From an uncultured Steroidobacteraceae bacterium (GTDB lineage Bacteria > Pseudomonadota > Gammaproteobacteria > Steroidobacterales > Steroidobacteraceae): a stretch of DNA of 64,000 nt. The stretch lies in assembly GCA_964455685.1 (NCBI GenBank), contig CAYVZE010000003.1:119-64118 (forward strand), written 5' to 3'. The number at the start of each line of letters is the position of its first letter. Position 1 is the stretch's first letter. Below are positions 1 through 64,000 of the stretch, in pieces. The position numbers and the translations under genes were made by a program. The notes under the pieces were generated by a model that was not told the DNA's origin, did no database searches, and worked only from the letters and a program-made list of their open reading frames with translations.

Positions 1-2861
1 TGACCGAACTGGACGACGTGACCCGCATCGAGACCACCATCGCCGATGGCGTGGCGGTGGTCGCGGTGGAGTTCGAGGCCGACACCGACGCGGACCGCAA
101 GTTCGACGAGGTGACGCGCGAGGTCAATGCGCTGCGCCCCGGCCTGCCCGCTTCCATCCTGTCGCTGGAGGTCAAGCGCGCCGGCCCGACGCAGGTGAAC
201 ATCGTGCAGCTGGCGCTGGTGTCCGACGATGCGCCCTACCGCGAGCTGGAAGAGGCAGCACGCGACCTCGAGGACGTGCTCAAGGGCGTGGATGGCGTGC
301 GTGGCACCGATTCCTGGGCCTATCCGAAGCGCGAACTCAGGGTGCAGCTCGACCCGGCGCGCATGCAGCGGCTGGGCGTGACGCCGCAGCAGGTGGGCGA
401 GGCCATCCGCGCCACCAACTCCAGCGTGCCGGCGGGCGTGGTGGACCTGGGGCCGCGCAGTTTCAGCGTGCAGACCGGTGGCGGTTACGAAAGCATCGAG
501 GAACTGCGCGCCACCGTGGTGCGCGTGGCCAATGGCCTGCCGGTGCGCGTTGGCGACGTGGCCGACGTCTTCTGGGCGGAGGCCCAGCACACGCACATCG
601 GCCGCTTCAACGGCGAGCGGGCGGTATTCGTCACTGCCACGCAGAAGCCCGGCTACAACATCCTCGACGTGCAGGAGCGCCTGGATGCCGCGCTGGATGA
701 CTTCGAGAAGGTGCTGCCGGCGCGCATCCGGCTGGAACGCGGCTTCGCGCAGAGCCGCAACGTCTCGGCGCGGCTGGCGCGCCTGTACACCGACTTCAGC
801 ATCGCCATCGGCCTGGTGCTGCTGACCCTGCTGCCGCTGGGCCTGCGCGCGGCCGGCATCGTGATGGTGGCCGTGCCGCTGTCCATGGCCATCGGCATGG
901 GCTCGCTGTACATGCTGGGTTACTCGCTGAACCAGATCACCATCGCCGGCTTCGTGCTGTCACTGGGCCTGCTGGTGGACGACTCCATCGTGGTGGTGGA
1001 GAACATCGCCCGCCACCTGCGCATGGGCCACTCGCGCATGGAGGCGGCGCTGCTCGGCACCAGGCAGATCCTGCAGGCGCTGCTGGGCTGCACCGCCGCC
1101 ATGGTGCTGGCCTTCGTGCCGCTGGCCGCCATGCCGGGCATCCCCGGCAATTTCATCCGCGTGCTGCCGGTCACCATCATCTCCACGGTGCTGGGCTCGC
1201 TGTTCGTGGCGGTGTTCTTCATCCCCTTCATTGCCAGCCGCGTACTCTCCACCCGCGAGGAGGAGGGCGGCTCGCTGCACGAGAAGCTGCTGGAACGGGT
1301 GATGGGCGCCATCCACCGCTACTACCGGCCGGCGCTGCACTACTGCCTGGCGCGGCCGCGCACCACGGTGGTGGTTTCGATCGGCGGTGCGCTGCTGCTG
1401 ACCGCGGGCATGGTGATGGTGGTAGGCACCAGCCTGTTCCCCAAGGCCGACACGCCGCAATTCCTGGTCACCATCAGCACGCCCACCGGCAGCAGCCTGG
1501 CGGAGACCGACCGCGCGCTGCGCTTCGCCGAGGACGCGCTGCGCCGCCGCCCCGAGGTACAGACGGTGTTCTCCAACCTCGGCCATGGCAACCCGCAGAT
1601 CTATTACAACCACCTGGTCACCAACGACGCGCCCAACCGCGCCGAGATCTTCGTGCTGCTGAAGGATTACGACCCGCGGCGCACGCCGCGCTTGCTCGAT
1701 GAGCTGCGCAGCGAGTTCAAGGCCTACCCGGGCGCGAAGATCGCCGTGCACGAGTTCGTGCAGGGCGAACCGCTGTCGGCGCCGGTGGCGGTGCGCATCA
1801 TCGGCGAGGACCTTGGCCAGCTCGAGGAACTGGCCAGGCAGGTGGAAGCGCTGGTCGAGAGCGTTCCGGGCACGCGCGACGTGAACAACCCGCTGCGCAT
1901 CGCGCGCACCAACCTCGAGCTCAAGCCCGACCCGGTGAAGGCCGCGATGCTGGGCGTGCCGATGTCGGTCTTCGACCAGGCGCTGCGCCTGGCGCTGGCC
2001 GGCCAGGCCGTGGGCGCATTCCGGGCCGACGACGGTGAGCAGTACGACATCGTGCTGCGCTCGGCGACCGGCGATCGCGCCGACTGGCGCACGCTCACCG
2101 AGGCGCGCGTACCCACGCTCACCGGACAGCTGCTGCCGGTTGAACAGCTGGCCGAACTGCGCTTTGCCGAGGCGCCCACGCGCATCCAGCGCTTCAACCG
2201 CGAGCGCGTGGTCACCATCGACGCCGAAGTGGTCAATGGCTACAACACCGCCGAGGTGACGCGCGCCGTGGTCGAGAAGCTCGATGGCTTCGACTGGCCG
2301 CGCGGCTACCGCTACCTGCTCGGCGGCGAGGCCGAGGCCAGCGCCAAGGCATTCGGCGGCATCGGCATTGCCATCATCGTGGCGCTGTTCGGCATCTTCG
2401 CCATCCTGGTTCTGGAATTCGGCGACTTCCGCTCCACGCTGATCGTCCTCACGGTGGTGCCGCTGGGCGCCATGGGCGGAATCCTGATGCTGCTGCTGAC
2501 CGGCTACACGCTGTCGTTCACTGCCGCGGTGGGCCTGGTGGCACTGGTGGGCATCGAGATCAAGAACTCCATCCTGCTGGTCGACTTCACCAACCAGCTG
2601 CGCGAGCAGGGCATGCCGCTGGACGAGGCCATCGAGCAGGCTGGCGAGATCCGCTTCCTGCCCATCCTCCTGACCTCGGCCACGGCCATCGGCGGCCTGC
2701 TGGTGCTGGCGGTGCAGGGCTCAGGGCTGTACTCGCCCATGGCCTGGACCATCATCGGCGGCCTGATCGCCTCCACGCTGCTGGCGCGGCTGGTGACGCC
2801 GGTGGTGTACAAGCTGCTGCCGCCCGCGATTTCCGCCCAATCGCCCGCCGCGGATCGATAG
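1..2861 (+). CDS. RND-family (AcrB/AcrD/AcrF-type) efflux permease, 5'-truncated by the window edge
   Basis: ORF 18..2861 stays open in frame back to nt 3 (..TELDDV..), so roughly 90 N-terminal residues lie upstream of the window. About 950 aa with large periplasmic loops and TM bundles. Typical RND strings are present (NQITIAGFVLSLGLLVDDSIVVVENI; GIEIKNSILLVDF). Confidence 0.85.
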   Translation, partial: TELDDVTRIETTIADGVAVVAVEFEADTDADRKFDEVTREVNALRPGLPASILSLEVKRAGPTQVNIVQLALVSDDAPYRELEEAARDLEDVLKGVDGVRGTDSWAYPKRELRVQLDPARMQRLGVTPQQVGEAIRATNSSVPAGVVDLGPRSFSVQTGGGYESIEELRATVVRVANGLPVRVGDVADVFWAEAQHTHIGRFNGERAVFVTATQKPGYNILDVQERLDAALDDFEKVLPARIRLERGFAQSRNVSARLARLYTDFSIAIGLVLLTLLPLGLRAAGIVMVAVPLSMAIGMGSLYMLGYSLNQITIAGFVLSLGLLVDDSIVVVENIARHLRMGHSRMEAALLGTRQILQALLGCTAAMVLAFVPLAAMPGIPGNFIRVLPVTIISTVLGSLFVAVFFIPFIASRVLSTREEEGGSLHEKLLERVMGAIHRYYRPALHYCLARPRTTVVVSIGGALLLTAGMVMVVGTSLFPKADTPQFLVTISTPTGSSLAETDRALRFAEDALRRRPEVQTVFSNLGHGNPQIYYNHLVTNDAPNRAEIFVLLKDYDPRRTPRLLDELRSEFKAYPGAKIAVHEFVQGEPLSAPVAVRIIGEDLGQLEELARQVEALVESVPGTRDVNNPLRIARTNLELKPDPVKAAMLGVPMSVFDQALRLALAGQAVGAFRADDGEQYDIVLRSATGDRADWRTLTEARVPTLTGQLLPVEQLAELRFAEAPTRIQRFNRERVVTIDAEVVNGYNTAEVTRAVVEKLDGFDWPRGYRYLLGGEAEASAKAFGGIGIAIIVALFGIFAILVLEFGDFRSTLIVLTVVPLGAMGGILMLLLTGYTLSFTAAVGLVALVGIEIKNSILLVDFTNQLREQGMPLDEAIEQAGEIRFLPILLTSATAIGGLLVLAVQGSGLYSPMAWTIIGGLIASTLLARLVTPVVYKLLPPAISAQSPAADR

Positions 2862-2870
2862 AATCGGCCT

Positions 2871-3782
2871 ATGGCCGACCTGAAGCTCAAGGACCTGCGC
2901 TACCTGGTGGCCCTGGCCGACACCCGCCACTTCGGCCAGGCAGCGGCGCGCTGCTACGTGAGCCAGCCCACCTTGTCGGCGCAGGTCAAGAAGCTCGAGC
3001 AATACCTCGGCGTGCAGCTGATCGAGCGGCACCCGCGGCGCATTGCGCTCACCGAGACCGGCGCGCAGGTGGTGGCCCGGGCAAGACGCATCATCGAAGC
3101 CAGCGACGAGATCGTCACACTGGCGGAAACGCGACGCGACCCGCTGGCCGGCCGCCTGCGCATGGCCCTGCTGCCGACAGTGGGCCCGTACCTGCTGCCG
3201 CTGGTGGCGCCGAAGATCCGCAAGAAGCTGCCGCGCCTGGAGCTGCTGCTGTATGAGTACCAGACCGGCCCCATGCTCGATCACCTGCAGGCCGGCGACA
3301 TCGATCTCGGCATCCTCGCTTTGCCTGTACCCTCAGAGGGCATGAACGAACTGACGCTGTTCGACGAGCCCTTCGTGGTGGCGGTGCCCGAGACGCACGA
3401 GCTGGCGAAGAAGCGCCACGTGAAGCCCGCGGACCTCAATGGCGGGACGCTGCTGCTGCTGGAGGACGGCCACTGCCTGCGCGAGCAGGCGCTGGACATC
3501 TGCTCGCGCATCGACGCGCAGGAGAAGCAGGATTTCCGCGCCACCTCGCTGGAGACACTGCGGCAGATGGTGGCCGCCGGCAGCGGCATCACGCTGCTGC
3601 CGCAGCTGGCCAGCCAGGGCGCCTACGGCAATGCGCGCGGCGTGGCGATCGTGCCCTTCGCGCCGCCGGCCCCGGTGCGCCACGTGGGCGCGCTGTGGCG
3701 CAAGACCTCGGCGCGCGGCGCGGCCATCGAGGCCGTCTGCGAGGTGATCGCCGAGACTGCGATCAGGCAGGTCGGCGCGTGA
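2871..3782 (+). CDS. oxyR: LysR-family hydrogen-peroxide sensor/regulator OxyR
   Basis: ATG at 2871. Collinear with E. coli OxyR as recalled: LRYLVALADTRHFGQAA..CYVSQPTLS wHTH, LLPTVGPYLLP, the redox cysteine context LLEDGHCLREQALDIC, and FRATSLETLRQMVAAGSGITLLP. Confidence 0.85.
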   Translation: MADLKLKDLRYLVALADTRHFGQAAARCYVSQPTLSAQVKKLEQYLGVQLIERHPRRIALTETGAQVVARARRIIEASDEIVTLAETRRDPLAGRLRMALLPTVGPYLLPLVAPKIRKKLPRLELLLYEYQTGPMLDHLQAGDIDLGILALPVPSEGMNELTLFDEPFVVAVPETHELAKKRHVKPADLNGGTLLLLEDGHCLREQALDICSRIDAQEKQDFRATSLETLRQMVAAGSGITLLPQLASQGAYGNARGVAIVPFAPPAPVRHVGALWRKTSARGAAIEAVCEVIAETAIRQVGA

Positions 3783-5032
3783 ACGATGCCGCCGAAGTTT
3801 CGGCTTACGACCGGCTGGTATGGCCGGAAGGCAAGCTGGAACATTGGCTGGCCACGGGCGAACACCGGCGCGAGCTGGTGGCCTACTTCGGCGAAGTCGA
3901 GTACGTGCGGCTGCGCGCGCTGGCGGTGGCTGCCGCCGCCGCGACGCAGGATCCGGACAGGATGGTGTGGTACGTGCCAGGCATCATGGGCACGCAGCTG
4001 GCGCTGCCGCGCGCACCGCCGCTGCCGGACAACCTGCTCTGGCTCGATCCCACCGACATCCACCACGGCCGGCTGGAACTGCTGAAGCTGCCCGGCGAGA
4101 CGCTCGTCACCGCCGGCCCCGTGCTGTACACGTGGCTGCCGCTGAAGCTGGCGCTGAACATCGCCGGCTACACCGTGCGATGCCTTTCCTACGACTGGCG
4201 CCTGGACCTCGACGAGGCGACGCTGCAGCTGGCGCGCGCCATCGAGGACTGCCCCGCGCGCGAGATCAGCATCATCGGCCACAGCATGGGCGGGCTCGTC
4301 GGCCGCGCGGTGCTGCGCACCGGGGCCGGCGATCGCGTGCGCCGGGTGGTCACGCTGGGCACGCCGCACCGCGGCTCCTTCGCGCCGGTGCAGGCCGTGC
4401 GCGGCGTGTACCCGCTGGTGCGCCGGCTGGCGCAGATCGATCCGCTGCACTCGCCCGAGGCACTGTCGCGCGAGGTGTTCGCGAGCTTCTACAGCCTCTA
4501 CCAGATGCTGCCGCGCGACCTGAAGCCGGACCTGCTCGATCCGGCCCAGTGGCCTTCCACCGGACCGCAGCCCAATGCCACGCTGCTGGCGCGCGCCATG
4601 CTGTTCGACCCCGGCCCGGCGGACCAGCGCATCGACGCCATCGCCGGGCATGGCTTCCTGACCACTACGCACGCCGCGCCGGTGGGCGGGGAGTTCTGGT
4701 ACCGCTACGACTACGGCGGCGACGGCACGGTGCCGCAGGCGCGCGCCACCGTGGAAGGCTGCCGCGCGTGGTACTGCGAGGTGGCGCACAACGAGCTGCC
4801 CCGCGATGAGGAGGTGCAGGCCGCGGTGATCGCCCTGCTCTCCGGCGGCCTGCCGGCGCTTGCGGATCATGCCCCGGCGCGCCACGATGAGCCGGTCAGC
4901 ACCACCGACACCCAGCTGCGCACGCAGCTCAACCACAAGCTCGACTGGATGCACATGGACCTGGACCAGCGGCGCAAATTCCTGGATTCACTGAACGCCC
5001 CGCCGCCCTCGGCGAGGCTGTCACGGGCCTGA
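3779..5032 (+). CDS. alpha/beta-hydrolase, lipase/LCAT(PGAP1)-like
   Basis: In-frame GTG at 3779 overlaps the oxyR TGA (GTGA). The longer ORF start at 3695 would lie inside oxyR. Ser-Asp-His triad in the expected order: nucleophile elbow IIGHSMGG, then GGDGTVP, then EVAHNEL. Confidence 0.6.
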   Translation: MNDAAEVSAYDRLVWPEGKLEHWLATGEHRRELVAYFGEVEYVRLRALAVAAAAATQDPDRMVWYVPGIMGTQLALPRAPPLPDNLLWLDPTDIHHGRLELLKLPGETLVTAGPVLYTWLPLKLALNIAGYTVRCLSYDWRLDLDEATLQLARAIEDCPAREISIIGHSMGGLVGRAVLRTGAGDRVRRVVTLGTPHRGSFAPVQAVRGVYPLVRRLAQIDPLHSPEALSREVFASFYSLYQMLPRDLKPDLLDPAQWPSTGPQPNATLLARAMLFDPGPADQRIDAIAGHGFLTTTHAAPVGGEFWYRYDYGGDGTVPQARATVEGCRAWYCEVAHNELPRDEEVQAAVIALLSGGLPALADHAPARHDEPVSTTDTQLRTQLNHKLDWMHMDLDQRRKFLDSLNAPPPSARLSRA

Positions 5033-5035
5033 GCC

Positions 5036-5566
5036 ATGCGCCGCTACAAGGCCTTCCGCTTCTGCATGCTGGTGGGCGCGGCCGCGCTGCTGGCAGTGGC
5101 GCTGTACTACTTCATCAACTATGCCGTGGTGCTCGACGTGGCGCTGTCCAACAGCAGCCTGCGCACCGACCTCGCGGCGTCGGTGCGGGCGCTGTGGCTG
5201 GCCTTCGGTGCCCAGGCGCTGCTGATCGCGCTGCTGTACGCACTGGTGGCCTTCCGCCCGCCGGCGGTGTCGCGCGAGGTGATCGTGCTGCTCGGACTGC
5301 TGCAGATCTTCGAGGCCACGCTGCTGTTCACCTTCTCGGGCAACATGTGGATGATGGTGGCGCTGGTGGGCGCGGCGGTGTTCGTGCTGGCCGGTGCATT
5401 GCTGTGGCCCGGCACCTGGCCGCTGCCCGTGCCGGAGTCACCGGCGCCCGTTTCCGTTGGCGGGGACACCGGCGCGGACGCGGCCTTGCAGGACACCCTT
5501 CCCGCCGTGGAGTCCACGCCCGCGCCTTCCGCCCCGGAGACCGCCGCGGGCAACGAGCCGCGCTGA
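5036..5566 (+). CDS. hypothetical integral membrane protein with Pro/Ala-rich C-terminal tail
   Basis: ATG 3 nt after the previous stop. About four hydrophobic helices (LVGAAALLAVALYYF, ALWLAFGAQALLIALLYALVAF, VIVLLGLLQIFEATLLFTF, MMVALVGAAVFVLAGALLW). No recognisable motif. Confidence 0.45.
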   Translation: MRRYKAFRFCMLVGAAALLAVALYYFINYAVVLDVALSNSSLRTDLAASVRALWLAFGAQALLIALLYALVAFRPPAVSREVIVLLGLLQIFEATLLFTFSGNMWMMVALVGAAVFVLAGALLWPGTWPLPVPESPAPVSVGGDTGADAALQDTLPAVESTPAPSAPETAAGNEPR

Positions 5567-5625
5567 CCAGCGCAGGCCCGCGCCGGAGGTGGCGGACCTG
5601 CCGCGAGCCCGCGCTGCGCCTGCCG

Positions 5626-7401
5626 TCAGACCAGTTCCGACGGCACGTCTGCCACGCTGCCGGCACCGCCCTTGACGATGCGCGCCAGCCCCAGCACTTC
5701 CGGCAGCACCTGCTCGGCGTAGAACCGGCAGCTCACCAGCTTGCCGCGGTAGAACTCGTCGTCGCCCTTGCCCAGCGAGGCCTCGGCCACCGCCGCGGCG
5801 CGCGCCATCAGCGCACCGCTGATCGCCAGCCCGCACAGCTTCAGGTACGGCACCGACACCGACAGCACCAGCTGCGGCCGCTCCGCCTGCATCTGCAGCA
5901 GCGCATCGGTGGTGTCGCGCAGCGTGGTGACGGCCTCGGTGGCCGCGTTGCGCGCCGCCTTGGCTTCGGGCCCCAGCGAACGCAGGCCGTTGAGCTCCGC
6001 CAGCAGGTCGCGCAGCAGCGCCTGCATGGTCGCGCCGCGGTCACGGCCCAGCTTGCGGTTCACCAGGTCATTGGACTGGATGCCCGTGGTGCCCTCGTAG
6101 ATCGAGGCGATGCGCACGTCGCGCAATGGCTGCGCCGCGCCGGTTTCCTCCACGTAGCCCATGCCGCCGTGGATCTGCATGCCCAGCGAGGTCACCTCGA
6201 AGCCGGTCTCGGTGCACCAGCCCTTGACGATGGGGATCATCAGCTCGGCGCGCGCCAGCGCCGCCTTGCGCGCCGCCTCGTCGGGCAGGCGCGTGCCCTT
6301 GTCCAGCTCCAGCGCCGCGCAGGCGCACAGCAGGCGCATGGCCTCGGTGCGCGACCTCATGCCCAGCAGCATGCGGCGTACGTCGGGGTGTTCGATGATG
6401 GCCACCGGCGAGGGCTTGCCCTCGACGCGGCCCTGCAGGCGCGTGCGCGCCCACTCGCGCGCCCCCTGCAGCGCGCGCTCGGACTGCGCCAGTCCCTGCG
6501 CGCCCACCGACAGGCGCGCGGCGTTCATCATGATGAACATGAACGACAGTCCCGCGTTCGGCGGACCCAGCAGGTATCCGATCGCGCCTTCCTTCTCGCC
6601 GAAGCTCATCACGCACGTCGGGCTGGCGTGGATGCCCATCTTGTGCTCGATGGAGATGCAGCGCACATCGTTGCGCTCGCCCAGCGAACCGTCGGCGTTG
6701 ACCAGGAACTTCGGCACCAGGAACAACGAGATGCCCTTGGTGCCTTCCGGCGCGCCGTCGATGCGCGCCAGTACCAGGTGGATGATGTTCTCCGACAGGT
6801 CGTGGTCGCCGTAGGTGATGAAGATCTTCTGGCCGTACAGGCGGTAGCGGTCACCATCGGCCACTGCGCGCGTGCGCAGCAGGCCGAGGTCGGAACCGGC
6901 CTGCGGCTCGGTGAGGTTCATCGTGCCCATCCACTCGCCGCTGACCAGCTTGGGCAGGTACAGCGCCTTCTGCGCCTCGGTGGCCGAGGCTTCAATGGCC
7001 TCCACCGCGCCGCGCGCCAGCGAAGTGCCCAGGAAGAAGGCCATGTTCGAGGCGAACATGATCTCCTCGAAGGCCGAGTTCAGCAGCTGCGGCATGCCCT
7101 GGCCGCCCAGCTCCTGCGGGACGGCCAGCTGCGTCCAGCCAGCCTCGGCGTACGCCCGGTAGGCCTCGGGGAAGCCCTTGGGCGTGAAGACCCCCTCGGG
7201 GGTCCAGCGGGCGCCTTCCCGGTCACCGCTGGCATTGAGGGGTGCGAGCACGGTTTCGCCGAACTTCGCCGCCTCTTCGAGGATGTTGTCGGCAAGTTCC
7301 GCCGAATAGCCAATATCCTCGTAGAGCGGGCCGAGTGCGGCCTCGCTGCCGAGGATTTCGTGGAGGACGAAGCGCAGTTCGCGAAGGGGAGCCTGGTACA
7401 T
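5626..7401 (-). CDS. large acyl-CoA dehydrogenase (about 590 aa class with extra C-terminal domain)
   Basis: The first M of the listed ORF is a TTG. The ATG at 7401..7399 shares one nt with the upstream LysR stop (TGATG). Typical ACAD strings: GTMNLTEPQAGSDL, YGQKIFITYGDHD, IHGGMGYVEETG, RIASIYEGTTGIQ. Confidence 0.85.
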   Translation of the reverse strand: MYQAPLRELRFVLHEILGSEAALGPLYEDIGYSAELADNILEEAAKFGETVLAPLNASGDREGARWTPEGVFTPKGFPEAYRAYAEAGWTQLAVPQELGGQGMPQLLNSAFEEIMFASNMAFFLGTSLARGAVEAIEASATEAQKALYLPKLVSGEWMGTMNLTEPQAGSDLGLLRTRAVADGDRYRLYGQKIFITYGDHDLSENIIHLVLARIDGAPEGTKGISLFLVPKFLVNADGSLGERNDVRCISIEHKMGIHASPTCVMSFGEKEGAIGYLLGPPNAGLSFMFIMMNAARLSVGAQGLAQSERALQGAREWARTRLQGRVEGKPSPVAIIEHPDVRRMLLGMRSRTEAMRLLCACAALELDKGTRLPDEAARKAALARAELMIPIVKGWCTETGFEVTSLGMQIHGGMGYVEETGAAQPLRDVRIASIYEGTTGIQSNDLVNRKLGRDRGATMQALLRDLLAELNGLRSLGPEAKAARNAATEAVTTLRDTTDALLQMQAERPQLVLSVSVPYLKLCGLAISGALMARAAAVAEASLGKGDDEFYRGKLVSCRFYAEQVLPEVLGLARIVKGGAGSVADVPSELV

Positions 7402-8339
7402 CAATCTGCCTTATGCGCCGCAGGGCGCGCGGATGGACCACCGTCCGCCCCGGCCAGCGCCGGGACGATGTTGGCGGCGAGAAAGTCGATGAATGCGCGC
7501 ACCTCGGGCGCCTGCGCGCGGTGGGACGGCGCCACGGCCGTGAGCTCGACCGCGTCGGCCACCTGCCACTGCGGCAGCAGTCGCACCAGTCGTTTCATGG
7601 CGAGGCCATTGCGGCACATGAACTCGGGCAGTGCGCCGATGCCCAGGCCCGCGGCCACCGCCGCGTGCAGCGCGGTGAGGTCCTGGGCCACCAGCCGCGG
7701 CGTGCCAGGCACCGTGACCAGCCCGCCATCCTTGGCCAGCCTCAAGGTGGCATCGGGGCCGGCGCCGGCCCACAGCAGCGCATGTTGCGCCAGCTCGCTG
7801 GGGGACTGGGGCAGGTTCTTGCCGGCGAGATACTGGGGGGAAGCGCACAGGATCATCGGCGGCACCCCCAGGGCACTGGCCACCTCGCCGTCGGCCAGGC
7901 GGCCGTCGGTGCGCAACTCCACGTCGAAGCCACCGGCGGCGGCCTCGTCGGCGTTCAGCAGCCTCAGGGTGACGCCCGGGAAGCGCTCGAGGAAGCGGGG
8001 CACCAGCGGCCCTACCAGCAGCCGGCCGAAGCCCTGGTCGATGGCCACCTTCAGCTGGGCGCCCTCGGACACCGGTTGCAGCGCGGCACGGGCGGCCTCG
8101 ACCTCGAGGGCCACCCGCTGGCAGTGCCCCAGGATGCTCTTGCCGGCGTCGGTCAGGGCGATGCGGCGGGTGGTGCGCTCCAGCAGCCGGGCGCCCAGTG
8201 CCCGCTCCAGGGACGCCACGGCGCGGCTGACGCGGACCTTGGGAACCTTCAGCCGCCGGGCGGCCGCCGTGAAGCCGTTGTGCTCGACTACCTGGGCAAA
8301 TACGGCCATCTCATCGGCAATCATCGGTGAGTGGTTCAT
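7401..8339 (-). CDS. LysR-family transcriptional regulator, translationally coupled to the acyl-CoA dehydrogenase
   Basis: The real start is taken as ATG 8339 (MNHSPMIADEMAVFAQVVEHNGFTAAARRLKVPKVRVSRAVASLE = LysR wHTH). The 605-aa listed ORF is an upstream extension running antisense through the next gene. Confidence 0.85.
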   Translation of the reverse strand: MNHSPMIADEMAVFAQVVEHNGFTAAARRLKVPKVRVSRAVASLERALGARLLERTTRRIALTDAGKSILGHCQRVALEVEAARAALQPVSEGAQLKVAIDQGFGRLLVGPLVPRFLERFPGVTLRLLNADEAAAGGFDVELRTDGRLADGEVASALGVPPMILCASPQYLAGKNLPQSPSELAQHALLWAGAGPDATLRLAKDGGLVTVPGTPRLVAQDLTALHAAVAAGLGIGALPEFMCRNGLAMKRLVRLLPQWQVADAVELTAVAPSHRAQAPEVRAFIDFLAANIVPALAGADGGPSARPAAHKAD

Positions 8340-8456
8340 TGTCCGCACCAATCCCCCAGTGTTTCCCTGAAATTGTAGCCCCTGGTGCATGGAGTTCGCA
8401 GCCCTGCGGCCTGCGTCACGGCAGTTGACCTGTCTCCTTACGCAGACTGCTTGATC

Positions 8457-9662
8457 ATGAGCGGCGCGACCGATACCACCATCAAGACCTTGCGTACGAA
8501 AGTCGCAGAGTCCGCGCTTGCCCTGGGCGAAGTGCTGTCGGGCTGCAACGTGCTCAGGATGTCCATCCATGACGCCACCGGAGCCACGGCGTGGAATGGT
8601 GGCGCGCCGCTGACGGCGGCCGAACACGACTTCCTGCTCGACGCACTGGACTGCTTCGCGCTCGAGCCGGCCCGCGCCATGGTCGAGCAGGCCGGCGAGG
8701 ACGGTGTCGGACTGGCCGCGTTCGCGGCACGCGATCCGCGCGGCGCCTTGCATGGCGCCCTGCTGCTGCAGGCCGAGCTGGTGACGCTGAACGGACGCCC
8801 CGGCGACCGGCAGATGCCCGGGCATGGTGACCGGCTGCTGCGACAGCTGGCGCTGCGGCTGGCTGATGGCGCCCCGCGGGTCAGCTCCAAGGCCGCCACC
8901 GCCGGCTTCAACGACAGTTCGCTGACGCTCTACGTGCAGCAGCTGCAGAAGCTGGGCGCCAACGGCCGCACGCGCCGCTTCGAGGTGCTGTTGCGGACCC
9001 GCGATTCGGCCTCCGGTGAGCCGGTGCTGCCGAAGGACCTGATCGCCGAGGCCGAGGATCCGGAGTCGGCCGGCCACCTCGACCGCGCGGTGCTGGGCGA
9101 GCTGTGCCGCTGGCTGATCGAGAACCGCGCCCAGTTCGACGTGGAGCCGGCCGCCTTCTCGATCAACCTCTCCACCGGCGCGCTGCTGGACGAAACCTTC
9201 CCCGCCTTCGTCGCACACACACTGCGCGAGGCGCGCCTGAACCCCCGCCTGATCGGCTTCGAGGTACGTGAATCACAGTGCCGCGAGCACTTCGGCGCCG
9301 TGCAGCGCTTCCTCGAGCGCTGCGAGGAGATCGGCTGCCACGCCGTGATCGACGACTTCACGTTCCACTCCGACGTGCTGGAGCTGCTGCGCGCCCGCGC
9401 TGTGCGCATGCTGAAGATCTGCCCCTCGCTGACGCTGGACGGGCTGGCCGACAAGGTGTCGCAGGCGCAGGTGGCGGCCATCTCGCACGGGTCGCGCGTA
9501 CTGGGCATCCACAGCGCTGCCAAGCGCATCGAGTCGGCCAAGGTGCGCCAGTGGCTGGCCGCCGCCGGCGTGGAGTTCGCCCAGGGCTACCTGCTGGAGA
9601 GCCCGATTCCGCTGTCCGAGCTCGGCGCGGCACGCATGGCCACGCCGTACACCCGGCGCTGA
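8457..9662 (+). CDS. EAL-domain protein (c-di-GMP phosphodiesterase-like or receptor) with uncharacterised N-terminal domain
   Basis: The C-terminal about 250 aa carry EAL-domain landmarks: RFEVLLR (EVL variant of EAL), FSINLS, GFEVRES, VIDDFT, LKICPS, AQGYLL. ATG 8457 is preferred over the GTG at 8385; the start is uncertain. Confidence 0.65.
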   Translation: MSGATDTTIKTLRTKVAESALALGEVLSGCNVLRMSIHDATGATAWNGGAPLTAAEHDFLLDALDCFALEPARAMVEQAGEDGVGLAAFAARDPRGALHGALLLQAELVTLNGRPGDRQMPGHGDRLLRQLALRLADGAPRVSSKAATAGFNDSSLTLYVQQLQKLGANGRTRRFEVLLRTRDSASGEPVLPKDLIAEAEDPESAGHLDRAVLGELCRWLIENRAQFDVEPAAFSINLSTGALLDETFPAFVAHTLREARLNPRLIGFEVRESQCREHFGAVQRFLERCEEIGCHAVIDDFTFHSDVLELLRARAVRMLKICPSLTLDGLADKVSQAQVAAISHGSRVLGIHSAAKRIESAKVRQWLAAAGVEFAQGYLLESPIPLSELGAARMATPYTRR

Positions 9663-9663
9663 A

Positions 9664-11211
9664 CTACCAGCTGTAGCGCACCCGGTAGCGCACCGTGCGG
9701 CTGCCGTCCTTCGGCACCTGCACCCGGAACAGCACCGTGCGCGCATCCTCACGCTGGAACTGCTGGCTCTGCGACAGCATCTGCCAGTTGGCCCAGCGGA
9801 ACATCGATTCGCGCACCTGCACCTCCACGGCCTCTTCCTTGTGGTTGCGCAGCGTGACCTCGATCTCCTCCTCCATCCAGCGCTCGCGCGAGTCGATGCG
9901 GAAGTCGACCTGGCGGCGCTCGCCCACCACGTCGAAGGCCGAGCCCAGCTTCACGCGCACCTGCTCGTCCCTGGGCGTGTGCCCGATCGAATCCTCGCCG
10001 ATGAACTCCAGCGAGTTGTCGTTCGGATCGAGGCGCGAGACGCGGATGCGTCCGGCCGGCAGCGGCATGCCGAGGCCCGAGGCGCGGTCGTTGCGGAACA
10101 CCAGGTAACTGTCCACCGTGCCGCTGCCCGCGAACGGGAAGTTCGGATCCTCGTAGCGGCCGCCGAAGCTGCTGCTGCCGGCGAACACCAGCAGCCGCTG
10201 CGCCGGTACGCGTCGCGCCTGGTCGAACAGCTCGATCTGCTTGGTGGAGTTGTCCGGCAACGTGGTCGGCCGGCCCAGCGTATACAGGTGGAACTCGTCG
10301 AAGGACTGCTCCTGGAAGCCGGCATCCGCAGCGCGCGCGCTCAGCTGCACCTCCGGCAAACGCAAGCGCGGCTGCTGGACGCGGTTGACGTTGCCGGCGA
10401 CCAGCTTCAGTCGCGCGTTCTCGTAGGTGGCACCGGACTGGTTGATGATGCTCACCCAGGCGGCAAGGTCCACGGTGCCGTTACCGGCATCACGGCCGTC
10501 GCTGTAGATCAGGTTGTAGTCGGCCCACCAGGTGATGCCGCCGGTCTGGTAGGTGACGCGGGCGCGATGCGTGCCGGCGCGGCTGGAGTCGATGTCCCAC
10601 AGCAGCGTGGGGCGCGTGATCAGCCCGCCCGGCAGGTCGGGGAAGCGCAGCGCCGAGTAATCGCGCAGCGCTGTGATGCTGCCGTCGTCCCCGCGCAGCA
10701 CCAGCCCGTCCACCGAGGACAGCAGCGTCCCCGAGGTCGTGCTCGTGCCGCCGCCGGCCTGCGAGCGTTCGACCGTCAGCGGCTGGTCGACGAACTTCAG
10801 CAGCAGCTTGTCGGTGCTGACCAGGTCGAACTGGAAGTTCTGCTCCAGCACCCGCGCGGAAGGATCGGTCAGCGAGGTAAAGGTGACCGTGGTCGGATCG
10901 ATCAGCGCCGCCACGTCGGTGAAGCGCACCGAGGAACGGCCGCGCGCGAGCTCCACCGGCCGCTCCTGCCGCACCATGGCATAGCCCGGCACGCCCGAGG
11001 CATTGGGGGTGCCCTGCCCCGGCAGCGGCCGGTAGTACTCGGCCGGGATCCCGCCGGGACGCGCGGAGCTGTAGATGGTCACGGCCGTATCCGTGTCGCC
11101 GGGCTGGGCGGCGGAACCCACGGTCGGCAGCAGCGCAGCGGACGCCGCCGCCAGCACTGCGCTGCGGCGTGGATGGCGGGAAGGGAATGACCTGGCGCGC
11201 TGTTTCTTCAT
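9664..11211 (-). CDS. secreted DUF4139-like protein
   Basis: ATG 11211 (MKKQRARS..AAASAALLPTVGSAAQP looks like a signal peptide). The central GITWWADYNLIY...LAAWVSIINQSGATYENARLKLVAG block matches my memory of the DUF4139 family; this is unverified. Confidence 0.55.
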   Translation of the reverse strand: MKKQRARSFPSRHPRRSAVLAAASAALLPTVGSAAQPGDTDTAVTIYSSARPGGIPAEYYRPLPGQGTPNASGVPGYAMVRQERPVELARGRSSVRFTDVAALIDPTTVTFTSLTDPSARVLEQNFQFDLVSTDKLLLKFVDQPLTVERSQAGGGTSTTSGTLLSSVDGLVLRGDDGSITALRDYSALRFPDLPGGLITRPTLLWDIDSSRAGTHRARVTYQTGGITWWADYNLIYSDGRDAGNGTVDLAAWVSIINQSGATYENARLKLVAGNVNRVQQPRLRLPEVQLSARAADAGFQEQSFDEFHLYTLGRPTTLPDNSTKQIELFDQARRVPAQRLLVFAGSSSFGGRYEDPNFPFAGSGTVDSYLVFRNDRASGLGMPLPAGRIRVSRLDPNDNSLEFIGEDSIGHTPRDEQVRVKLGSAFDVVGERRQVDFRIDSRERWMEEEIEVTLRNHKEEAVEVQVRESMFRWANWQMLSQSQQFQREDARTVLFRVQVPKDGSRTVRYRVRYSW

Positions 11212-11284
11212 GGCGGAACCCCTGGCTGGGCAAACTGTGAATGCGGTCGCATCGGGTGGCGACCCAGCAGGCACGATACCGCAA

Positions 11285-11980
11285 ATGGACGCCGCATTTA
11301 TCCAGCAGAACCAGATCATCGAGCGCTACCTGATGGGCAAGCTGCCGCCCAAGGGCGCGCAGGACTTCGAGCGCTGGTGCCGCGAGCACCCGGAGACGGT
11401 GGCCGAGCTCGGCATGCAGGACCGCATCAACGCCGCACTGCGCCTGCTGGACGCCGCCGGCGAGCCGCTGCCCTGGGCGCAGAAGCCGCAGGCCCCCTGG
11501 CAGAAGCTGCCGGTGTTCGCCGGCGCCGTGGCCGTGGCGGTGATCGGTATCGCGGTGGCCGTGGCGCTGTTCCTGTCCGGTCGGGACAAGGATGCGCAGA
11601 TCGCCTCGCTGCAACGCGACCTGGCCGAGCAGCCGCTGCTGCCCACGCAGGTCACGCGCCCGATCACGGTGGAGATGGCGCGCAACGGGCCCGAGCGCCG
11701 CGCCGTGACCACCATCGGTGGCGGTCGCACCGAGCTGGTGGAGTTCAAGTTCGACCTGTCATGGTCGAAGTACGGCAACTTCATCGTCACCATCGACCGC
11801 GAGAACCACGGCCGGTTCGCGGTGCTGACCAACCTGGCGCGCGATTCCAACGGCCACGTGCGGGTGGCGCTCAATTCATCCGCGCTCGGCCCGGGCGAGT
11901 ACGACGTGAAGGTCGAGGGCCTGGACCGTCGCCGCAACACCGAACCGCAGGCCTGGACGCGCTTCCGCGTGGTGCGCTGA
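11285..11980 (+). CDS. hypothetical single-pass membrane protein
   Basis: ATG 11285 (MDAAFIQQNQIIERYLMGKLPP...). One TM helix (LPVFAGAVAVAVIGIAVAVALFL). The extension to 11075 overlaps the divergent gene. No catalytic motif. Confidence 0.5.
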   Translation: MDAAFIQQNQIIERYLMGKLPPKGAQDFERWCREHPETVAELGMQDRINAALRLLDAAGEPLPWAQKPQAPWQKLPVFAGAVAVAVIGIAVAVALFLSGRDKDAQIASLQRDLAEQPLLPTQVTRPITVEMARNGPERRAVTTIGGGRTELVEFKFDLSWSKYGNFIVTIDRENHGRFAVLTNLARDSNGHVRVALNSSALGPGEYDVKVEGLDRRRNTEPQAWTRFRVVR

Positions 11981-11981
11981 T

Positions 11982-14474
11982 TCAGCCGGCGCGCAGCGTC
12001 TGCATGGGCGGCTGGAGCAGCGCCGTGCGCGTGGCCAGCCAGCCCGCCAGGCAGACCAGCAGCGCGCCGGTGAGGGCACCGGAGATCCACAGCAGCGGAT
12101 CCGGCTGCCACGGGATCTCCAGCATCGAGCGCGCGATGTAGAACGCGCCTGTCGACGCGCCGGCGGCCGCGACCACGCCCGCCATCACGCCGATGGCGCA
12201 GAACTCCGCCAGCACGCCACCCAGCACCGTGCGGCGCGAGGCACCCAGCGTGCGCAGGATGGCGCTCTCGTAGCGGCGCTCGTCGCGGGTGGCCTGCACG
12301 GCCGCCAGCAGCACCACGATGCCGGCCAGCAGCGTGAACAGGAACACCGCCTGCACCGCCAGCACCGCCTTCTCGATGATGGAGCGCACCTGCTCCAGAA
12401 GGTCGTCCATGTCGAAGATCGACACACCGGGGAAGCGGCGCACCAGCTCGGCCACGTCGGCCGGATCCGTGGGGCGGAAGCGCGCGCTGCCCATCCACGT
12501 GCCGGCAGTGCCTTCGAGCAGGCCCGGCGGGAACATCAGGAAGAAGTTGGGCTGCAGGCTGTCCCACTGCACGCGGCGGAAGCTGCTCACGGTCACCTCG
12601 ACCGTCTCGCCGGCCACGTCGAAGGTCAGCCGGTCCCCCAGCGCCAGCGGGATGGATTCCTCGAGGTCGGTGGCCACCGACACCAGCGGCTGGCCGAAAT
12701 CCTCGGCATCGAACCACTCACCGGCCGTCACCGTGTTGTCCGGCCCGATCTCGGCCGCCCAGGTGAGGTTCTGCTCGCGACTGGCCAGCCCCTCGCCGCG
12801 CGGCGTGAGGTAGCGGCGCTCGCCCACCGGCTCGCCGTTGATGGCGGTCATGCGGCCGCGGATCATCGGCAGCATGCGCGTCATCTCGCCGCCCTTCGCC
12901 GCCAGCAGGTCACGGAAAGCGTCGCGATCCTCGGGCGGGATGTTCACGAAGAAGTAGTTGGGCGCGTCCTGCGGCAGGCGCGCGCGCCAGTCGTCGATCA
13001 GGTCGCCGCGGATGATGGTGAGCAGCAGCAGCGCCGACAGGCCCAGGCCCAGCGCCACGATCTGCACGATGCTCTCGGCGCGCCGGCGCGCGATGTTGGC
13101 CGCGCCGAAGCGCCACGCGGCACCCATGCCGCCGCGCAGCCGGCCGGTCAGCAGCACCAGCAGCCAGCCGCCCAGTGCCAGCGCCGCCAGCACCCCTGCA
13201 AGGCCGACGAGGAACCAGATCGACAACCTCACGTCGCGCGTCACCCAGTGGATCAGCAGCACAACGGCCAGCACTGCCGGGCCATAGGCCACCAGCGTGC
13301 CCAGCCTCGGCGCCCCGATGTCACGCCGGAGCACGCGGATCGCCGGCACGCGCGCCAGCTGCAGCATCGAAGGCAGCGCGAAGCCAGTGAGCAGCAGCAA
13401 CGCGGTCGAGAAGCCCATGGCCACCGGCTGCCAGCCGGGCGGCGGCAGGTCCACCGTCACCACGCCCTGGAGCAGCAGCAGGAGCCCCTGCTGGGCAAAG
13501 TAGCCCGCCACAGCGCCGGCGAGCGAGGCCGCCAGCGCGATACAGGCGAGCTGCGCAAGGCTGATGGCCAGCACCATGGCGCGCGAGGCGCCGAGGGTCT
13601 TCAGCAGCGCCGCCAGGTCCAGGTGGCGCTTCACGTAACGGCGCGCCGTCATCGCGATGGCCACCGCGCACAGCAGCACACCCGCGAGGCTGGCCAGCAG
13701 CAGGAACCGGCCGGCGCGCGAGCGGGCATTGCTGATCTCCGGACTGGCCTCGGCAATGTCGCGCAGGCGCTCGGCCGGCTTCATGTTGTCGCCCAGCCAG
13801 GCGGCGAATCCGGATGTTTCCCGTTCACCGCCCGCGAACAGCGCCGAGTAGGTGACGCGGCTGCCCGGCTGCACCAGTCCGCTCGCGGCCACGTCGGCAG
13901 CGTTGATCAGCACCGCAGGAGCCAGGTCCACGAAGCCGGAGCCCTGGTCTGGCCGCGCGATCAGCACGCGCGTGACACGCAGGTCCAGCTCGCCCACCGA
14001 GAGCAGGTCGCCGACGCGCGCATTGAGCGCGGCCAGCAGCCTTGAATCGGGCCAGATCTCACCCGGCGCCGGGATGCCAGCTGCGACAATGCCCTGCCCG
14101 AAAGGCTCATCGGCCACCCGCACCGTGCCTCGCAGCGGGTAGCCCACGGTCACGGCGTGCACATTCGCCAGCTGCGTCAGGTCGTCCTTCAGGATCACCG
14201 ACAGCATGGAGGTGACGCGCGCGCTGGCCAGGCCGCGCCGCGCAGCCTCATCGTCGTAGGCCGACTCGATGGTGTCCGGGGAGGTGAGCCTGAGGTCTGC
14301 GGCCAGCACCTCGCTGGCCTGCAGGCGCATCGCACGATCGATGCGATCGACCAGGAATCCTACGCCGGTGAGCGCCGCCACCGCGATGAACAGCGCCAGG
14401 AACAGCACCGCGAGGTCGCCTGAACGCCATTCGCGCCCGAGCGTCCGCAGACCCAGCGACAGCGCGATGCGCAT
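11982..14474 (-). CDS. ybbP: FtsX-fold ABC transporter permease, YbbP-like (duplicated FtsX domain, 830 aa)
   Basis: Size, duplicated 4-TM FtsX-like modules, and the stop/start junction with the upstream ybbA-like ATPase. The tesA/ybbA/ybbP arrangement is as in E. coli. Confidence 0.8.
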   Translation of the reverse strand: MRIALSLGLRTLGREWRSGDLAVLFLALFIAVAALTGVGFLVDRIDRAMRLQASEVLAADLRLTSPDTIESAYDDEAARRGLASARVTSMLSVILKDDLTQLANVHAVTVGYPLRGTVRVADEPFGQGIVAAGIPAPGEIWPDSRLLAALNARVGDLLSVGELDLRVTRVLIARPDQGSGFVDLAPAVLINAADVAASGLVQPGSRVTYSALFAGGERETSGFAAWLGDNMKPAERLRDIAEASPEISNARSRAGRFLLLASLAGVLLCAVAIAMTARRYVKRHLDLAALLKTLGASRAMVLAISLAQLACIALAASLAGAVAGYFAQQGLLLLLQGVVTVDLPPPGWQPVAMGFSTALLLLTGFALPSMLQLARVPAIRVLRRDIGAPRLGTLVAYGPAVLAVVLLIHWVTRDVRLSIWFLVGLAGVLAALALGGWLLVLLTGRLRGGMGAAWRFGAANIARRRAESIVQIVALGLGLSALLLLTIIRGDLIDDWRARLPQDAPNYFFVNIPPEDRDAFRDLLAAKGGEMTRMLPMIRGRMTAINGEPVGERRYLTPRGEGLASREQNLTWAAEIGPDNTVTAGEWFDAEDFGQPLVSVATDLEESIPLALGDRLTFDVAGETVEVTVSSFRRVQWDSLQPNFFLMFPPGLLEGTAGTWMGSARFRPTDPADVAELVRRFPGVSIFDMDDLLEQVRSIIEKAVLAVQAVFLFTLLAGIVVLLAAVQATRDERRYESAILRTLGASRRTVLGGVLAEFCAIGVMAGVVAAAGASTGAFYIARSMLEIPWQPDPLLWISGALTGALLVCLAGWLATRTALLQPPMQTLRAG

Positions 14475-15145
14475 CAGGCCAGCCTGCCCGCCACCATGGT
14501 CAGGCGCCGCTGGCAGCGCGCCGCGAGCTGCCCGTCATGCGTCACCAGCACCAGCGTCGTGCCCGACTCCCGGTTCAACTCGAACAGCAGCTGGCAGATG
14601 CTCTCGCCCGTGGCCGTGTCGAGGTTGCCGGTGGGCTCGTCGGCGAACAGCACCGCGGGCCTCGTCACGGATGCGCGTGCCAGCGCCACGCGCTGCTGCT
14701 CACCGCCGGAGAGCTGGCGTGGATAGTGGCCGACCCGGCTGCCGAGCCCCACGCGCTCGAGCATGGCGCGCGCCGTGCCGGCCGCATCGCGCCGGCCGCC
14801 CAGCTCCAGCGGCAGCATCACGTTCTCCAGCGCGGTCAGCGAAGGCACGAGGTGGAATGCCTGGAACACGAAGCCGACGCGGTTCGCGCGCAGCGCCGCG
14901 CGCTGGTCCTCGTCCAGCCGCGTAAGCTCCTCGCCGTCGAGCCAGACCTGTCCCGACGTGGGCACGTCGAGCCCCGCCAGCATGGCCAGCAGCGTCGACT
15001 TGCCCGCCCCCGAAGCCCCCACCAGCGCCACCGTTTCGCCCGCTTCGATGCTCAGCGAGACGTCGCGGACAATGGTCAGTTCGCCCTCCGGACTGTTAAC
15101 CTTTCGGGTCAGATCCCTGGCTTCGAGAACGGTCTTGCGCTGCAT
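14474..15145 (-). CDS. ybbA: ABC transporter ATP-binding protein, YbbA-like
   Basis: ATG 15145 (MQRKTVLEARDL). Walker A GASGAGKST, signature LSGGEQQRVALARA, Walker B LFADEPTGNLD. Collinear with E. coli YbbA as recalled. Confidence 0.9.
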   Translation of the reverse strand: MQRKTVLEARDLTRKVNSPEGELTIVRDVSLSIEAGETVALVGASGAGKSTLLAMLAGLDVPTSGQVWLDGEELTRLDEDQRAALRANRVGFVFQAFHLVPSLTALENVMLPLELGGRRDAAGTARAMLERVGLGSRVGHYPRQLSGGEQQRVALARASVTRPAVLFADEPTGNLDTATGESICQLLFELNRESGTTLVLVTHDGQLAARCQRRLTMVAGRLA

Positions 15146-15755
15146 CCGGATTCTGTTACTCGCGCTGTTGTCGATCGGGGTGGCCGCCGCCGGCGCTCCG
15201 CAGGAACGCACCCTGCTCGTCTTCGGCGACAGCCTCAGCGCGGCCTACGGCCTGAAGGCCGAGGAAGGCTGGGTGACGCAATTGCAGAACCGGCTCCGCC
15301 AGCAAGGTTACGTTTACAAGGTGGTGAATGCCAGCGTCAGCGGCGAGACCACCGCCGGCGGGCGCAACCGCCTTGCCCGCGCGCTCGATACCCACCAGCC
15401 CGCGATCGTGATCCTGGAGCTCGGCGCCAATGACGGCCTGCGCGGCCTGCCCGTGCCGGCCGCGCGCGAGAACCTCGGCGCGATGATCCGCGCAGCGCAG
15501 GAACGCAAGGCCAGGGTGCTGCTGGTCGGCATCCAGATGCCGCCCAACTACGGGCCGCGTTATGCCGAGAGCTTCGCAGCCATGTACCCGCAGCTCGCGC
15601 AGGAACACAAGGTGCCGCTGGTGCCCTTCCTGCTGGAGGGCGTGGCGCTTGATGACCGGCTGATGCAGGCCGACGGATTGCATCCCAATGCAGCGGGCCA
15701 GCCCCGGCTGCTCGAAAACGTCTGGGCACACCTGCTGCCCTTGCTGGAGCGATGA
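15135..15755 (+). CDS. tesA: SGNH arylesterase / acyl-CoA thioesterase I / lysophospholipase L1 (TesA-like)
   Basis: GDSLSAAYG (Ser block I), SGETTAGG, LGANDGLRG, DGLHPN (block V). The start is placed at TTG 15135 just before the signal-like LRCIRILLLALLSIGVAAA and is uncertain. It overlaps the divergent ybbA start by about 11 nt. Confidence 0.75.
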   Translation: MRCIRILLLALLSIGVAAAGAPQERTLLVFGDSLSAAYGLKAEEGWVTQLQNRLRQQGYVYKVVNASVSGETTAGGRNRLARALDTHQPAIVILELGANDGLRGLPVPAARENLGAMIRAAQERKARVLLVGIQMPPNYGPRYAESFAAMYPQLAQEHKVPLVPFLLEGVALDDRLMQADGLHPNAAGQPRLLENVWAHLLPLLER

Positions 15756-17428
15756 TCATGAGCGTGGACCGTATCTGGCTGAAGTCCTATCCGCCGGAGG
15801 TTCCCCACGACATCGATCCGGGCCAGTACTCCTCGCTGGCCGAGCTGATCTGCGAAGCGCTGCGGAAGCACGCTGACCAGCGCGCCTATGTGCTGCTCGG
15901 CCACGCGGTGACCTTCCGCGAGGTCGATCGCCTGTCGGCCGCGTTTGCCGCCTGGCTCCAGTCGAAGGGACTGAAGAAGGGCGACCGCATCGCCCTGATG
16001 CTGCCGAACGTGCTGCAGTATCCGGTTGCCATGTTCGGCGCCCAGCGTGCCGGCCTCGTGGTCGTCAACACCAATCCCCTGTATACCGCGGACGAACTGC
16101 GCCACCAGCTGCAGGACTCCGGCGCCGCCGCCATCCTGGTGCTGGAGAACTTCGCCCATACCGTGCAGGAGGTGCTCGCCGACACGCAGCTCAAGCACGT
16201 GCTCGTCACCGGCGTCGGCGACCTGATACCCGGCGCCAAGGGGTGGGCCGTCAACTTCGTGCTGCGCCATGTGAAGCGGGAAGTCCGGCCGTGGAACATC
16301 CCGCAGGCCGTGCGATTCAAGGCGGTCCTGGACGAATTCGACGGCCGCATGCCCGCCCCAGTCCAGCTCGGCCACTCCGACCTCGCGTTCCTGCAGTACA
16401 CCGGCGGCACCACCGGCGTGGCCAAGGGCGCCATGCTGTCGCACGGGAACATGGTCGCCAACGTGCTGCAGTCCGAGGCCTGGTTCAGCCAGATCGCCCT
16501 CGACAACGCCACCTTCTATTTCGCGCTGCCGCTCTACCACATCTTCTCGCTGACCGCGAACTGCCTGCTCAGCCTGCGGCGCGGCGCCGTCGGCATCCTC
16601 GTGCCCAATCCGCGCGACTTCCCCGGCTTCGTGAAGCTGCTGCAGAAGGAACCGCCCAACTGCTTCCTCGGCGTGAACACCCTGTTCAATGCGCTGATGA
16701 ATACGCCCGGCTTCGAGCGCATTGATTTCAGCAAGCTCGTCGCCACCGTCGGAGGCGGCATGGCCGTGCAGGCCGCCGTGGCCAGGCGCTGGCTGGAGCT
16801 GACTGGATGCCCGCTCGCCCAGGGCTGGGGCCTCACCGAGACCTCGCCCGTGGTTGCCGTCTGCCGCCTGCGGGACCGGGAGTTCACCGGCGCCGTCGGC
16901 CTGCCGGTGCCCTCCACCGAGGTCTCGATCCGCGATGACGACGGGAAGGACGTGGGACTGAACACCGCGGGCGAGATCTGCGTCCGCGGCCCCCAGGTCA
17001 TGCAGGGCTACTGGAACCGTCCTGACGAGACCGCAAAGGTCATGCTGCCCGACGGCTGGCTCCGCACCGGCGACATCGGCCGCATGGACGAGGCCGGGTT
17101 CGTCTACATCGAGGATCGCAAGAAGGACATGATCACCGTGTCCGGCTTCAAGGTGTACCCGAACGAGATCGAGGACGTCGCAGCCAGGCATCCCGGGGTA
17201 TTCGAGGCCGCCGCCATCGGCGTGCCGGACGAGCGCTCGGGCGAGGTCGTAGCGCTTTACGTGGTCAGGAAGGACCCCTCACTGACGGAGGAAGACCTGA
17301 TCGCTTACATGCGGAAGCATGTGACTTCTTACAAGGTTCCCCGGCAAGTGCATTTCAGGAAGGAATTGCCGAAGACGAATGTGGGGAAGATTTTGCGGCG
17401 GGCGTTGAGGGATGCGCCGAATTCGTAA
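15752..17428 (+). CDS. fadD: long-chain fatty acid-CoA ligase
   Basis: Collinear with E. coli FadD as recalled: WLKSYPPEVPHDIDP, MLPNVLQYPVAMFGAQRAGLVVVNTNPLYT, YTGGTTGVAKGAMLSH, GWGLTETSP, GWLRTGDI, KVYPNEIE, GKILRR. The ATG overlaps the tesA stop. Confidence 0.9.
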   Translation: MIMSVDRIWLKSYPPEVPHDIDPGQYSSLAELICEALRKHADQRAYVLLGHAVTFREVDRLSAAFAAWLQSKGLKKGDRIALMLPNVLQYPVAMFGAQRAGLVVVNTNPLYTADELRHQLQDSGAAAILVLENFAHTVQEVLADTQLKHVLVTGVGDLIPGAKGWAVNFVLRHVKREVRPWNIPQAVRFKAVLDEFDGRMPAPVQLGHSDLAFLQYTGGTTGVAKGAMLSHGNMVANVLQSEAWFSQIALDNATFYFALPLYHIFSLTANCLLSLRRGAVGILVPNPRDFPGFVKLLQKEPPNCFLGVNTLFNALMNTPGFERIDFSKLVATVGGGMAVQAAVARRWLELTGCPLAQGWGLTETSPVVAVCRLRDREFTGAVGLPVPSTEVSIRDDDGKDVGLNTAGEICVRGPQVMQGYWNRPDETAKVMLPDGWLRTGDIGRMDEAGFVYIEDRKKDMITVSGFKVYPNEIEDVAARHPGVFEAAAIGVPDERSGEVVALYVVRKDPSLTEEDLIAYMRKHVTSYKVPRQVHFRKELPKTNVGKILRRALRDAPNS

Positions 17429-18235
17429 TCAATCCCGAAGATCGCTTCCCTCAGATCCCCTCTTCCGCTTGGCTCCAGGAAAGCCTCCGACTCCAAGACC
17501 ATCCCCCAAGTAAGCAATCACCTGAACACCAGCAAGAACACCACGACCCTGCTTAGCTCTTGAGCTCTTTCTTGGGCGCATTCTCCGCTGCTCCATCCAA
17601 TCATCGACCACCTGCAAGTACGAATGCCCCTGAGCCTTCGTGAAATTGCAGAAGGCATCAATCTCATCCCTTTGGAGATCAGAAACGTAGGCAAATCGCT
17701 CTATCAGAGTTCCTTTTCCTGCACCCAGCGAGGAGTTCCGCCGGATAGTTCGGATCAGCCTATTAACCGACTTAACCAAGTGCTCGGCCACAAACTGTCC
17801 TTTATGTGAAATCATGCCGGCATCATTTGCCGGCAAGAAGCGGCCATCCGACTGCTTCTTAATAAGGCCGGAAGAAATCAGAAAACTCTCGACATTCGCA
17901 ACATTAACTTGAGGATCAAGGCTCCGGATCATCTCCCTGATGCTTTCCTTACCTCTTCTCAGGTGAAGTGGCTTCGGTCGCGCCACATCAGCATCCAGAT
18001 ACTTCTCATCCCGGTGCCAGAGGCGCATCAAATCTGCCGACAAATCTCCGCATTGCAGGTACGCCCCACTCTTCGCCTTTCGCGACCCTCTCCTTTTTCT
18101 TCTCAGATCACTCAGGCATGTATCAACGCCTGCCTGAATGTCCTCTATGGTCGCACCAGCTTCCATGAGAACTTCGAACACCCCTTCCAGCAGTGAAGCC
18201 TGCAGCCGTCTTGGAATTCTCTTCGCCCCTGACAT
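17429..18235 (-). CDS. hypothetical protein, island paralogue A (HTH/winged-helix-like family)
   Basis: ATG 18235, 19 nt after the stop of paralogue B. Shares collinear motifs with B and C: LMEAGAT near residue 25, LWHRDEKYL..P..LHL, and a winged-helix-like VESFLISSGLIKKQSDGRFLP. Lower-G+C DNA. Confidence 0.55.
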   Translation of the reverse strand: MSGAKRIPRRLQASLLEGVFEVLMEAGATIEDIQAGVDTCLSDLRRKRRGSRKAKSGAYLQCGDLSADLMRLWHRDEKYLDADVARPKPLHLRRGKESIREMIRSLDPQVNVANVESFLISSGLIKKQSDGRFLPANDAGMISHKGQFVAEHLVKSVNRLIRTIRRNSSLGAGKGTLIERFAYVSDLQRDEIDAFCNFTKAQGHSYLQVVDDWMEQRRMRPRKSSRAKQGRGVLAGVQVIAYLGDGLGVGGFPGAKRKRGSEGSDLRD

Positions 18236-18254
18236 TCGCGAGTTCCCGTCCGCC

Positions 18255-19052
18255 CTATGATTCTAGTTCTTCAGTAATTAGCACAACGCGCGCACGGGCG
18301 ACCTTGAGTTTCTTGCTCTTCAAGGTTTTAGACCCTCTGGCCGTCGCACACGCCATTTCCCTCACGCCGGAAAGAAATACCCTCAATCCATCCTCTGCTC
18401 TCTTATGCAAGAGTACCTTTCCGACGTCGGAAGGCGCTGGGAAACTGACTTCGAGATTGATTGCCTTCAGCGGCACTGGGGCGCTTGCGCACTCGGCGTT
18501 GTCCAGCAACCTTGCCAGAGACCTCGATATCAGGTTGAGGCGATATTCCGCCTTCCCCAAAGACTTCCCTGTAGCCAGCGAGACGTAGCCACCGCGGACC
18601 GTGACCAAACCATGGCGCTGCAGCTCCCGAAGGATCGAGCGCGGTGGAACGTCTCCGCCATATCTCCGCACCAATGCCGGAAAATTCCTTCCTTGCCCAC
18701 CGAGGCGAAGCCTCCTAGGCAAAGAGGAGGCTTTCAAGAACGCTGCATCCGTTGTCCAACCTTCTATGAGTTGGTCAAGCCGATCTTGCACGGAAATCGG
18801 CATGGCGCGGGCCTGCTTGGCAAACTGCCGCACTTGGACTCTTGTGAGCCCGGTCATTGCGGCAACAGCGGACTGATTAATTCTCTTGTTACTGAATCTC
18901 GCTGCACGAGATGCGGCGAGGAAGTAGCCCATTCGAACAATGCGCTCAAATCGCCTAGAACTGACCCCAGCTTCAATGAGATACCGGGCGAACTCCGTCA
19001 TGAATTGGACAGCGTCGGATTCGATACCTGGCTTCTTTCTCCTGAAAGTCAC
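18255..19052 (-). CDS. hypothetical protein, island paralogue B (HTH/winged-helix-like family)
   Basis: GTG 19052. The N-terminal length before LIEAGVS matches paralogues A and C. HTH-like SAVAAMTGLTRVQVRQF, then GWTTDAAFL..LPRRLRL, then winged-helix-like ILRELQRHGLVTVRGGYVSL. Confidence 0.55.
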   Translation of the reverse strand: MTFRRKKPGIESDAVQFMTEFARYLIEAGVSSRRFERIVRMGYFLAASRAARFSNKRINQSAVAAMTGLTRVQVRQFAKQARAMPISVQDRLDQLIEGWTTDAAFLKASSLPRRLRLGGQGRNFPALVRRYGGDVPPRSILRELQRHGLVTVRGGYVSLATGKSLGKAEYRLNLISRSLARLLDNAECASAPVPLKAINLEVSFPAPSDVGKVLLHKRAEDGLRVFLSGVREMACATARGSKTLKSKKLKVARARVVLITEELES

Positions 19053-19164
19053 AACACTTGGCTAGGCTCTCTCTGCTTAACGCAGCGACGCACATTGTCC
19101 CGCGCTCATGTCACCGCACTGCAACCTGTCTTTCTCCTGATTCTGACAAGAAAGACAAATCGAG

Positions 19165-19200
19165 ACACAAAAACAAAAGCGCCGCCCCGGGGGGCGGCGC
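19165..19200 (-). terminator. intrinsic terminator downstream of the small repeat-protein gene
   Basis: GC hairpin gcgccgcc/ggcggcgc (19179..19200). On the minus strand it is followed by TTTTGTTTTTGTGT (19165..19178). It lies 36 nt after the stop codon at 19237. Confidence 0.65.
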
Positions 19201-19236
19201 CTTTGTCAAACTCACTACTGAGCGAATTCCAGCCGA

Positions 19237-19545
19237 TTAAGGAGTCGGCCGGCCAGTGCCAATCTGGCGCTTCTGCTTCACCCCAGTGCCGATCTGGCGC
19301 TTCTGCTTCACGCCAGTACCGATCTGGCGCTTCTGCTTCACGCCAGTACCGATCTGGCGCTTCTGCTTCGTACCAGTGCCGATCTGGCGCAGAGACGTAG
19401 CGGTACCGAACGAGGAAACCGCCGAAGACTGCACAGAGGTTTCGAACAGGCCCTCCTGCTTCTCGCCAGCGACAGCGCTGACGCTGAGCGCGGAGGCAGC
19501 AATCAAAGAACCAGCGATGGCCAAAATCGAGAATATACGTGACAT
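19237..19545 (-). CDS. small secreted protein with tandem decapeptide repeats (QIGTG[VT]KQKR, 4.5 copies)
   Basis: ATG 19545 preceded by GGGAG (9-nt spacer). Sec-type signal peptide MSRIFSILAIAGSLIAASALSVSA-VAG. Has its own promoter-like element and terminator. Same orientation as the neighbours. Confidence 0.6.
   Translation of the reverse strand: MSRIFSILAIAGSLIAASALSVSAVAGEKQEGLFETSVQSSAVSSFGTATSLRQIGTGTKQKRQIGTGVKQKRQIGTGVKQKRQIGTGVKQKRQIGTGRPTP
19254..19390. repeat. tandem 30-bp direct repeat, 4.5 near-identical copies (cagtRccRatctggcgcttctgcttcRYRc)
   Basis: Read directly: units start at 19254, 19284, 19314 and 19344, with a partial unit at 19374. There are 1-4 substitutions per unit. 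The units are contiguous with no spacers. Confidence 0.95.
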
Positions 19546-19595
19546 AAGTTGAAACTCCCACACACCGTTCTTCTGGTCCCGGATGTCGCCGGTCC

Positions 19596-19627
19596 GTGAC
19601 GCGCGTCACATAAGGGACGGCTTATGT
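19596..19627. promoter_or_regulatory. two overlapping inverted repeats in the leader of the small gene (candidate operators or RNA hairpins)
   Basis: Perfect 14-bp palindrome GTGACGCGCGTCAC (19596..19609). ACATAAG-N6-CTTATGT (19608..19627). Both lie between the predicted -10 and the start codon. Confidence 0.4.
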
Positions 19628-19638
19628 AACGTTTCCCG

Positions 19639-19667
19639 AAAATATGTGAGCAGGATCACTATGTCAA
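19639..19667 (-). promoter_or_regulatory. sigma70-like promoter for the small repeat-protein gene
   Basis: The minus strand reads TTGACA (19667..19662), 17 nt, then TATTTT (19644..19639). It lies about 95 nt upstream of ATG 19545. Confidence 0.45.
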
Positions 19668-19691
19668 GGAGATATGTAAAGGCGGATTCTG

Positions 19692-20597
19692 TCAGGCCGG
19701 GGCCCGTGGCTTTGAAATCCAGGCCTTGGGCTGATCCTCCGGGCGTTTTTCGATATACGAAGAAAGGGGGGAGATGTCGTAGTCTTCAGCAATGTGGTGG
19801 AAGGCCGTGAGGCCCGTTGTCACTCGCTTGCCCGGCTCCGTCCAATGGACCTTGTTGCTGCTGATCCAGTCGTCAATGTCGTTGAGAAGCTTCTGGACCT
19901 TGTCTTTCAGGAGACCCTCAAATTCCGGGAGGACATACTCAGGAAGCTCATCCTCAATCACCGATCGCTGAAGCCTCTTTTGCCCAGTTTCAGACCTGAT
20001 GTTGTGCAGAATGGTGTTTGCGAGGTCGGTGATTGCGGAGCCGAAATATTCCAAAGCTTGGGGCGTTAGAACGTCCGTGAAAACCATTGTTCGCGCAGTA
20101 GCGCGATAGTGTTTTGGGCCGACGGGCTTAACCACTTCCCATTCGATCATGTCGCGCAACACAGCCTTGGGATTTGCGGTCGGATCGGCGCGAAATATGA
20201 GGGTGCTGAGGTTCTTACCTGGCGTTTCTTCCAAATCGAGCTCAAGCGGCAATCCATAAGGGCCAATGTAGTCGGGGTCTGTGCACCAAAGGAACAAGAC
20301 TTCCGAAACAACGGCCGCATTGGTCGGTTCCGGCGGCGCCAACAAACTCTGGTCATCTATAAACCTGTTCACATCCGCCAACGGAACCTCGGTGTAATCC
20401 GAAACCATCGCCCGCGTCAGCGGCCCCTGGTGCCCGCGGATCCCGTCCCTCACTGCGGCCTCCACGTAGGCGCCCTTCAGCACCTCCCGGAACTCCTGGT
20501 ACGAGACTCCCGCGCGCAGCAGGATGCGGATCATCGGCTTCAGGATCTTCCGGAACGAGAAGATCAGCTGCGCACGGGCGGCATCGCGTAGACGCAT
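19692..20597 (-). CDS. hypothetical protein, island paralogue C (HTH/winged-helix-like family; DUF6502-like from memory, unverified)
   Basis: ATG 20597, 3 nt after the dgt stop, with AGGAG inside the last dgt codons. LLRAGVSYQEFREVLKGAYVEAA, LWCTDPDYI..LPLELDL, and winged-helix-like VLRDMIEWEVVKPVGPKHYRA. The first about 66 codons are high-G+C; the rest is low-G+C. Confidence 0.6.
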   Translation of the reverse strand: MRLRDAARAQLIFSFRKILKPMIRILLRAGVSYQEFREVLKGAYVEAAVRDGIRGHQGPLTRAMVSDYTEVPLADVNRFIDDQSLLAPPEPTNAAVVSEVLFLWCTDPDYIGPYGLPLELDLEETPGKNLSTLIFRADPTANPKAVLRDMIEWEVVKPVGPKHYRATARTMVFTDVLTPQALEYFGSAITDLANTILHNIRSETGQKRLQRSVIEDELPEYVLPEFEGLLKDKVQKLLNDIDDWISSNKVHWTEPGKRVTTGLTAFHHIAEDYDISPLSSYIEKRPEDQPKAWISKPRAPA

Positions 20598-20600
20598 GTT

Positions 20601-21752
20601 TCAACTCCTGTGGAAAGGCAGGAACAGCCGCTCGTGCTCGCTGATGGCGTAGCGGTCCGTCATGCCGGCCACGTAATCGGCCACCGCACGGGCGCGGCCG
20701 GCGGGACCGTGTCGGGACTCCAGCCGCTGCGCGGCGGCGCGGTGCTCGTCGGGCATCAGCAGGAGATCCTCCATGAATGCATTGAACAGGTCGGTGACCA
20801 CGGTGCGCGCCTTGCTGGTCATGCGGCGCACGCGGTAGTGGCGGTACAGGTGCTCGCGCAGGAAGGCCTTGAGTTCCAGGTGCTCGGCGTAGGCGGCCTC
20901 GCTCATGCGGATCAGGGGTTCGCCATGGGCACGCACGGCATCGGCATCGGCCGGGCCAGCCTCCTCGAGCAGCTTGCGGCTGTTGTCGATCAGGTCGACG
21001 ACCATGCCGTTGATCATCCGGCGCACCACCTCGTGTACCAGCCGCCGCCCGGCAAGGCCGGGATGCAGCTTTTCCACCGCGTGCAGCTGGCGCCCGAATA
21101 CGGGCACGTCGCGCAGCTGGGCGATGTCCAGCAAGCCGGCGCGCAGGCCGTCGTCCACGTCGTGGTTGTTGTAGGCGATCTCGTCGGCGAGGTTGGAGAG
21201 CTGGGCCTCCAGGCTCGGCTGGCGCCGCTCGATGAAGCGCCGGCCGAGCTCGCCGAGCTGCCGCGCATTGTTCAGCGAACAGTGTTTGAGGATGCCCTCG
21301 CGGCACTCGAAGGTGAGGTTGAGGCCGGGAAACGTGGCATAGCGCTCCTCGAGCTCATCCACCACGCGCAGCGACTGGAGGTTGTGCTCGAACCCGCCGT
21401 AGTCGCGCATGCAGGCATTGAGGGCGTCCTGGCCAGCATGACCGAAGGGCGTGTGCCCGAGGTCATGGGCCAGGCAGATGGCCTCGGTCAGCACTTCGTT
21501 GAGGCCGAGCGCCACGGCGACGGAGCGGCCGATCTGGGCCACTTCCATCGAGTGGGTGAGGCGCGTGCGGTACATGTCGCCTTCGTGGTTGACGAAGACC
21601 TGCGTCTTGTAGACGAGCCGGCGGAACGCGCCGGAATGCACGATGCGGTCGCGGTCGCGCTGGTACTCGCTGCGATAGCGCGGCGGCTCTTCCGGATACC
21701 TGCGCCCCCTGGACCGCTCGTCGTGCGATGCGTACCGGGCCAGCATGGTCAT
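20601..21752 (-). CDS. dgt: deoxyguanosinetriphosphate triphosphohydrolase-like HD-domain protein
   Basis: ATG 21752 ([17 protein letters not shown]) overlaps the aroB stop. [52 protein letters not shown]. Confidence 0.85.
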
Positions 21753-22852
21753 CAGCCGAAGTGGGCCGCCAGGGTGGATTCGAGCGCGTCGTCGGCGTAG
21801 TCGGCGGTGAAGCGCGCTGCGCCAAGCCGCTCCAGGAGCACCAGGCGGATGCGGCCGGATTTCACCTTCTTGTCCACGCGCATGTAGTCCAGCGCCCTTG
21901 CGACGCCAAAGCGCGGCGGATCCACCGGCAGGCCGATGCGCACCAGCAGGTCGCGAACGCGGCGCACGTCCTCCTGCCGGAGCAGGCCCAGGCGTGCGGA
22001 CATGTCCGCGGCGATGACCATGCCGGCGGCCACGGCCTCGCCGTGCAGCCACTCGGTGTAGCCGGTGGCGGTCTCGATGGCATGGCCGAAGGTGTGGCCG
22101 AGGTTCAGCAGCGCACGGTCGCCTGACTCGCGCTCATCGCGGCGCACCACGTCGGCCTTCAGCTCGCAGGAACGGTAGATGGCATGCGAAAGGGCCTCGT
22201 CGTCCAGCTGCAGCAGCCGCTCGACATTGGCCTCGATCCACTCCAGGAAGGCCAGGTCGAAGATCAGGCCGTACTTGACCACCTCGGCCAGGCCGGCGCG
22301 CAGCTCGCGCGGTGGCAGGGTGCGCAGGGTGGCGGTGTCGGCAACCACCGCGCAGGGCTGGTGGAACGCGCCGATCATGTTCTTGCCGCCGGGGTGGTTC
22401 ACGCCGGTCTTGCCACCCACGGAGGAGTCCACCTGGGCCAGCAGCGTGGTCGGCAGCTGCGCGAAGGCCACGCCGCGCTGGTAGCAGGCGGCCGCGAAGC
22501 CGGCCAGGTCGCCCACCACGCCACCGCCCAGGGCCACGAACACGCAGTCGCGGCCGAAACGGTTGGCGATGGCAACGTCCAGCACCTGCTGCATGGACTC
22601 CAGCGTCTTGTACTGCTCGCCGTCGGGCAGGCGGACGTCGACCACGCGGCGGTCGGCCAGTGCGTCCTTCACCTGCCTGGCGTACAGCGGCGCCACGGTG
22701 GTGTTGCTTACCAGCAGCACGTCGCGCGCGGGCAGCAGGCGCGCCAGCTGGCTGCCGTCGGCAAGCAGGCCGGGGCCGATCAGGATGGGATAGGAGCGTT
22801 CGCCCAGGGAGACGTTGAGATTCAGCACGCGGGAATTATAGGCCGCGCTCAC
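21752..22852 (-). CDS. aroB: 3-dehydroquinate synthase
   Basis: GTG 22852 overlaps the aroK stop. [70 protein letters not shown]. The 570-aa listed ORF is an out-of-frame upstream extension across aroK. Confidence 0.9.
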
Positions 22853-23406
22853 TGCCCGCGCCGCCGCTGCACCTCGCCAGGCTTGCGCCAGCCCAGTTCG
22901 CGCAGGATCAGGTCGGCCACGCGCGGGACGCGCCGGCCGTCGGTGCAGACGGTGACGTCGGCGGTCTCCATGTACAGGGGCTCGCGGATGGCGCGCAGCT
23001 GTTCGAGCTTGGCCTGCAGCCCTTCCGGGCTGCCCTTCAGCAGCGGCCGCCCGCGCCCGCTGCCCACGCGCTGCAGCTGGTGCGGGATCGAGGTCTGCAG
23101 GAACACCACCACCCCGGTCTGCTTCAGCAGCTGGCGGTTGGCCGGGTCGAGGATGGCCCCGCCGCCGGTGGCCAGCACAATGGGCTCGCGCGTGCACAGC
23201 TCCACCAGCGCCTGGTGTTCGCGCTTGCGGAAGCCGGCCTCCCCCTCCTCGTCGAAGATGTAAGGAATGTCCACGCCGGCGACACGCTCGATCTCGGCAT
23301 CGCTGTCGAAGAACGGGATTCCCAGCACGCGGCCGAGGTGCTTGCCCACGGCGGTCTTGCCGGTACCCATGGGGCCGATCAGGTAGAGGTTGCGCTTGCC
23401 GAGCAT
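22849..23406 (-). CDS. aroK: shikimate kinase
   Basis: MLGKRNLYLIGPMGTGKTAVGK (Walker A), FFDSD, ATGGGAI. ATG 23406 is preferred over 23427 by comparison with typical AroK N-termini. Confidence 0.9.
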   Translation of the reverse strand: MLGKRNLYLIGPMGTGKTAVGKHLGRVLGIPFFDSDAEIERVAGVDIPYIFDEEGEAGFRKREHQALVELCTREPIVLATGGGAILDPANRQLLKQTGVVVFLQTSIPHQLQRVGSGRGRPLLKGSPEGLQAKLEQLRAIREPLYMETADVTVCTDGRRVPRVADLILRELGWRKPGEVQRRRGQ

Positions 23407-23481
23407 CGGACCGCGATGATGCCGCAAAACGCAAACGGCCGCCCGGAGGCGGCCGTCGCGGCAAGCGGGGGAGCGGGATCC

Positions 23482-25614
23482 TCAGCGGACCGACGCACCC
23501 TCGCGCAGGATCTTCGGGGTCACGAAGATCAGCAGCTCGTCCTTGTTGTTCACGCGGTCGGTGCTGCGGAACAGGTTGCCGAGCAGCGGCACGTCGCCCA
23601 GCAGCGGCACCTTCTTCACGGTCTCGCGACGCTCGGTCTCGAGGATGCCGCCCAGCACCACGGTCTGGCCGTCGTTCACCACCACGCGGGTGGTGATCTC
23701 GCTGGAGTCGATCGACGGGATCTGGCCGCCGCCGATGCCGACCACGAACTGGCCGACGCGCTCCTTGACCACGGTGATGTCCAGGATCAGGCGGTTGTCA
23801 GGCGTGATCAGCGGGGTCACCGACAGCGAGGTCTTGGCGTCCTTGAACGACACCGAGGTCGCGCCGCTGGAGGCAGCTTCCTGGTAGGGAATCTCGGAAC
23901 CCTGCGCGATCAGGGCCTGCTGCTGGTTGGCCACGATCAGGCTCGGGGAGGAGATCACCTCGCCATGGCCCTCGTTCTGGGCCGCGGACAGCTCCAGGTC
24001 GAGCAGGTAGTCGCTGCCCAGCACCATGAAGGCGATGCTGCCGGCCGGGTTGGCCACGGGCAGGTTCACGTTGTAGCGGCTGGGCGCGAACGGCGCACCA
24101 CCCGGGAACGGGGCGCCGGAGCCGAGAATGTCCTCGTTGGCCAGGGCCGAACCCGTGGAGGAGATGAAGCCGTCGCCGGTGGCCTCGACGCCGGTGGCGC
24201 CGAAACGCACGCCCAGCTGGCGCTGGAAGTCCTCGCTCACGGCCACGATGCGGGCCTCGATGCGCACCTGGCGCACCGGGATGTCCAGCTGCGAGACCAG
24301 GTCACGGATCGCGCTGATGCTCTCGGCGGTGTCCTGGATCAGCAGCGCGTTCAGGCCCGGGTACACCGACACGTTGCCGCGCGGGGACAGCAGCGAGCCG
24401 GTACCCTGCGAGCGGATCAGCGTGGCCAGGTCCGAGGCCTTGGCGAAGTTCACCTGCACGACCTCGGTACGCAGCGGAGCCAGCTCCTGCACCTCCTGGC
24501 GGGCCGCCAGCTCGGCCTTCTCGCGGGCGGCCAGCTGGGCGGTGGGCCCGATGATGATGGCGTTGTCATGCACGCGCTTGTCCAGGCCCTTCAGGCGCAG
24601 GACGATGTCCAGCACCTGGTCCCAGGGCAGGCTCTCGAAGCGCAGCGTGACGCTGCCGGACACCGAGTCGTCCACGAAGATGTTGCGGCCGCTCGTCTCG
24701 CCGATCAGCGACAGCAGCGTGCGGACCGGGATGTCCTGGAAGTTGGCGCTCATGCGCTCGCCGGTATAGGTCGGGCGGTCGGCCACGGTGGCGCGCGGCT
24801 GGCGACGCGGCTGCACCTCGATGACGTACTGGTCCTCGGCCTGGTAGGCGAGCTGCTCGAAGTCGCCGGAGGCATTGATCAGCAGCTGGGCGCCGTTCGG
24901 CGTGCTCAGCGCATCGAAGCCGGTCACCGGGGTGGCGAAGTCGGTCACGTCGAAGCGGCGGCGCAGCTCGGCGGGCAGGTCGGCGCCGACGAAGTCGACG
25001 ATGATCTGGTTGCCCTGCTGGCGCAGGTTCACCGGGGTGCGCGGGTCACCCAGGCGCACCACCAGCCGGCCGGCGCCCGAGGCGTCACCCGAGCGACGGA
25101 AGTCGATGGTCTGGATGCCCCGGCCCATGCGCGGCAGGGGCGCGGAGGTCGAGGCCGGCTCGGCGGGGGCGGCGGCTGCAACGGGCAGGGCCGCGCCGGC
25201 ACCGGCGGCGGCACCCAGCGTCACGAAGATGCGGTTGCCTTCCACGCGCGAGGCGTAGGGCAGCGACTGGTCGAGGTTCAGCACCACGCGGGTGCGGCCG
25301 TCGGCCTCGGCGAACAGCACGCTGTCCAGGCCGTTGCTGCGCACGTCGATGCGTCGCTGCGTGACGCCCAGCGCGGTGTCCTGCAGGGTCAGGGAGATGC
25401 GCGCCGGGTTCTCGATGGCGAAGGCATGGGGCTCGGGGGCATCCGCGCTGGTGGTCAGCACCAGCTGCACGCCCTGCGTGCCCAGGGGCTGCACGTCCAC
25501 CGACTGCAGCGTGTTGCCGCCCTGTGCGGCCATGACGCCCGGAGCGGCGATGATGGCCAGCGCCGCCAGCAGCATGCCGCGCAACGTCGGGGTTATGGCG
25601 ATACTACGGTTCAT
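23482..25614 (-). CDS. pilQ: type IV pilus secretin PilQ
   Basis: ATG 25614 with GGAGA 7 nt upstream. Signal peptide, AMIN-like N-terminal repeats, and a secretin C-terminal domain (VPLLGDVPLLGNLFR..ELLIFVTPKI). Follows pilMNOP. Confidence 0.9.
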   Translation of the reverse strand: MNRSIAITPTLRGMLLAALAIIAAPGVMAAQGGNTLQSVDVQPLGTQGVQLVLTTSADAPEPHAFAIENPARISLTLQDTALGVTQRRIDVRSNGLDSVLFAEADGRTRVVLNLDQSLPYASRVEGNRIFVTLGAAAGAGAALPVAAAAPAEPASTSAPLPRMGRGIQTIDFRRSGDASGAGRLVVRLGDPRTPVNLRQQGNQIIVDFVGADLPAELRRRFDVTDFATPVTGFDALSTPNGAQLLINASGDFEQLAYQAEDQYVIEVQPRRQPRATVADRPTYTGERMSANFQDIPVRTLLSLIGETSGRNIFVDDSVSGSVTLRFESLPWDQVLDIVLRLKGLDKRVHDNAIIIGPTAQLAAREKAELAARQEVQELAPLRTEVVQVNFAKASDLATLIRSQGTGSLLSPRGNVSVYPGLNALLIQDTAESISAIRDLVSQLDIPVRQVRIEARIVAVSEDFQRQLGVRFGATGVEATGDGFISSTGSALANEDILGSGAPFPGGAPFAPSRYNVNLPVANPAGSIAFMVLGSDYLLDLELSAAQNEGHGEVISSPSLIVANQQQALIAQGSEIPYQEAASSGATSVSFKDAKTSLSVTPLITPDNRLILDITVVKERVGQFVVGIGGGQIPSIDSSEITTRVVVNDGQTVVLGGILETERRETVKKVPLLGDVPLLGNLFRSTDRVNNKDELLIFVTPKILREGASVR

Positions 25615-25631
25615 TCGAATGTCTCCTGCCA

Positions 25632-26123
25632 TCATTCGGCCAAGGCCAGCGAGGCCGGGCGCTCCATGAATCCACCAAGTCCGTCGGGCACAATCTCGAT
25701 GATGCTGATGCGCGAGGGTTCCACGCTGGTGATGCGACCCTCGTTCTGGCCCAGGTGATTGCCCGGCAGCACGCGGTGAACGATGCCATCGCGGGTCTTC
25801 ACCAGGCCGTAATTGCGGCCACCGATGTACATCGTGCCCACCATCTGCAGCGTGTCGAGCGGGAACTGCTCGAGGTGCTCGCGGTTGCGGGAGCTGTTCG
25901 GGCGGACACGGCTCGATTCACCCGAGCCCCCCGGCACGAACGGCGAGCGCAGGTGCTGGGCGGTGTACGCGAAGCTCTCATAGGGCTTGATCTGCGGGAG
26001 CTGCTCGATGCCGGTGGGCTGCTCCTGCTTCGTCTGGGCGATGAAACGCCTCAGGTCCTCGTCCTTCGACGAGCAGCCGGCAGCCAGCGCCAGCGCCAGC
26101 AATGGGATTGCCTTTCTGATCAT
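25632..26123 (-). CDS. pilP: type IV pilus lipoprotein PilP
   Basis: Lipobox LALAAGCSS. Size and position between pilO and pilQ. ATGA overlap with pilO. Confidence 0.8.
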   Translation of the reverse strand: MIRKAIPLLALALAAGCSSKDEDLRRFIAQTKQEQPTGIEQLPQIKPYESFAYTAQHLRSPFVPGGSGESSRVRPNSSRNREHLEQFPLDTLQMVGTMYIGGRNYGLVKTRDGIVHRVLPGNHLGQNEGRITSVEPSRISIIEIVPDGLGGFMERPASLALAE

Positions 26124-26770
26124 TGCTGCCTGCGGTTGCGGTTACGGTTGTTGCGGTTCTGCTCGGCCGTGCGGGCCGCAACCTCTTCTTCGTCGAGGTA
26201 GCGGTAGGTGCGCGCGGTCACATCCATCTGCAGCTGGTCGAAGCCGGCATTGCGCGGCGCGGAGATCGACACGTCGTGCAGCGTCACGATGCGCGGCAGG
26301 GCGGCGATGGTGCTGACGAATTCCGCCAGCTGGTGGTAGCTGCCGCGGACGCGGATCTTGATCGGCTGCTCGGCATAGAAGTCGCGCAGCACCTCGCTCT
26401 GCGGCTGGAACAGGTCCTGCGTCACCACGCCGCTGCCGGCCTGGGAGATGTCGTTGAGCAGCCCGGGCATCTCGGTGCGGCCCGGCAGCTGCCGCAGCAT
26501 GGCGCCGAAGGAAGCCTCGATGTCGGCAAGCTGCTGCTTGTACAGGTCGAGGTTCACGGCCTTGGCATGCTTGGACCGGAACTCTTCGCGCAGGGTCACT
26601 TCCTCGCGCTCCAGCCGGGCCAGTTCATCCTTGCTGCGGTTCCAGACCATGAACCACACCAGGAACGCGCTGGCGATCACGAAGAAAATCGCGATCACGC
26701 CGGCGCGGACCGGCAGAGGCCAGCGGCCCGGATCCTTCCAGTCGATCTGCTTGAGTTCGTCGAGGGTCAT
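26120..26770 (-). CDS. pilO: type IV pilus alignment protein PilO
   Basis: Single N-terminal TM (VRAGVIAIFFVIASAFLVWFMVW), a coiled-coil, then an alpha/beta domain. Operon position. Confidence 0.8.
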   Translation of the reverse strand: MTLDELKQIDWKDPGRWPLPVRAGVIAIFFVIASAFLVWFMVWNRSKDELARLEREEVTLREEFRSKHAKAVNLDLYKQQLADIEASFGAMLRQLPGRTEMPGLLNDISQAGSGVVTQDLFQPQSEVLRDFYAEQPIKIRVRGSYHQLAEFVSTIAALPRIVTLHDVSISAPRNAGFDQLQMDVTARTYRYLDEEEVAARTAEQNRNNRNRNRRQQ

Positions 26771-26785
26771 GGGGTGTCCTGCGGC

Positions 26786-27349
26786 CTATTTGCGGGACGC
26801 ACGCGCCGGGGCGGCCTGCGGGGCCGGGGCCTGGCCCGCCACCTGTTCCGCGTTCATCGTGAAGTTGGTGCCCTGGAGCACCTCGATCGCGGGCTTGGTC
26901 AGCCACTCGGACGATTCGATCGCGCGCATGAAGTTCGACACGCGCGTGGCCGACTGGGTGACACCGGTCAGCTTGATGCGCCGGCCGGTCTGCTGCAGCG
27001 AGGTCAGGTAGACGCCGTCCGGGATGATCCTCGCGAAGGTGTCGAAGATGTGCACGATCTCCGGACGCGAGCGCTGCAGCGTCTCGATGATCTGCATGCG
27101 CGCGATCAGCTGCTGCTTCTGCTGGTCGAGGCTGTTGATCTCCTCGATCTTCTTGTCCAGCTCGCGGATCTCGGCACGCAGCAGGTTGTTGCGGCCGCGC
27201 TGCGAATCCATCATCTGGTTCATCAGGAACCACGCCACGCCGGCCACGGCGAGTGCGCCGACGAGCGCACCGAACATGCCGACGGCAAACGCCTTCTTGC
27301 GCTCGAGGCGCTGCTGTTCACGCCAGGGAAGCAGGTTTATGCGAGGCAT
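26786..27349 (-). CDS. pilN: type IV pilus alignment protein PilN
   Basis: The conserved N-terminus MPRINLLPWRE, which binds PilM in characterised systems. One TM. Operon position. Confidence 0.8.
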   Translation of the reverse strand: MPRINLLPWREQQRLERKKAFAVGMFGALVGALAVAGVAWFLMNQMMDSQRGRNNLLRAEIRELDKKIEEINSLDQQKQQLIARMQIIETLQRSRPEIVHIFDTFARIIPDGVYLTSLQQTGRRIKLTGVTQSATRVSNFMRAIESSEWLTKPAIEVLQGTNFTMNAEQVAGQAPAPQAAPARASRK

Positions 27350-27350
27350 G

Positions 27351-28415
27351 TCAGTCGAAGCTCCGCAGTGCCAGACCGCAGGCGGTCAGCAGGGAAGTGG
27401 CGTCGCGCTGCACCGCCTGGGCGCGGGCGCGGGAGGAGATGCGCATCTGGCCGAGCGGATCGCCCTTCTCGGCCTCGATTCCGATGCGGCTCTGCACGAC
27501 GTCGGCGACGCCGGGGATGTTGGCGCAGCCACCGCACACCAGCACCTTCTCCGGCTGCTCACGGCCGGTGCCGGAGGCCAGGTAGAACTGCAGCGAGCGG
27601 CTGATCTGCTGCGTCATGTCGTCGATGAAGGGATCGAGCACGTCGGTCTGGTAGTTGGCCGGCAGGCCGCCTTCCTTCTTCGCGCGCCCGGCTTCCTCGA
27701 GCGACAGGCCGTAGGTGCGCATGATTTCCTCGGTGAGCTGCTGGCCACCGAAGGCGAAGTCACGCGTGTAGATGACCTTGAGGTTCTTCAGCACGCTGAA
27801 GGTGGTGGTGCTGGCGCCGAAGTCGACCACCGCCACCACGCGGTCGATGCCGCCATCGGGCATCTGGTGCGTCATCAGCTTGCAGGCGTTCTCGAGCGCG
27901 AAGGCCTCGACGTCGACCACCCGGGCCACCAGGCCCGCCGCGGCCACCGCCACGCGACGCTGCTCCACGTTCTCGCTGCGCGAGGCCACCAGCAGCACGT
28001 CGTTGGCGTCCTGGTCCTTCTCGGAGGGACCGAGCACCTCGAAGTCGTAGGCAACCTCTTCCATCGGGAAGGGGATGTACTGGTCGGCCTGCATCTCGAC
28101 CTGGGCCTCGAGGTCGGCCTCGGTCAGGTTGCGCGGCATCTGGATCACCTTGGTGATCGCCGCGTCGCCGTGGATGGCCACCGCCACTTCCCTGGTGCGG
28201 GAGCCTGCACGGCGCACCGCACGGGCAATCGCCTCGCCGACCGCATCGGCGTCGACGATGGCCTTCTCGTTCATGGCGTTCTGGGGAGTCGGTTCAGCCG
28301 CGTAGGACTCGACCGTGTATTGCCCGCCGGACAGGCTGAGTTCGATCAGCTTGATGGAGGACGTTGTAATATCAAGGCCAAGGACCGGGCGGTGTTTTCG
28401 AAAATTTAGAAACAC
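27351..28415 (-). CDS. pilM: type IV pilus actin-like ATPase-fold protein PilM
   Basis: GTG 28415 preceded by AGGGAGA. LGLDITTSSIKLIELS, DFGASTTTFSV, VCGGCANIPG. Divergent from ponA, as in pseudomonads and xanthomonads. Confidence 0.9.
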   Translation of the reverse strand: MFLNFRKHRPVLGLDITTSSIKLIELSLSGGQYTVESYAAEPTPQNAMNEKAIVDADAVGEAIARAVRRAGSRTREVAVAIHGDAAITKVIQMPRNLTEADLEAQVEMQADQYIPFPMEEVAYDFEVLGPSEKDQDANDVLLVASRSENVEQRRVAVAAAGLVARVVDVEAFALENACKLMTHQMPDGGIDRVVAVVDFGASTTTFSVLKNLKVIYTRDFAFGGQQLTEEIMRTYGLSLEEAGRAKKEGGLPANYQTDVLDPFIDDMTQQISRSLQFYLASGTGREQPEKVLVCGGCANIPGVADVVQSRIGIEAEKGDPLGQMRISSRARAQAVQRDATSLLTACGLALRSFD

Positions 28416-28644
28416 TTTTCTCCCTTACCTTTCAGCAAGTTACGCGCCGAAACGCTTGTCCTGCCTGAACGGGCGAGCCACTATAACCCACGTAACGGTT
28501 AAATTGAACGCGAAGCCGGGGCCCCCTTTCCGTGAGGCCGTCCGCAAATCCTCATGCCTGCCAGGGCGAGGATTGTTCAATTCCGCCGTGGGTAGGAAAC
28601 TGCACCGGCCGTCCGGTCCTGCGCAATAAGGGCGTGTTAAATCC

Positions 28645-31326
28645 GTGAACCCCATCCTCGTTCGCTCCCTCCGCTGGTTCGCCGTGGGCCTCGGGACCCT
28701 GGTCCTTCTGTTCGCCTTTGCCCTGGCCTGCACCTACGTCTACCTGGCCCCCTCCCTGCCTTCGGCCGAAAACATGCACCGGATGCAGCTGGCCGTTCCC
28801 TTGAGGGTGTATGCCCGCAACGGGGGCCTGATCGCCCAGATCGGCGAGCAGCGCCGCATCCCGGTCGAGTTCGATGACGTGCCCATGGTCGTCCGCCAGG
28901 CGGTGATAGCCGCCGAGGACGCCGGCTTCTTCGAGCACAGCGGCTTCGAGTGGCGGGGCATCATCCGCGCGCTGGTGATGAACGTGGCCACCGGCGACGC
29001 CGGCCAGGGTGGCAGCACCATCACCCAGCAGGCCGCCCGCAACCTGTTCCTGACGCTGGACAAGACCCTGCGCCGCAAGCTCTCCGAGGTATTCGTCACC
29101 TGGCGCATGGAGCGCGACTTCACCAAGGAGCAGATCCTGGCGACCTACCTGAACGTGATCCTGTTCGGGCAGCGCAGCTACGGCATCGCCGCGGCGGCGG
29201 AAACCTACTACGGCAAGCGGCTGCACGAGCTCACCGTCGCCGAGGCCGCGACCCTGGCCGGCATCATCCAGCGTCCCTCGGCACAGAACCCCGTCACCAA
29301 TCCCCGCCTGGCCGAGATGCGCCGCAGCTATGTGCTGCGCCGGATGCAGGCGCTGGGCTACATCGATGCGGCCACGGCCGCGGCCGCGGCGAAGGAGCCG
29401 GTTGCCGCGAAGCTCCACGCACCGCTGACCGACGTCGATGCGCCCTACGTGGCGGAGATGGCGCGGCAGGAACTGGTGGCGCGCTTCGGCGAAGCCGCGG
29501 TCAATGCCGGCTACAAGGTGTACACCTCCATTGATGGCCGCCAGCAGACGGCCGCCAACCGCGCATTGCGGCTGGGGCTGATCGAGTTCGACCGCCGCCG
29601 CGGCTACCGCGGCCCGCTGGCCAAGGTCACCCCGCCGACCACCGCGGACGCGGACGAGCTGGACAGGCTGCTGGCCGAGTATCCGCAGGTGAACGTGCTC
29701 TCCCCCGCCGTGGTCACCGCGGTGGCCGCCACCACCGCCGAAGTGCACGTGCGCGGCCAGGGCAAGGCGCGCATCAACTGGGATGGGCTGTCGTGGGCCA
29801 GCAAGGCGCTGCGCAATGGCACCGGCCCCTCGCCGCGCAACGCCGGCGAGGTGCTCGCGCGGGGCGACGTGGTGCACGTCATCACCGACGGCCGCGGCAA
29901 TGCCCAGCTCGCGCAGGTGCCGGAGGTGCAGGCCGCGGTGGTCGCGCTCGACCCGGACGACGGCGCCATCGTGGCGCTGGCCGGCGGCTTCGATTTCTAC
30001 TCCAACCAGTACAACCGCGCGACGCAGGCACGCCGCGGCGCCGGCTCCAGCTTCAAGCCCTTCCTCTACTCCGCCGCGCTGGACAATGGCTTCACGCCAG
30101 CGTCCATCATCATGGACATCCCGCTGCTGCTCGACGACACCGGCAACAGCGAGGAAGTCTGGCGGCCGGAGAACTCCACCCGCTCCTTCGGCGGCCCCAT
30201 GCGCCTGCGCGAAGCGCTGGTGCGGTCCCGCAACCTGGTGTCGATCCGCATCCTCCAGGAACTGGGCATCGACCGCTTCATCGAGCATGCGCAGAAGTTC
30301 GGCTTCGACCCCCAGCAGCTGCCGCGCAACTGGACGCTGGCGCTCGGCACCCAGGCGGTCACGCCGCTGCAGATGACCACCGGCTTCGCCGTGTTCGCCA
30401 ATGGCGGCTTCAAGGTGGAGCCCTACTTCATCGAGCGCATCGAGGATGCCGCGGGCAACGTGGTCTACCAGGCCGAGCCAAAACTGGCCTGCACGCCCTG
30501 CGAGAAGCCGCCAGTTGCGCCCTCCATGCTGCTGCGCGACCCCGGTACGGAGAGCAGCGGCAGCGACGTGGCCACCGTCACCCTGGGCGATGAGACCGCG
30601 GCCTATGGCGCCGATGGCGATACCCCGGGCGGGCTGCCGGGCACTGGCGCCCCGGGCGCGAACGGTCTGCTCTCGCCCGCCGTGCTCGCGGCCGCCGTCA
30701 GGCGCGACAACGCGCCCTCGCCCCGCCTGCTGGGCAACCTGGACGAAGTGCCCGAGCCCATGCGGGAGCTCTTCGCCGCCCAGGGCGGCAACGGCTTCCT
30801 GCCCGAGGAAAGGCTGGCCCCGCGCGTGATCTCGCCGCAGAACGCCTGGCTGATCAGCGACATCCTGCACGACGTCACCGTGCGCGGCACGGCAGTCCGC
30901 TCGCGCTCCCTCGGCCGCGACGACCTGGCCGGCAAGACCGGCACCAACGAGGACCGCGACAACTGGTTCGTCGGCTTCACCCGCGACCTCGTCGCCGGCG
31001 TGTGGCTGGGCTATGACGACTACCGCTCCCTGGGCGCGCGCGCCGAAGGCTCGTCCACGGCGCTGCCGATCTGGATGCATTACATGGAAGAGGCCCTGAA
31101 GGGTACGCCTTCGTCGCGGCCGCCGCGGCCGGAGGAGGGACTGATCGACCTCAGGATCTCCCCGTACACAGGCAAGCTCGCCCATGCGTCCGATCCCGAG
31201 GCCATCGTCGAGACCTTCATGCTGGACGCGCTGCCCGAGGCGCCCCGCCCCGGCGAGCCCGGCTACCTGCCCCCCGGGGCCGAGGACATGCCCGGCGGCA
31301 CGGGGTCCACCGGCCCGCTGTTCTGA
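28645..31326 (+). CDS. mrcA: penicillin-binding protein 1A (bifunctional glycosyltransferase/transpeptidase)
   Basis: GT51 motifs AAEDAGFFEHSG, GGSTITQQAARN, RKLSE. Transpeptidase motifs SSFKPFLY, SRN, KTGT. Confidence 0.9.
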   Translation: MNPILVRSLRWFAVGLGTLVLLFAFALACTYVYLAPSLPSAENMHRMQLAVPLRVYARNGGLIAQIGEQRRIPVEFDDVPMVVRQAVIAAEDAGFFEHSGFEWRGIIRALVMNVATGDAGQGGSTITQQAARNLFLTLDKTLRRKLSEVFVTWRMERDFTKEQILATYLNVILFGQRSYGIAAAAETYYGKRLHELTVAEAATLAGIIQRPSAQNPVTNPRLAEMRRSYVLRRMQALGYIDAATAAAAAKEPVAAKLHAPLTDVDAPYVAEMARQELVARFGEAAVNAGYKVYTSIDGRQQTAANRALRLGLIEFDRRRGYRGPLAKVTPPTTADADELDRLLAEYPQVNVLSPAVVTAVAATTAEVHVRGQGKARINWDGLSWASKALRNGTGPSPRNAGEVLARGDVVHVITDGRGNAQLAQVPEVQAAVVALDPDDGAIVALAGGFDFYSNQYNRATQARRGAGSSFKPFLYSAALDNGFTPASIIMDIPLLLDDTGNSEEVWRPENSTRSFGGPMRLREALVRSRNLVSIRILQELGIDRFIEHAQKFGFDPQQLPRNWTLALGTQAVTPLQMTTGFAVFANGGFKVEPYFIERIEDAAGNVVYQAEPKLACTPCEKPPVAPSMLLRDPGTESSGSDVATVTLGDETAAYGADGDTPGGLPGTGAPGANGLLSPAVLAAAVRRDNAPSPRLLGNLDEVPEPMRELFAAQGGNGFLPEERLAPRVISPQNAWLISDILHDVTVRGTAVRSRSLGRDDLAGKTGTNEDRDNWFVGFTRDLVAGVWLGYDDYRSLGARAEGSSTALPIWMHYMEEALKGTPSSRPPRPEEGLIDLRISPYTGKLAHASDPEAIVETFMLDALPEAPRPGEPGYLPPGAEDMPGGTGSTGPLF

Positions 31327-31340
31327 GGAAGGGAGAACCC

Positions 31341-31955
31341 ATGGCCCGACGCGCCCCCACCCGAGCGGACCACCTGCGCAGCGCCATTGCCCAGGAGGCC
31401 GCGCGGCTGATGGCCGAGCACGGCATCCACGACTACCTGGTGGCCAAGCGCAAGGCCGCGGAACGCTACGGCGTGGTCGAGGGTCCCATGCTGCCCCGGA
31501 ACACCGAGGTCGAGGCGGCGCTGATCTCCTACCAGCGCCTGTTCGGTGGCGCCCAGCACCAGCGCAGCCTGCAGGAGCAGCGTCGCGTGGCCATCGAGGC
31601 CATGCGCGTGCTCGAGAAGTTCCAGCCCCGGCTGGTGGGCCCCGTGCTCACCGGCACGGCCACCGAGTACGCAGACATCCAGCTGCACGTGTTCTCAGAC
31701 AGCCCCGAGGCCGTGTACCTGCACCTGATGGACGCGCACATCGAGTACGAGGTGTTCGAACGCCGCCTGCGCATGTCCGCCGAGCGGCAGGTGGCAGTTC
31801 CCAGCGTGCGCTTCGAGATGGGTAACGAGACCATCGAGGCCTTCGTCTTCCCGCGCGACGGGATCCGGCAGGCGCCGGTGAGCCCGGTGGACGGGAAGCC
31901 GATGCGCAGGGCGGACTTGAAGGAAGTGGTCGGGATGACCGTCACCGCGTCCTGA
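31341..31955 (+). CDS. conserved hypothetical protein (possible nucleotidyltransferase-like fold)
   Basis: ATG with GGGAGAA upstream, 14 nt after mrcA. No motif I can name with confidence. Confidence 0.45.
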   Translation: MARRAPTRADHLRSAIAQEAARLMAEHGIHDYLVAKRKAAERYGVVEGPMLPRNTEVEAALISYQRLFGGAQHQRSLQEQRRVAIEAMRVLEKFQPRLVGPVLTGTATEYADIQLHVFSDSPEAVYLHLMDAHIEYEVFERRLRMSAERQVAVPSVRFEMGNETIEAFVFPRDGIRQAPVSPVDGKPMRRADLKEVVGMTVTAS

Positions 31956-31987
31956 CCATCCATCGCACAGTCATCAGGTAGCACGCA

Positions 31988-32980
31988 TTGGAACTCGCGG
32001 ATCTGGAGAGGAGACCCCGCCCCCTGCCCCGGCTGGCCATCGTCGTCCCCTGCCACAACGAGGAGGAAGTGCTGCGCGACACCACGCGCACCCTGCTTGC
32101 GCGGCTCGACGCACTGCGCGGCGAAGGCCTGGTGGATGGATCGAGCCGCCTGTGCCTCGTCGATGACGGCAGCACCGACCGCACCTGGGCGGTGATCCGC
32201 GAGCTGCATGCCGCGGATGTGCGCGTGCAGGGCCTGAAACTCAGCCGCAACTTCGGACACCAGGCCGCCATCCTCGCCGGCATGCTCGAGGTCGATGCAG
32301 ATGCCGTGGTGACCATCGATGCCGACCTGCAGGACGATGAAGCCAGCATCACCGAGATGGTGAGGCAGTACCGCGACGGGCACGACCTGGTGCTCGGCGT
32401 GCGTGATGACCGGCGCAGCGATCCCGTGGCCAAGCGCGTCACGGCGCATGGCTACTACCGGCTGTTGCGCCTGCTGGGCGTGAACGTGGTGTTCAACCAC
32501 GCCGACTACCGGCTGCTGTCGCGGCGCGCGGTCGAGGAGCTGCGGCGGTACCCGGAGACCAACCTGTTCCTGAGGGGCATCGTGCCGATGCTGGGGCTGC
32601 CGACGACGACGGTGCGGTACGCCCGGCGGCCGCGCACGGCCGGGACGTCGAAGTACCCGGCGAGGAAGATGCTGTCGCTGGCGTGGGAGGGAGTGACGTC
32701 GTTTTCGGTGGCACCGCTGCGACTGGTGTCAGCGCTCGGCTTCCTGATCGCGCTGGGAGCACTGGGCGTCACCGCGTGGGCGTTGGCGGTGAAACTGATC
32801 TGGGGCGCGGCGGTGCCGGGATGGGCTTCGATCGTGGTACCGATGTATTTCCTGGGCGGGGTGCAGATCCTGTGCCTGGGGGTGATCGGGGAGTATGTGG
32901 GGAAGATCTACCTCGAGTCCAAGGGCCGCCCGAGGTATGCGGTGGAGCAGCGCCTCCACAGGGATGCCGCAGCGCAATAA
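31988..32980 (+). CDS. GT2 polyprenyl-phosphate glycosyltransferase (GtrB/ArnC/DPM1-like, two C-terminal TM helices)
   Basis: TTG start at 31988 (no in-frame ATG before the catalytic core). LAIVVPCHNEE, LVDDGSTDRT, SRNFGHQAA, IDADLQD, then two TM helices and IGEYVGKIY. Confidence 0.75.
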   Translation: MELADLERRPRPLPRLAIVVPCHNEEEVLRDTTRTLLARLDALRGEGLVDGSSRLCLVDDGSTDRTWAVIRELHAADVRVQGLKLSRNFGHQAAILAGMLEVDADAVVTIDADLQDDEASITEMVRQYRDGHDLVLGVRDDRRSDPVAKRVTAHGYYRLLRLLGVNVVFNHADYRLLSRRAVEELRRYPETNLFLRGIVPMLGLPTTTVRYARRPRTAGTSKYPARKMLSLAWEGVTSFSVAPLRLVSALGFLIALGALGVTAWALAVKLIWGAAVPGWASIVVPMYFLGGVQILCLGVIGEYVGKIYLESKGRPRYAVEQRLHRDAAAQ

Positions 32981-32997
32981 GCGCCGCGCCAGGCTAT

Positions 32998-33477
32998 TCA
33001 GCCGCTGGTGCGTGTGTCCCCGACGACGCGCGCTGGCACGCCGACCACCACCGCATGGTCGGGCACGTCGCGCGTCACCACAGCCCCGGCCCCGACCAAC
33101 GCGCCCTCGCCGATGGTCACGCCGGCCACGATGGTGGCATTGGAGCCGATGGAAGCGCGGCGCTTGACCAGCGTCGGCACCAGCGCCCAGTCCGCATCGG
33201 TCTGCAACGAGCCGTCGGGATTGGTCGCGCGCGGATGCAGGTCGTTGGTGAACATCACCCCATGCCCGATGAAGACCTCATCCTCGATGGTCACGCCCTC
33301 GCAGACGAAGGAGTGCGAGGAGATCTTGCAACGAGCCCCGATCACGACACCCTTCTGGATCTCGACGAACGTTCCGATCCGCGAGCCGGCGCCGATGGTG
33401 CACCCGTACAGGTTCACCAGGCCGGGATGGAAGATGACCACGTTCTCGCCAAGCACGACCGAATCGGCAATGGGCAT
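32998..33477 (-). CDS. left-handed beta-helix (hexapeptide) sugar N-acetyltransferase, WbpD/WlbB-like
   Basis: ATG 33477 with GGAGAA upstream. Imperfect hexapeptide repeats throughout (IGAGSRIGTFVEI, IGARCKISSHSFV, IGSNATIVAGVTIGEGALVGAGAVV). Confidence 0.7.
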   Translation of the reverse strand: MPIADSVVLGENVVIFHPGLVNLYGCTIGAGSRIGTFVEIQKGVVIGARCKISSHSFVCEGVTIEDEVFIGHGVMFTNDLHPRATNPDGSLQTDADWALVPTLVKRRASIGSNATIVAGVTIGEGALVGAGAVVTRDVPDHAVVVGVPARVVGDTRTSG

Positions 33478-33781
33478 GTGTTTCTCCTGGAAAGCGGCCC
33501 CGGGTCACGCAATACCGGGACCGAAGCGCGAGGAATGATACCCGAAGCCCGCTGCTCATTATGTCGACCTGTGACCTGATTCAGACTTGGGTCCTGCCGG
33601 ATTCTGGTAGCCTTGCAACCTCCGGGCGTAACCCCCTTTTTTATCTATATAAAATGTGCCAATTGGTTGTCGCGGACCCGGGATATTGCGGCAGTGATGC
33701 CCCCCGCGCGACCGCCATTGCCCACAGGCGGGCGTCGCCACCCACCACCCGAACCGAATCCGAATCACCGAGGGAATCGAA

Positions 33782-34906
33782 GTGATCCCATTTGTCGACC
33801 TGAAGGCCCAGTACGCCACCATCAAGGAAGAGGTCAACGCCGCCATCCAGGGCATCCTGGACACCTGCCAGTTCACCCTCGGCAGCGAGGTGGCCGCGTT
33901 CGAGAATGAATTTGCGTCGTATTGCCAGTCCACCTTCGGCATCGGCGTCAACACCGGCACCAGCGCCCTCCACCTGTCGCTGCTGGCGGCAGACATCGGC
34001 CCCGGCGACGAAGTGATCACCGTACCCTTTACCTTCGTGGCCACGGTTGCCGCCATCTCCTATACCGGCGCCACGCCGGTGTTCGTTGACATCGACCCGC
34101 GGACCTACACCATGGATCCGAAGGCAATCGAGGCTGCGATCACCCCGCGCACCCGTGCGATCATTCCCGTGCACCTGTACGGCCAGATGGCCGACATGGA
34201 CCCGATCATGGAGATCGCGAAGAAGCACGGCCTGGTGGTCATCGAGGACGCCTGCCAGGCGCACGGCGCAGAGTACAAGGGCCGCCGCGCGGGCAGCATC
34301 GGCGACATGGGCTGCTTCAGCTTCTACCCCGGCAAGAACCTCGGCGCCTACGGCGAGGGCGGCATGGTGGTCACGGGCAACGCCGACTACAACCGCCGGA
34401 TCCGCATGCTGCGCGACTGGGGCGCTGAAAAGAAGTACCAGCACGAGCTGAAGGGCTACAATTACCGGCTCGAAGGAATCCAGGGAGCGGTCCTGAGAGT
34501 CAAGCTCAAGTACCTCGAGAAGTGGACGGAAGCCCGACGCACTGCCGCAGCACACTACGACCGCCTGTTCGCCGGCAGCGGCGTGCAGACGCCGCAGGTG
34601 GAGGCGCACAACCGCCACGTGTACCACCTGTACGTCGTCCGTACGTCGCAGCGCCAGGCCTGGCAGGACGCCCTGAACGCCAAGCGCATCCAGACCGGCA
34701 TCCACTACCCGACGCCCGTCCACCTGCTGCCGGCCTACGCCGATCTGGGTTACAAGGCCGGGCAGTTCCCCCACTCGGAGAAGGCTGCCGCAGAAGTGCT
34801 GTCGCTGCCCATGTTCCCCGAGCTGACGCAGTCGCAGTGCGAGGAAGTCGCTGCCGCGGTGCGGGAGCTGGCGGCCGGCGCCCCGCCGGCCCGGGCAAGC
34901 GCCTGA
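33782..34906 (+). CDS. DegT/DnrJ/EryC1/StrS-family PLP sugar aminotransferase (WbpE-like)
   Basis: GTG 33782 after GAGGGAA. IPFVDLKAQY, the EDACQAHGA context, FSFYPGKNLGAYGEGG (PLP lysine), NYRLEGIQGA. Confidence 0.85.
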   Translation: MIPFVDLKAQYATIKEEVNAAIQGILDTCQFTLGSEVAAFENEFASYCQSTFGIGVNTGTSALHLSLLAADIGPGDEVITVPFTFVATVAAISYTGATPVFVDIDPRTYTMDPKAIEAAITPRTRAIIPVHLYGQMADMDPIMEIAKKHGLVVIEDACQAHGAEYKGRRAGSIGDMGCFSFYPGKNLGAYGEGGMVVTGNADYNRRIRMLRDWGAEKKYQHELKGYNYRLEGIQGAVLRVKLKYLEKWTEARRTAAAHYDRLFAGSGVQTPQVEAHNRHVYHLYVVRTSQRQAWQDALNAKRIQTGIHYPTPVHLLPAYADLGYKAGQFPHSEKAAAEVLSLPMFPELTQSQCEEVAAAVRELAAGAPPARASA

Positions 34907-34915
34907 TGGAGAACC

Positions 34916-36046
34916 ATGGCCGGGAACGCAGTCGTGCCGAAGCCGGATCCTGACACCACCCTGAACACGTCGGTGGACAGGCGGGTTCGCGCGACAGGCG
35001 ACAACATCCTTGCGCGGGCGGCCTTCGTCACGCAGGTGCACAAGGAGAAGCGGAGGAGCGACCGGTCGCGCACTCCGCTGTCGCTCGTGGTCGTGCGGTT
35101 CAGCAGCGACCGGGCAATGGACCGCGACGACTTCCGGGAGATCCTCACGGGCCTCAGCCTGAGCACGCGTGAGACGGACATGATTTGCCATGTCAACGAT
35201 GGGCAGATCGCATTGCTTCTCCCCTATACGGATGCCAACGCGGCCAGGTCGTTCTGCCGGCTGCTCGTCGAGCGCATCCAGGCGCCGGAGATGAAGCTCG
35301 ATGCTGCCAGCTACCCCGACCCGGGCTTCGATGCGCTGCTGGGAGAGGTGTTGGCGGACAGCGAATCCCATTCCGACCTCGGCCTTCACGCGATCCGCGG
35401 CCTGCGGTTCGGACTCGCGGTCAAGCGGCTGATGGACATCGTCGGCTCGATCGTGCTGCTGCTCCTGGCTTCACCGCTGATGCTGGCCATCGCGATCGCG
35501 GTCAAGCTCAGTTCCCCCGGCCCCATCCTGTTCCGGCAGACGCGGGTCGGTCGTGGTGGCGTGCCGTTCCCGTTCCTGAAATTCCGCTCGATGTACGTCG
35601 ACAGCGACGATCGGCTGCACCGCGAGTACGTGCAGAAGCTGATCGACGGCAAGCACAACGAGGTCAATCAGGGCGACGCCAGCAACCCGACCTACAAGAT
35701 GAAGGCGGACCCGCGCATCACGCCGGTCGGCCGGTTCATCCGTCGCACCAGCATCGATGAGCTGCCGCAGCTGTTCAATGTGCTCACCGGCCAGATGAGC
35801 CTGGTTGGGCCGCGCCCGCCGATCCCTTACGAGGTCGAAAAATACCAGTCGTGGCACATGCGCCGCGTGCAGACGATGCGTCCGGGCATCACCGGGTTGT
35901 GGCAGGTTGAAGGGCGCAGCCGCACCACCTTCGACGAAATGGTTCGCCTCGACCTGCGCTACATCCGCAACTGGTCGATCTGGCTGGACATCAAGATCCT
36001 GTTCAAGACCGTCGCCGTCGTGCTGCGCATGGACGGCGCCACCTGA
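34916..36046 (+). CDS. initiating phosphoglycosyl transferase (bacterial sugar transferase family) with N-terminal degenerate GGDEF-like domain
   Basis: The C-terminal about 200 aa form the bacterial sugar transferase core: one re-entrant/TM helix ([22 protein letters not shown]), [45 protein letters not shown]. Residues about 30-125 align with a GGDEF domain (see finding). Confidence 0.8.
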
Positions 36047-36096
36047 TGCCCTGCCGGCAGCAGGCCAAGGAATCCGTTTCGGGAACGAGGGAAGAC

Positions 36097-37212
36097 ATGC
36101 AGAACAAGTCAGTGGTGAACATCGGGGTTGTGGGTTACGGCTACTGGGGACCGAACCTGGTAAGGAACTTCGCCGAGACCCCGGGCCTCAACCTGACGGC
36201 GGTCTGCGACCTCGACCCGGCCAAGCTCGAGCTGGTCAAGAAGCGTTACCCGGCCGTGTCCACCACCAGCCGGTTCGAGGACCTGCTCGAAAACCCGGAG
36301 ATCGATGCACTGGCGATCGCCACCCCGGTCCACACGCATTTCAAGCTCGGCCTCGCTGCACTGCAGGCAGGCAAGCACCTGTGGATCGAAAAGCCGATGA
36401 CCGAGACAGTCGAGCAGTCCAGGCAGCTGGTCGAGGAAGCCGCCAGGCGCAACCTGGTGCTGCTGGTCGACCATACCTTCATCTACACGGGAGCCATCCG
36501 CAAGATCGGCGAAATCATCAAGTCCGGCGACCTCGGCAAGACGCTGTACTACGATTCGACGCGAATCAACCTCGGCCTGTTCCAGAGGGACATCAATGTC
36601 ATCTCGGACCTCGCGGTCCATGACTTCTCCATCCTCGACTACCTGCTGGGCGAGCATCCGACCGCTGTCTCGGCGAACGGCATCAACCACTTTCCCGGCA
36701 CCCCGGAGAACCTCGCCTACATCACTCTGTTCTACGATTCAGGGATGATCGCCCACCTCAACGTCAGCTGGCTGTCGCCGGTGAAGGTCAGGCACATCCT
36801 GATCGGCGGCAGCAAGAAGATGATCACCTACGACGACCTGGAGCCCAGCGAGAAGGTCAAGGTGTACGACAAGGGCGTCAGCTTCACCGAGGATGCCGAG
36901 CAGATCCAGGAAATGCGGGTGGGTTACCGCACCGGCGACATGTGGGCACCGAAGCTCGCGGGCACCGAAGCGCTGCGAGTCGAGGGTGAGCACTTCGCCG
37001 ACTGCGTGCTGAACAACAAGGCTCCCCTTACCGACGGCAAGCTTGGTCTGCGCGTCGTCGAGCTGATCGAGGCCGCCACCCTGTCGATGGCGGCACAGGG
37101 CGAGGTGGTTTACGTGAAGCGCGACCCGTCCGACCGTCGCCAGAGCAAGGCCCCGCGCCGGCGGTTCGACAGGGGCTTCAGGGCCCCCACGAGCAACGAA
37201 CCCGGGCCGTGA
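36097..37212 (+). CDS. Gfo/Idh/MocA-family NAD-dependent sugar-nucleotide oxidoreductase (WbpB-like)
   Basis: ATG 36097 after GAGGGAAG. Rossmann IGVVGYGYWG, and EKPM. Confidence 0.8.
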   Translation: MQNKSVVNIGVVGYGYWGPNLVRNFAETPGLNLTAVCDLDPAKLELVKKRYPAVSTTSRFEDLLENPEIDALAIATPVHTHFKLGLAALQAGKHLWIEKPMTETVEQSRQLVEEAARRNLVLLVDHTFIYTGAIRKIGEIIKSGDLGKTLYYDSTRINLGLFQRDINVISDLAVHDFSILDYLLGEHPTAVSANGINHFPGTPENLAYITLFYDSGMIAHLNVSWLSPVKVRHILIGGSKKMITYDDLEPSEKVKVYDKGVSFTEDAEQIQEMRVGYRTGDMWAPKLAGTEALRVEGEHFADCVLNNKAPLTDGKLGLRVVELIEAATLSMAAQGEVVYVKRDPSDRRQSKAPRRRFDRGFRAPTSNEPGP

Positions 37213-38480
37213 CGGAGCGACAACAGCGGGTACTGCTGCTGGGAGCGGCGTTCGATACCGGCAACATGGGTGTCGGCGCCCTGGCAGCCGCGTCGGTACG
37301 GGTGCTCCATGCCCGATTCCCCCACGCCCGGATTTCCCTGCTCGACTACGCGCGCACCCCTGGCGTCCACGAGGTGGACGTCGGAGGCTCGAGCGTGCCC
37401 GTCGACACGGTGAACCTGCGTTTCTCGTGGAAGATATTCCTGCCCAACAACATCCTGGTGCTGCTGTTGCTGGCGGCGCTGTGCAGGGTGCCGCTGCTGC
37501 GGCGCCTGATCGCGCCCCGCAACCGCTGGATCCGCGCCATCACCGAGGCGAGGACCGCGTTCGCTATTTCAGGCGGCGACAGTTTCAGTGACATCTACGG
37601 GCTGGGCCGTTTCTTCTATGTCGCCTTGCCGCAGATCCTGGTGCTGCTGCTCCGCACGCCGCTGGTGCTCTTGCCACAAACCATCGGCCCTTTCAGCAAG
37701 CGCCTGCCCACCGCCATCGCGGCGGGGATCATGCGCCGCGCGCTGTGCACGCACTCCCGGGACGAGGACGGCATCGAGGTCGCCCGCCGCCTCGCCGGCG
37801 ACACAGTCCCGGTGCGGTTCTGCCACGATGTGGCCTTCGCGCTGGAACCACGCCCTCCCCGGCAGCTGAAAATGGCCGGCCCCACGTGGGAGCAATTGTC
37901 GGGCAAGGTCGTGGTTGGGCTGAACGTGAGCGGCCTGTTGATGATGGGGGGCTATGACGGCCGTAACATGTTCTCGCTGAAGGTCGACTACCGCGACCTT
38001 GTGGATGCGCTCGTGCGCCACTTCTGCAGCATGCCCGGGACGGCGGTGGTCCTGGTGCCGCACGTCTTCTCGGCGGACGCGGAGGGCGACCAGGCCGCCT
38101 GCCGCGAGGTCTTCGACCGGCACTCGGGCGAGTTCGGCGACCGGCTGGCCTGCATCGAATCCAGGCATGACCAGCACGAGATCAAGCACCTGATCGGGCG
38201 CTGCAATTTCTTCCTCGGCGCACGCATGCACGCCTGCATCGGCGCCCTCTCGCAGGGAATCCCGGCGATCGGCATCGCCTACAGCAGGAAGTTCGCCGGC
38301 GTGCTGGCGAGCGTTGGGGCTCGTGACCTGGTAGTCGATCCGCGCCAGTCGATCCTGGATGAGATACTGGCCACCGTCGACGCGAAGTTCGCCGGCCGTC
38401 ACGGCATTTCCGCCCGCCTCCAGGCCACCATGCCGGAGGTCCGGCGCAACGTAATGGGCATGCTGGACGGCATGGCCTGA
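37209..38480 (+). CDS. polysaccharide pyruvyl transferase family protein
   Basis: GTG 37209 overlaps the previous TGA. The general layout matches the PS_pyruv_trans family as recalled (..ISGGDSFSDIYG.., ..RMHACIGALSQGIPAIGIAYSRKF..). Confidence 0.7.
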   Translation: MTERQQRVLLLGAAFDTGNMGVGALAAASVRVLHARFPHARISLLDYARTPGVHEVDVGGSSVPVDTVNLRFSWKIFLPNNILVLLLLAALCRVPLLRRLIAPRNRWIRAITEARTAFAISGGDSFSDIYGLGRFFYVALPQILVLLLRTPLVLLPQTIGPFSKRLPTAIAAGIMRRALCTHSRDEDGIEVARRLAGDTVPVRFCHDVAFALEPRPPRQLKMAGPTWEQLSGKVVVGLNVSGLLMMGGYDGRNMFSLKVDYRDLVDALVRHFCSMPGTAVVLVPHVFSADAEGDQAACREVFDRHSGEFGDRLACIESRHDQHEIKHLIGRCNFFLGARMHACIGALSQGIPAIGIAYSRKFAGVLASVGARDLVVDPRQSILDEILATVDAKFAGRHGISARLQATMPEVRRNVMGMLDGMA

Positions 38481-38500
38481 CAGCACGCGGGAACAGTGGC

Positions 38501-39784
38501 ATGACCAGATTCAAGGACGCAACGGACATCGCCGCCTGGCGCATGTGCATCGGCTGCGGTGCATGCGTATCCGCCTGCCCCGACCGGAAGCTTGAGATGG
38601 TCGACCTGGTCGACGAGGGCCTTCGCCCCCTCCGCACCAGCAGCGGTCCCTGCAGCGGTTGCACGGCCTGCGTGGACGTCTGTCCCGGCATCGCGCTGCG
38701 CGAACCCGCCCCCGCCGGCCCGCAGTACATCGAAAGCCTGCGCAAGAGCTGGGGCCCCGTGCTGCAGGTGTGGGAAGGACATGCGGCCGATGCCGGACTC
38801 CAGTTCAACGGTTCCTCCGGCGGCCTGGCCAGCGCCCTGGCACTGTATGCCGTCGAGCAGGCCGGCATGGCCGGCGTGGTGCACGTCGGCAATGACGACG
38901 TGGTCCGTTATCGCAACCGCACGACGTTCAGCACCACGCGCGAGCAGCTGCTCGCCAGTACCGGATCGCGCTACGCGCCGGCTTCTCCCTGCGACGGCCT
39001 GGGCATGGTCGAAGGACTGCAGGCCCCGGCCGCGTTCATCGGCAAGCCGTGCGACGTGGCCGGGGCCCGCAAGTTGCAGGACCTGCGCCCGGGCGTGAAG
39101 GAAAAGCTTGGCCTCGCCATCGGCATCTTCTGCGCCGGCACGCCCAGCACGCAGGGCACGCTCGACCTGCTCGCCAGACATGGCATCAAGCCGGAGGAAG
39201 TCGAGGAGCTGCGCTATCGGGGACGAGGCTGGCCGGGACATTTCGCCGTACGCCGCAAGGGCTCCAGCGAATGGACCAATCTCGCCACCTACGAGGAAGC
39301 CTGGGCCTTCCTGCAGAGCTACCGCCCCTACAGATGTCACCTCTGCCCGGACAGCACGGCGGAATTCGCCGACATCTCCTGCGGTGATCCATGGTACCGG
39401 CCCATCGAGCCCGGTGAAGCAGGCTCCTCCCTGGTCCTCGCCCGCACCGAGCGTGGACGTGAGATCGTCGAGGGGGCCATCCGCGCCGGCTACGTGAAGC
39501 TGAAGGTGGTGGAGCCGAAGACGCTCGATCTCTCGCAGAAGGAACTGCAGCGCAAGCGTGGCGCCATCTGGGGCCGCACGCTGTCTCTGCGCACCCTGGG
39601 CATCCCGGCGCCGGGGCTGTCGGGATTCAGCCTCTTCAGCAACTGGTTGCGCATCCCGCTGCGTGACAAGGTACGGTCCGTCGCGGGAACCATCCGGCGC
39701 GCCATCAGCCGCGGGATGTACCGGCCCAACGCCCGCCACTTGGTCCGACCGGCAGGAACCGGGGTGAGGGACGGCGAGCGATGA
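38501..39784 (+). CDS. coenzyme F420 hydrogenase/dehydrogenase beta-subunit-like FeS flavoprotein
   Basis: Two ferredoxin-type Cys clusters at the N-terminus (CIGCGACVSACP; CSGCTACVDVCP). FrhB/FdhB-like core (GSSGG, GKPCD, GIFCAGTPS, RYRGRGWPG, CHLCPD). Confidence 0.7.
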   Translation: MTRFKDATDIAAWRMCIGCGACVSACPDRKLEMVDLVDEGLRPLRTSSGPCSGCTACVDVCPGIALREPAPAGPQYIESLRKSWGPVLQVWEGHAADAGLQFNGSSGGLASALALYAVEQAGMAGVVHVGNDDVVRYRNRTTFSTTREQLLASTGSRYAPASPCDGLGMVEGLQAPAAFIGKPCDVAGARKLQDLRPGVKEKLGLAIGIFCAGTPSTQGTLDLLARHGIKPEEVEELRYRGRGWPGHFAVRRKGSSEWTNLATYEEAWAFLQSYRPYRCHLCPDSTAEFADISCGDPWYRPIEPGEAGSSLVLARTERGREIVEGAIRAGYVKLKVVEPKTLDLSQKELQRKRGAIWGRTLSLRTLGIPAPGLSGFSLFSNWLRIPLRDKVRSVAGTIRRAISRGMYRPNARHLVRPAGTGVRDGER

Positions 39785-41190
39785 TCCCCCTTTCGCCCAT
39801 AGGCATCGTATTCACGCTGGTGGCGGCAGTGCTCATCCTGGCGTTGCCGCGCCGCTGGGCCGTCGCACCGCTGATGGCCAGCGTGTGCTACATGGTGCTG
39901 AGCCAGGGCATTGAGATCGGCCCGTTCAGCTTCTTCGTGATCCGCATCATCGTGCTGGTCGGCCTGGCGCGGCTGGTGATCCGCCACGAGTTCCCCAGTG
40001 GCGGCCTGAACCGCCTGGACTGGGTTGTCATCGTATGGGCGGCGTGGGTGCTGCTCTGCTCGGTCTTTCGCGACAATCCCTCTGAGACGCTGGTCTCGAA
40101 CCTCGGCCTGGCCTTCAACATCTGCGGCGTCTACTTCCTGCTGCGCTCGTTCCTGACCACAGCCGAGGACGTGCGATTCACCTGCCGTCTGGTCGTGGTG
40201 CTGCTCGTGCCGGTGGCCATCGAAATGGCACTCGAGCAGATCCGGCAGTACAACCTGTTCTCGGCGCTCGGCGGCGTGCCCGAGGTTCCTGCGATACGCG
40301 AGGGTCGCCTGCGCTCCCAGGGACCGTTCGCCCACGCCATCCTCGCAGGCACCACCGGCGCAGCCTGCCTGCCGATCGCACTTGCACTGTGGAACTCCTA
40401 CCGCGTGACGTCGATCGTTGGCGCCTGTGCCTGCGTCGTCATCGTCATCACTTCGGCATCAAGCAGCCCGCTGATGAGCGCGATGTTCGCGACGGCGGCC
40501 CTGTGCATGTGGCCCATCCGCAACTACATGAAGTGGGTCCGCCTGGGAATCTTGGCCGGCTACCTGCTGCTCGAGCTGGTGATGAAGGCCCCCGCGTACT
40601 ACATCCTGGCCCGCATCGACGTGGCCGGCGGCAGCACGGGCTGGCACCGGGCACAGCTGATCAATGCCGCATTCTCAAACTTCTCCGAGTGGTGGCTGGC
40701 GGGAACGGATTACACCCGCCACTGGATGCCCACCGGCGTATCGTGGAGCCCCAACCACACGGATATCACCAACTACTACCTCGACCTCGGCGTGCGCGCC
40801 GGCTTCCCGGCAACCCTCCTGTTCATCGGCATGCTCGTCGTGGGTTACTCCATGGCCGGCACGGCCATCCGCAGGATCCGCGCTGCAGGTGGCAGCGACG
40901 AGTTCCTGGTATGGGCGCTCGGCTGCTCGCTGTTTGCGCACACGGCCACATCGATCGCTGTGGCGTACTTCGACCAGTCATTCGCGTTCATCTACCTCAC
41001 GCTCGTGGCCATCGTCACCATGGCCGGGGCAACCGCGGTGGAGCCTTCTGCGGCCCCGCAGAAGCAACCTCCAGCGCGCCCGGAATCCGGACGGCCGGCG
41101 GCGCCGCGCGTGATACCCGTCCGCCGGCGCGCGCCCCACGGCGCTGCCTCCTCCCTTGCCGCAAGTCCCGCGGTCAGGAGTCCGGCATGA
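39781..41190 (+). CDS. O-antigen ligase/polymerase (Wzy_C)-like polytopic membrane protein
   Basis: About 10-12 TM helices with a large loop after RLRSQGPFAHAILAGT (typical of the Wzy_C family). The ATG overlaps the previous stop. Confidence 0.65.
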   Translation: MIPLSPIGIVFTLVAAVLILALPRRWAVAPLMASVCYMVLSQGIEIGPFSFFVIRIIVLVGLARLVIRHEFPSGGLNRLDWVVIVWAAWVLLCSVFRDNPSETLVSNLGLAFNICGVYFLLRSFLTTAEDVRFTCRLVVVLLVPVAIEMALEQIRQYNLFSALGGVPEVPAIREGRLRSQGPFAHAILAGTTGAACLPIALALWNSYRVTSIVGACACVVIVITSASSSPLMSAMFATAALCMWPIRNYMKWVRLGILAGYLLLELVMKAPAYYILARIDVAGGSTGWHRAQLINAAFSNFSEWWLAGTDYTRHWMPTGVSWSPNHTDITNYYLDLGVRAGFPATLLFIGMLVVGYSMAGTAIRRIRAAGGSDEFLVWALGCSLFAHTATSIAVAYFDQSFAFIYLTLVAIVTMAGATAVEPSAAPQKQPPARPESGRPAAPRVIPVRRRAPHGAASSLAASPAVRSPA

Positions 41191-42386
41191 CACTGGCAAC
41201 ACGCAAGCCACTGCACGCATGCATGGTGGCCTACACCTTCTACGAGGGTGACGGCCGCGTCATCCGCTACGCCCGCGCCATCGTGGAAGCTGGCGGAAGC
41301 TGCGACGCCATCGCCCTGCGCCGGCCGGGTCAGCCCGCCGAGGAGGTCATCGACGGCGTGCGCGTATTCAGGATCCAGTACCGCGAGAAGAACGAGCGCG
41401 GCAAGCTGACCTACCTCTGGCGCGTCCTGGCATTCCTGTTCCGCTCCACGTGGGCGCTGGCACGGCGCCATCGGGAGAGGCCCTACGACCTGGTGCACGT
41501 GCACTCCGTGCCGGACTTCGAGGTCTTTGCCGCGCTGCCGGCGAAACTGCGGGGCGCACGGGTGATCCTCGACATCCACGACATCGTGCCCGAGTTCTAT
41601 GCAGCGAAGTTCAGTACGGGAACCGACAGCCTGGTGTTCCGCCTGCTGGTATGGATGGAGCGGGCCTCCGCAGCCTTCGCGAACCACGTGATCATCGCCA
41701 ATGACCTGTGGCGCGACCGGCTGGTTGCCCGTTCCGTCCCCGAGGACAAGTGCACCAGCATCATCAACTACCCGGACGTCTCCACGTTCCGGCCGGGGCT
41801 GCGCCAGCGCAGTGCGGACGGTCGCTTCTTGCTGATGTATCCCGGGTCGTTGAACCACCACCAGGGACTGGACATCGCCATCCGGGCCGTGGCCAAGGTG
41901 CGACCGGAGATTCCCGGCATCGCCTTCGACATCTACGGCGAAGGACCGGAGCGCGGGAACCTGGGGAAACTCGTTGCCGAACTCGGCCTGCAGGACGTGG
42001 TACACCTGCGCGGCACGCGTCCGCTTTCGCAGATCGCAAAGCTGATGGCCGACGCCGACCTGGCCGTTGTGCCCAAGCGCAATGATTCCTTCGGCGGCGA
42101 CGCCTTCAGCACCAAGATCCTGGAATTCATGGCCGTCGGCGTGCCACTGGTGGTAGCCGAGACGCGCGTCGACAAGCATTACTTCGACGAGCGCCTGCTG
42201 CGATTCTTCAGGCCCGATGATGCCGATGACCTTGCGCGCGCGATCCTCGAAGCGTGGCGCAATCCTGCGGATACGCTGGCCCGCGCGCAGGAAGCCTCGG
42301 CGTTCGTCGCGGAGAACAACTGGGACGTGAAGCGCTCGGTGTACCTCGAGATCACCAGGCGCCTGACGGAAAGTCGGGATGGCTGA
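41187..42386 (+). CDS. GT4 (GT-B fold) glycosyltransferase
   Basis: ATG 41187 (ATGA overlap). C-terminal GT4 signature region (YGEGPERGNL..ADLAVVPKRNDSFGGDAFSTKILEFMAVGVPLVV). The listed 665-aa ORF is an upstream extension. Confidence 0.8.
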   Translation: MTLATRKPLHACMVAYTFYEGDGRVIRYARAIVEAGGSCDAIALRRPGQPAEEVIDGVRVFRIQYREKNERGKLTYLWRVLAFLFRSTWALARRHRERPYDLVHVHSVPDFEVFAALPAKLRGARVILDIHDIVPEFYAAKFSTGTDSLVFRLLVWMERASAAFANHVIIANDLWRDRLVARSVPEDKCTSIINYPDVSTFRPGLRQRSADGRFLLMYPGSLNHHQGLDIAIRAVAKVRPEIPGIAFDIYGEGPERGNLGKLVAELGLQDVVHLRGTRPLSQIAKLMADADLAVVPKRNDSFGGDAFSTKILEFMAVGVPLVVAETRVDKHYFDERLLRFFRPDDADDLARAILEAWRNPADTLARAQEASAFVAENNWDVKRSVYLEITRRLTESRDG

Positions 42387-43257
42387 GCTGATGCGTCCGG
42401 ACAGGATGGTGAGCGTGGCGCTGGTGGCGCCGCTGCTGAAGCTGCGCGGCGTTTCCCGCCAGCTGCGCATCCCGATCCTGATGTACCACGGTATCTCAGA
42501 CGCGCTCGACCGGCAGCGCAGCCCCTACTTCCGTACCGTCACGTCCCCCCGGACCTTTGCGGCGCAGCTGGACGTGCTCGCCGGCGATGCGTTTGAAGTA
42601 GTGTCTCTCACCCAGGCCGTGCGGATGCTGCGCGGCGAGATCCGCTCTCGCGAAGGCGCCACTCCCGTGGTGATCACCTTCGACGACGGCCTGCTCGATT
42701 TCTACACGCAGGCGTTCCCGCTGCTCGAGGCTCGCGGCTTCACGGCTACGGTGTTCCTGGCCAGCGCCTGCGTCGGCGGCACCTTCCCCACCGGAGATCC
42801 GTGCATGAGCTGGGTGCAGGTACGCGAGCTGGCTGACCGCGGCATCGATTTCGGTTCACATTCGATGACCCACTCCCGCCTGGTCGAACTGCCGCTGGAG
42901 GCCCTGGAGCAGGAGCTGTCCCGGTCGAAGTCGGACATCGAGCAGAACCTGGGCCGCAAGGTTACCTCCTTCTCGTATCCATTCCGCTTCCCGGCTGAGG
43001 ATGCCCGCTTCACCGCCCATCTGCATGCCCGGCTCGAGGCGAACGGATACGACCACGGCGTCACGACGATGGTCGGACGTGCCGCTGCAGGCAGCGACCT
43101 GCTGTTCCTGCCCCGGCTGCCGGTCAACGACTGCGATGACGAGGCACTGCTGCGCGCCAAGCTGGCCGGCGCCTACGACTGGTTCGGGCCGGTGCAGGCT
43201 GCGTACAAGAAGATGCGATCGATCGCATCCCCCGCCCGGAGGGCGCAGTCCGCATGA
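42379..43257 (+). CDS. polysaccharide deacetylase (CE4/NodB-like)
   Basis: ILMYHGI, VVITFDDGLLDFY, FGSHSMTHSRL, FSYPF. Confidence 0.8.
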   Translation: MAELMRPDRMVSVALVAPLLKLRGVSRQLRIPILMYHGISDALDRQRSPYFRTVTSPRTFAAQLDVLAGDAFEVVSLTQAVRMLRGEIRSREGATPVVITFDDGLLDFYTQAFPLLEARGFTATVFLASACVGGTFPTGDPCMSWVQVRELADRGIDFGSHSMTHSRLVELPLEALEQELSRSKSDIEQNLGRKVTSFSYPFRFPAEDARFTAHLHARLEANGYDHGVTTMVGRAAAGSDLLFLPRLPVNDCDDEALLRAKLAGAYDWFGPVQAAYKKMRSIASPARRAQSA

Positions 43258-44120
43258 GCCTGCCTTCCTACGTGGTCGTGACCCCGGTGCGCGACGAGGA
43301 GCGCTTCGTCGGCTGCACCGTCGACTCCATGCTTGGCCAGACCCACAAGCCACTGCGCTGGGTGGTGGTCAATGACGGCTCCACCGACCGGACTCGCGAG
43401 ATCGTCGCCACGAAGACCGACGGGCTGGACTGGGTTTCCATCCTGGATACGGGCTCTGAACGGCGGGATCTCGGCTCGGCTGAAGTCGTGGCCTTCAACC
43501 GCGGGCTGGCGTCGATCGGCGACGTTCCGTGGGAGTTCGTGGTCAAGCTCGATGCCGATGTGGCGTTCGGGCCGGACTACTTCGCGGTACTGCTGGATCG
43601 GATGGCCCGGGAACCCTCCTGGGGAATCGTCTCCGGGGTGTACTGGGAACAGCGCGACGGAGGGGCTTGGGAGCCTGTCAGCATGCCCAACTACCACGCC
43701 GCCGGCGCCTGCAAGGTCGTCCGGCGTGCCTGCTTCGAGCAGATCCGCGGCTTCGCCACTTCAAAGGGGTGGGATACGGTGGACGAGATTCGTGCCAACC
43801 TGCGCGGCTGGCGTACCGGCCACTTCGAGGACCTGAGGTTCGACCACCTCAAGCCCGAAGGTTCGGCCATGGGTACGCTCGCTACGCACCGTTTCCACGG
43901 GCTGATCGACTACCGCATCGGTGCGAGCCCGGTCGTGGAACTGGCCAAGGCCGCGAAGCGGATGCTTTTCCAGCGGCCGCGCATCCTGGGAGGCCTGGCG
44001 CTGGCTCGCGGCTACTTCTCCGCCTGGCTGAAGCGCGAGCCCAAGCTGGTGACCCCCGAGGAGCAGCGCCAGTACCGCAGGATGGTCAGGAGCCGCCTGC
44101 GCCACCGGGCCAGCAGCTGA
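43254..44120 (+). CDS. GT2 glycosyltransferase
   Basis: VVVTPVRDEE, VVNDGSTDRT, KLDADV (DxD). ATGA overlap with the deacetylase. Confidence 0.75.
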   Translation: MSLPSYVVVTPVRDEERFVGCTVDSMLGQTHKPLRWVVVNDGSTDRTREIVATKTDGLDWVSILDTGSERRDLGSAEVVAFNRGLASIGDVPWEFVVKLDADVAFGPDYFAVLLDRMAREPSWGIVSGVYWEQRDGGAWEPVSMPNYHAAGACKVVRRACFEQIRGFATSKGWDTVDEIRANLRGWRTGHFEDLRFDHLKPEGSAMGTLATHRFHGLIDYRIGASPVVELAKAAKRMLFQRPRILGGLALARGYFSAWLKREPKLVTPEEQRQYRRMVRSRLRHRASS

Positions 44121-44138
44121 AAGCGAGGTATCGACTGA

Positions 44139-46019
44139 ATGTGCGGCATCACCGGAATCCTCCGCACCGATGGCGCCCCGGCCGACCGCGGCCTGGTGGA
44201 ACGGATGACGGCGTGCATCAAGCATCGCGGCCCGGACGGCGCCGGCCTGCACATGGACCGCGAGGTCGGGCTCGGCCATCGCCGCCTGAGCATCATCGAC
44301 CTGGAAGGCGGCTCGCAGCCCATCTTCAACGAGGATTCCACCATCGCCGTCGTCTTCAACGGCGAGATCTACAACTTCGTCGAGCTGCGGCAGGAACTGG
44401 AGCAATGCGGGCACGTGTTCCGTACCAGCTCCGACACCGAAGTGATCGTTCACGGCTACGAACAGTGGGGCACGGACTGCGTCCGCCGCTTCAACGGCAT
44501 GTTTGCGTTTGCAGTCTGGGACAGCCGTCGACGCCGCCTTTTCCTGGCGCGCGACCACCTCGGAGTCAAGCCGCTCTACTACGCCCGGCTGCCGGGCCAG
44601 TTGCTGTTCGCCTCGGAAATCAAGGCGCTGCTCGCCAGCGAGGCCGTTGCCCGCCGCGTCGACACTGAGGCGCTCGGCGAGCTGTTCACCTTCCGCTTCG
44701 TACCTGCCCCACGCACGCTGTTCGACGGCATCCACAAGCTTCCGGCCGGGCACCTGATGGTGGCCGAGGGCGGAAACCTGAAGATCGAGCGGTTCTGGGA
44801 CAGAATTCCCCGCCACCTGCAGGATGCCCGCGAGGAATCGCTGGTGGAGCAGTACCAGGCGCTGGTGCAGGACGCCGTACGCCTGCAGCTGCGCAGCGAC
44901 GTGCCTGTGGGGCTGTTCCTCAGCTCCGGCGTCGACTCCGGCTGCTTGCTGGCCGAGATGCGGCGCCAGTCTGGCGGAGCCATACATACCTTCACCATCG
45001 GCTTCGAGGACGGCGAAAGGACCAACGAAACAGATGACGCCCGGGAAATGGCGCGCCGATTCGGATCCACCCACCACGAGTGGATCATCACGGCGGAGGA
45101 CTACCTGGAGTACTACGACCGCTACCTGTGGGACCTCGAGGAACCGGTCGGCAACGAGACGGCCGCAGCGTTCTACTTCGTAGCGAAGCTCGCCGCCCGG
45201 GAGGTCAAGGTTGCGCTCACCGGCCAGGGCGTGGACGAGCCCTGGGCCGGCTATCACCGGTACCTCGGCCTGAAGATGTCCGATACCTACCAGCGTATCC
45301 CGGCATTGATCCGCAGGGGCCTGATCCGGCCACTGGTGAACGCACTGCCGCGCAATGAGCGGCTCAAGCGCGGCGTCGCGTCACTCGACGAACCGGACAT
45401 CCTCACGCGCTTCGCCAAGATCTATTCGTTCTTCACCGAGGACATGCGACAGTCGCTGTTCCGGGGCGACCGACCGGAACTGGCGGTGCACCAGGGCTAC
45501 AAGGCCAGGCAGGCCATTGCACGCCTGCAGCGCGACGTGACACACCTGGATCCGGTGAGCCAGATGCTGTACATCGACACGCGGGCCAGCCTGCCTGATG
45601 ATCTGCTGATGGTCAGCGACAAGACCTCAATGGCCAACTCCATCGAATCCAGGGTACCGTTCCTCGACTGGCGCATCATCGAGTTCATCGAATCGCTGCC
45701 CCTGGAATTCAAGATCCGCGGCGGCACCGGCAAGTACCTGCACAAGAAGGCCATCGAAGCCTGGCTTCCGCAGGAAATCGTCTATCGCAAGAAGAAGGGC
45801 TTCGCCAACCCGGTGGAGAAGTGGTTGCGCGACCGCATGGCCGCCTACGTGGAGGACTTGCTGTTCGACAGCACATCCGGCGTCCGGGATTTCTTCGACG
45901 TCGGCTACATACGCACCATCATGCGTGAACACCAGGCCGGCCGCGAAAGCTACATGCGGCACATCTATCTGCTCATCTCCTTCGAGATGTGGCACCGCCG
46001 TTTCATCCGGGGTAGCTGA
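44139..46019 (+). CDS. asnB: asparagine synthase (glutamine-hydrolysing) family amidotransferase
   Basis: MCGI N-terminal nucleophile, HRGPD, RRLSIIDL, FNGEIYN, PP-loop LSSGVDS. Confidence 0.9.
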   Translation: MCGITGILRTDGAPADRGLVERMTACIKHRGPDGAGLHMDREVGLGHRRLSIIDLEGGSQPIFNEDSTIAVVFNGEIYNFVELRQELEQCGHVFRTSSDTEVIVHGYEQWGTDCVRRFNGMFAFAVWDSRRRRLFLARDHLGVKPLYYARLPGQLLFASEIKALLASEAVARRVDTEALGELFTFRFVPAPRTLFDGIHKLPAGHLMVAEGGNLKIERFWDRIPRHLQDAREESLVEQYQALVQDAVRLQLRSDVPVGLFLSSGVDSGCLLAEMRRQSGGAIHTFTIGFEDGERTNETDDAREMARRFGSTHHEWIITAEDYLEYYDRYLWDLEEPVGNETAAAFYFVAKLAAREVKVALTGQGVDEPWAGYHRYLGLKMSDTYQRIPALIRRGLIRPLVNALPRNERLKRGVASLDEPDILTRFAKIYSFFTEDMRQSLFRGDRPELAVHQGYKARQAIARLQRDVTHLDPVSQMLYIDTRASLPDDLLMVSDKTSMANSIESRVPFLDWRIIEFIESLPLEFKIRGGTGKYLHKKAIEAWLPQEIVYRKKKGFANPVEKWLRDRMAAYVEDLLFDSTSGVRDFFDVGYIRTIMREHQAGRESYMRHIYLLISFEMWHRRFIRGS

Positions 46020-46978
46020 TGGACGTCTCTGTCTGCATCGTCAACTGGAACACGCGCGAGCTGCTATGCCAGTGCATCGACTCCGTGATCCGCCTGACCG
46101 GACCGAAGGTGAGCTACGAGATCATCGTCGTGGACAACTGTTCCGCCGACGGCAGCGTGGAAGCCGTGAGGTCCAGGTTTCCGGAGGTACGCGTGGTGGC
46201 CTCGGAGGAGAACCTGGGCTTCGCGCGCGGGTGCAATCTCGCCGCAAGTCAGGCCAATGGCCGGTACATCTTCTATCTGAACCCGGATACGGAGTTCGTC
46301 ACCGACGCAATGACCGGCATGCTGGAAGAGATTGAGCGCGATCCCGGCATCGGCGCCGTGGGCTGCCGACTGCTCAACTCCGATGGTTCGATCCAGTACA
46401 CCTGCGCCTGCGACGTACCTTCACCCTGGAACGAGCTGTGTTCGCTGCTGGGCCTGGATCGCCTGTTCCCGCGCAGCCGGCTGTTCAGTGCCCGCGAGCT
46501 GGGCTACTGGGACCACCAGGATACCCGTGACGTGGAATGCCTCTCCGGGGCCTGCATGCTTCTCAGCCGGGAACTCGATTCGCGCCTGCGGGGCTTCGAC
46601 GAGAGCTTCTTCATGTACGGCGAGGACGTGGACCTGTGCCTGCGCATCCGCGAGGCGGGATACCGGCTGAGATATCTCGCATCCGAGGTCATCTACCATC
46701 ACGAGGGCGCAGGCAGTCGCAAGCGAGGCCGTGACTTTGCACCGGTGCGCCAGCGCGCGGCCAACCTTCGGGTCATGGCCAGGCATGACGGTGCCTTGAA
46801 GGCCTTCCTGTACCGGATGGCAGTGCTGGCCGGCTCGACAGGGCGCTTCGTGGGGGTTGCCATTGCGGCCCCGGTCATCCTGGCATTCAGGCCATCGGCC
46901 CGGGAACGCCTTGCGCACGTACTGCAGCGCTACGGAGGACTCGCAATGTGGGCGATGGGTCTGCGCCAGCCGGCCTGA
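46019..46978 (+). CDS. GT2 glycosyltransferase (rhamnosyltransferase-like subgroup)
   Basis: VSVCIVNWN, VVDNCSADGS, NLGFARGCN, NPDTEF, EDVDLCLR. Confidence 0.8.
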   Translation: MDVSVCIVNWNTRELLCQCIDSVIRLTGPKVSYEIIVVDNCSADGSVEAVRSRFPEVRVVASEENLGFARGCNLAASQANGRYIFYLNPDTEFVTDAMTGMLEEIERDPGIGAVGCRLLNSDGSIQYTCACDVPSPWNELCSLLGLDRLFPRSRLFSARELGYWDHQDTRDVECLSGACMLLSRELDSRLRGFDESFFMYGEDVDLCLRIREAGYRLRYLASEVIYHHEGAGSRKRGRDFAPVRQRAANLRVMARHDGALKAFLYRMAVLAGSTGRFVGVAIAAPVILAFRPSARERLAHVLQRYGGLAMWAMGLRQPA

Positions 46979-46989
46979 CCCGGGTAGCT

Positions 46990-47017
46990 CCCGGCCGCGC
47001 GTGGCACCGCGGCCGGG
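46990..47017. terminator. GC-rich hairpin between convergent genes (possible bidirectional terminator, no clear U-tract)
   Basis: CCCGGCCGCG (46990..46999) and CGCGGCCGGG (47008..47017) form perfect 10-bp arms with an 8-nt loop. Confidence 0.3.
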
Positions 47018-47029
47018 CCCAAGACCAGC

Positions 47030-48382
47030 TTACTCGACGCTCAGAGACGGCGCCTTGGGAACGCTGACCGCTGCGGACTTGCCGCCAAACTCGAACGCAC
47101 CGCGATCCCAGGTTCCATCCGAGCCACGGACGGAACCGAACGCGTCGGACATGTAGGGCGTTTCAAGCCTCTCGCCCGGCAGCGGCGCCTTGAGGCGATA
47201 GTCCTTGTCGGCGATCGACACGAAAATGTCGCAGTTCGACGAGCACACCACCTTGCTGCTGGAGTTGTCTCCGTCCTGCTGGGTGTTGTAGTACCAGTTG
47301 CTGCTGTGCACCGAAACGCCCGCAGTACCCAGGCGCGGCGAGTTGTACCAGATATTGCCGCGCGACTCGTTACCCGAGCCTGACTCGATGTGCACGCCAC
47401 CCCAGAGGCCGCGCACGTTGACCAGCGTGTTGTTGTAGAACTTTACGTTGTTCGCCGAATTGCGGTTGCTTGAGTCGTTGGCCACGTACACCACGGCTGC
47501 GACGCCGCTGCCCGATCCTGCGCGCATATTGCGGCCAGTGCGGTAAGTCGGCGTGTGCGTGATCACGTTGCCCTGGATCAGCACGCCCGACCAGGTGCCA
47601 TTGTTCAAGCCTGCCCAGACGGCGGTGCCCTCGATGTCCTCGATGACGTTGTTGACAAACGTCATGTTGGTGACATCGGTGGATGACAGCAATTCGCCAT
47701 GGATGGCATCGGTGCTGGTATTGCGCGCCAGGTAGCACGAGTTGACCACCAGGTTGCGCCAGTTGCCGCGCATCAGGAACAGCGTGCGATCAGTGTCGTG
47801 GATCGCGCAATACTCAAAGGTCATGTTGCTGTTGCCGGCGAGGCCGTAGATGGCATCGTCACCGATGCCGGTATCACGGCCATTGCCCTCTATGTCCACG
47901 TAGCGGAAGGTCACGTTGTTCGCGCCGGAGGACCCGCCGTTGTCCAGGCGCACGGCCCGTCCGCCGGAAGCCTTGATCTTGATGCCGTACTGCGACGTGG
48001 CCCCCTTCCACCAATCCGCGTTGCGGCGCTGGCCGTCGATGATGTAGTAGCCGGTGAGGACCGTGATTTCGCCGAACACCGCCTGGCCTTCGCCATAGGA
48101 GGAGTTCCAGCCCACGTCGCTGCCATGGTCCTCGCTGGTCGCCTTCTTGATGATGATCGGCGTGGTGCCGGAAACGGGATCGTCGAAGGTATAACGACCG
48201 TAGTTCCCGGACGCGAGGTAGTAGGTGTCACCGCGCTTCAGCGTGGCGGGGAGCGATCCCAGGGCATCGCTCCAGCTGGCGCCAGATCCGCTGGAGCCGG
48301 GACGGACGTGCACGTTGGCAGCCGACGCGAACAGCGGAACCAGCAGCAATGCGGTGATCAGGGCGCGAGAGGTTTTTGCCAT
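47030..48382 (-). CDS. secreted right-handed parallel beta-helix protein (candidate polysaccharide lyase/depolymerase or epimerase)
   Basis: Signal peptide MAKTSRALITALLLVPLFASA. Repeated N-rich beta-helix rungs (NNVTFRYVDIEGNG, NSNMTFEYCAIHD, TNMTFVNNVIEDI, VLIQGNVITH, NNVKFYNNTLVNV). Somewhat lower G+C than the neighbours. Confidence 0.6.
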   Translation of the reverse strand: MAKTSRALITALLLVPLFASAANVHVRPGSSGSGASWSDALGSLPATLKRGDTYYLASGNYGRYTFDDPVSGTTPIIIKKATSEDHGSDVGWNSSYGEGQAVFGEITVLTGYYIIDGQRRNADWWKGATSQYGIKIKASGGRAVRLDNGGSSGANNVTFRYVDIEGNGRDTGIGDDAIYGLAGNSNMTFEYCAIHDTDRTLFLMRGNWRNLVVNSCYLARNTSTDAIHGELLSSTDVTNMTFVNNVIEDIEGTAVWAGLNNGTWSGVLIQGNVITHTPTYRTGRNMRAGSGSGVAAVVYVANDSSNRNSANNVKFYNNTLVNVRGLWGGVHIESGSGNESRGNIWYNSPRLGTAGVSVHSSNWYYNTQQDGDNSSSKVVCSSNCDIFVSIADKDYRLKAPLPGERLETPYMSDAFGSVRGSDGTWDRGAFEFGGKSAAVSVPKAPSLSVE

Positions 48383-48604
48383 TTGAGCACTTGGGTTTGA
48401 TCTGGAGAGGTCCGGTTATACAACGGGCCCGCGCAGCGGGGAAATGTGCGCAAATGACGACAATCCCTGCAAATGCCGAATGACGCACAATTCCTGGAAA
48501 GAATCAGGGTTTTCCCGACGTTCCGGCACTGCGTCACGGCCGGCCCGCGCTATGTCATGCGGGCGCCCGGGGGGGGCGATTCCGGCCGGGCGGTAGACAT
48601 GCCT

Positions 48605-51600
48605 TCAGGGCCTTCCAGGCGCCGCCTCCGAACGCAGGAAGGCGGCAAGTGCAGTCGCCGTCGGGTGTGCGAACAGGTCGGCCACGGCGACGTCAAGCGA
48701 CAGTTCCTGCTTCATGCGAGCCACTGCCATCACCGCCTGCAGTGACGTTCCACCCAGCTGGAAAAAGTCCTCGTCCGCTTCGACGGAAGGCCGCTTGAGC
48801 ACGGCAGCGAAGACGCCGCGCAGGTCGGTCACGAGGGAATCCCCGGGGCCGCCCGCTTCAACAGCCGCCCCCGCGGCGCGTGGCAGCTGGCCCGAGGAAA
48901 TCAAGGCGACCAGGCGCTCGACCTGCGCAGCCAGCGCATCCACGCGCGCGTGCAGAGACTGCATGTCCGCAGGGGCCTCGACAGCGGGCCGAGGCACCGC
49001 CGGCGGGGCAACCACCGCCTTCGGTTCCGCCGTCTGCCGCGTGGCGCCGGCCGGCCGCCAGTCCGGCGCAAGGCGTTCGTCCAGCCACGCAGCCAGCGCC
49101 GACGGCGTAGGTACATCACCGGCAAGCATCAGGAAGCTCACCTGCTGCTGGAACTCCTCCCGCAGCGCACGACTGATGCGCGTGAGGAACAGCGAGTCGA
49201 AGCCAAGCTCGGGGAAAGACCTGTCGGCGGGCAGCTCCGCTGCCGACATGCCTGACAAGTCCGCCAGTACTGCAAGGATGCGCTCGAGGATGAGATCGCG
49301 CCGGTTGCCGCCCGCAGGTAACTCAGCAGGTGCGGGAACGGACGACACCTGCTGCTGCACGACTACCGGAAGGTCGGCAGGCGCGGCTGCAGGCAGCGGG
49401 ATGACGTTCGACCCACGCTGCGAAGATGCCTGCGAGGCGTCGACGAAGCAGCGACGCCGCTCAAACGGATAGGTCGGCAGCGCCACAATGCGCCGCGCGA
49501 AGCCGGCATGGAACTGCCTCCAGTCAGGCTTCACGCCTGCCACCCACAACTGTCCCATGCCATCGAGCACGGCTTCCAGCTCGGGGCGCTGACGCGCCAG
49601 CGCGCCAAGCGTGGGCACGGCCGCAACGAGGTTGTTCTTCGCAGGGTGCTGGCGTGCAAGCTGCGTCAGAACCTGCCCCGGCCCCACCTCCAGGCACACC
49701 ATGCGGCCTTTGCCAAGCAGGGTGTGGAAGGCATTCTCGAGCTGGACGGGCTTGCGCACCTGCTGCGGCCAGTAGGCGGGGTCCGTGGCCTCGGCTGAGG
49801 TCATCCAGTCACCGGTGCAGGTGGAAACCCACGGCAGCTGCGGCGCCGTGCGCTCGACGGACTGGGCAGTGCGCAGGAACTCGTCGAGCATCGGCTCCAT
49901 CATCGAGGAATGGAACGCATGCGAGGTGCGCAGCAGCTTCGTGTCGACACCTTCCGCCTCAAGCCTTGACTGGAAATCCTTCACCAGCGGCGTCGGTCCT
50001 GACACGATGCATTGCTGGCTGCCATTGAACGCAGCAATGTCCAGGCCGCCAGGCAGGCGATCCTGCAGCTGTCCGGGTGCCATGCGCACTGCCATCATCG
50101 ATCCGGCGGGAAGAGCCTGCATCAGCGTGGCGCGGCGGGCAAGCAGCCGCAGCGCATCTTCCAGCGTGAAGGTCCCGGCCAGCACGGCACACACGTACTC
50201 GCCGATGCTGTGACCGAGCAGCGTCGCAGGCTTGATGCCCCAGGACATCCACAGTCGCGCCAGTGCGTACTCGGTAACGAAGATGGCAGGCTGCGCGTAC
50301 CCGGTCTGGTCTATCTCTGTCGCGATCGCGCTGTCCGCAGGGACGTCCGCGTACAGCACCTCGCGGATGTCACGCCCCAGATGCCCCAGCAGGATGCCGG
50401 CGCACTCATCGACGACCTGGCGGTACACCGGTTCGGACGCATAAAGCTGGCGCCCCATGCCGGTGTACTGGGCTCCCTGGCCGGGGAAGATGAATGCCAC
50501 GCCCGATGCAGCCTCGGCGGGGGCCGTGGTTGCACTGCGCTCCCTCAGCCGGGTCACCGCTGCGCGCACGTCGGACGCTACCACGTATCGCCTGCACGGG
50601 AAGGCCTTCCGGCCGCGCTGCAGGGTGAACGCCACGTCAGCCAGCGGCGGGGCGCCCAGGGCTGCCTTCGCCTCAAGCCAGTCCGCCAGGTTGTGCGACA
50701 TCCGCTCCAGAGCCTCTGGTGTGCGTGCCGACAGTACCAGCAGCTCGCTGCCGCGGGATGCCGTATCGCAAGCCTGCTCGGGCGGCTCCTCCAGGACCAG
50801 GTGCACGTTGGTGCCGCCCACGCCCAGCGAATTGACGGCCGCCCGGCGCGGCGATTCACCACGCCCCCAGGCAACGAGCTTCGACACGACGCGGAACGGC
50901 GAACTGGCGAAGTTGATGGCCGGGTTCGGCTTGTTGAAGTGGGCTGTCGGGGGGATCTGCTTCCGCGACAAGGCCAACGCGGTCTTGATCAGTGACGCCA
51001 CGCCGGCGGCCGCTTCCAGGTGACCCACATTGCCCTTCAGCGAACCGATCCAGCAGTAGCCGGTGGCATTGGTGTAGCGGCGGTAAGCCTGGGTGAAGGC
51101 TGCGATCTCGATCGGGTCACCAAGTCGGGTAGCCGTGCCATGCGCTTCGACGTAACTGATCGTTTCCGGTGGGAACCCTGACATCTCCAGCGCGCGCTGG
51201 ATCGCATCTGCCTGCCCGGACACGCTGGGAGCGGTGAATCCGGCCTTGTCGTCGCCGTCATTGTTGATGCCGATACCATGAATGACGGCCAGGATGTTGT
51301 CGCCGTCACGCTGGGCATCGGAAAGCCGCTTGAGCATCACCACGCCGGCGCCACTGCTGAACACGGTTCCGGTGGCATCGGCGTCGAACGGCCTGCAGTA
51401 GCCGTCCGACGAGGTCATTGCATACTGCTGGGCCACGTAGTCGCGCTTCTGCGGGAACGTGATCGAGACGCCGCCGGCCAGCGCCATGTCGCACTCTCCC
51501 CGCTGCAGGCTGGCACAAGCCTGGGCCACCGCAGCCAGCGAGGTGGAACAGGCGGTCTGTACGGTCACCGCCGGGCCGCGCAGGCCGAACTTGTGCGCGA

Positions 51601-54600
51601 CGCGCGTGGTCAGGTAATCCTTGTCGTTGCCCAGGACCACCGGCCAGCCATCGAACTGGTACTGCGCCGCGATGGCCGCTGCGCCACCCGGACTGGCAGC
51701 CAGGTGGTAAAGAAGGTAGGTGTTGAAGCTGCTGCCGCCAAAGACGCCTATGGCTTGCGGGCAGCTCTCGGGATCATAGCCGGAGGACTCCAGCGCCTCC
51801 CAGGCGCATTCGAGGAACACGCGCGCCTGGGGATCCATCACGCTGGCTTCGGCAGGAGTGAACCCGAAGAAGGCCGGGTCGAACTGGTCCACGCCTTCCA
51901 GGATGCCGCGCGCGCGCACCAGTCCCTGCTGGTCGGGCAACGGGCACTCGCTCTCCTCCCGCGTGAAGCGGGTGATGGTGTCACGGCCGCTGACGAGGTT
52001 GTCCCAGAACTCCTCGACGCTGGTGGCGCCAGGGAACCTGCCAGCCGCACCGATGATCGCGATCGGCTCGAAGCCGGCAGCCTGCCTGCGCTCAAGCACC
52101 GCGGGCTCCCGAGCCTGCGACTGCACACGATCCGCGTCGGAGGACAGGTGACGGGCCAGGGTACGGATGGTGCTGTGCTGGAAGAAATCGGTGATATGGG
52201 GTTCCTTGCCGATCACCTCCAGCAGCTTCTGCTGCATTTCCACCAGTTGCAGCGAGTTGGCGCCGATGTCGAAGAAGCGATCGTCGATACCGACCCGGTC
52301 GATCTGCAGGATCTCGCACCACAGCCGCTCCATGGTGCGCTCCAGCTCCGTACCAGGAGCCTCGTAGGGCTGCGGCAGGTCCGGTCGCTTGCGGATCGGC
52401 GCCGGGAGAGCCTTGCGATCGACCTTGCCGTTCGGCGTCAGCGGCAGTTCGTCCAGTACCATGAACGCCGCCGGGATCATGTAGTCAGGGAGGCTCTTCG
52501 CCGCAAGGGCCTTGAGTTCCGGCACCAGATCGCGCACCGCAACAGAACGCAGAGGGTTGTTCACAAGCGCCTTCAGGTCGCGCCCGTGCCGGGCCTGGCT
52601 GCCGCTGCCCGACCACGCCAGCGGCGCACCGCCCCCCTTTCGTTCGAACAGCACGTCGAAGTAGCCGGGCTCTTCGCTCCAGTCGACGCGAACTTCGCAA
52701 CCCACCTTTTCGGCCAGATCCCAGAAAGCGTCCGGTTCCAGCCCGCCTGCTGCCGCTTCCTGCTGCAGCTCGCGCAACGATCGAAGATCCTGGGCACTCC
52801 CCTTCGTCAACGCGGCCGCGACCGCGAGGTCGCCAAGCAGCCTTGCATTAGGCACGTCCCGGACACAGAACGCGGCCGGCTGCTCAGAAAGGATCGCCTG
52901 GACCTGGTCGAGGTCCAGACCGTCGCGTTTCCAGTTCCGCTCGACCAGCCCGGCCGGCGGTGTGGCCTCAGTCCCGACATGCAGGACCGCGTCGTACCGG
53001 TAGCATGTCAGCTCGTTATGGCAGGGACTGCGTTTGAGCTGGACAGACGCGCCCGTGATCCGACCGATATGGGCCGGCAGGAGGTGGAAGAACGCCGGAT
53101 CGACCAGCAGTTCCTCTTCCTCCTTGCAATTGCGTTCCACCTGCGCGCGCAGGTCAGCGACGGACATCGATTCCGGTGCCTGGAACAATCCGACGGAAGC
53201 ATGGAAAGATTCCAGCAGGCCGTGGTGGCGCACGTCGCCGACGAAGATCTTCCCGCCATCGGTGATGAGCCGTGCCGCGCGCTCCAGCACCGTCCGCAGG
53301 TAGTCAACGCCGGTGAAGTACTGGATGACCGAGTTGATGATGACCGTGTCGAAGCTCCCCTCCGGCAGGTCAAGGAGGTCATCCGCGGTCTTCTTCAGCA
53401 GCTCGACATTCGACCAGTCGCCGGGAAGCCGGGCAAGCCGCTGCCGGAGCTGGTCGATGGCGACACCAGAGAAATCCAGGCCCACATAGTGCTCGCACAC
53501 CGGCGCTACCCGCGTGACGATCAGGCCGGTGCCACAGCCGATCTCCAGCACGCGCCGCGGCTTGAGCGCCTTGATCCGCCCAACGATGGAGTCCAGCCAG
53601 TCGCGCATCTCCTGGCGCGGCAGGGGCTCGCGCGTGTAACTGCTGATCCAGACAGTGAAGTCCTCGTCAGGCAGCTGTTCGGCTCGGGTGTAGTGGGCGT
53701 ACAGCTCGTCGTGGATGCGCTGCCAGTCCTTGACCTGCTCTTCGCCGTCGTGCGCGTCGCCAGCATCCTCTCCGCCAGATTTCGGGACCACGTACGCAGC
53801 CAGGTACTTCACGCCCGGCACGTCCTCCCTGGCCGTGACCACGGCCTGCGCGACACCCGGGTGGCCGGCCAGGACAGTTTCGATTTCTCCCAGTTCGATG
53901 CGATAGCCGCGCACCTTCACCTGATGGTCGATGCGACCGAGGCACTCCAGCGTGTTGTCGGCGTGGATGCGCGCCAGGTCACCGGTCCGGTACAACCGGC
54001 CATCCCCGAACGGATTTGGGATGAACTTCTCAGCGGTCAGCTCGGGCCTGTTGAGGTAACCACGCGCCAGGCCGTCGCCGCCAATCAGCAGCTCGCCGAC
54101 CTCTCCCGCCGGCAACAGGTCCATCGTCTCGCTGACGATGTAGACCTGCGTATTGGCAATGGGTCGGCCGATGCTCATGAAGGACGCACCCTCGGTCACC
54201 TTGCCGCACGTGGACCAGATCGTCGCCTCCGTGGGCCCGTACATGTTCCAGAGCTCATGGCACCGCGGCAGAAGCTGCGCGGCGAGGTCCTTCTGCAGCG
54301 GTTCGCCGCCGCACAGGATCCGCAGCCGAGGATGCCCCTTCCAGCCGGCCGCCAGCAGCAGCCGCCATGAGGAAGGCGTCGCCTGCATCATCGTGGCGCC
54401 ATGGTAGTCGAGGAGGCGGATGAGTTCCTTGCCGTCGATGGCGGCCTGGCGCGGGACGATGACGACCCTTGCGCCAGTCACCAAGGGCAGGAAGATCTCC
54501 AGCGCCGCGATGTCGAACGACAAGGTCGTGACGGCCAGCAGTACGTCACCTTCGCCAATTCCCGGCTCACGCTGCATCGACTGCAGGAAGTTGACCAGCG

Positions 54601-55174
54601 CATGATGGGGAATCTGCACGCCCTTCGGCCGTCCGGTCGAGCCGGAGGTGAAGATCACGTACGCCAGGTCCTGAGGCCCGACATCCATGGGCTGCTGCAA
54701 CGGGGCGTACCGGGCCGTCTCGCCGTCATCGACGCACACCACGGCAGCCTGGTGCGGCGGCAGGCTTCCCAGCAGGCTCTTCTGGGCGACCATCACGGGC
54801 ATGCCCGCGTCCTCGATCATCCACGCCAGGCGCTCAGTTGGGAATGCCGGGTCCATGGGCACGTAGGCCCCGCCGCACTTGAGCACGGCGAACATGGCCG
54901 CCACCATGTCGCAGGAGCGCTCCACGAAAATGCCCACGAGAGAGCCGCGCTGCACCCCGGCCTCGCGCAACCTGGCGGCAAGCCGGGAAGCGCGCTCCTC
55001 GAGCCCGGCGTAGGTCAGGGATTCATCGCCGCATACCAAGGCCACTGACGCGGGATTCCGCGCCGCCTGCGAGGCGAACAGTTCGTGGACAAACCGGGCG
55101 GGGACTGGATCGGCGGGGCCTTCCAGCACGCTCAATTCCGGTGCAGGGATGCTTTCCGAGGATCCGCTCTTCAC
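48605..55174 (-). CDS. hybrid NRPS-PKS: A(interrupted by methyltransferase)-T-KS-AT-ACP-T, 2189 aa
   Basis: GTG 55174. A domain about 53780..55102 (LTYAGLEE, FTSGSTGRPKG, NMYGPTE, GELLIGGDGLARGY, YRTGDL, VKVRGYRIELGEIE) with A10 PNGKVDRKAL after the insert. SAM methyltransferase about 52565..53737 (VLEIGCGTG). T1 about 52145..52357 (DIGANS). KS about 50780..52072 (TACSTS with the Cys codon at 51548..51550, EAHGTAT, GNVGHLE). AT about 49535..50503 (GQGAQY, GHSIGE with the Ser codon at 50207..50209, HAFH). ACP about 49079..49303 (LGFDS). T2 about 48629..48841 (LGGTS). Confidence 0.9.
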   Translation of the reverse strand: MKSGSSESIPAPELSVLEGPADPVPARFVHELFASQAARNPASVALVCGDESLTYAGLEERASRLAARLREAGVQRGSLVGIFVERSCDMVAAMFAVLKCGGAYVPMDPAFPTERLAWMIEDAGMPVMVAQKSLLGSLPPHQAAVVCVDDGETARYAPLQQPMDVGPQDLAYVIFTSGSTGRPKGVQIPHHALVNFLQSMQREPGIGEGDVLLAVTTLSFDIAALEIFLPLVTGARVVIVPRQAAIDGKELIRLLDYHGATMMQATPSSWRLLLAAGWKGHPRLRILCGGEPLQKDLAAQLLPRCHELWNMYGPTEATIWSTCGKVTEGASFMSIGRPIANTQVYIVSETMDLLPAGEVGELLIGGDGLARGYLNRPELTAEKFIPNPFGDGRLYRTGDLARIHADNTLECLGRIDHQVKVRGYRIELGEIETVLAGHPGVAQAVVTAREDVPGVKYLAAYVVPKSGGEDAGDAHDGEEQVKDWQRIHDELYAHYTRAEQLPDEDFTVWISSYTREPLPRQEMRDWLDSIVGRIKALKPRRVLEIGCGTGLIVTRVAPVCEHYVGLDFSGVAIDQLRQRLARLPGDWSNVELLKKTADDLLDLPEGSFDTVIINSVIQYFTGVDYLRTVLERAARLITDGGKIFVGDVRHHGLLESFHASVGLFQAPESMSVADLRAQVERNCKEEEELLVDPAFFHLLPAHIGRITGASVQLKRSPCHNELTCYRYDAVLHVGTEATPPAGLVERNWKRDGLDLDQVQAILSEQPAAFCVRDVPNARLLGDLAVAAALTKGSAQDLRSLRELQQEAAAGGLEPDAFWDLAEKVGCEVRVDWSEEPGYFDVLFERKGGGAPLAWSGSGSQARHGRDLKALVNNPLRSVAVRDLVPELKALAAKSLPDYMIPAAFMVLDELPLTPNGKVDRKALPAPIRKRPDLPQPYEAPGTELERTMERLWCEILQIDRVGIDDRFFDIGANSLQLVEMQQKLLEVIGKEPHITDFFQHSTIRTLARHLSSDADRVQSQAREPAVLERRQAAGFEPIAIIGAAGRFPGATSVEEFWDNLVSGRDTITRFTREESECPLPDQQGLVRARGILEGVDQFDPAFFGFTPAEASVMDPQARVFLECAWEALESSGYDPESCPQAIGVFGGSSFNTYLLYHLAASPGGAAAIAAQYQFDGWPVVLGNDKDYLTTRVAHKFGLRGPAVTVQTACSTSLAAVAQACASLQRGECDMALAGGVSITFPQKRDYVAQQYAMTSSDGYCRPFDADATGTVFSSGAGVVMLKRLSDAQRDGDNILAVIHGIGINNDGDDKAGFTAPSVSGQADAIQRALEMSGFPPETISYVEAHGTATRLGDPIEIAAFTQAYRRYTNATGYCWIGSLKGNVGHLEAAAGVASLIKTALALSRKQIPPTAHFNKPNPAINFASSPFRVVSKLVAWGRGESPRRAAVNSLGVGGTNVHLVLEEPPEQACDTASRGSELLVLSARTPEALERMSHNLADWLEAKAALGAPPLADVAFTLQRGRKAFPCRRYVVASDVRAAVTRLRERSATTAPAEAASGVAFIFPGQGAQYTGMGRQLYASEPVYRQVVDECAGILLGHLGRDIREVLYADVPADSAIATEIDQTGYAQPAIFVTEYALARLWMSWGIKPATLLGHSIGEYVCAVLAGTFTLEDALRLLARRATLMQALPAGSMMAVRMAPGQLQDRLPGGLDIAAFNGSQQCIVSGPTPLVKDFQSRLEAEGVDTKLLRTSHAFHSSMMEPMLDEFLRTAQSVERTAPQLPWVSTCTGDWMTSAEATDPAYWPQQVRKPVQLENAFHTLLGKGRMVCLEVGPGQVLTQLARQHPAKNNLVAAVPTLGALARQRPELEAVLDGMGQLWVAGVKPDWRQFHAGFARRIVALPTYPFERRRCFVDASQASSQRGSNVIPLPAAAPADLPVVVQQQVSSVPAPAELPAGGNRRDLILERILAVLADLSGMSAAELPADRSFPELGFDSLFLTRISRALREEFQQQVSFLMLAGDVPTPSALAAWLDERLAPDWRPAGATRQTAEPKAVVAPPAVPRPAVEAPADMQSLHARVDALAAQVERLVALISSGQLPRAAGAAVEAGGPGDSLVTDLRGVFAAVLKRPSVEADEDFFQLGGTSLQAVMAVARMKQELSLDVAVADLFAHPTATALAAFLRSEAAPGRP

Positions 55175-55213
55175 TTCAATGACTCCAGATCGATGCCCCT
55201 GCAGGAACGTCCC

Positions 55214-55864
55214 TCATGCCGGCCCGGAGACCTTGCCGTAGGGCATGGCAGGATTGCCGAACACCTTGGTGGCCGGCGGGACTTCCTCAAGCACCACGCT
55301 GCCGGCCCCCACGAAAACGCGCTCATGGATGGTGATTCTAGGCACGACAACGGCCCCCAGGCCGAGGAAGACACTGTCCCCGATGGTCACATTGCCCCCC
55401 AGGGAGATGTGCGCGGTCAGCTGGCAGAACGCACCGATCCTGACGTCGTGGCTGACCTCCGTGTAGGTGCCGATCGACGTGTATTCACCGATCGAGGCCT
55501 CCGGCCCCACTGTGACGAAGGGTCCGATGGTTACGCCGGCCGCCAGCGTTGCGCGGCGCGACACCAGCGCCCTGGGGTGGACCAGCGTCGTGAATTGCGC
55601 TCCGCGGGCACGCAGCATCTCCACGTACCGGCGCCGCGGCTCGATGTCGCCGATGGAGCAGAAGAAACGGTCGTTCGGCCGGGGTTCGTAGGTCTCGGCC
55701 GGCCCCAGGATGGGCTCCTCGTAGCCGAACTGCTTCAGGATGCCGGGACGATCGTCCAGGAAACCCTTCACCCGCCAGGGCGCGCCATCCTCGATGGCGT
55801 CATACACCCACCCCAGCAGCTCCCGACCGAACTTTCCTGCACTGATGATTACCAGATCGTACAT
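55214..55864 (-). CDS. NeuD/PglD-family sugar acyltransferase (N-terminal Rossmann-like domain plus hexapeptide beta-helix)
   Basis: MYDLVIISAGKFGREL, FFCSIGDIEPRRRY, TLVHPRALVS, then hexapeptide repeats (IGEYTSIGTYTEV, IGAFCQLTAHISLGGNVTIGDSVFLGLGAVV). Lies 39 nt upstream of the NRPS-PKS on the same strand. Confidence 0.7.
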   Translation of the reverse strand: MYDLVIISAGKFGRELLGWVYDAIEDGAPWRVKGFLDDRPGILKQFGYEEPILGPAETYEPRPNDRFFCSIGDIEPRRRYVEMLRARGAQFTTLVHPRALVSRRATLAAGVTIGPFVTVGPEASIGEYTSIGTYTEVSHDVRIGAFCQLTAHISLGGNVTIGDSVFLGLGAVVVPRITIHERVFVGAGSVVLEEVPPATKVFGNPAMPYGKVSGPA

Positions 55865-56218
55865 GGCAGCCTGTTCTGACTTCCGCGCCTTCCGTGGTTA
55901 TGGCGAGACGGTGATACCAAGGCTCAGCGCGGCTGGATCATCACCCGCCGAGGTTCCGCCCCGGGCAATTCGCAGAGCGGATAGCGGCTGCGGCGCCGGG
56001 ACCGGGCCAAATGGAAAGCCATTATAGGGCGGACCAGCAATGGGCAGGCCAGAAGGCGCGTGCGGCATTTCACAGATTGTGGCATCGCCAGGCCTCCCCG
56101 AATGCCCGCGGAATGCCGATCTTGTGAGCCGTGCCGGTTGATTCCCCGGGGAATTGTTCATAATGCCGGCGGCCCTGCGGTGCAGGGTACCGCGGTTCGC
56201 CGAAACTAGGGAGGTTCG

Positions 56219-57223
56219 ATGACTTCGCCCGTAGTCAGCGTGCACATGATTACGTACAACCATGCGCCGTACATCCGCGAGGCCATCGAGAGTGTACTGG
56301 CCCAGCAGACGGACTTTCCGTTCGAGCTCGTGATCGGCGAGGACCATTCGCCCGACAACACCCTGGCGATCGTCTGCGAGTACCAGCAGCGGCATCCTGA
56401 CATCATCCGCGTGATCACTTCGGACCAGAACGTGGGCATGGCGAGAAACGCCAGGCGCACGTTCGAAGCCTGCACGGGCAAGTACATCGCCTACTGCGAG
56501 GGCGATGACTACTGGAATACCCCGCTGAAGCTGCAGAAGCAGGTGGACTTCCTCGAAGCCAACCCCTCCTGCTCACTGGTGTGTTCCGACTACGACATCC
56601 TGTTCGAGGATACCGGGCGCCGGCTGACCTTCATCAACCGGCAGAACAACCTGCAGCCGGGGAAGATCGACCAGATCAAGAGCATCATCCGCGGCACCCC
56701 GAGCAGCGGGATCCTGACCTGCACCGTGATGGCGCGCCGGGACCTGGTGGCGCTGGCAGTAGAGCGCAACCCCGCGATGCTCGGGGGCGATACACCGCAG
56801 CCCTGCGGGGATACGCCCACCTGGGCGGGCCTGTTCGTCGAAGGGCGGATCGGCTACATCGACGAGTCCCTGGCCACCTACCGGAGGATCGACGTTTCCG
56901 CCACTCGCAATCCATCCAAGGCTGCGCTGCTGCGCACGAGCATCGCAATGAAGCGCCAGATGCTGGAAATGGCGGAAATGTACAACGTGGACGAGACCGA
57001 GAAGTCACTCCACCGTCTGGACCTGAACAAGCGCCTGCTGCGGCTGGCCTATTTCGAGAGGGATGCGGCGCTTGCGCGCGAGGCATTCGACGCCCTCACG
57101 TCCAGGACGCTGTTGGACCGCGTACTCCTTTTCGGCGCGGGCAGCAACGCCCTGCACACGCTCGTTCGCCCCTGGGTGGGGCTGTTCGCGCGGCCCCTGA
57201 TCCCGACAACCGAGAAGCCCTGA
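56219..57223 (+). CDS. GT2 glycosyltransferase
   Basis: ATG after GGGAGG. VSVHMITYNHAPYI, IGEDHSPDNT, CEGDDYW (DxD-like). Confidence 0.8.
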   Translation: MTSPVVSVHMITYNHAPYIREAIESVLAQQTDFPFELVIGEDHSPDNTLAIVCEYQQRHPDIIRVITSDQNVGMARNARRTFEACTGKYIAYCEGDDYWNTPLKLQKQVDFLEANPSCSLVCSDYDILFEDTGRRLTFINRQNNLQPGKIDQIKSIIRGTPSSGILTCTVMARRDLVALAVERNPAMLGGDTPQPCGDTPTWAGLFVEGRIGYIDESLATYRRIDVSATRNPSKAALLRTSIAMKRQMLEMAEMYNVDETEKSLHRLDLNKRLLRLAYFERDAALAREAFDALTSRTLLDRVLLFGAGSNALHTLVRPWVGLFARPLIPTTEKP

Positions 57224-57237
57224 ACGGACGGCGGACC

Positions 57238-59043
57238 TCAGCCGTTCCGGCCGCCACGGAGCGCCAGTTCGCGGAATTCCGGGCTCTTCTCGAGCAGCTC
57301 CGCATACGTGCCCTGTTCCAGCACGCGGCCGTTGCCCATGAAGAAGATGTTGGAGCAATCCATGACCGTGGTGAGCCGGTGGGCGACAACGATGATGGTC
57401 TTGGTGCCGGCAATGTTGCGCAGCGCCTCCATCACCGCCCGCTCCGTCAAGTTGTCCAGCGCGCTGGTGGCCTCGTCGAAGACCAGCACGTCCGGGTCGC
57501 GGTAAAGGGCGCGCGCAATGCCGATCCTCTGCCGCTGGCCACCCGACAGCCGGATGCCACGCTCCCCAACCATGGTCTGGTAGCCCTCGGCCATCTCCCG
57601 CGTGACGAAGTCATGCAGCTCCGCGGCGCGCGCGGCTCTCTCCACCCGCGCCATGTCGATGTTCTGCGGATCCTCGCCGAAGGCGATATTGGCCGCGACC
57701 GTGTCGTCGAGCAGAAAGATCTGTTGCGGAACGTAGCCCACCGACTTCTGCCAGGCAATGCGGTTGGCCTCGGTCACCTCGACGCCATCGACCAGCAGTC
57801 TGCCGGAATCAGGCCGCAACAGGCCCAAGATGACGTCGATCGTGGTGGTCTTGCCCGCACCGGATCCGCCCACGATGCCCACCATGGAGTTGGCGTGGAT
57901 CTGCATGTCGACACCCTGCAGGGCGGGACGGGGAGCCTCCGGGAAGCGGAAGTGGATTTCCCTGAGCTCCAGCAGTTGCTTCAGCGGCAGAGCCGGGGTG
58001 TCGACCTGCGGCCCGAGGTCGCCTCTGACCTCCACAATCTGCTCATGCAGGTTCTCCAGCGCCGACTTGCCGAACCGCAGCTGGGTAAAATCGCGATAGA
58101 CCTGCTGCAGGGCCGGGAACAGGCGGATGCCCGCGAATGCGAACAGGCCAAGCGTGGGCACCGCGTCGTCGAGGCCCTCGCTGCCGTGACCGAGGAGGTA
58201 GATCACGAAGCCGAGCATGCCGCCGAAGGCGATGGCCTCCAGCACGTAGCGTGGGATCTGCCCGATGGAGAATGCGAACGACTGGGTTCGGGCGAACATC
58301 TCGGCCGAAATACCGTAGCGCCGCGCGTAGCTGTGCTCCAGCGACATCAGCTTGACCTCCTTGATGCCGGAGAACGCCTCGTTGGCAAGCTTGTACCGCT
58401 CAGCGTTGGCATCAACGCGCTTCTCACCAACCCTCGCAAGGGTACCTCGCACGGCTCCGTAGATGAGGACATAGGTGCCGGCGAAGAGCATTACCGCCAG
58501 CAGCATCACCAGCGGCTCAAGGGCCAGCAGCAGGGCCGCCAGCGCAATCGCCACGCTGGCGTGCGCCAGCAGCTCCAGGCCCGGGATCATGCACGTGTGG
58601 ATGACCTGATCGACCTCTGACAGGATCGACTTTCCGAGGTCGGCGCTGTGCCGGTGCAGGAACCAGGCGTAATCCTTGGCGATGTAGCCGCGAAACAACC
58701 GGTTCGAGATCGAGTAGTTGCGCATCGTACTGAAGCGGATCAGCACGAACTGCGTCACTGCCTTGAATGCCAGGCCCACCACCACAACCAGGAACACGCC
58801 CACGCCGACCCACATCAAGAACGTGCGGTCGTCCGGGGCGCCCGTGGTGTCGTACGCCCAGGACAGGATCCGGTTCTCGTGGATGTAGGTCGGGTCTGCC
58901 AGCACCGACAGGAACGGCAGCACGGCCGCCACGCCGATGACATCGAGCAAGCCCATCGCGATGATCATCACCACGAGCAGTGCAAACTGCCGCTTCTCGC
59001 CGCGATCGAGGAGGCCAAGGAGTTTCCGGTACAGTTCGATCAC
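57238..59043 (-). CDS. fused TMD-NBD ABC exporter (MsbA/PglK-like half transporter)
   Basis: GTG 59043. Six N-terminal TM helices. Walker A GGSGAGKTT, signature LSGGQRQRIGIARAL, Walker B VLVFDEATSALD. Confidence 0.85.
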   Translation of the reverse strand: MIELYRKLLGLLDRGEKRQFALLVVMIIAMGLLDVIGVAAVLPFLSVLADPTYIHENRILSWAYDTTGAPDDRTFLMWVGVGVFLVVVVGLAFKAVTQFVLIRFSTMRNYSISNRLFRGYIAKDYAWFLHRHSADLGKSILSEVDQVIHTCMIPGLELLAHASVAIALAALLLALEPLVMLLAVMLFAGTYVLIYGAVRGTLARVGEKRVDANAERYKLANEAFSGIKEVKLMSLEHSYARRYGISAEMFARTQSFAFSIGQIPRYVLEAIAFGGMLGFVIYLLGHGSEGLDDAVPTLGLFAFAGIRLFPALQQVYRDFTQLRFGKSALENLHEQIVEVRGDLGPQVDTPALPLKQLLELREIHFRFPEAPRPALQGVDMQIHANSMVGIVGGSGAGKTTTIDVILGLLRPDSGRLLVDGVEVTEANRIAWQKSVGYVPQQIFLLDDTVAANIAFGEDPQNIDMARVERAARAAELHDFVTREMAEGYQTMVGERGIRLSGGQRQRIGIARALYRDPDVLVFDEATSALDNLTERAVMEALRNIAGTKTIIVVAHRLTTVMDCSNIFFMGNGRVLEQGTYAELLEKSPEFRELALRGGRNG

Positions 59044-59046
59044 GTG

Positions 59047-59832
59047 CTATTCGTAACCCAGTTTCACGGCAATGTCGCGGCCGTTTGAATGCCCTGGCTG
59101 CTGCCGCGTGCCGGCTGCCGCACCGGCGCGCAGCAGCCGGCCCAGGCGCGTGCTTGCGCGGTGGCGCCAGAGCGGCAGGCCCGTACGCGTCAGCGCCACC
59201 ACCGTGGTCGGAATGGGCAAGCGCTTGCGCCACTTGCGGCGCATGTAATCGTAAGCCCGTGTATACGCGCCCGCGAGGCTCCGCACGCGCCGGCTGTTGT
59301 GCACCACGGGATCATGGACCGCGAATGCCCCCAGGCCGCGCTCCAGGCTGGTTTGTGCGATATCGGTACCGTACAGGTGGAACCCCGGCAGCGCCTCGTC
59401 GAAACGCAGGCCGCTGCGGCCGTTGACCACCAGCACCAGCTCGTCGGCAGACACGATCGGCACGGGTTCAGCAAAAGGACCGCCCAGCTCCCTCTGCAGG
59501 CCGCTCGACCAGCAGTGCCCGACGTGCGTGCCGTCTGCGCGCACACCATAGACGCCCAGCATGCCCCAGGCGCCGTGCGTCGCCTCGATGCGCGCGATGT
59601 GCGCGTGCAGGCGCCCGACCCAGCCCGCCGGCAGGTATACGTCCTGGTGGGCGAACACCAGCACATCCGCGCCGGCCATGTCGGCGCCCCGGTTGTAGGC
59701 AATGGCAGCGGACGGTTGCGCGCGCATTTCCACCAGCCTGACCGAGCCAAGGTCAGGCGACAGGCGAAGGTTCTCCGCCAGGATGGTCTCGTCGTTGACC
59801 GCCGCGACGATGGTCGTGGTCCTGCCTTCCAT
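59047..59832 (-). CDS. putative GT-A-fold glycosyltransferase-like protein
   Basis: VLVFAHQDVYLP and FDEALPGFHLYGTDI resemble a GT2-like subfamily as recalled. This is a weak assignment. It is tightly packed between the aminotransferase and the ABC exporter. Confidence 0.45.
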   Translation of the reverse strand: MEGRTTTIVAAVNDETILAENLRLSPDLGSVRLVEMRAQPSAAIAYNRGADMAGADVLVFAHQDVYLPAGWVGRLHAHIARIEATHGAWGMLGVYGVRADGTHVGHCWSSGLQRELGGPFAEPVPIVSADELVLVVNGRSGLRFDEALPGFHLYGTDIAQTSLERGLGAFAVHDPVVHNSRRVRSLAGAYTRAYDYMRRKWRKRLPIPTTVVALTRTGLPLWRHRASTRLGRLLRAGAAAGTRQQPGHSNGRDIAVKLGYE

Positions 59833-60941
59833 CAGGGCCGCGCTATCGCGTCGGTCACGCGAATGACGTCCGCGTCGGACATGTCCGGGTAGATCGGCAG
59901 GCAGATCACGCGATCGGCCACGTCATTGGCCACCGGCAGGTTGTCCTTCCGGGCCGACGGCAGCCCGCGATACATCGGGAAGCTCGAGATCAGAGGATAG
60001 AAGTAGCGACGGCAGTGTATACCCCGCTCCCCCATCCGTGCGTACAGGTCGTCGCGCGAGAGCGGGTAGTCCTTCTCCACCAGGATCGGGAAATACGCAA
60101 AGTTGTCCGCCGACTGCTTTCCGCGCCGGACAGGCTTGATGCCGGGCACATCTGCGAGCCTCTCGCGGTACAGCGAGTCGATTTGCGCCCTCCGCTCGAT
60201 GACCTGGCCGATGTACTTCAGCTGCAGCAGTCCAAGGGCGGCCGAGAACTCGTGCATCTTGCCGTTGATGCCGGTGGCCACGACGGTGGCCTCATCGACG
60301 AAGCCGAAGTTCTTCAGGTGGTCGATGTGCTGCTTTGCGCGCGCGTTGCGGCAGGCAATCGCACCACCCTCGAAGGTATTGAATACCTTGGTGGCATGGA
60401 AACTCAGGACCGACAGGTCGCCGTAGTCCAGAATACTCTTGCCGCCGTACTCCACCCCGAAGGCATGCGCGGCGTCATAAATGACCTTCAGGTTGTAGTT
60501 GTCGGCGATTCGCTGGATCGCATCCACGTCACAGGGATTGCCGTAGCAGTGTACGGGCATGATGGCCGTGGTCTGCGGCGTGATGGCTGCCTCGATCTTG
60601 TCCGGGTCGAGGTTCAGTGTCTCCGGCTCGATGTCGACGAACACGGGCTTGATGCCATTCCAGAGCAGCGAGTGCGCCGTAGCCACGAACGAGTAAGGGG
60701 TCGTGATCACCTCGCCAACCACGCGCAGGGCCTGCAGGGCAGATACAAGCGCGATGGTGGCGTTGGTGAACAGCGCCAGGTGCCTTACCCCGAGGTGCTC
60801 GCAAAGGGCTTTCTCGAGCTGCTCGTGGAAAGGCCCGTTGTTGGTGAGGATCCGTCGCTCCCAGATCTCCTCAAGGTAAGGCACGAGCTCCTGCAACGGG
60901 GGCAGGAAGGGCCTGGTGACGTACATCCTTTCGTCTTTCAT
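59832..60941 (-). CDS. DegT/DnrJ/EryC1/StrS-family PLP sugar aminotransferase (second copy, PglE/WecE-like)
   Basis: VITTPYSFVATA, IMPVHCYGNPCD, YDAAHAFG, SFHATKVFNTFEGG (PLP lysine), GINGKMHEFSAALG. Confidence 0.85.
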   Translation of the reverse strand: MKDERMYVTRPFLPPLQELVPYLEEIWERRILTNNGPFHEQLEKALCEHLGVRHLALFTNATIALVSALQALRVVGEVITTPYSFVATAHSLLWNGIKPVFVDIEPETLNLDPDKIEAAITPQTTAIMPVHCYGNPCDVDAIQRIADNYNLKVIYDAAHAFGVEYGGKSILDYGDLSVLSFHATKVFNTFEGGAIACRNARAKQHIDHLKNFGFVDEATVVATGINGKMHEFSAALGLLQLKYIGQVIERRAQIDSLYRERLADVPGIKPVRRGKQSADNFAYFPILVEKDYPLSRDDLYARMGERGIHCRRYFYPLISSFPMYRGLPSARKDNLPVANDVADRVICLPIYPDMSDADVIRVTDAIARP

Positions 60942-60973
60942 CTCTTGCAGTCGTACGCGCCCGGCTCAGACCT

Positions 60974-62266
60974 TCAATTGCCGTAGCGCAACCGCAGCCA
61001 GAAGCGCCGCTCGCGCGCCTCGTTGCTGGTGCCCTTGAGCCTGAAGTACGTCAGCTCTGCCTGCCCGACGATCGACAGGCGCCGACCAACCTGGGCGCCG
61101 AGACCCAGCACGCCGCCGGTCTCCCTGGTGCCGCCCATGGCCCTGAAGTCCTGGCTGGAATGGCGGACATCGACCGCAGCGTCGAACATCGGGGTGAGCT
61201 GACGCGACACACCAGCGTTTACCTCTCGGCGGCGGCGTTTCGTGTCCGGGGCGGCTGTGGATGTCTCCATAGCCCAGCGTCCGCCTGCCCTGACATCGGT
61301 CAGGCGCCCGCGGGCGCGCCAGTTCAACTCCACCATGTCGACGCGCAGGGGATCGATGGTGCGCGACAGGTCACCGGTGAGGGAAGTCGCCGGCGGCAGC
61401 CCGTCACCACTCCAACCTCCAAGGCTGCCGGCCGCATCTATCATCTCGCGGCCGATGCGCAGTGCCACTTCGGACCTTTGGCCGAGATTGCGGGTGAAGT
61501 CCAGGCGCAGCACGAGGCTGGAATCATTGTCCTGCACCGTCTCGATCTGCGAGGCACCGGCCTGCAGCATCAGGCGGGAACGCGCACCGCTGATAGCGTA
61601 GCTGACCACTGCCTCCCTCTGGTCGTAGATCGGCGCCTCGTCGGGATCAACCTTCTGGGCAGTCGCGGTCAGCGACAGCACCGCATTGCTCGAGAGCGTC
61701 CTTTCGATCGAGAGCGACTGGGTGAAACGCTGCGTATCCAGCTCACGCGAGTCGTCGTAATCGATCCGCGAGTAGCGACCGGCAAGCACGACATCGACGT
61801 TCTGCCCCAGCCGCAGGGTCACATTCGGGCCCGTGGACAGGAAGTTGTAGCTGTCCCGGTTCTCCGGGCTAGCTGCCTCCAGCAGGTCGGGGCGCGTCTG
61901 GCCGAAGCGGTCCATCAGCGTCCAGGAAAGGAGGTCGTCGACGAGGCTCAGGCGTACCAGGCCGGCGGCACTGCCCACCACCTCGGAGTCGAAGTCGCCG
62001 CTGGAATAGTTCATGTAGGCCAGGTCGCCGTTGAACTCGGCGACATAGCGCCGCGAGGCCTTGTTGACGTCGAACTCGATACCGGCACTGGAGACGGTCT
62101 CGCTCTGCTCGTTGTTGAAATCGAGCAGGATGTTGTCGGTCGTCGCCACGCCCGCGGTCACTGCGAACCGCGACACGGGCTCAGCAGCGCGGGAAACCGG
62201 GTGAAGTCCGAACAGCAGGAGGGCGCAAGAGATGCTAGCTGCCGCCGCCGGGATTTTCCTGTCCAT
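60974..62266 (-). CDS. outer-membrane beta-barrel protein of the EPS export module (EpsL-like, from memory)
   Basis: The start is placed at ATG 62266 (MDRKIPAAAASISCALLLFGLHPVSRA signal-like) and is uncertain (62284 and 62353 are alternatives). Alternating beta-strand pattern, ending in an aromatic-rich C-terminal strand WLRLRYGN. Confidence 0.5.
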   Translation of the reverse strand: MDRKIPAAAASISCALLLFGLHPVSRAAEPVSRFAVTAGVATTDNILLDFNNEQSETVSSAGIEFDVNKASRRYVAEFNGDLAYMNYSSGDFDSEVVGSAAGLVRLSLVDDLLSWTLMDRFGQTRPDLLEAASPENRDSYNFLSTGPNVTLRLGQNVDVVLAGRYSRIDYDDSRELDTQRFTQSLSIERTLSSNAVLSLTATAQKVDPDEAPIYDQREAVVSYAISGARSRLMLQAGASQIETVQDNDSSLVLRLDFTRNLGQRSEVALRIGREMIDAAGSLGGWSGDGLPPATSLTGDLSRTIDPLRVDMVELNWRARGRLTDVRAGGRWAMETSTAAPDTKRRRREVNAGVSRQLTPMFDAAVDVRHSSQDFRAMGGTRETGGVLGLGAQVGRRLSIVGQAELTYFRLKGTSNEARERRFWLRLRYGN

Positions 62267-63119
62267 AGGTACCGTACTCGCCATAGTAGTAGTTATCGTT
62301 GACAAGCCGGCGCCTGCCCTGGTTGAGCACCAGCGAGACCGCCTTGCCCTCATCGATCAGCGCCAGCGCATCCAGCACTGCCTGCCTGGGCGTCTTGCCG
62401 GCCCTGACCACCAGCAGCACCTGGCCGACCACTGCCGACAGCGCCTGCGACTCGCTGGTCGCCAGCAGCGGGGACGAATCGAACAGCACGATCCGGGCCG
62501 GATCATGGGCAAGCAGCTCCCCTACCACGACCATCATGCGCTGGCTGGACAGCAGCTCGGTGGCGGTTTCCCGCTGCTGCCGGCCGGCCGGCAGGATGAA
62601 GAGGTTGGGTACGTCCGTGGGAAGGACCAGCGACTCCACCGATTGCGCTTCGTCGGCCAGCGCGTCGAGCAGGCCGGGCTCGCGCTCGACGCCGAAGATG
62701 TTGCTCACATGCGGCTTGGCCACGTCCGCGTCCACCAGCACCACCGACAGGTCACGCTCGCGCGCCAGGCTCAGCGCGAGGTTGATGCTGGTGAAGGTCT
62801 TGCCGTCGCCCGGCACGGCACTGGCCATCATGACCAGACGCGGGCTGCCGACGGTTTCGGAATTGGGATCGAAGGCCGTGGCGATCAGGGGCCGCTTGAT
62901 CTGCCGGTACTCGTCGGCGAAGCGGCGATCCAGGCCTGTTTCAGGCATGTAACCAGAGGCGCGCAGGGCTTCGCGGTCGATGAACACCTTCGGTTCGCGC
63001 TGCTCGATGGTACCACCGGCGCCGGCGGGACGCCGCGTGCTGCCGACCGGGATCATCCTCGGTGACCGCTGGTCGGGCCGCTGGCGCAGTTTGCCGAGCG
63101 TTCGCTCTATGACACTCAT
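62235..63119 (-). CDS. BY-kinase (CpsD/CapB/EpsG-like tyrosine autokinase, stand-alone catalytic domain)
   Basis: Walker A SAVPGDGKTFTS, Walker A' VVLVDAD, Walker B IVLFDSSP, C-terminal tyrosine cluster NDNYYYGEYGTYG. Confidence 0.8.
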   Translation of the reverse strand: MSVIERTLGKLRQRPDQRSPRMIPVGSTRRPAGAGGTIEQREPKVFIDREALRASGYMPETGLDRRFADEYRQIKRPLIATAFDPNSETVGSPRLVMMASAVPGDGKTFTSINLALSLARERDLSVVLVDADVAKPHVSNIFGVEREPGLLDALADEAQSVESLVLPTDVPNLFILPAGRQQRETATELLSSQRMMVVVGELLAHDPARIVLFDSSPLLATSESQALSAVVGQVLLVVRAGKTPRQAVLDALALIDEGKAVSLVLNQGRRRLVNDNYYYGEYGTYGQENPGGGS

Positions 63120-63120
63120 C

Positions 63121-64000
63121 TCAACCCCCTGCCGCCGCGGCGAGGCGGAAGCCGCTCTGGCTCAGTATCACGGCCCCGACGAACAACCCGACCAGCCCGG
63201 CCATGGCCCCCACCACGCGCCACACCTGCCCGCGGGTTTCTGCGGCCAGGCGCTCGGGGAAGGCTGCGCTCACCACGCCGATGACCGGAACGTCGATGAG
63301 CCTGGACAGGCTGCGCGCCGAGGTCACCACGGGATTCAGGGCATGGCGCAACCAGCTGACGGCAGCACCGGCCAGCAGTGCGAACAAGAGCACGGCGGTC
63401 ATCAGCAGCACACGGGGCGGAAATACCGGGGAGAAGGGCGCGGAGACCGGCTTGACGGTCTCGAACTTGATCGCGCCGACGGTATCGGCTTCCTCACCCA
63501 GCCGCGCCCGTTCGAGGTTGGCAAGCATGGTCTCATACTGCCGCCGGTCGCTCTCGTAAGTGCGCATGATCTCTGCGTACTCGACAGCCACCTTCGGTGC
63601 GACATCCATGCGGCGCTGCAGGTCGGCAGCCCTGGACCGGTGCATGTCCAGGCGGCTGCGCAGCGAGGCGACCTCCGCGTCGGCCTGGTTCAGCTGCAGC
63701 TGGATGGACTGGTAGACCGGATTGGTGCTCAGGCCGCTGGAAGCCACCGCCTCGGCGTCACCACGACGCAGGCTCTCCAGCTCCTGCTCGCGCCGGCGCC
63801 TGAGCTCCTCGATGGTATGGCCGAGGGCGACCACCTCGTAGTGCTTGTCGGTGTACTTCAGCAGCAGCTCGGCCCTGCGGGCCTCCGCCTCCCTGAGCTT
63901 GGAGAGCGTGTCGCTCGCCGCCCCTGACCCGCCGCCCGCGGAAGGAACGGCGGGACTGAAGATGACCTCACCTCGCAACTGCCGGGCGTACTCGTTGCGC
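63121..64000 (-). CDS. polysaccharide co-polymerase / chain-length determinant (GumC/Wzz/EpsF-like), 5' end outside the window
   Basis: The reading frame stays open upstream of the listed TTG (63978) to the window edge. Long coiled-coil region (LKYTDKHYEVVAL..LQLNQADAEVASLRSRL..YETMLANLERARL), then a C-terminal TM helix (VLLMTAVLLFALLAGAAV). Confidence 0.75.
   Translation of the reverse strand, partial: RNEYARQLRGEVIFSPAVPSAGGGSGAASDTLSKLREAEARRAELLLKYTDKHYEVVALGHTIEELRRRREQELESLRRGDAEAVASSGLSTNPVYQSIQLQLNQADAEVASLRSRLDMHRSRAADLQRRMDVAPKVAVEYAEIMRTYESDRRQYETMLANLERARLGEEADTVGAIKFETVKPVSAPFSPVFPPRVLLMTAVLLFALLAGAAVSWLRHALNPVVTSARSLSRLIDVPVIGVVSAAFPERLAAETRGQVWRVVGAMAGLVGLFVGAVILSQSGFRLAAAAGG

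What the first reader, a model, noticed from the sequence alone, without database searches (positions are those of the whole stretch)
17429..20597. Low-G+C island between fadD and dgt: three divergent paralogues of one uncharacterised HTH/winged-helix family bracket a secreted repeat-peptide gene
Hand counts on 60-nt lines inside 17.7-20.4 kb give about 47-55% G+C. The flanking fadD, dgt and aroB lines give 68-73%. The island has no integrase, transposase, tRNA or obvious terminal repeats. Its three larger ORFs (268, 265 and 301 aa, all minus strand) are homologous to each other but highly diverged. They share collinear motifs. (1) About 25 residues in: L(M/I/L)(E/R)AG(A/V)(T/S). (2) A W..D..(Y/F)(L/I) ... 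P..L.L block (LWHRDEKYL / GWTTDAAFL / LWCTDPDYI). (3) A winged-helix-like segment (VESFLISSGLIKKQSDGRF / ILRELQRHGLVTVRGGYVSL / VLRDMIEWEVVKPVGPKHY). I see no catalytic motif. Between paralogues C and B sits an independently promoted and terminated gene for a small exported repeat protein. I cannot map this four-gene arrangement to any described system. Candidate readings are a regulator set controlling or sensing the secreted peptide, or a variable module exchanged by recombination.
Basis: partly seen in the sequence, partly recalled or inferred. Interest (0 to 1): 0.7.

Follow-up and report, generated by a model that had tools for sequence, protein, structure and literature searches.

The report
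Triplicated DUF6502 regulators with exported repeat-peptide
The low-G+C stretch is not a foreign island but an inherited, expanded version of a widespread and unstudied two-gene unit (a DNA-binding-type DUF6502 protein plus an exported partner protein), and its closest structural and organisational resemblance, still unproven, is to the cyanobacterial HetR/PatX peptide-signalling pair.

Summary
There is a G+C dip of 50-60% against 65-73%, driven by GC3 of 0.54-0.71 against 0.84-0.94. Three minus-strand paralogues are present (A 268, B 265, C 301 aa), all DUF6502. Between C and B lies a separately promoted and terminated gene for a signal peptide plus 5 x QIGTGVKQKR.

The 'island' reading fails. 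The same C-repeat gene-B-A block, with the same low G+C, sits at the dgt-fadD junction in every related Steroidobacteraceae/gammaproteobacterial contig examined, at C identities of 37-93%.

DUF6502 is a large family (5,310 clusters at 50% identity) found in several phyla. There it is single-copy and is followed directly by an exported DUF5666 lipoprotein (55/58 metagenome loci plus 6/6 look-ups). That partner usually carries G-I-x-G-T/S-G just after its lipobox. The window's array is that motif amplified, with the DUF5666 domain lost.

A, B and C are specialised duplicates of the single-copy form. B keeps a basic HTH, C's HTH helix is acidic, and A lacks it. B and A evolve far faster than their neighbours. 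Two composite operator-like units bracket the small gene's promoter.

A confident C model (pLDDT 86) matches only HetR in the PDB (probability 0.82-0.98, E about 5e-3, TM about 0.3), with no sequence signal. Regulator function is likely; PatX-like peptide sensing is possible but unproven.

The parts
19692..20597 (-). Paralogue C (301 aa), a DUF6502 protein. It starts 3 nt after the dgt stop, so it is probably co-transcribed with aroK-aroB-dgt. It evolves slowly. Its HTH-equivalent helix is conserved but acidic (ADVNRFIDD).
   Evidence: ORF. (PF20112, 2e-19, 70 bits). (124 homologues, 42-93% identical). (AF2, pLDDT 85.8). (top four PDB matches are HetR). (HTH segment, evolutionary rate).
19639..19667 (-). 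Sigma-70-type promoter-like site of the small gene: -35 TTGACA at 19667-19662 and -10 TATTTT at 19644-19639.
   Evidence: The TTGAC and TCACAT elements are invariant or nearly so in 16 aligned relatives. Function is inferred.
19646..19679 (-). Composite operator-like unit 1: TTACATATC (19679-19671), 11 nt, then GTGATCCTGCTCAC (19659-19646). It overlaps the -35 and -10.
   Evidence: These motifs occur only here and in unit 2 in the 64-kb window. One search shows the copy in the promoter spacer is also present in L010-L012. Protein binding is inferred.
19596..19629 (-). Composite operator-like unit 2: TTACATAAG (19629-19621), 11 nt, then GTGACGCGCGTCAC (19609-19596; with its flanks, TGTGA-N6-TCACG, a CRP-type consensus). 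It lies in the transcribed leader, 50 nt from unit 1.
   Evidence: The ACATAA box and the GTG...TC.C half-sites are invariant while the 6-nt spacer varies. The palindrome is exact in 14 of 24 loci, with only 2 other hits in 275 kb.
19237..19545 (-). Small exported repeat-protein gene (102 aa from the ATG at 19545). It encodes a Sec-type signal peptide MSRIFSILAIAGSLIAASALSVSAVA|GE, about 27 further residues, then the repeats and a short tail.
   Evidence: A gene with the same build lies between C and B in 25 of 25 loci. The signal peptide is judged by inspection (n-, h- and c-regions, AVA-G cleavage site), not by a predictor.
19252..19401 (-). Tandem array of five 30-nt units encoding QIGTG(T/V)KQKR four times, plus a final QIGTG. 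This is an amplified G-I-x-G-T/S-G motif.
   Evidence: Units differ mainly at synonymous third positions. The period is a multiple of 3 in all relatives (8-12 aa).
19172..19207 (-). Intrinsic terminator of the small gene: a 16-pair stem with a GC-rich core, followed by a T-run.
   Evidence: The hairpin and T-run are conserved in 6 relatives.
19094..19124 (-). Promoter-like elements ahead of B-A: TTGCAG at 19124-19119 and GACAAT at 19099-19094.
   Evidence: GACAAT is nearly invariant and TTGC is conserved in 6 relatives. This is a weak inference only.
18255..19052 (-). Paralogue B (265 aa), a DUF6502 protein. It retains the basic helix-turn-helix (NKRINQSAVAAMTGLTRVQVRQF, residues about 55-77), which makes it the likeliest DNA-binding subunit. 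It evolves fast.
   Evidence: PF20112, 1.4e-15. (recurrent weak HTH-family hits at residues 55-79 across the B family). (the HTH is the most conserved segment). (50% identity to L009 where neighbours are 86-91%)..
17429..18235 (-). Paralogue A (268 aa), a DUF6502-related protein that lacks the ~30-residue HTH segment. It evolves fast. It lies 19 nt downstream of B and its stop abuts the convergent fadD stop.
   Evidence: 20.8 bits, below the cut-off. (hhalign to C: 99.2%, with a gap over the HTH). (99.8% to the single-copy family)..

Best explanation
The block is a vertically inherited, lineage-specific elaboration of a widespread two-gene unit that has never been studied.

In many phyla the unit is one cytoplasmic DUF6502 protein with three parts: an N-terminal helical domain carrying a basic helix-turn-helix, a central winged-helix-like module, and a C-terminal helical part. 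Its gene is followed at once, often with overlapping stop and start codons, by a gene for an exported DUF5666 lipoprotein. The Gly-rich tether of that lipoprotein usually carries G-I-x-G-T/S-G.

In the Steroidobacteraceae lineage of this window the DUF6502 gene was duplicated into three specialised copies, and into four in one relative.
- C is slow-evolving, sits at the end of the aroK-aroB-dgt operon, and has an acidic HTH helix.
- B is fast-evolving and keeps the conserved basic HTH.
- A is fast-evolving and has no HTH.

The partner gene became a separate transcription unit. Its motif was amplified into a tandem array, and here its DUF5666 domain was lost.

Most likely mechanism (inferred): the DUF6502 proteins are transcription factors, with B as the DNA-reading subunit and C and A as modulating partners. 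They control the exported-protein gene through the two composite TTACATAWS-N11-GTGA-N6-TCAC units that overlap and follow its promoter.

Shown: the anatomy, the paralogy, the synteny, the pairing statistics, the conservation of the cis-elements, and the evolutionary rates. Inferred: DNA binding, the target, heteromer formation, and any feedback from the exported protein.
For: Not an island:
- C-repeat gene-B-A lies between dgt and fadD in all loci with enough flank.
- Low G+C and low GC3 are conserved in relatives.

Paralogy and origin:
- hhalign gives C-A 99.2%, C-B 98.7% and B-A 97.2%.
- The single-copy family matches C at E = 2.9e-39, B at 1.1e-38 and A at 7.2e-28.

Family size and spread:
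- 5,310 representatives at E <= 1e-3.
- Named members come from Syntrophobacteria, Nitrospirae, Burkholderiales, Binatia, Gammaproteobacteria and Salinisphaera aquimarina.

Pairing with the exported partner:
- 6 of 6 look-ups and 55 of 58 metagenome loci have a DUF5666 gene directly downstream.
- The partners have a lipobox followed by GIGGTG, GIEGTG or GIGGSG.
- In-module partners still carry DUF5666 in some relatives (L035: 3.9e-10, 40 bits).

Regulator character:
- The single-copy form has a basic HTH, TGLTRK(D/E)VxRL.
- The B HTH is the best-conserved segment of B and draws recurrent weak HTH-family hits.
- The confident AF2 model shows HTH helices at 62-69 and 73-81 plus a winged-helix-like module.
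- Every PDB match with E <= 1 is a DNA-binding or winged-helix protein or a winged-helix-bearing methyltransferase, led by four HetR entries.

Cis-elements:
- Both motifs occur only in this 150-nt region of the 64-kb window.
- They are conserved across relatives.

The small gene is protein-coding and exported:
- It has a conserved signal peptide, repeat periods that are always multiples of 3 nt, and synonymous differences between units.
- There is no Rfam match.
Against: - No experiment on any DUF6502 or DUF5666 protein was found in the searchable literature.
- DNA binding is inferred from sequence and a predicted fold only.
- C, the best Pfam match, has an acidic 'recognition' helix, and A has none, so at most one of the three looks like a conventional DNA reader.
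- The palindrome is a near-perfect CRP/Clp consensus (TGTGA-N6-TCACG). It could therefore belong to a global CRP-family regulator rather than to B.
- The palindrome is absent in the clade where C is only 41-42% identical (L005, L024, L026, L027). The change in the B recognition helix there (Q to E) also occurs in L012, which keeps the palindrome.
- Translational coupling of a cytoplasmic protein to an exported lipoprotein would equally fit a non-regulatory partnership.
- The persistently low GC3 of the block remains unexplained.
Confidence: 0.55

Rival explanations
1. PatX/HetR-like peptide signalling. The exported repeat protein would be a polyprotein precursor. After Sec export it would be cut into many copies of a short x-I-G-T-G-x peptide. 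The peptide would re-enter cells and bind the C-terminal part of the HetR-like DUF6502 proteins, changing their DNA binding. This would parallel HRGTGR from PatX acting on HetR. The fast-evolving B, A and repeat spacers would define strain-specific signal-receptor pairs.
For: - The confident C model has HetR as its top four PDB matches, collinear over about 300 columns (probability 0.82-0.98, E = 3.9e-3 to 7.4e-3). The earlier poor model also ranked HetR first. The authors of the HetR structure called its flap and hood novel folds (PMC4649674).
- The HTH helices sit at the same place: C at 62-81, HetR at about 62-76.
- PatX is Sec-exported, must be exported to act, and is cut to HRGTGR, which binds HetR (PMC12756182).
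- Here the partner is always exported and always carries a G-T/S-G core. Only that core is conserved, while period (8-12 aa), spacer sequence and copy number are free. That pattern suits a released short peptide better than a fixed structural repeat.
- B and A are only 48-50% identical to the closest relative's copies, while C and the neighbours are 86-91%, as in diversifying signal-receptor pairs.
Against: - There is no sequence-level link to HetR: no Pfam HetR hit in 57 family members, hhalign probability below 1%, and a 251-sequence profile scores HetR at -1.3 bits.
- Foldseek E-values miss 1e-3, and global TM is only 0.24-0.32 with rmsd 11-14 A.
- The model's C-terminal part is helix plus coil, not the alpha-beta-alpha-beta hood.
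- The motif is hydrophobic-G-T-G, not R-G-S/T-G-R. The acidic HetR residues that grip the PatS arginines have no demonstrated counterpart.
- In the widespread form the motif sits in the tether of a large lipoprotein that would stay membrane-anchored.
- No peptidase or peptide importer is linked to the block.
- Gly-rich tethers after a lipobox are common, so part of the motif may be compositional.
Confidence: 0.18
2. Non-regulatory partnership. The DUF6502 proteins would be cytoplasmic handling factors for the exported partner, for example a dedicated pre-export chaperone or targeting factor, or an enzyme that modifies the G-I-x-G-T/S-G motif before export. They would not be transcription factors.
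For: - Stop and start codons overlap or nearly overlap between DUF6502 and the DUF5666 gene in the single-copy unit (-11 to +12 nt; mostly -4). This suggests stoichiometric co-production of physically interacting partners.
- The conserved motif lies right after the signal peptide or lipobox, where pre-export recognition would act.
- C and A lack a credible DNA-reading helix.
Against: - No invariant catalytic-type residues (His, Cys or Ser triads, nucleotide-binding loops) appear in 24-115 sequence alignments.
- The single-copy form and B keep a canonical basic HTH, which is the most conserved segment.
- All structural neighbours are DNA-binding or winged-helix proteins.
- In this module the partner gene has been uncoupled into its own regulated transcription unit with operator-like sites.
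Confidence: 0.15
3. Horizontally acquired or recombination-exchanged variable island. Low G+C would mark foreign DNA inserted between fadD and dgt, or a cassette swapped between strains.
For: - G+C and GC3 are clearly atypical for this genome.
- B, A and the repeat spacers differ strongly even between close relatives.
- Some B identities do not track flank identities. L016 B is 45% identical with aroB at 82%, while L013 B is 31% with aroB at 81%. Allele exchange among relatives is one possible reason.
Against: - The block is present at the same junction, in the same order, in all relatives examined, across flank identities of 60-91%.
- C tracks the flanks in close relatives (90% against 86-91%).
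- There is no integrase, tRNA or terminal repeats.
- The low G+C is shared by all relatives, so it is maintained rather than recently imported.
- C is tucked 2-3 nt behind dgt, as the last gene of a housekeeping operon.
Confidence: 0.07
4. The repeat acts at the DNA or RNA level, as iterons, a protein-sequestering RNA or a CRISPR-like array, and the small ORF is incidental.
For: - Each 30-nt unit contains a short hairpin (CGCCAG-N7-CTGGCG), which the terminator scan picked up.
- The arrays are highly homogeneous within a genome.
Against: - The repeat period is a multiple of 3 nt in all 25 loci despite varying from 24 to 36 nt.
- An in-frame Sec signal peptide is always present.
- Differences between units are mostly synonymous and break the hairpin.
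- The amino-acid core is conserved while the DNA is not.
- The same motif occurs singly in large DUF5666 lipoproteins.
- There is no Rfam match.
Confidence: 0.03

Closest known systems
Pfam DUF6502 (PF20112), a family of unknown function
   Same: C and B score above the Pfam cut-off over most of the 268-position model. A joins through profile-profile links. Length (265-301 aa) and single-domain build are typical of the family.
   Different: The typical family member is single-copy and translationally coupled to a DUF5666 lipoprotein gene. Here there are three specialised paralogues. One has an acidic HTH helix and one has none. The partner gene is separately transcribed.
HetR with PatX/PatS/HetN in filamentous cyanobacteria: a transcription factor inhibited by an exported, processed RG(S/T)GR peptide
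   Same: - The proteins are the same size (about 300 aa).
- Both have an N-terminal helical domain with the HTH at about residues 62-80, followed by a central module and a C-terminal module.
- HetR is the only PDB fold that matches C over its full length.
- Both have a partner that is Sec-exported and carries a short G-T/S-G-centred motif (PMC12756182).
- Both have palindromic DNA elements at the partner or target promoter.
   Different: - There is no detectable sequence homology, and the global structural superposition is poor (TM about 0.3).
- The motif is I-G-T-G, not R-G-S/T-G-R.
- The motif is tandemly amplified, or sits in a lipoprotein tether, rather than at the C-terminus of a small protein.
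- The regulator and partner genes are adjacent here. In Anabaena, patX (asl2332) and hetR (alr2339, locus tag from my memory) are several genes apart.
- The hosts are non-cyanobacterial and, as far as known, unicellular.
- There are three paralogues instead of one homodimeric protein.
DUF5666 (PF18914) exported proteins
   Same: - The gene at the equivalent position in relatives (L035, and more weakly L024, L027, L033) carries DUF5666 domains plus the same repeats.
- Single-copy DUF6502 genes are followed by DUF5666 lipoproteins carrying the same G-I-x-G-T/S-G motif.
   Different: The window's small protein has no DUF5666 domain and no lipobox. It is reduced to a signal peptide, a short linker and the amplified motif.
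RRNPP-type receptor-peptide cassettes of Firmicutes (Rap-Phr, NprR-NprX, PlcR-PapR), cited from general knowledge
   Same: A gene for a cytoplasmic HTH-type receptor lies adjacent to a gene for a small Sec-exported precursor. The receptor-precursor pairs diversify rapidly between strains.
   Different: There are no TPR domains and the fold is unrelated. The hosts are Gram-negative. No peptide processing or import has been shown. This is an analogy only.
CRP/Clp-type operator, TGTGA-N6-TCACA
   Same: The leader palindrome TGTGACGCGCGTCACG matches 9 of 10 consensus positions. Its half-sites are conserved while the spacer varies.
   Different: It lies downstream of the predicted -10 rather than at about -41 or -61. 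It is coupled at a fixed 11-nt distance to a TTACATAWS box and is duplicated 50 nt upstream. The protein that binds it is unknown.

Membership tests
Pfam DUF6502 (PF20112) | Whole-protein score at or above the Pfam gathering cut-off (27 bits): proteins C and B | tested here: met
   C scores 70 bits (2e-19, model positions 7-260 of 268). B scores 57.4 bits (1.4e-15, model positions 9-157). All 24 C-family and all 17 B-family members hit the model.
Pfam DUF6502 (PF20112) | Whole-protein score at or above the gathering cut-off: protein A | tested here: not met
   A scores 20.8 bits (1.9e-4), below 27. 13 of 16 A-family members hit at E <= 10, the best at 6e-9. Homology is nevertheless shown by hhalign: 99.2% to C and 99.8% to the single-copy family. 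A lacks the HTH segment.
HetR family (transcription factor of filamentous cyanobacteria) | Sequence homology to HetR | tested here: not met
   No HetR-family Pfam hit appears in 57 members at E <= 10. hhalign of the C, B and A profiles against Anabaena HetR (sequence verified as PDB 4HRI) gives probabilities of 0.2-0.5%. A 251-sequence DUF6502 profile scores HetR at -1.3 bits.
HetR family (transcription factor of filamentous cyanobacteria) | Three-domain fold: DNA-binding domain with HTH, then flap, then hood | tested here: inconclusive
   The AF2 model of C (pLDDT 85.8, pTM 0.70) has as its top four PDB hits 4izz_A, 4j00_A, 4hri_B and 3qod_A. These have E = 3.9e-3 to 7.4e-3, probability 0.82-0.98 and 304-328 aligned columns, but TM 0.24-0.32 and rmsd 11-14 A. 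The next hit has E = 4.4e-2. The model's C-terminal part lacks the beta-strands of the hood. No domain-wise superposition was possible.
HetR family (transcription factor of filamentous cyanobacteria) | Intertwined homodimer that binds a palindromic DNA site | not testable with these tools
   No multimer prediction or experiment was available. Palindromic sites do exist at the partner promoter, but the protein that binds them is unknown.
PatX/PatS-type inhibitor peptide precursors | N-terminal Sec signal sequence and export | tested here: met
   The N-terminus MSRIFSILAIAGSLIAASALSVSAVA|GE was read by inspection. Equivalent signal peptides occur in all 25 loci, and lipoboxes in the single-copy partners. 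No signal-peptide predictor or export assay was run.
PatX/PatS-type inhibitor peptide precursors | RG(S/T)GR motif | tested here: not met
   The motif here is Q-I-G-T-G. In relatives it is I/V/N/E-G-T/S-G or AIGGT. In single-copy partners it is GIGGTG, GIEGTG or GIGGSG. Only the G-T/S-G core is shared.
PatX/PatS-type inhibitor peptide precursors | Proteolytic release of a short peptide that binds the regulator | not testable with these tools
   This needs peptidomics and binding assays. No linked peptidase gene was seen in the block.
DUF5666 (PF18914) exported proteins | Presence of a DUF5666 domain in the window's small protein | tested here: not met
   The window protein matched no Pfam family. 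The positional equivalents in relatives do match: L035 at 40.3 bits (3.9e-10), and L027, L024 and L033 below the cut-off.
Horizontally acquired genomic island | Atypical base composition | tested here: met
   G+C is 0.52-0.58 against 0.66-0.68 in the flanks. GC3 is 0.54-0.71 against 0.84-0.94.
Horizontally acquired genomic island | Mobility signatures: integrase or transposase, a tRNA target, flanking direct repeats | tested here: not met
   No tRNA in the window. No convincing terminal repeats. Only the four genes lie between fadD and dgt.
Horizontally acquired genomic island | Patchy presence among relatives at an otherwise conserved junction | tested here: not met
   The block is present between dgt (or pyrF in one clade) and fadD in all loci with enough flank. 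Caveat: the loci were retrieved through C or its paralogues, so relatives that lack the block would not have been sampled.

The most novel reading that the evidence does not exclude
The DUF6502-DUF5666 gene pair could be an ancient, multi-phylum relative, or the ancestral type, of the cyanobacterial HetR-PatX pair. HetR is currently regarded as a cyanobacterial invention tied to multicellularity. In that case the Steroidobacteraceae array would be a bacterial 'polyprotein' precursor. It would release many copies of an x-I-G-T-G-x peptide that is sensed by a heteromeric set of HetR-like paralogues. The rapid co-diversification of B, A and the repeat spacers would then create strain-specific signalling types in a Gram-negative soil lineage.
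Probability: 0.15. Interest if true: 0.9.

Novelty: new variant of a known kind. Interest (0 to 1): 0.62.

Why it matters
Two Pfam families of unknown function turn out to form one tightly linked gene pair. DUF6502 alone has more than 5,000 sequence clusters across several phyla. The pair joins a cytoplasmic HTH protein to an exported protein that bears a conserved short motif, and nothing has been published on either family.

If the fold-level resemblance to HetR is real, HetR would stop being an orphan cyanobacterial invention. The origin of the HetR-PatX activator/inhibitor pair would become testable.

The Steroidobacteraceae version offers a natural experiment, with three sub-functionalised paralogues, a tandemly amplified motif and very uneven evolutionary rates. 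A cultured carrier of the simple form exists (Salinisphaera aquimarina), which makes experiments feasible.

The finding is also a caution. A sharp, persistent G+C and GC3 dip can mark an old, vertically inherited, fast-evolving locus rather than foreign DNA.

Tried and rejected
- NCBIfam, PADLOC and PHROGs scans of the four proteins gave nothing meaningful. The weak Cas8f, Cas5f and endolysin hits (E > 0.01) were dismissed as noise.
- Profile searches of the C and B families against PDB sequences gave only chance hits such as NanoLuc and histone H4, at E >= 0.18.
- The first AF2 model, built on a 24-sequence alignment, was too poor to use (pLDDT 60) and its Foldseek result was not trusted. A 115-sequence superfamily alignment fixed this.
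- The BFVD viral fold library gave nothing below E = 0.046.
- HetR homology at the sequence level was tested three ways and rejected.
- Copy-number differences of the repeat between contigs that encode an identical C (8, 10 and 11 copies in L002, L001 and L003; 2 versus 8 in L008 and L005) looked like a hypervariable tandem repeat. I do not rely on this. Most of these are short-read assemblies, which cannot size arrays of near-identical 24-30-nt units, and several arrays contain N-runs or frameshifts (L016, L020, L029).
- I looked for co-variation between the B recognition helix and presence of the palindrome. It is imperfect (L012) and phylogenetically confounded.
- An RNA-level reading of the repeat and of the leader palindrome was considered. 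The half-sites are invariant rather than covarying, and Rfam is silent.
- Pfam did not detect DUF5666 on the longer repeat proteins until the repeat array was trimmed off.
My first downstream-gene rule under-counted partners (33 of 58) and was corrected to 55 of 58.

Full report
**1. The observation**

For the small gene the sensible start is the ATG at 19545, which gives 102 aa.

G+C in 300-nt windows drops to 0.50-0.61 between about 17.25 and 20.4 kb. On either side it is 0.65-0.74. The drop is mostly at third codon positions: GC3 is 0.54 (A), 0.60 (B), 0.70 (C) and 0.71 (small gene), against 0.84-0.94 in fadD, the GDSL lipase gene and pilQ.

The window has no tRNA. The block has no convincing terminal repeats. 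The four proteins match no defence, phage or NCBIfam model.

The small gene carries a 30-nt tandem repeat (19252-19390, 4.6 copies, 92% matches). It also has a TTGACA-17-TATTTT promoter-like site and a strong terminator-like hairpin.

**2. Paralogy**

BLASTP barely connects the three proteins: A-B E = 4.9, A-C E = 0.004, B-C E = 4e-8. Pfam places all three on DUF6502: C at 70 bits, B at 57 bits, and A at 20.8 bits, below the 27-bit cut-off.

I collected orthologues from related contigs and compared family profiles. The results were C-A 99.2% (E = 1.8e-19, 234 columns), C-B 98.7% (E = 3.9e-16, N-terminal 139 columns) and B-A 97.2%. A lacks a segment of about 30 residues that in B and C holds a helix-turn-helix-like motif.

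**3. It is not an island**

C has 124 detectable homologues at 42-93% identity, and those that are named come from Steroidobacteraceae. Context look-ups and a scan of one genome per species gave 26 genome loci plus several metagenome contigs. Wherever enough flank exists the order is pilMNOPQ-aroK-aroB-dgt-[C-small gene-B-A]-fadD (convergent)-GDSL lipase-ABC/FtsX.

There are two variants. One clade has pyrF between dgt and C. One contig has four DUF6502 genes.

Identity to the window ranges from 90% (C) with 86-91% (flanks) in the closest relative, down to 37-42% (C) with 60-71% (flanks) in the most distant. The depressed G+C and GC3 are present in the relatives too. C begins 2-3 nt after the dgt stop codon in the window and in the relatives checked, so it is most likely the last gene of that housekeeping operon.

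Recent acquisition is therefore excluded. One caveat applies: the loci were found through C or its paralogues, so relatives without the block could not be seen.

**4. The gene between C and B**

In 25 of 25 loci the C-B gap holds a gene for a Sec-type signal peptide followed by a tandem array. The unit differs between lineages:
- QIGTGVKQKR (the window)
- QIGTGGKGGR
- QIGTGATGSR
- KIVGTGATGS
- GIIGTGADGE
- SGIVGSGEKA
- LGINGTGRDQG
- GSIGTGTA
- GIQGTGAT(I/T)
- AIGGTNVQ and AIGGTRLR in the most distant loci

Only a hydrophobic-(x)-G-T/S-G core is constant. The period runs from 8 to 12 residues and copy number from 2 to about 28.

The period is always a multiple of three nucleotides. The signal peptide is always in frame. 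In the window the units differ at synonymous third positions five times and at one amino acid. No Rfam family matches. The array is therefore constrained as protein, not as DNA or RNA.

Some relatives have an additional globular domain before or after the array. Once the array is trimmed away, this domain is recognised as DUF5666: L035 scores 40 bits at 3.9e-10, and three others score below the cut-off.

Apparent copy-number differences between contigs that encode an identical C may be assembly artefacts. I do not build on them.

**5. The wider family**

An exhaustive profile search found 5,310 cluster representatives (50% identity clusters) at E <= 1e-3, nearly all 250-300 aa. A branch that is single-copy per locus includes members named from Syntrophobacteria, Nitrospirae, Burkholderiales, Candidatus Binatia and Gammaproteobacteria, plus the cultured Salinisphaera aquimarina.

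In 6 of 6 informative look-ups the DUF6502 gene is followed within -11 to +12 nt by a DUF5666 gene, amid otherwise unrelated neighbours. In a metagenome scan, 55 of 58 loci with enough downstream sequence show the same pairing.

These partners are lipoproteins. Right after the lipobox cysteine comes a Gly-rich tether that usually contains GGGIGGTG (also GIEGTG, GIGGSG or GISGTG, sometimes twice), immediately before the first DUF5666 domain. The motif is present in 34 of the 55 partners.

The window's array is therefore an amplification of an ancestral motif of the partner protein. In the single-copy loci the DUF6502 gene has the G+C of its genome, so the G+C dip is specific to the Steroidobacteraceae module.

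**6. Origin and specialisation of A, B and C**

The single-copy profile matches C at E = 2.9e-39 (261 columns), B at 1.1e-38 (216 columns) and A at 7.2e-28 (236 columns, skipping the HTH). Each match is far stronger than the matches of A, B and C to each other. All three therefore descend from the single-copy form and have kept different parts of it.

The single-copy HTH is basic (TGLTRK-D/E-V-x-RL). B keeps a basic and almost invariant version (N-x-R-x-NQSA-x-AA-x-TGL-T/S-R-x-Q-V-R), which is the best-conserved stretch of an otherwise fast-evolving protein. That stretch draws recurrent weak hits to HTH families. In C the equivalent helix is conserved but acidic (ADVNRFIDD). A has none.

The rates are very uneven. 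Against the closest relative, C is 90% identical while B is 50% and A is 48%. The flanking genes are 86-91% identical.

**7. Cis-elements**

Sixteen relatives were aligned over the region upstream of the small gene. The conserved elements are a -35 TTGAC, a TCACAT(A/T) -10 region, an invariant ACATAA box, and a GTGA-N6-TCAC palindrome whose half-sites are fixed while the spacer varies. The palindrome is exact in 14 of 24 loci, and only two other exact copies occur in 275 kb of locus sequence.

In the 64-kb window, GTGA-N6-TCAC occurs only twice (19596-19609 and 19646-19659). TTACATAWS also occurs only twice (19621-19629 and 19671-19679; 0.07 expected by chance). All four sites lie in this one 150-nt region.

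They form two copies of a composite unit, TTACATAWS-N11-GTGA-N6-TCAC, spaced 50 nt apart. One copy overlaps the -35 and -10. The other lies in the leader. This layout is what one expects for a repressor or another dedicated regulator, but the binding protein is unknown.

With its flanks the leader site is also a 9/10 match to the CRP/Clp consensus. The clade in which C is only 41-42% identical lacks the palindrome. It has instead a leader hairpin with a compensatory change (GCCAC/GTGGC against GCCGC/GCGGC).

The terminator after the small gene is conserved, and promoter-like TTGC...GACAAT elements precede B.

**8. Fold**

With a 24-sequence alignment AlphaFold gave a poor model (pLDDT 60). With a 115-sequence alignment spanning the C, A and B families it gave pLDDT 85.8 and pTM 0.70. 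The model has:
- two long N-terminal helices
- HTH helices at 62-69 and 73-81
- a helix at 93-106
- a winged-helix-like module (helices 130-137 and 143-152, strands 156-159 and 163-166)
- long helices at 179-201 and 220-249
- a C-terminal tail

Foldseek against the PDB found nothing at E <= 1e-3. The top four hits are all HetR: 4izz_A, 4j00_A, 4hri_B and 3qod_A. They have E = 3.9e-3 to 7.4e-3, probability 0.82-0.98 and 304-328 aligned columns, but TM 0.24-0.32. The next hit, ScpB, has E = 4.4e-2. After it come winged-helix and HTH regulators and winged-helix-bearing methyltransferases. The earlier poor model had also ranked HetR first.

HetR is a protein of about 299 aa. It has a DNA-binding domain (1-98, HTH helices alpha4-alpha5 with DNA contacts at residues 62-76), a flap (99-216) and a hood (217-299). 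The authors of its structure called the flap and hood novel folds. It forms an intertwined dimer, which could explain a poor rigid-body fit to a monomer model (PMC4649674).

Sequence methods find no link at all. I therefore treat the HetR resemblance as a fold-level lead of moderate strength, not as established homology.

**9. Why the HetR lead is worth stating**

HetR is inhibited by RG(S/T)GR peptides. Its ancient partner PatX has a Sec signal peptide and must be exported to act. A periplasmic peptidase cuts PatX to HRGTGR, which binds HetR (PMC12756182). The literature regards hetR as having arisen within cyanobacteria (PMC12669612).

The unit described here has the same logical parts: a cytoplasmic HTH protein of the same size and general layout, and an obligatorily exported partner that carries a short conserved G-T/S-G-centred motif. 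In the Steroidobacteraceae version only that motif is conserved, and it is multiplied.

The differences are substantial:
- The residues flanking the motif are hydrophobic rather than arginines.
- In the widespread form the motif sits in a lipoprotein tether.
- No peptidase or importer is linked to the block.
- There is no sequence homology to HetR.

**10. Verdict**

Shown:
- The block is inherited, not acquired.
- A, B and C are specialised duplicates of a single-copy DUF6502 gene.
- The small gene is a reduced, motif-amplified descendant of the DUF5666 partner.
- The DUF6502-DUF5666 pairing is general, at about 95% of loci.
- A conserved, locally unique operator-like architecture surrounds the small gene's promoter.

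Inferred:
- DUF6502 proteins are transcription factors, with B as the DNA reader, that control the exported partner. My confidence in the overall mechanism is about 0.55.

Possible:
- PatX/HetR-like peptide feedback (about 0.15-0.2).

Unexplained:
- Why this inherited block keeps a GC3 that is 0.2-0.4 below its neighbours in every lineage.
- Why B and A evolve so fast.
- What DUF5666 domains do.

Noticed in passing
window 17429-20597, and the same genes in L010, L019 and L026: The low GC3 of A, B and C (0.46-0.70 against about 0.8-0.9 for neighbours) persists in every lineage, even though the block is vertically inherited. Single-copy DUF6502 genes in other phyla have the G+C of their genomes. 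Amelioration should have erased a foreign signature long ago, so something maintains the dip. Candidates are weak codon selection, fast evolution, or a need for relatively AT-rich DNA.
   Followed up: partly
L005, L024, L026 and L027, leader of the repeat-protein gene (about 100-125 nt after the C stop codon): In the clade where C is 41-42% identical, the GTGA-N6-TCAC palindrome is replaced by a leader hairpin with a compensatory change: GCCAC-N7-GTGGC in L024 against GCCGC-N7-GCGGC in L027. Two tandem ACATAAC boxes precede it. This could be an RNA structure or a different operator.
   Followed up: no
window 19034-19054 and 19129-19149 (minus strand): A 21-nt direct repeat, 81% identical, reads TTGT(G/C)A..TCAGGAGAAAGA. 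One copy spans the GTG start of B and the other lies 95 nt upstream, followed by a 10-codon mini-ORF (MSAGQCASLR). It could be a leader peptide or a duplicated ribosome-binding region, or it could be chance.
   Followed up: no
L035 6001-11340: One relative has four DUF6502 genes at the dgt-fadD junction. Two C-like copies lie in tandem, followed by the repeat gene with DUF5666 domains and about 20 GIQGTGAT units, followed by two more copies. Paralogue number is therefore not fixed at three.
   Followed up: partly
L032 and L033 (C-like protein 27-32% identical to the window's C): In the most distant module-type loci the repeat is AIGGTNVQ or AIGGTRLR, the DUF5666-like domain is C-terminal to the array, a B-like gene lies on the opposite strand, and no A-like gene was found. 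The L032 array gives a sub-threshold match to the T4 gp5 beta-helix octapeptide repeat (PF22178, 2.2e-5, 25 bits).
   Followed up: partly
L010 7075-7521 (the repeat protein of a relative): The QIGTGATGSR array scores above the Pfam cut-off for Pentapeptide_2 (PF01469, the mycobacterial PPE-type Gly-rich repeat; 2.5e-7, 30.9 bits). This is probably a compositional match, but it is the only curated family that any of these arrays reaches.
   Followed up: no
L001/L002/L003 and L005/L008: Contigs that encode an identical C protein differ in repeat copy number: 10, 8 and 11 copies, and 8 versus 2. This could be genuine rapid tandem-repeat variation, or repeat collapse in short-read assemblies. Long-read population data would decide.
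   Followed up: partly
L005-L007 7288-7998; L004 3244-5109 and L036 1-406: The conserved pilQ-aroK-aroB-dgt stretch has lineage-specific insertions. One clade has pyrF between dgt and C. Other relatives have a large Big_1/MG-domain protein between pilQ and aroK.
   Followed up: no
window 14474-17428: Next to the block lies a GDSL-lipase gene divergent from an ABC-ATPase/FtsX-permease pair, plus fadD. This resembles the tesA-ybbA-ybbP arrangement of E. coli (from memory). It is conserved in all relatives and appears unrelated to the module.
   Followed up: no

Follow-up and report, generated by a model that had tools for sequence, protein, structure and literature searches.

The 64,000 nt window analysed here, from an uncultured Steroidobacteraceae bacterium, carries on its minus strand a short open reading frame whose 3′ part is a tandem repeat. 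This raises the question of whether such a frame is a gene at all and, if so, what its product would do. The preliminary description of the sequence took it for a monocistronic gene coding for a Sec-type signal peptide followed by tandem decapeptides, and listed a promoter, a Shine-Dalgarno sequence and a terminator. The elements in and around the frame are the following.

19639..19667, minus strand: predicted σ70-like promoter, TTGACA-17-TATTTT (sequence match and alignment of orthologous loci)
19627-19608, minus strand: leader inverted repeat ACATAAG-N6-CTTATGT, overlapping the next element
19610-19595, minus strand: leader palindrome TGTGA-N6-TCACG, within the leader elements 19595..19627
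19555..19559, minus strand: Shine-Dalgarno sequence GGGAG, 9 nt before the ATG
19237..19545, minus strand: coding sequence of a 102-aa IGTG-repeat protein, stop codon included (open reading frame and codon pattern of the orthologues)
19468..19545, minus strand: signal peptide, residues 1-26, with a basic n-region (MSR), a hydrophobic core and A-V-A at positions -3/-1
19387..19467, minus strand: residues 27-53, an acidic start (GEKQEG) followed by a Ser/Thr/Ala-rich linker
19252..19390, minus strand: tandem array (QIGTG[T/V]KQKR)x4 + QIGTG, 30 bp x 4.6 (Tandem Repeats Finder)
19168..19207, minus strand: predicted intrinsic terminator, a G+C-rich hairpin followed by a T run
19128..19156, minus strand: inverted repeat GTCTTTCT-N13-AGAAAGAC, between the terminator and the second DUF6502 paralogue (see below)

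Read directly on the minus strand, the frame starts with an ATG at 19545 and ends with a TAA at 19239-19237; its product is MSRIFSILAIAGSLIAASALSVSAVAGEKQEG...SLR(QIGTGTKQKR)(QIGTGVKQKR)x3 QIGTGRPTP. Five independent metagenome or MAG contigs encode an identical or 99% identical 102-aa protein, and orthologues in at least 13 species-level genomes retain the expression signals, the signal peptide and the array. The three expression signals were all found as the preliminary description gave them. The promoter match on its own is at chance level (one found versus 1.3 expected in 4 kb); TTGACA-17/18-TAnnTT, however, aligns across 13 species-level orthologous loci. GGAG is kept in 12 of these 13 loci (L028 has GGGAA), and so is CGCCGCC..GGCGGCG followed by Ts in all 13. 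The stem of the terminator, which with its T run spans 19207-19172, has 16 bp, 10 of them G-C pairs, its G+C-rich core beginning 36 nt past the stop codon. Codon-position substitutions among eight orthologues (573:463:882) fit the minus-strand frame and indicate purifying selection on the 102-aa reading frame; for L012 versus L018 the figures were 12:0:18. Judged by this comparative evidence, the frame is a genuine gene, probably transcribed on its own, with its own predicted promoter and terminator, which bears out the monocistronic minus-strand gene initially proposed.

The leader elements at 19595..19627 are conserved across the orthologous loci, while the N6 and the flanks vary, and the site occurs once in the 64 kb versus 0.16 times expected. 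A structured RNA leader or riboswitch was ruled out, since no Rfam family came near threshold for the leader and its RNA fold energy equalled that of shuffled sequences (z = 0.34). The conserved part, TGTGA-N6-TCAC with a variable centre, resembles a DNA site, and the palindrome is probably a protein-binding site of the CRP/FNR type. Downstream of the gene, the TTTCT...AGAAA of the 19128..19156 inverted repeat aligns in most orthologous loci.

The N-terminus of the product shows the basic-hydrophobic-AxA pattern of a Sec-type signal peptide, with no cysteine or lipobox and no twin-arginine motif. In an 11-species alignment A24 and A26 are the sole invariant residues outside the repeats, which favours signal-peptidase cleavage after A-V-A, with a mature N-terminus at G27, over cleavage at SVSA. 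A-x-A, then (G/A)(D/E)(K/R) and a Ser/Thr-rich stretch recur in those homologues that consist of the array alone (class A, see below), and a crude test for the hydrophobic core was positive in 85 of 103 family members. The mature protein would have 76 residues, with 15 Lys and Arg against three Asp and Glu (net charge about +12, pI 11.75). AlphaFold2 returned a model with a pLDDT of 49.5 and a pTM of 0.11, in which the mature part has no secondary structure; the alignment behind this prediction comprised 12 sequences, and a fold adopted solely in oligomers could have escaped it. The mature product is thus predicted to be disordered. Pfam gave no match to the protein, DUF5666 included.

A single array, at 19252-19390, was reported by Tandem Repeats Finder, with 4.6 copies of a 30-bp period, 92% matches, no indels and a score of 229. 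The differences between its units are nearly all synonymous (GGC/GGT/GGG, ATC/ATT), a single ACG/GTG codon accounting for the T/V alternation. The rest of the 64-kb window yielded neither another array nor a gene with a single motif. The inspection of related genomes, which had been proposed for the repeat motif and its copy number, showed the array to be present and its copy number to differ between contigs with flanks 99.7–100% identical (8/10/11, 6/7 and 2/8 copies), although the counts were made in short-read assemblies, where tandem repeats of 30 bp may be collapsed, and the array of some loci is interrupted by runs of N. The window lineage has a constant 4.5 copies on its five contigs. 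The hallmarks of an in-frame variable-number tandem repeat (a unit length that is a multiple of three, near-identical units and polymorphism) were therefore all seen, the polymorphism in short-read assemblies and outside the window lineage. Near-identical units and copy-number differences also fit the recent expansion or concerted evolution suggested earlier. The array would change length in 30-bp in-frame steps through slippage or unequal recombination, with concerted evolution keeping its units alike. The locus offers a clean example of the latter process, the core staying constant while spacers and copy number shift quickly.

A homologue search with the single sequence returned only one 99%-identical cluster. 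The family was reached first via synteny with DUF6502 genes and then by profile searches, which, run over 1.84 billion proteins, yielded about 148 representatives with E ≤ 1e-3. The near-identical cluster of the window protein (P0001) scored E = 5.7e-31 in a profile search, and the window protein is the first sequence of profile A3. Most members come from Steroidobacteraceae-like Gammaproteobacteria. They are covered by no Pfam or NCBIfam model, and the literature held nothing on DUF6502 or on the IGTG motif and mentioned DUF5666 only incidentally; the IGTG-array family is thus undescribed. A match of one class B member (see below) to Pfam PF25296 ('Decapeptide repeat region'; E = 0.093) was rejected as noise, its 13 bits being far under the cut-off of 45.

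The 103 arrays tallied fell into 49 that stand alone (class A, to which the window protein belongs) and 54 that lie behind a DUF5666 domain (class B; the domain scored above the Pfam cut-off in three of ten proteins tested). The conserved unit is (G/A/S)-(I/V)-(I/V)-G-(T/S)-G, represented in the window by R-Q-I-G-T-G; with the wider pattern (G/A/S/Q)-(I/V)-(I/V/G)-G-(T/S)-G and variable spacers, the window protein shows the C-terminal tandem arrangement of the family. Homologues retain both the signal peptide and the array attributed to the gene at the outset. Arrays span 3 to 28 copies in Steroidobacteraceae. The spacers vary in sequence, charge and length (periods 5, 8, 9, 10, 11, 12 and 13), while I/V-G-T/S-G persists: the units of the closest orthologues read QIGTGQKATR, QIGTGVKGSR, QIGTGATGSR and IVGTGATGNK, and some family spacers are acidic (ADGE). 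By this comparison, the KQKR spacer of the window protein is lineage-specific. Its dibasic, cationic character is what catches the eye, and it is an unfit basis for inferring function.

The array gene is surrounded by three genes of another family lacking an assigned function.

19692..20597, minus strand: DUF6502 paralogue 1, 301 aa (Pfam PF20112, E = 2e-19)
18255..19052, minus strand: DUF6502 paralogue 2, 265 aa (PF20112, E = 1.4e-15)
17429..18235, minus strand: DUF6502-like paralogue 3, 268 aa (PF20112, E = 1.9e-4, below the cut-off)

Paralogue 1 starts 3 nt past the stop codon of dgt, its AGGAG Shine-Dalgarno sequence lying inside dgt. Paralogue 2, the position of which is conserved across the loci of relatives, is 23% identical to it (E = 1e-7). 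Paralogue 3, convergent with fadD, is weakly similar to paralogue 1 (E = 0.01), and its orthologue in L050 does score as DUF6502. The wider neighbourhood (dgt, aroB, aroK, pilMNOPQ, the three DUF6502 genes, fadD, a GDSL lipase gene and ABC/FtsX genes) is a conserved housekeeping backbone; in the neighbourhoods examined, no protease, peptide transporter or modification enzyme was found. Down to 42% DUF6502 identity, the module keeps its place in the pilMNOPQ-aroK-aroB-dgt ... fadD backbone, and its GC deficit is the same in every relative, which rules out a mobile island or recent horizontal transfer as the source of the low-GC block. Neither PADLOC nor PHROGs models matched the small protein or any of the three paralogues, and an anti-phage or phage origin was discarded on these grounds. 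More than 580 DUF6502 relatives appeared in one metagenome scan. The predicted DUF6502 model is poor (pLDDT 58), its confident part consisting of helix-turn-helix and winged-helix-like elements; Foldseek matches were nearly all transcription factors, none of them significant. The three proteins would be cytoplasmic and, as these elements suggest, probably DNA-binding proteins of the helix-turn-helix type. A relationship to HetR, the top Foldseek match, was rejected (E = 0.023, TM 0.22, from a poor model, and no match to HetR at the sequence level), as was a histone-fold-like N-terminus (histone H4 matches reached only E = 0.33–2).

In every case the array gene follows a DUF6502 gene directly and on the same strand, the orthologues of paralogue 1 preceding it from 93% down to 42% identity. 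In distant phyla, DUF6502 genes pair with lipoprotein genes whose start codons overlap their stop codons, an arrangement of translational coupling. The bodies of these lipoproteins vary (DUF5666, DUF4382 plus CarboxypepD_reg, or a β-propeller). A motif G-x-x-G-(S/T)-G located 8–20 residues past the lipobox was found in the lipoproteins encoded by 43 of the 63 downstream genes of the distant clade, versus none of 298 background open reading frames. This tether motif is present in a single copy. The likeness between the array core (G-I-I-G-T-G) and the tether motif (G-I-G-G-T-G) spans only six residues; a common descent of the two is suggested by their shared linkage to DUF6502 rather than by alignable homology.

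An array family and a set of single-motif lipoproteins, both linked to DUF6502, point to multivalent display as the role of the array. The reading that we favour, if tentatively, is that the gene codes for a disordered envelope protein displaying many copies of a motif. Sec-dependent export and cleavage by signal peptidase I would leave a mature protein of Ser/Thr-rich linker and decapeptide array, with no predicted fold. The conserved repeat core would be the functional unit and the four-residue spacer (KQKR here) would not take part; many copies of a short linear motif would thereby be presented in the periplasm or cell envelope, where a putative envelope factor may bind or modify them. Common to these predicted exported proteins is a motif of six residues whose genetic coupling to DUF6502 extends across phyla. 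The locus therefore provides a way into two widespread families for which no function is assigned, DUF6502 and its usual partner DUF5666, and the array proteins, being small, easy to synthesise and multivalent, should make good bait for whatever recognises the motif.

Several other explanations have to be weighed against multivalent display. The units might instead fold, each forming a short strand and a glycine turn that stack as a β-solenoid, β-roll or amyloid-like fibre, an envelope or matrix material whose length would be set by the copy number. A periodicity of 10 (or 5, or 20) in hydrophobic pairs and glycine turns is indeed dominant, the acidic variants (G-x-D-G-E) are somewhat RTX-like, and designed pentapeptide-repeat solenoids in the PDB are a weak match for one class B array (E = 2.2e-4). 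However, AlphaFold2 gives no structure, no tested member is matched by the Pfam pentapeptide and RTX models at a cut-off as loose as E ≤ 10, a PDB search with the family profile came back empty, and the residues shared in the 'beta1' alignment are almost all glycines. A single solenoid geometry would hardly accommodate periods of 8, 9, 11, 12 and 13, the Gln and Lys of the window units would probably face inward in a pentapeptide-repeat register, and no dedicated fibre-secretion genes lie nearby. A folded or polymerising repeat is thus unlikely, and its specific pentapeptide-repeat or RTX solenoid form was rejected: profile matches and a predicted fold are lacking, and the sole PDB match is driven by glycine periodicity.

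The array might also be a multi-copy precursor, from which an envelope or extracellular protease, cutting at the unit borders, would free copies of a signal or antimicrobial peptide; in an extended form, the freed peptide would be sensed by the adjacent DUF6502 helix-turn-helix proteins. The preliminary description had offered a precursor of this kind as speculation. A signal peptide followed by identical tandem units, whose junctions in the window all carry K-R, fits it, a core that stays conserved between lineage-specific flanks recalls pherotype variation, and the linkage to three putative cytoplasmic DNA-binding proteins is tight and ancient. The best DUF6502 fold match is, moreover, HetR, a regulator controlled by RGSGR peptides, but this match is not significant and has no support in sequence. 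The family tells against the precursor: beyond the window lineage, only 4 of the 103 arrays have dibasic sites in half or more of their units, and the unit borders have no other conserved cleavage site, the preceding residue being G, A, S, K, Q or Y. An array carried on DUF5666 in class B, and a single-copy lipoprotein tether elsewhere, would be odd for a released signal. With no protease, transporter or modification gene alongside either, the proposal found no support across the family, and a precursor must be considered decidedly unlikely.

A long shot is that G-(I/V)-(I/V/G)-G-(T/S)-G acts as an envelope signal not recognised before, with a functional tie to DUF6502. In one version the hexapeptide would mark exported proteins for recognition or modification; in the other, a diffusible G-T-G-type peptide would be freed from the array, and the DUF6502 helix-turn-helix proteins would sense it. 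If the peptide version were true, the system would correspond, in Gram-negatives, to PatS/PatX-HetR or RNPP-type signalling, with the array as its multi-copy precursor.

The second speculation of the preliminary description, that the mature protein is a polycation binding an anionic polymer (LPS, exopolysaccharide, polyphosphate or eDNA), draws on the strong positive charge of the window protein, and five relatives are strongly basic too (P0124, P0126, P0139, P0144 and P0177). This character is not conserved: counted by net charge per unit, 55 of the 103 arrays are neutral, 32 mildly basic and 11 acidic (for example, GIIGTGADGE), and already the nearest orthologues fall to +2 or +1 per unit. 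Since the charge varies across the family, polycation binding could at most be a lineage-specific extra, not the function that maintains the family. As a general explanation it is very unlikely, although the +12 charge of the window protein may have a lineage-specific role.

It is more doubtful still that the gene is a decaying remnant, a DUF5666 or lipoprotein gene that lost its domain and is kept by repeat dynamics with no function of its own. Class A does look like class B without DUF5666, no fold is predicted and the spacers diverge fast; however, class A is maintained across dozens of diverged lineages, which keep the signal peptide, the AxA, the promoter, the Shine-Dalgarno sequence and the terminator, the I-G-T-G core is invariant while the spacers drift, and the codon-position pattern indicates purifying selection. 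Finally, that the 30-bp array is a mere DNA repeat, or is translated from the opposite strand, has practically no chance of being right and is effectively refuted by the comparative data: the repeat leaves several frames open and two plus-strand open reading frames overlap it (19256-19552, 98 aa, and 18405-19400, 331 aa), but a signal peptide and motif conserved between species with different codons emerge from the minus-strand frame alone, the expression signals are conserved on that strand, and the plus-strand frames, which have no start context and run antisense to paralogue 2, were set aside as shadows of the repeat and of that gene. The frame conserved among the orthologues is thus the one originally proposed.

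The IGTG arrays can be set beside several known systems. Pentapeptide-repeat (PF00805) and RTX (PF00353) proteins likewise have short glycine-containing repeats, with a period of 5/10 or about 9 and one hydrophobic position. However, the window protein matches no A(D/N)LXX profile and has no predicted quadrilateral β-helix; unlike the RTX nonapeptide GGxGxDxUx, its units have a period of 10 and contain no Asp, it carries an N-terminal Sec signal where RTX proteins have a type I signal at the C-terminus, and the periods of its family vary. In the PatS/PatX-HetR system of cyanobacteria, a small gene codes for a peptide centred on G-(S/T)-G, with the motif RG(S/T)GR. A small G-(S/T)-G-centred gene beside that of a ∼300-aa DNA-binding-like protein is reminiscent of this, as a lead only: RG(S/T)GR is absent from the window protein, DUF6502 has no significant match to HetR, and the IGTG motif, unlike that of PatS/PatX, also occurs in large lipoproteins. 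Multi-core secreted precursors delimited by dibasic sites are known from yeast (α-factor/Kex2) and from fungi (ustiloxin type). The window protein shares with them a signal peptide and tandem copies each ending in K-R; it differs in that the dibasic border is not conserved in homologues, that no dedicated protease, modification enzyme or transporter is encoded nearby, that the conserved part lies in mid-unit, and that the array can be fused to DUF5666.

Further resemblances are to envelope and surface proteins. The window protein lacks the DUF5666 (PF18914) domain, but its class B relatives combine this domain with an IGTG array, and the DUF5666 lipoproteins encoded beside DUF6502 bear one copy of the motif at the N-terminus. 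The streptococcal α C protein family comprises secreted or surface proteins with in-frame, variable-number tandem repeats. The IGTG unit is far shorter (10 aa); the window protein has no anchor or sorting signal and no predicted folded repeat domain, occurs in a free-living soil or sediment bacterium rather than in a pathogen, and has a hexapeptide core that is also found in single-copy lipoprotein tethers. What the two families have in common is a signal peptide, near-identical units of a length that is a multiple of three, copy-number differences between otherwise identical strains, and arrays whose units are homogenised within a lineage.

The minus-strand ORF at 19545..19237 encodes a 102-aa product, MSRIFSILAIAGSLIAASALSVSAVAGEKQEG...SLR(QIGTGTKQKR)(QIGTGVKQKR)x3 QIGTGRPTP, just as a preliminary description of the DNA had reported. 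Tandem Repeats Finder detected one array, at 19252-19390 (period 30, 4.6 copies, 92% matches, no indels). The expression signals listed in that description are all present:

19667-19639, minus strand: promoter TTGACA-17-TATTTT, upstream of the array gene
19559-19555, minus strand: Shine-Dalgarno sequence GGGAG, nine nt before the ATG
19207-19172, minus strand: terminator, a 16-bp hairpin rich in G+C and followed by a T run, 3′ of the gene

By itself, the promoter match is at chance level (1 found versus 1.3 expected in 4 kb). Alignment of the flanks of 13 species-level loci showed that every locus keeps TTGACA-17/18-TAnnTT and the hairpin CGCCGCC..GGCGGCG with its T run, and that 12 keep the GGAG Shine-Dalgarno sequence (locus L028 has GGGAA). 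In the coding part preceding the array, differences among eight orthologues fell at codon positions 1, 2 and 3 in the proportions 573:463:882 (12:0:18 for loci L012 and L018), and the units inside the window differ almost exclusively by synonymous changes. The conserved flanking signals, the codon-position pattern and the synonymous unit differences together show that the array gene is real and that the minus-strand frame is the translated one. The overlapping plus-strand ORFs were rejected as shadows, the comparative evidence favouring the minus-strand frame. Outside the repeats, A24 and A26 were the sole invariant residues in the orthologue alignment, which suggests that signal peptidase I cuts after A-V-A; the window protein has neither a lipobox nor a twin-arginine motif.

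Some 60 nt of conserved leader separate the promoter from the Shine-Dalgarno sequence and contain two overlapping symmetrical elements:

within 19595-19627: inverted repeat ACATAAG-N6-CTTATGT
19610-19595: palindrome TGTGA-N6-TCACG, TGTGACGCGCGTCACG, 3′ of the putative -10 element

The palindrome occurs once in the 64-kb window, versus 0.16 occurrences expected by chance; distant loci retain the TGTGA and TCAC half-sites, with a variable centre. The leader RNA folded no better than shuffled sequence (z = 0.34), and no Rfam family matched it. CRP-type sites have the consensus TGTGA-N6-TCACA, and the palindrome looks like a candidate binding site for a CRP/Clp/FNR-type protein.

The array gene sits in a block of 55% GC in a genome of 69% GC, together with three same-strand genes for DUF6502 proteins (Pfam PF20112):

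17429-20600: low-GC four-gene block, GC 0.55; GC3 0.54-0.71 versus 0.89-0.91 in neighbours
19692-20597, minus strand: DUF6502 paralogue 1, preceding the array gene (Pfam E = 2e-19)
18255-19052, minus strand: DUF6502 paralogue 2 (Pfam E = 1.4e-15)
17429-18235, minus strand: DUF6502 paralogue 3 (Pfam match sub-threshold)

Paralogue 1 starts 3 nt past the stop codon of the dGTPase gene (dgt). The order pilMNOPQ-aroK-aroB-dgt-(pyrF)-DUF6502-array gene-DUF6502-DUF6502 is kept down to 42% DUF6502 identity, as are fadD, a GDSL lipase gene and then ABC and FtsX genes on the opposite strand beyond the block. The GC deficit is equal in every relative examined, at the matching syntenic position (0.50-0.57 versus 0.64-0.69). 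Gene order and shared deficit point to an old, maintained, vertically inherited module, and rule out a recent island or acquisition as its origin. Where taxonomy was given, the hosts were Steroidobacteraceae or unclassified Gammaproteobacteria MAGs. The array protein and the three DUF6502 paralogues had no match among PADLOC or PHROGs models.

An inverted repeat, GTCTTTCT-N13-AGAAAGAC, lies at 19128-19156 between the array-gene terminator and paralogue 2. Because its TTTCT...AGAAA and the following CTTGC are kept in most orthologous loci, it may serve the pair of paralogues 2 and 3 as an operator or as part of a promoter. The dGTPase matches NCBIfam equivalog NF002326 (603 bits) and is therefore of the housekeeping rather than the anti-phage type. 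Its mechanically called ORF (20601-22052, 483 aa, upstream GTG start; orthologues 381-392 aa) begins with 100 Arg/Pro/Gly-rich residues of read-through typical for high-GC DNA; translation probably begins near 21750. The plus-strand fadD-like acyl-CoA ligase gene (15752-17428, 558 aa), of which a minus-strand 543-aa ORF (15560-17191) is a shadow, ends one base before the opposite-strand stop codon of paralogue 3; the two genes converge without a spacer or a recognisable terminator.

A one-sequence search of 5.8 billion proteins matched a single, 99%-identical cluster. The identical array protein was found on four short metagenome or MAG contigs and a 99% variant on one more; the neighbouring genes are the same on all five. 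The 301-aa paralogue 1 has relatives at 93-42% identity, and their loci carry, in matching position and orientation, a gene for a product of 102, 111, 121, 128, 144, 148, 158 or 191 aa. Each product begins like a signal peptide, continues with a short linker rich in Ser/Thr and has a decapeptide array. A family profile (A3) made from the window protein and database members was used for an exhaustive search of 1.84 billion representative proteins, which returned 148 proteins at E ≤ 1e-3 (49 at E ≤ 1e-10) in two classes:

class A, which includes the window protein: signal peptide, linker and array; about 70-215 aa, mostly 75-125 aa
class B: signal peptide, N-terminal domain of about 150 aa and C-terminal array; about 165-385 aa, mostly 270-385 aa

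The class B domain is DUF5666 (PF18914 above the gathering threshold in family proteins P0134, P0137 and P0154). No Pfam or NCBIfam model matched the array or the window protein.

Units of close orthologues read QIGTGQKATR, QIGTGVKGSR, QIGTGGKGGR, QIGTGATGSR and IVGTGATGNK, and those of distant homologues GIIGTGADGE, SIIGTGEKAK, GSIGTGIKAQ, GIVGTGDVNSS, GIIGTGIVRPG, LGINGTGRDQGG and GSIGTGTA. Across 103 arrays the consensus core is (G/A/S)-(I/V)-(I/V)-G-(T/S)-G, with a dominant period of 10 (also 5, 8, 9, 11, 12 and 13). The preliminary description had offered, as speculation, a precursor releasing a cationic decapeptide by cleavage at K-R, or a polycationic binder. The mature window protein is indeed highly basic (pI 11.75; 15 K+R, 3 D+E), but it is a charge outlier: by net charge per unit, 55 arrays are neutral, 32 mildly basic, 11 acidic and 5 strongly basic, and only 4 of the 103 have dibasic sites in half or more of their units. 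Neither function holds family-wide, because both depend on the K-R junctions and the cationic character, which are lineage-specific.

Each lineage has near-identical units of its own, a pattern that reads as concerted evolution, one of the explanations originally put forward for their likeness. Copy number, inferred from short-read assemblies in which some arrays contain N-runs, was 8, 10 and 11 on contigs of one lineage and 6 versus 7 in a second, each with flanks 100% identical over 950 + 800 bp, and 2 versus 8 in a third contig pair (flanks 99.7-99.8% identical); in the window lineage it was constant (4.5 on five contigs). The 24-36-bp tandem repeats of these arrays are often misassembled, so the numbers call for caution. 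In several MAGs the arrays include N-runs or seem to be frameshifted (L023 at about 6250-6620, L031 at about 6590-6720, L024, L030, L032, L041 and L042), the alternative frame reading ‘RHRRHW...’ or ‘ASTERVCTAR...’.

AlphaFold2 modelling of the window protein from the shallow A3 alignment (pLDDT 49.5, pTM 0.11) limited secondary structure to the signal-peptide helix, which fits a disordered protein. One class B array had a weak match to designed pentapeptide-repeat solenoids (E = 2.2e-4). That alignment has almost only glycines in common, the family profile found no PDB match, and none of the family members matched a pentapeptide or RTX model of Pfam.

The DUF6502 model was poor overall (pLDDT 58) and better at residues 50-170 (pLDDT 70-90), which form helix-turn-helix and helix-helix-hairpin elements. 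DUF6502 is probably a DNA-binding protein. Foldseek against the PDB returned nothing significant (top match HetR, E = 0.023, TM 0.22, then many TetR, CAP and IclR-type regulators), and the DUF6502 profile gave only sub-threshold histone H4 matches among PDB sequences. Recurrent, non-significant matches (E = 0.33-2) aligned residues about 17-66 of paralogue 1 with the histone H4 fold region, a 31-residue stretch lying opposite ILKPLIRILLRAGVTYEEFREVIKG; this is a lead only.

Scanning a single genome from each species identified 34 DUF6502 loci. Wherever the downstream sequence was available and alignable, the following same-strand gene bore a class A or B array. The most distant of the loci are two from Myxococcota and one from Pseudomonadales; in each of these, the following gene encodes a lipoprotein with one GG(I/V)(G/T)G(S/T)G directly past the lipobox, and a body of six DUF5666 domains (two loci) or a beta-propeller (the third). 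A metagenome scan seeded with distant DUF6502 sequences yielded 582 relatives, from which 80 loci were kept (L055-L134). Of 63 evaluable loci, 43 have as downstream gene one for a lipoprotein that carries G-x-x-G-(S/T)-G, mostly as GGGIGGTG, 8-20 residues past the lipobox cysteine. None of the other ORFs of 150 aa or more in those loci, 298 in number, has this feature; the 20 misses include several near-variants or ORF-calling failures. The lipoprotein bodies are mostly DUF5666; others are DUF4382 plus CarboxypepD_reg or a beta-propeller. The two genes overlap start-to-stop, while the flanking genes differ from locus to locus (examples of pairs are L126 3501-5818 and L080 3522-5341). This arrangement indicates a translationally coupled, previously undescribed two-gene operon. 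With bodies and flanks varied and the motif constant, the element travelling with DUF6502 is the short motif of an exported protein. Its amplification into arrays seems to have taken place in Steroidobacteraceae, as judged from six shared residues and the common linkage rather than from alignable homology.

The best-supported account is that of a Sec-exported, disordered multi-motif protein of a DUF6502-coupled family. Such a protein would present many copies of a conserved motif centred on I-G-T-G, with copy number evolving quickly and spacers free to drift. Multivalent display of the motif is the preferred mechanism, tentatively and at somewhat less than even odds; the multi-copy precursor peptide, the polycationic binder and the solenoid or fibre rank below it, as does a decaying remnant. 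No mention of DUF6502 or of the motif was found in the literature searched, where DUF5666 appeared only incidentally. Secreted variable-number tandem-repeat proteins are a known kind of object; the IGTG-array family, its motif and its cross-phylum linkage to DUF6502 are new.

Follow-up and report, generated by a model that had tools for sequence, protein, structure and literature searches.

A Fusion Gene in a Polysaccharide Locus

The analyzed DNA, hereafter called the window, comprises 64,000 nucleotides of contig CAYVZE010000003.1 from an uncultured Steroidobacteraceae bacterium. It has a G+C content of 66.7% and lacks a close relative; over the full length of its phosphoglycosyl transferase (PGT), the identity to homologues reaches at most 66%. 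The window harbors a long polysaccharide locus, in which genes for a GT2, a hexapeptide acetyltransferase, a DegT-family aminotransferase, the PGT, a Gfo/Idh/MocA oxidoreductase, a pyruvyl transferase, and an FrhB-like protein are found together with genes for a Wzy-like membrane protein, a GT4, a deacetylase, a GT2, an AsnB-type amidotransferase, and a further GT2. The locus of one relative has the same DegT-PGT core and additionally a Wzx flippase. The encoded pathway is apparently of the Wzy type and dependent on undecaprenyl phosphate.

The stop codon of the upstream DegT-family aminotransferase gene ends at position 34906 and the PGT ORF begins ten bases later, with a GGAG sequence at 34908-34911, four bases 5' of the ATG at 34916. 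The initial annotation had described this ORF with its coordinates and with the residues R85-E-T-D88 and N94-D-G-Q-I98, all of which agree with the sequence. The full-length AlphaFold model of the 376-aa fusion protein has a pLDDT of 86.9. The gene and its features are as follows (all on the plus strand):

34916..36046, +, whole gene, 376-aa fusion protein in which a GGDEF-like N-domain precedes a small monotopic PGT
34916..35005, +, residues 1-30, N-terminal leader (pLDDT ~50), variable and unaligned among homologues
35006..35368, +, residues 31-151, domain with GGDEF fold, shortened and catalytically dead (profile, AlphaFold model, Foldseek)
35045..35065, +, E44, R47, and R50 on helix alpha0, conserved to 96%, 96%, and 99% in 246 copies (alignment to WspR/PleD)
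35096..35098, +, R61 at the position of the cyclase metal-binding Asp (PleD D327, WspR D209; alignment)
35168..35179, +, R85-E-T-D88 (CGT GAG ACG GAC), RxxD motif of the primary inhibitory site (R 99%, D 99%, T 85% conserved)
35195..35209, +, N94-D-G-Q-I98, the GG(D/E)EF hairpin in degenerate form (from the sequence; 196 different strings in 246 copies)
35258..35263, +, R115-L116, corresponding in position to PleD R390 as the third residue of the primary site (register from PleD)
35312..35329, +, Y133-P-D-x-x-F138, motif conserved in the family, located where beta4 ends and the last helix starts (homologue alignment)
35369..35410, +, residues 152-165, short and variable interdomain linker, partly of low confidence (pLDDT 52 in block 151-160)
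35411..35512, +, residues 166-199, predicted re-entrant membrane-associated PGT helix with a Ser186-Pro187 break (model helix 154-199; P187 nearly invariant)
35423..36025, +, residues 170-370, Bac_transf catalytic domain (Pfam E 6.7e-71)
35756-35761, +, invariant Asp281-Glu282 dyad inside the Bac_transf domain

The C-Terminal Part Is a Small Monotopic PGT

The C-terminal part of the protein encoded by 34916..36046 is a small monotopic, PglC-like PGT of the Bac_transf family. It reached 317.7 bits with the TIGR03025 model (exopolysaccharide polyprenyl glycosylphosphotransferase), which is above the cut-off of 295.55. The full-length models of WbaP (277.6 vs. a cut-off of 403) and WcaJ (265 vs. 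410.75) both failed, since only the catalytic C-terminus aligns with them, and these sub-cut-off scores rule out a large PGT of the WbaP/WcaJ type with its N-terminal four-helix membrane domain. The top structural matches of the PGT half in Foldseek were PglC (E 7e-14) and WbaP (40% identity, rmsd 2.2). Among the homologues D281, E282, and G298-P-R-P301 of the GPRPP motif are invariant. As the Asp281-Glu282 dyad is invariant and both the GPRPP motif and the helix break at Ser-Pro are present, the PGT domain is presumably active. The membrane helix of PglC is re-entrant and we assume the same topology for residues 166-199, which would put the N-domain as well as the catalytic domain on the cytoplasmic side of the membrane and within reach of c-di-GMP.

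The N-Terminal Part Has a Shortened GGDEF Fold

The initial annotation had aligned residues ~30-125 by eye with a diguanylate cyclase fold. For the single sequence this alignment is not statistically secure and only suggestive, and the Pfam comparison did not bear it out, as both GGDEF models stayed below their cut-offs (GGDEF_2, PF17853, 22.1 bits vs. 24.5, E 1.8e-4; GGDEF, PF00990, 11.9 bits vs. 23.8, E 0.19). A word-indexed homologue search with the N-domain alone likewise yielded no matches, and the copy in the window is a divergent member of its family. With the full-length protein as query, more than 100 homologues with 50-66% identity were obtained that also cover the N-domain, several of them with precomputed Pfam GGDEF matches, and an exhaustive phmmer search against 1.8 billion cluster representatives identified 114 proteins with the N-domain. 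Pfam GGDEF was called in 22 of 112 family representatives (E <= 0.001).

From 74 diverse N-domain copies an alignment was built (A2), which served as the source of a profile and as input for AlphaFold2. Searched against the PDB, the 74-sequence profile matched GcbC (5euh, E 1.4e-10) and WspR (3i5b, E 5.8e-9), and all of its matches with E <0.1 were GGDEF domains. AlphaFold2 modeled residues 25-150 with a pLDDT of 89 and a pTM of 0.83, and the elements of the domain follow each other in the order alpha0 (34-51), beta1 (55-62), helix (70-83), beta2 (89-94), beta3 (97-103), helix (107-120), beta4 (126-133), and helix (136-151). The best 50 Foldseek matches of this model in the PDB were all GGDEF domains (prob 1.00, TM 0.65-0.80). 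With the full-length model, the N-terminal half led to GGDEF domains and the C-terminal half to PglC and WbaP, and no solved structure spanning both halves was found. Thus, profile, model, and Foldseek matches together establish a true GGDEF homology and confirm that residues 31-151 constitute a shortened GGDEF fold; the fold assigned initially was correct, whereas its end lies at residue ~151 and not at 125. With ~120 residues in all, the N-domain is ~40 residues shorter than a normal GGDEF domain. About 8 residues are missing between beta1 (strand 1) and the RxxD motif, and the C-terminal substrate-binding part, i.e., the region of PleD K442 and R446, is absent. A specific ancestry from PelD or PssE was considered and rejected, as PelD appeared neither among the profile matches nor among the best 50 structural matches and Pfam PelD_GGDEF gave no match.

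The Cyclase Site Is Lost

Conservation was assessed on 246 aligned N-domain copies from the full-length and the exhaustive homologue searches, which are otherwise only 25-50% identical. The sequence and numbering of PleD used for comparison (D327, R313, R359, D362, G368-F372, and R390) were checked against PDB chains. A GG(D/E)EF motif was not found in any of the 246 copies, and in the protein from the window it is replaced by NDGQI, with G96 occupying the position of PleD E370. The position of the metal-binding Asp is occupied by Arg in 46% of the copies, R61 being the residue here. The segment that corresponds to the GTP-binding residues F331, K332, N335, and D344 of PleD is shorter and not conserved, and the domain ends before the K442/R446 region. 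In agreement with the initial annotation, which had regarded cyclase activity as unlikely because of the loss of the GG(D/E)EF motif and of the metal-binding Asp context, cyclase activity of the N-domain can be excluded as judged from these residues. The probability that the similarity arose by chance or that a residual cyclase activity persists is negligible: the one point in favor are the sub-cut-off Pfam scores of the single sequence, and against it stand the profile, the structure, the family evidence, and the loss of every catalytic residue that was checked.

The Inhibitory Site Is Kept

The opposite holds for the site at which c-di-GMP inhibits active cyclases. The initial annotation had noted that an RxxD motif lies exactly five residues before the degenerate motif, and indeed the five residues M-I-C-H-V separate R85-E-T-D88 from N94-D-G-Q-I98, a spacing that is identical to that of PleD (R359-A-I-D362, five residues, G368-G-E-E-F). 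The five columns with the lowest entropy in the entire N-domain (n=246) are R50 (99%), R85 (99%), D88 (99%), E44 (96%), and R47 (96%), so the RxxD residues are nearly invariant among the relatives; R47, R50, R85, and D88 occur together in 233 of the 246 copies. In the HMM alignment to WspR, R85/D88 correspond to R242/D245 and E44/R47/R50 to E192/R195/R198, and in the PleD register R85/D88 correspond to R359/D362 and R47 to R313. The c-di-GMP site of WspR is formed by R242xxD245 together with R198 from the neighboring domain, and both the R198A and the R242A mutant purify nucleotide-free. The inhibitory site of PleD comprises R359, D362, and R390, together with R313 from the adjacent domain. 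The family has thus dropped the catalytic site, and what it has kept before all other positions are the residues by which cyclases bind c-di-GMP at their inhibitory site. Active cyclases, too, show fair conservation at the Arg and Glu positions of alpha0, which leaves room for a structural role of these residues.

The third basic residue of the primary site, which is R390 in PleD and R402 in PelD, is represented by L116, with R115 adjacent to it. This register is gapless from a conserved Pro (PleD P377, here P103), and it does not support the earlier pairing of the segments AERIR and VERIQ, which turned out to be four residues out of register. A Lys or Arg is found at position 116 in 48% of the 246 copies and at position 115 or 116 in 76%. 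This seemingly partial retention of the PleD R390 counterpart is the weak point of a c-di-GMP receptor function. It could hint at a receptor for a different nucleotide at a remodeled site, such as 3'3'-cGAMP, c-di-AMP, (p)ppGpp, GTP, or a UDP-sugar, in line with the shortened and divergent form of the N-domain and with the existence of a PleD structure with ppGpp (9g85). However, the residues that are kept are those that, within the inhibitory site, recognize the guanines of c-di-GMP, whereas the former GTP-binding residues are deleted or not conserved, which makes sensing at the old active site unlikely. We therefore consider a different nucleotide ligand to be quite improbable.

For most members of the family, genome annotation misses the N-domain, as Pfam lists only Bac_transf. 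The N-domain has a clear sequence signature, E-x-x-R-x-x-R ... R-x-[TS]-D.

The N-Domain Recurs in Diverse Uncultured Bacteria

The genomic distribution of the fusion was investigated by a scan of one genome per species with a 13-sequence alignment and a single peptide pattern. At least 19 loci were detected, a number that is a lower bound since only a single pattern was used, and all 19 are PGT fusions from metagenome-assembled genomes of uncultured bacteria. They belong to the Woeseiaceae, Steroidobacteraceae, Burkholderiales, Thermodesulfobacteriota, and "Deltaproteobacteria", and the closest one, from the Woeseiaceae, shows 50% identity in the N-domain. The fusion is thus not restricted to the window. 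Two of the 19 loci contain a frameshift, and a further one is truncated at the end of its contig. L017 and L019, which had been candidates for stand-alone or otherwise odd versions, were rejected as such, as both are frameshifted PGT fusions.

Among the 112 cluster representatives, Bac_transf is present in 34, and many of the others are short fragments from contig ends. Other partners are rare and comprise two receiver domains, two DUF4388 domains, and one WecG/TagA glycosyltransferase, the latter carrying two N-domain copies. Some PGT homologues possess two or three N-domain copies in tandem. Across nearly all of these contexts (WecG/TagA, receiver, DUF4388, tandem) the E-R-R-R-D signature persists, which favors a ligand-binding or homotypic site over a contact specific to the PGT. 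Neither the scanned ORFs of the window nor the regions flanking 22 related loci yielded genes for diguanylate cyclases, EAL proteins, or PilZ proteins, so that the gene neighborhood provides no genomic link to c-di-GMP metabolism.

The lack of adjoining c-di-GMP genes in these ORFs and loci would fit a ligand-free scaffold, in which salt bridges of the conserved Arg, Asp, and Glu residues would serve self-association or would hold the N-domain to the transferase or to other proteins of the pathway, e.g., in the assembly of a priming complex. Some GGDEF domains act purely through protein-protein contacts, the charged residues of alpha0 could make an interface, tandem repeats would suit a self-associating module, and in Myxococcus a receiver protein controls a PGT by direct contact. 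However, the RxxD motif is conserved to 99%, in contrast to the remainder of the former active site, which varies freely. Reportedly, only about half of the active cyclases keep RxxD, which means that the fold itself would not need it. Moreover, the conserved set matches, position by position, the c-di-GMP contacts determined experimentally in PleD and WspR, and the signature survives a change of the fusion partner. For these reasons a ligand-free scaffold appears unlikely to us.

A Candidate c-di-GMP Receptor at the Priming Step

Considering the fold, the lost cyclase site, and the conserved inhibitory site, we hold it to be fairly probable that the N-domain is a c-di-GMP receptor module that gates the priming of undecaprenyl phosphate and that most probably switches the PGT on. 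This supports the initial annotation, according to which c-di-GMP may directly control the priming step. We infer that an intercalated c-di-GMP dimer would bind to the primary inhibitory site at R85/D88, possibly aided by R115, and that the site would be completed by R47 and R50 on alpha0 of a second N-domain copy. In the protein from the window the second copy would have to come from another molecule, while the tandem-copy relatives may supply it within one chain. The transferase activity would then be altered by the cross-link or conformational change that results. Small monotopic PGTs were reported as functional monomers in the paper on EpsW and EpsZ, which makes the cross-linking or dimerization step the most speculative part of this mechanism.

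If PelD, PssE, Alg44, and BcsA are taken as analogues, activation of the PGT would be the most probable outcome, and a high c-di-GMP level would commit undecaprenyl phosphate to the Wzy-type polysaccharide pathway at its first step. It could also be that c-di-GMP binds and inhibits, with cross-linking immobilizing the transferase and polysaccharide being produced at low c-di-GMP. The inhibitory site does act in this direction in its original cyclase context, where it functions via domain immobilization. However, the degenerate GGDEF receptors of polysaccharide systems considered here, namely PssE, PelD, and YdaK, are needed for synthesis or activate it. An inhibitory effect therefore seems rather unlikely, and activation remains the favored direction.

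More tentatively, and with a good chance that it reaches too far, the shortened GGDEF domain could be regarded as a portable c-di-GMP receptor module, whose bridged pairing between inhibitory site and alpha0 gates undecaprenyl phosphate priming, whose tandem versions work as cooperative threshold sensors, and which has been reused on the WecG/TagA glycosyltransferase.

Comparison With Known Systems

The closest functional analogues of the N-domain are PssE of Listeria monocytogenes and PelD of Pseudomonas aeruginosa. PssE, whose degenerate GGDEF domain contains an RxxD motif, binds c-di-GMP at two molecules per protein and is required for the synthesis of EPS. The initial annotation had referred to PssE as a precedent, which is justified by its degenerate motif, the RxxD motif five residues upstream of it, and a Kd of 0.79 uM. 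PssE and PelD resemble the N-domain in that their GGDEF domain is dead and has its RxxD five residues ahead of a degenerate motif, and in that they are encoded inside a polysaccharide locus, and by analogy an intercalated c-di-GMP dimer and a post-translational control of synthesis would be expected here as well. They differ in that they are separate membrane proteins that work with synthase-dependent machineries, whereas here the domain is fused to the initiating PGT in one chain, and they show no specific sequence relationship to the N-domain. With PleD and WspR the N-domain shares the fold and the inhibitory-site residues. In contrast to these, the protein with the N-domain has no cyclase site, receiver domain, or stalk, and its output is a transferase and not feedback on c-di-GMP production.

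The C-terminal 210 residues resemble PglC in fold, Asp-Glu dyad, PRP motif, and re-entrant helix, whereas PglC has no N-terminal cytoplasmic domain. With regard to the regulated step, the EpsW-EpsZ system of Myxococcus xanthus is closest, as there too a signaling domain acts post-translationally on an initiating PGT and thus on the first step of the pathway. Its input, however, is phosphorylation of EpsW, which is a separate receiver protein, and EpsZ is a large PGT of the WbaP type. The paper on EpsW and EpsZ also pointed out that regulatory domains, e.g., receiver domains, can occur on small PGTs, and it described the post-translational control of Wzx/Wzy- and ABC-dependent pathways as poorly understood.

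Implications for Polysaccharide Biosynthesis

The full-text literature searched, which did not include the principal survey of PGT fusions, contained no description of a GGDEF-PGT fusion or of a PGT that binds c-di-GMP, and the fusion may have been listed before. What is known is the principle of the degenerate GGDEF receptor, and what is new is its attachment to the initiating transferase of a pathway that depends on undecaprenyl phosphate as well as the compact, unannotated form of the domain.

Post-translational control by c-di-GMP is well established in synthase-dependent systems, i.e., for cellulose, alginate, Pel, PNAG, and Listeria Pss. If the N-domain acts as proposed, it would represent the first direct control of an initiating PGT by a second messenger in a Wzx/Wzy-type pathway. 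With receptor and transferase in one polypeptide, the fusion offers a simple and directly testable system, and a UMP-release assay for PGTs is established. The initiating PGT draws on the undecaprenyl phosphate pool, which is shared and limiting, and under the proposed mechanism the decision for a matrix polysaccharide would be set at the earliest and most economical point of the pathway.

Fusion Partners and Copy Number of the GGDEF-Like Domain

The degenerate GGDEF-like domain occurs in two tandem copies in the PGT homologues P0059, P0062, P0068, P0070, P0077, and P0079 and in three in P0057 and P0058, whereby R50 of helix alpha0 as well as R85 and D88 of the RxxD inhibitory-site motif are retained in most of the tandem copies. 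Two copies are also present in P0141 (532 aa), which lacks a PGT and carries a WecG/TagA/CpsF glycosyltransferase instead, and other relatives contain receiver or DUF4388 domains. In the genome loci L017 (5974-7041) and L019 (5830-7053), both from nanopore-derived genome bins, the N-domain appears to stand alone because apparent frameshifts split the GGDEF-like-PGT fusion gene.

Gene Content of the Glycan Locus and Its Surroundings

Directly ahead of the glycan locus, the penicillin-binding protein gene is adjoined by the PilQ region, where the four small genes upstream of pilQ are probably pilMNOP.

17429-20597, minus strand, three successive DUF6502-family paralogues
23482-28415, minus strand, PilQ secretin and four small genes
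28645-31326, plus strand, class A penicillin-binding protein
32998-33477, minus strand, hexapeptide acetyltransferase
33478-33781, gap of about 300 bases ahead of DegT
37209-39784, plus strand, polysaccharide pyruvyl transferase, then FrhB/FdhB-like iron-sulfur protein
42379-43257, polysaccharide deacetylase
44139-46019, AsnB-type amidotransferase
48605-55174, minus strand, 2189-aa hybrid enzyme
55214-55864, PglD-like acetyltransferase
57238-59043, ABC exporter
59832-60941, second DegT

The hexapeptide acetyltransferase gene is oriented opposite to the sugar-pathway genes on either side, and the gap could contain divergent promoters. The deacetylase and amidotransferase genes lie beyond the pyruvyl transferase/FrhB/FdhB-like pair, and together these four genes form a set which we take to resemble exosortase/PEP-CTERM-type EPS loci. 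The hybrid enzyme, encoded inside the glycan locus, comprises fatty-acyl-AMP ligase, methyltransferase, carrier protein, ketosynthase, and acyltransferase domains, with three carrier-protein (PP-binding) stretches in total, the last of which lies at the C-terminus. Its gene adjoins that of the PglD-like acetyltransferase and has a GT2, the ABC exporter, and the second DegT as further neighbours. The hybrid enzyme and these neighbouring genes hint at a lipid- or polyketide-modified glycan.
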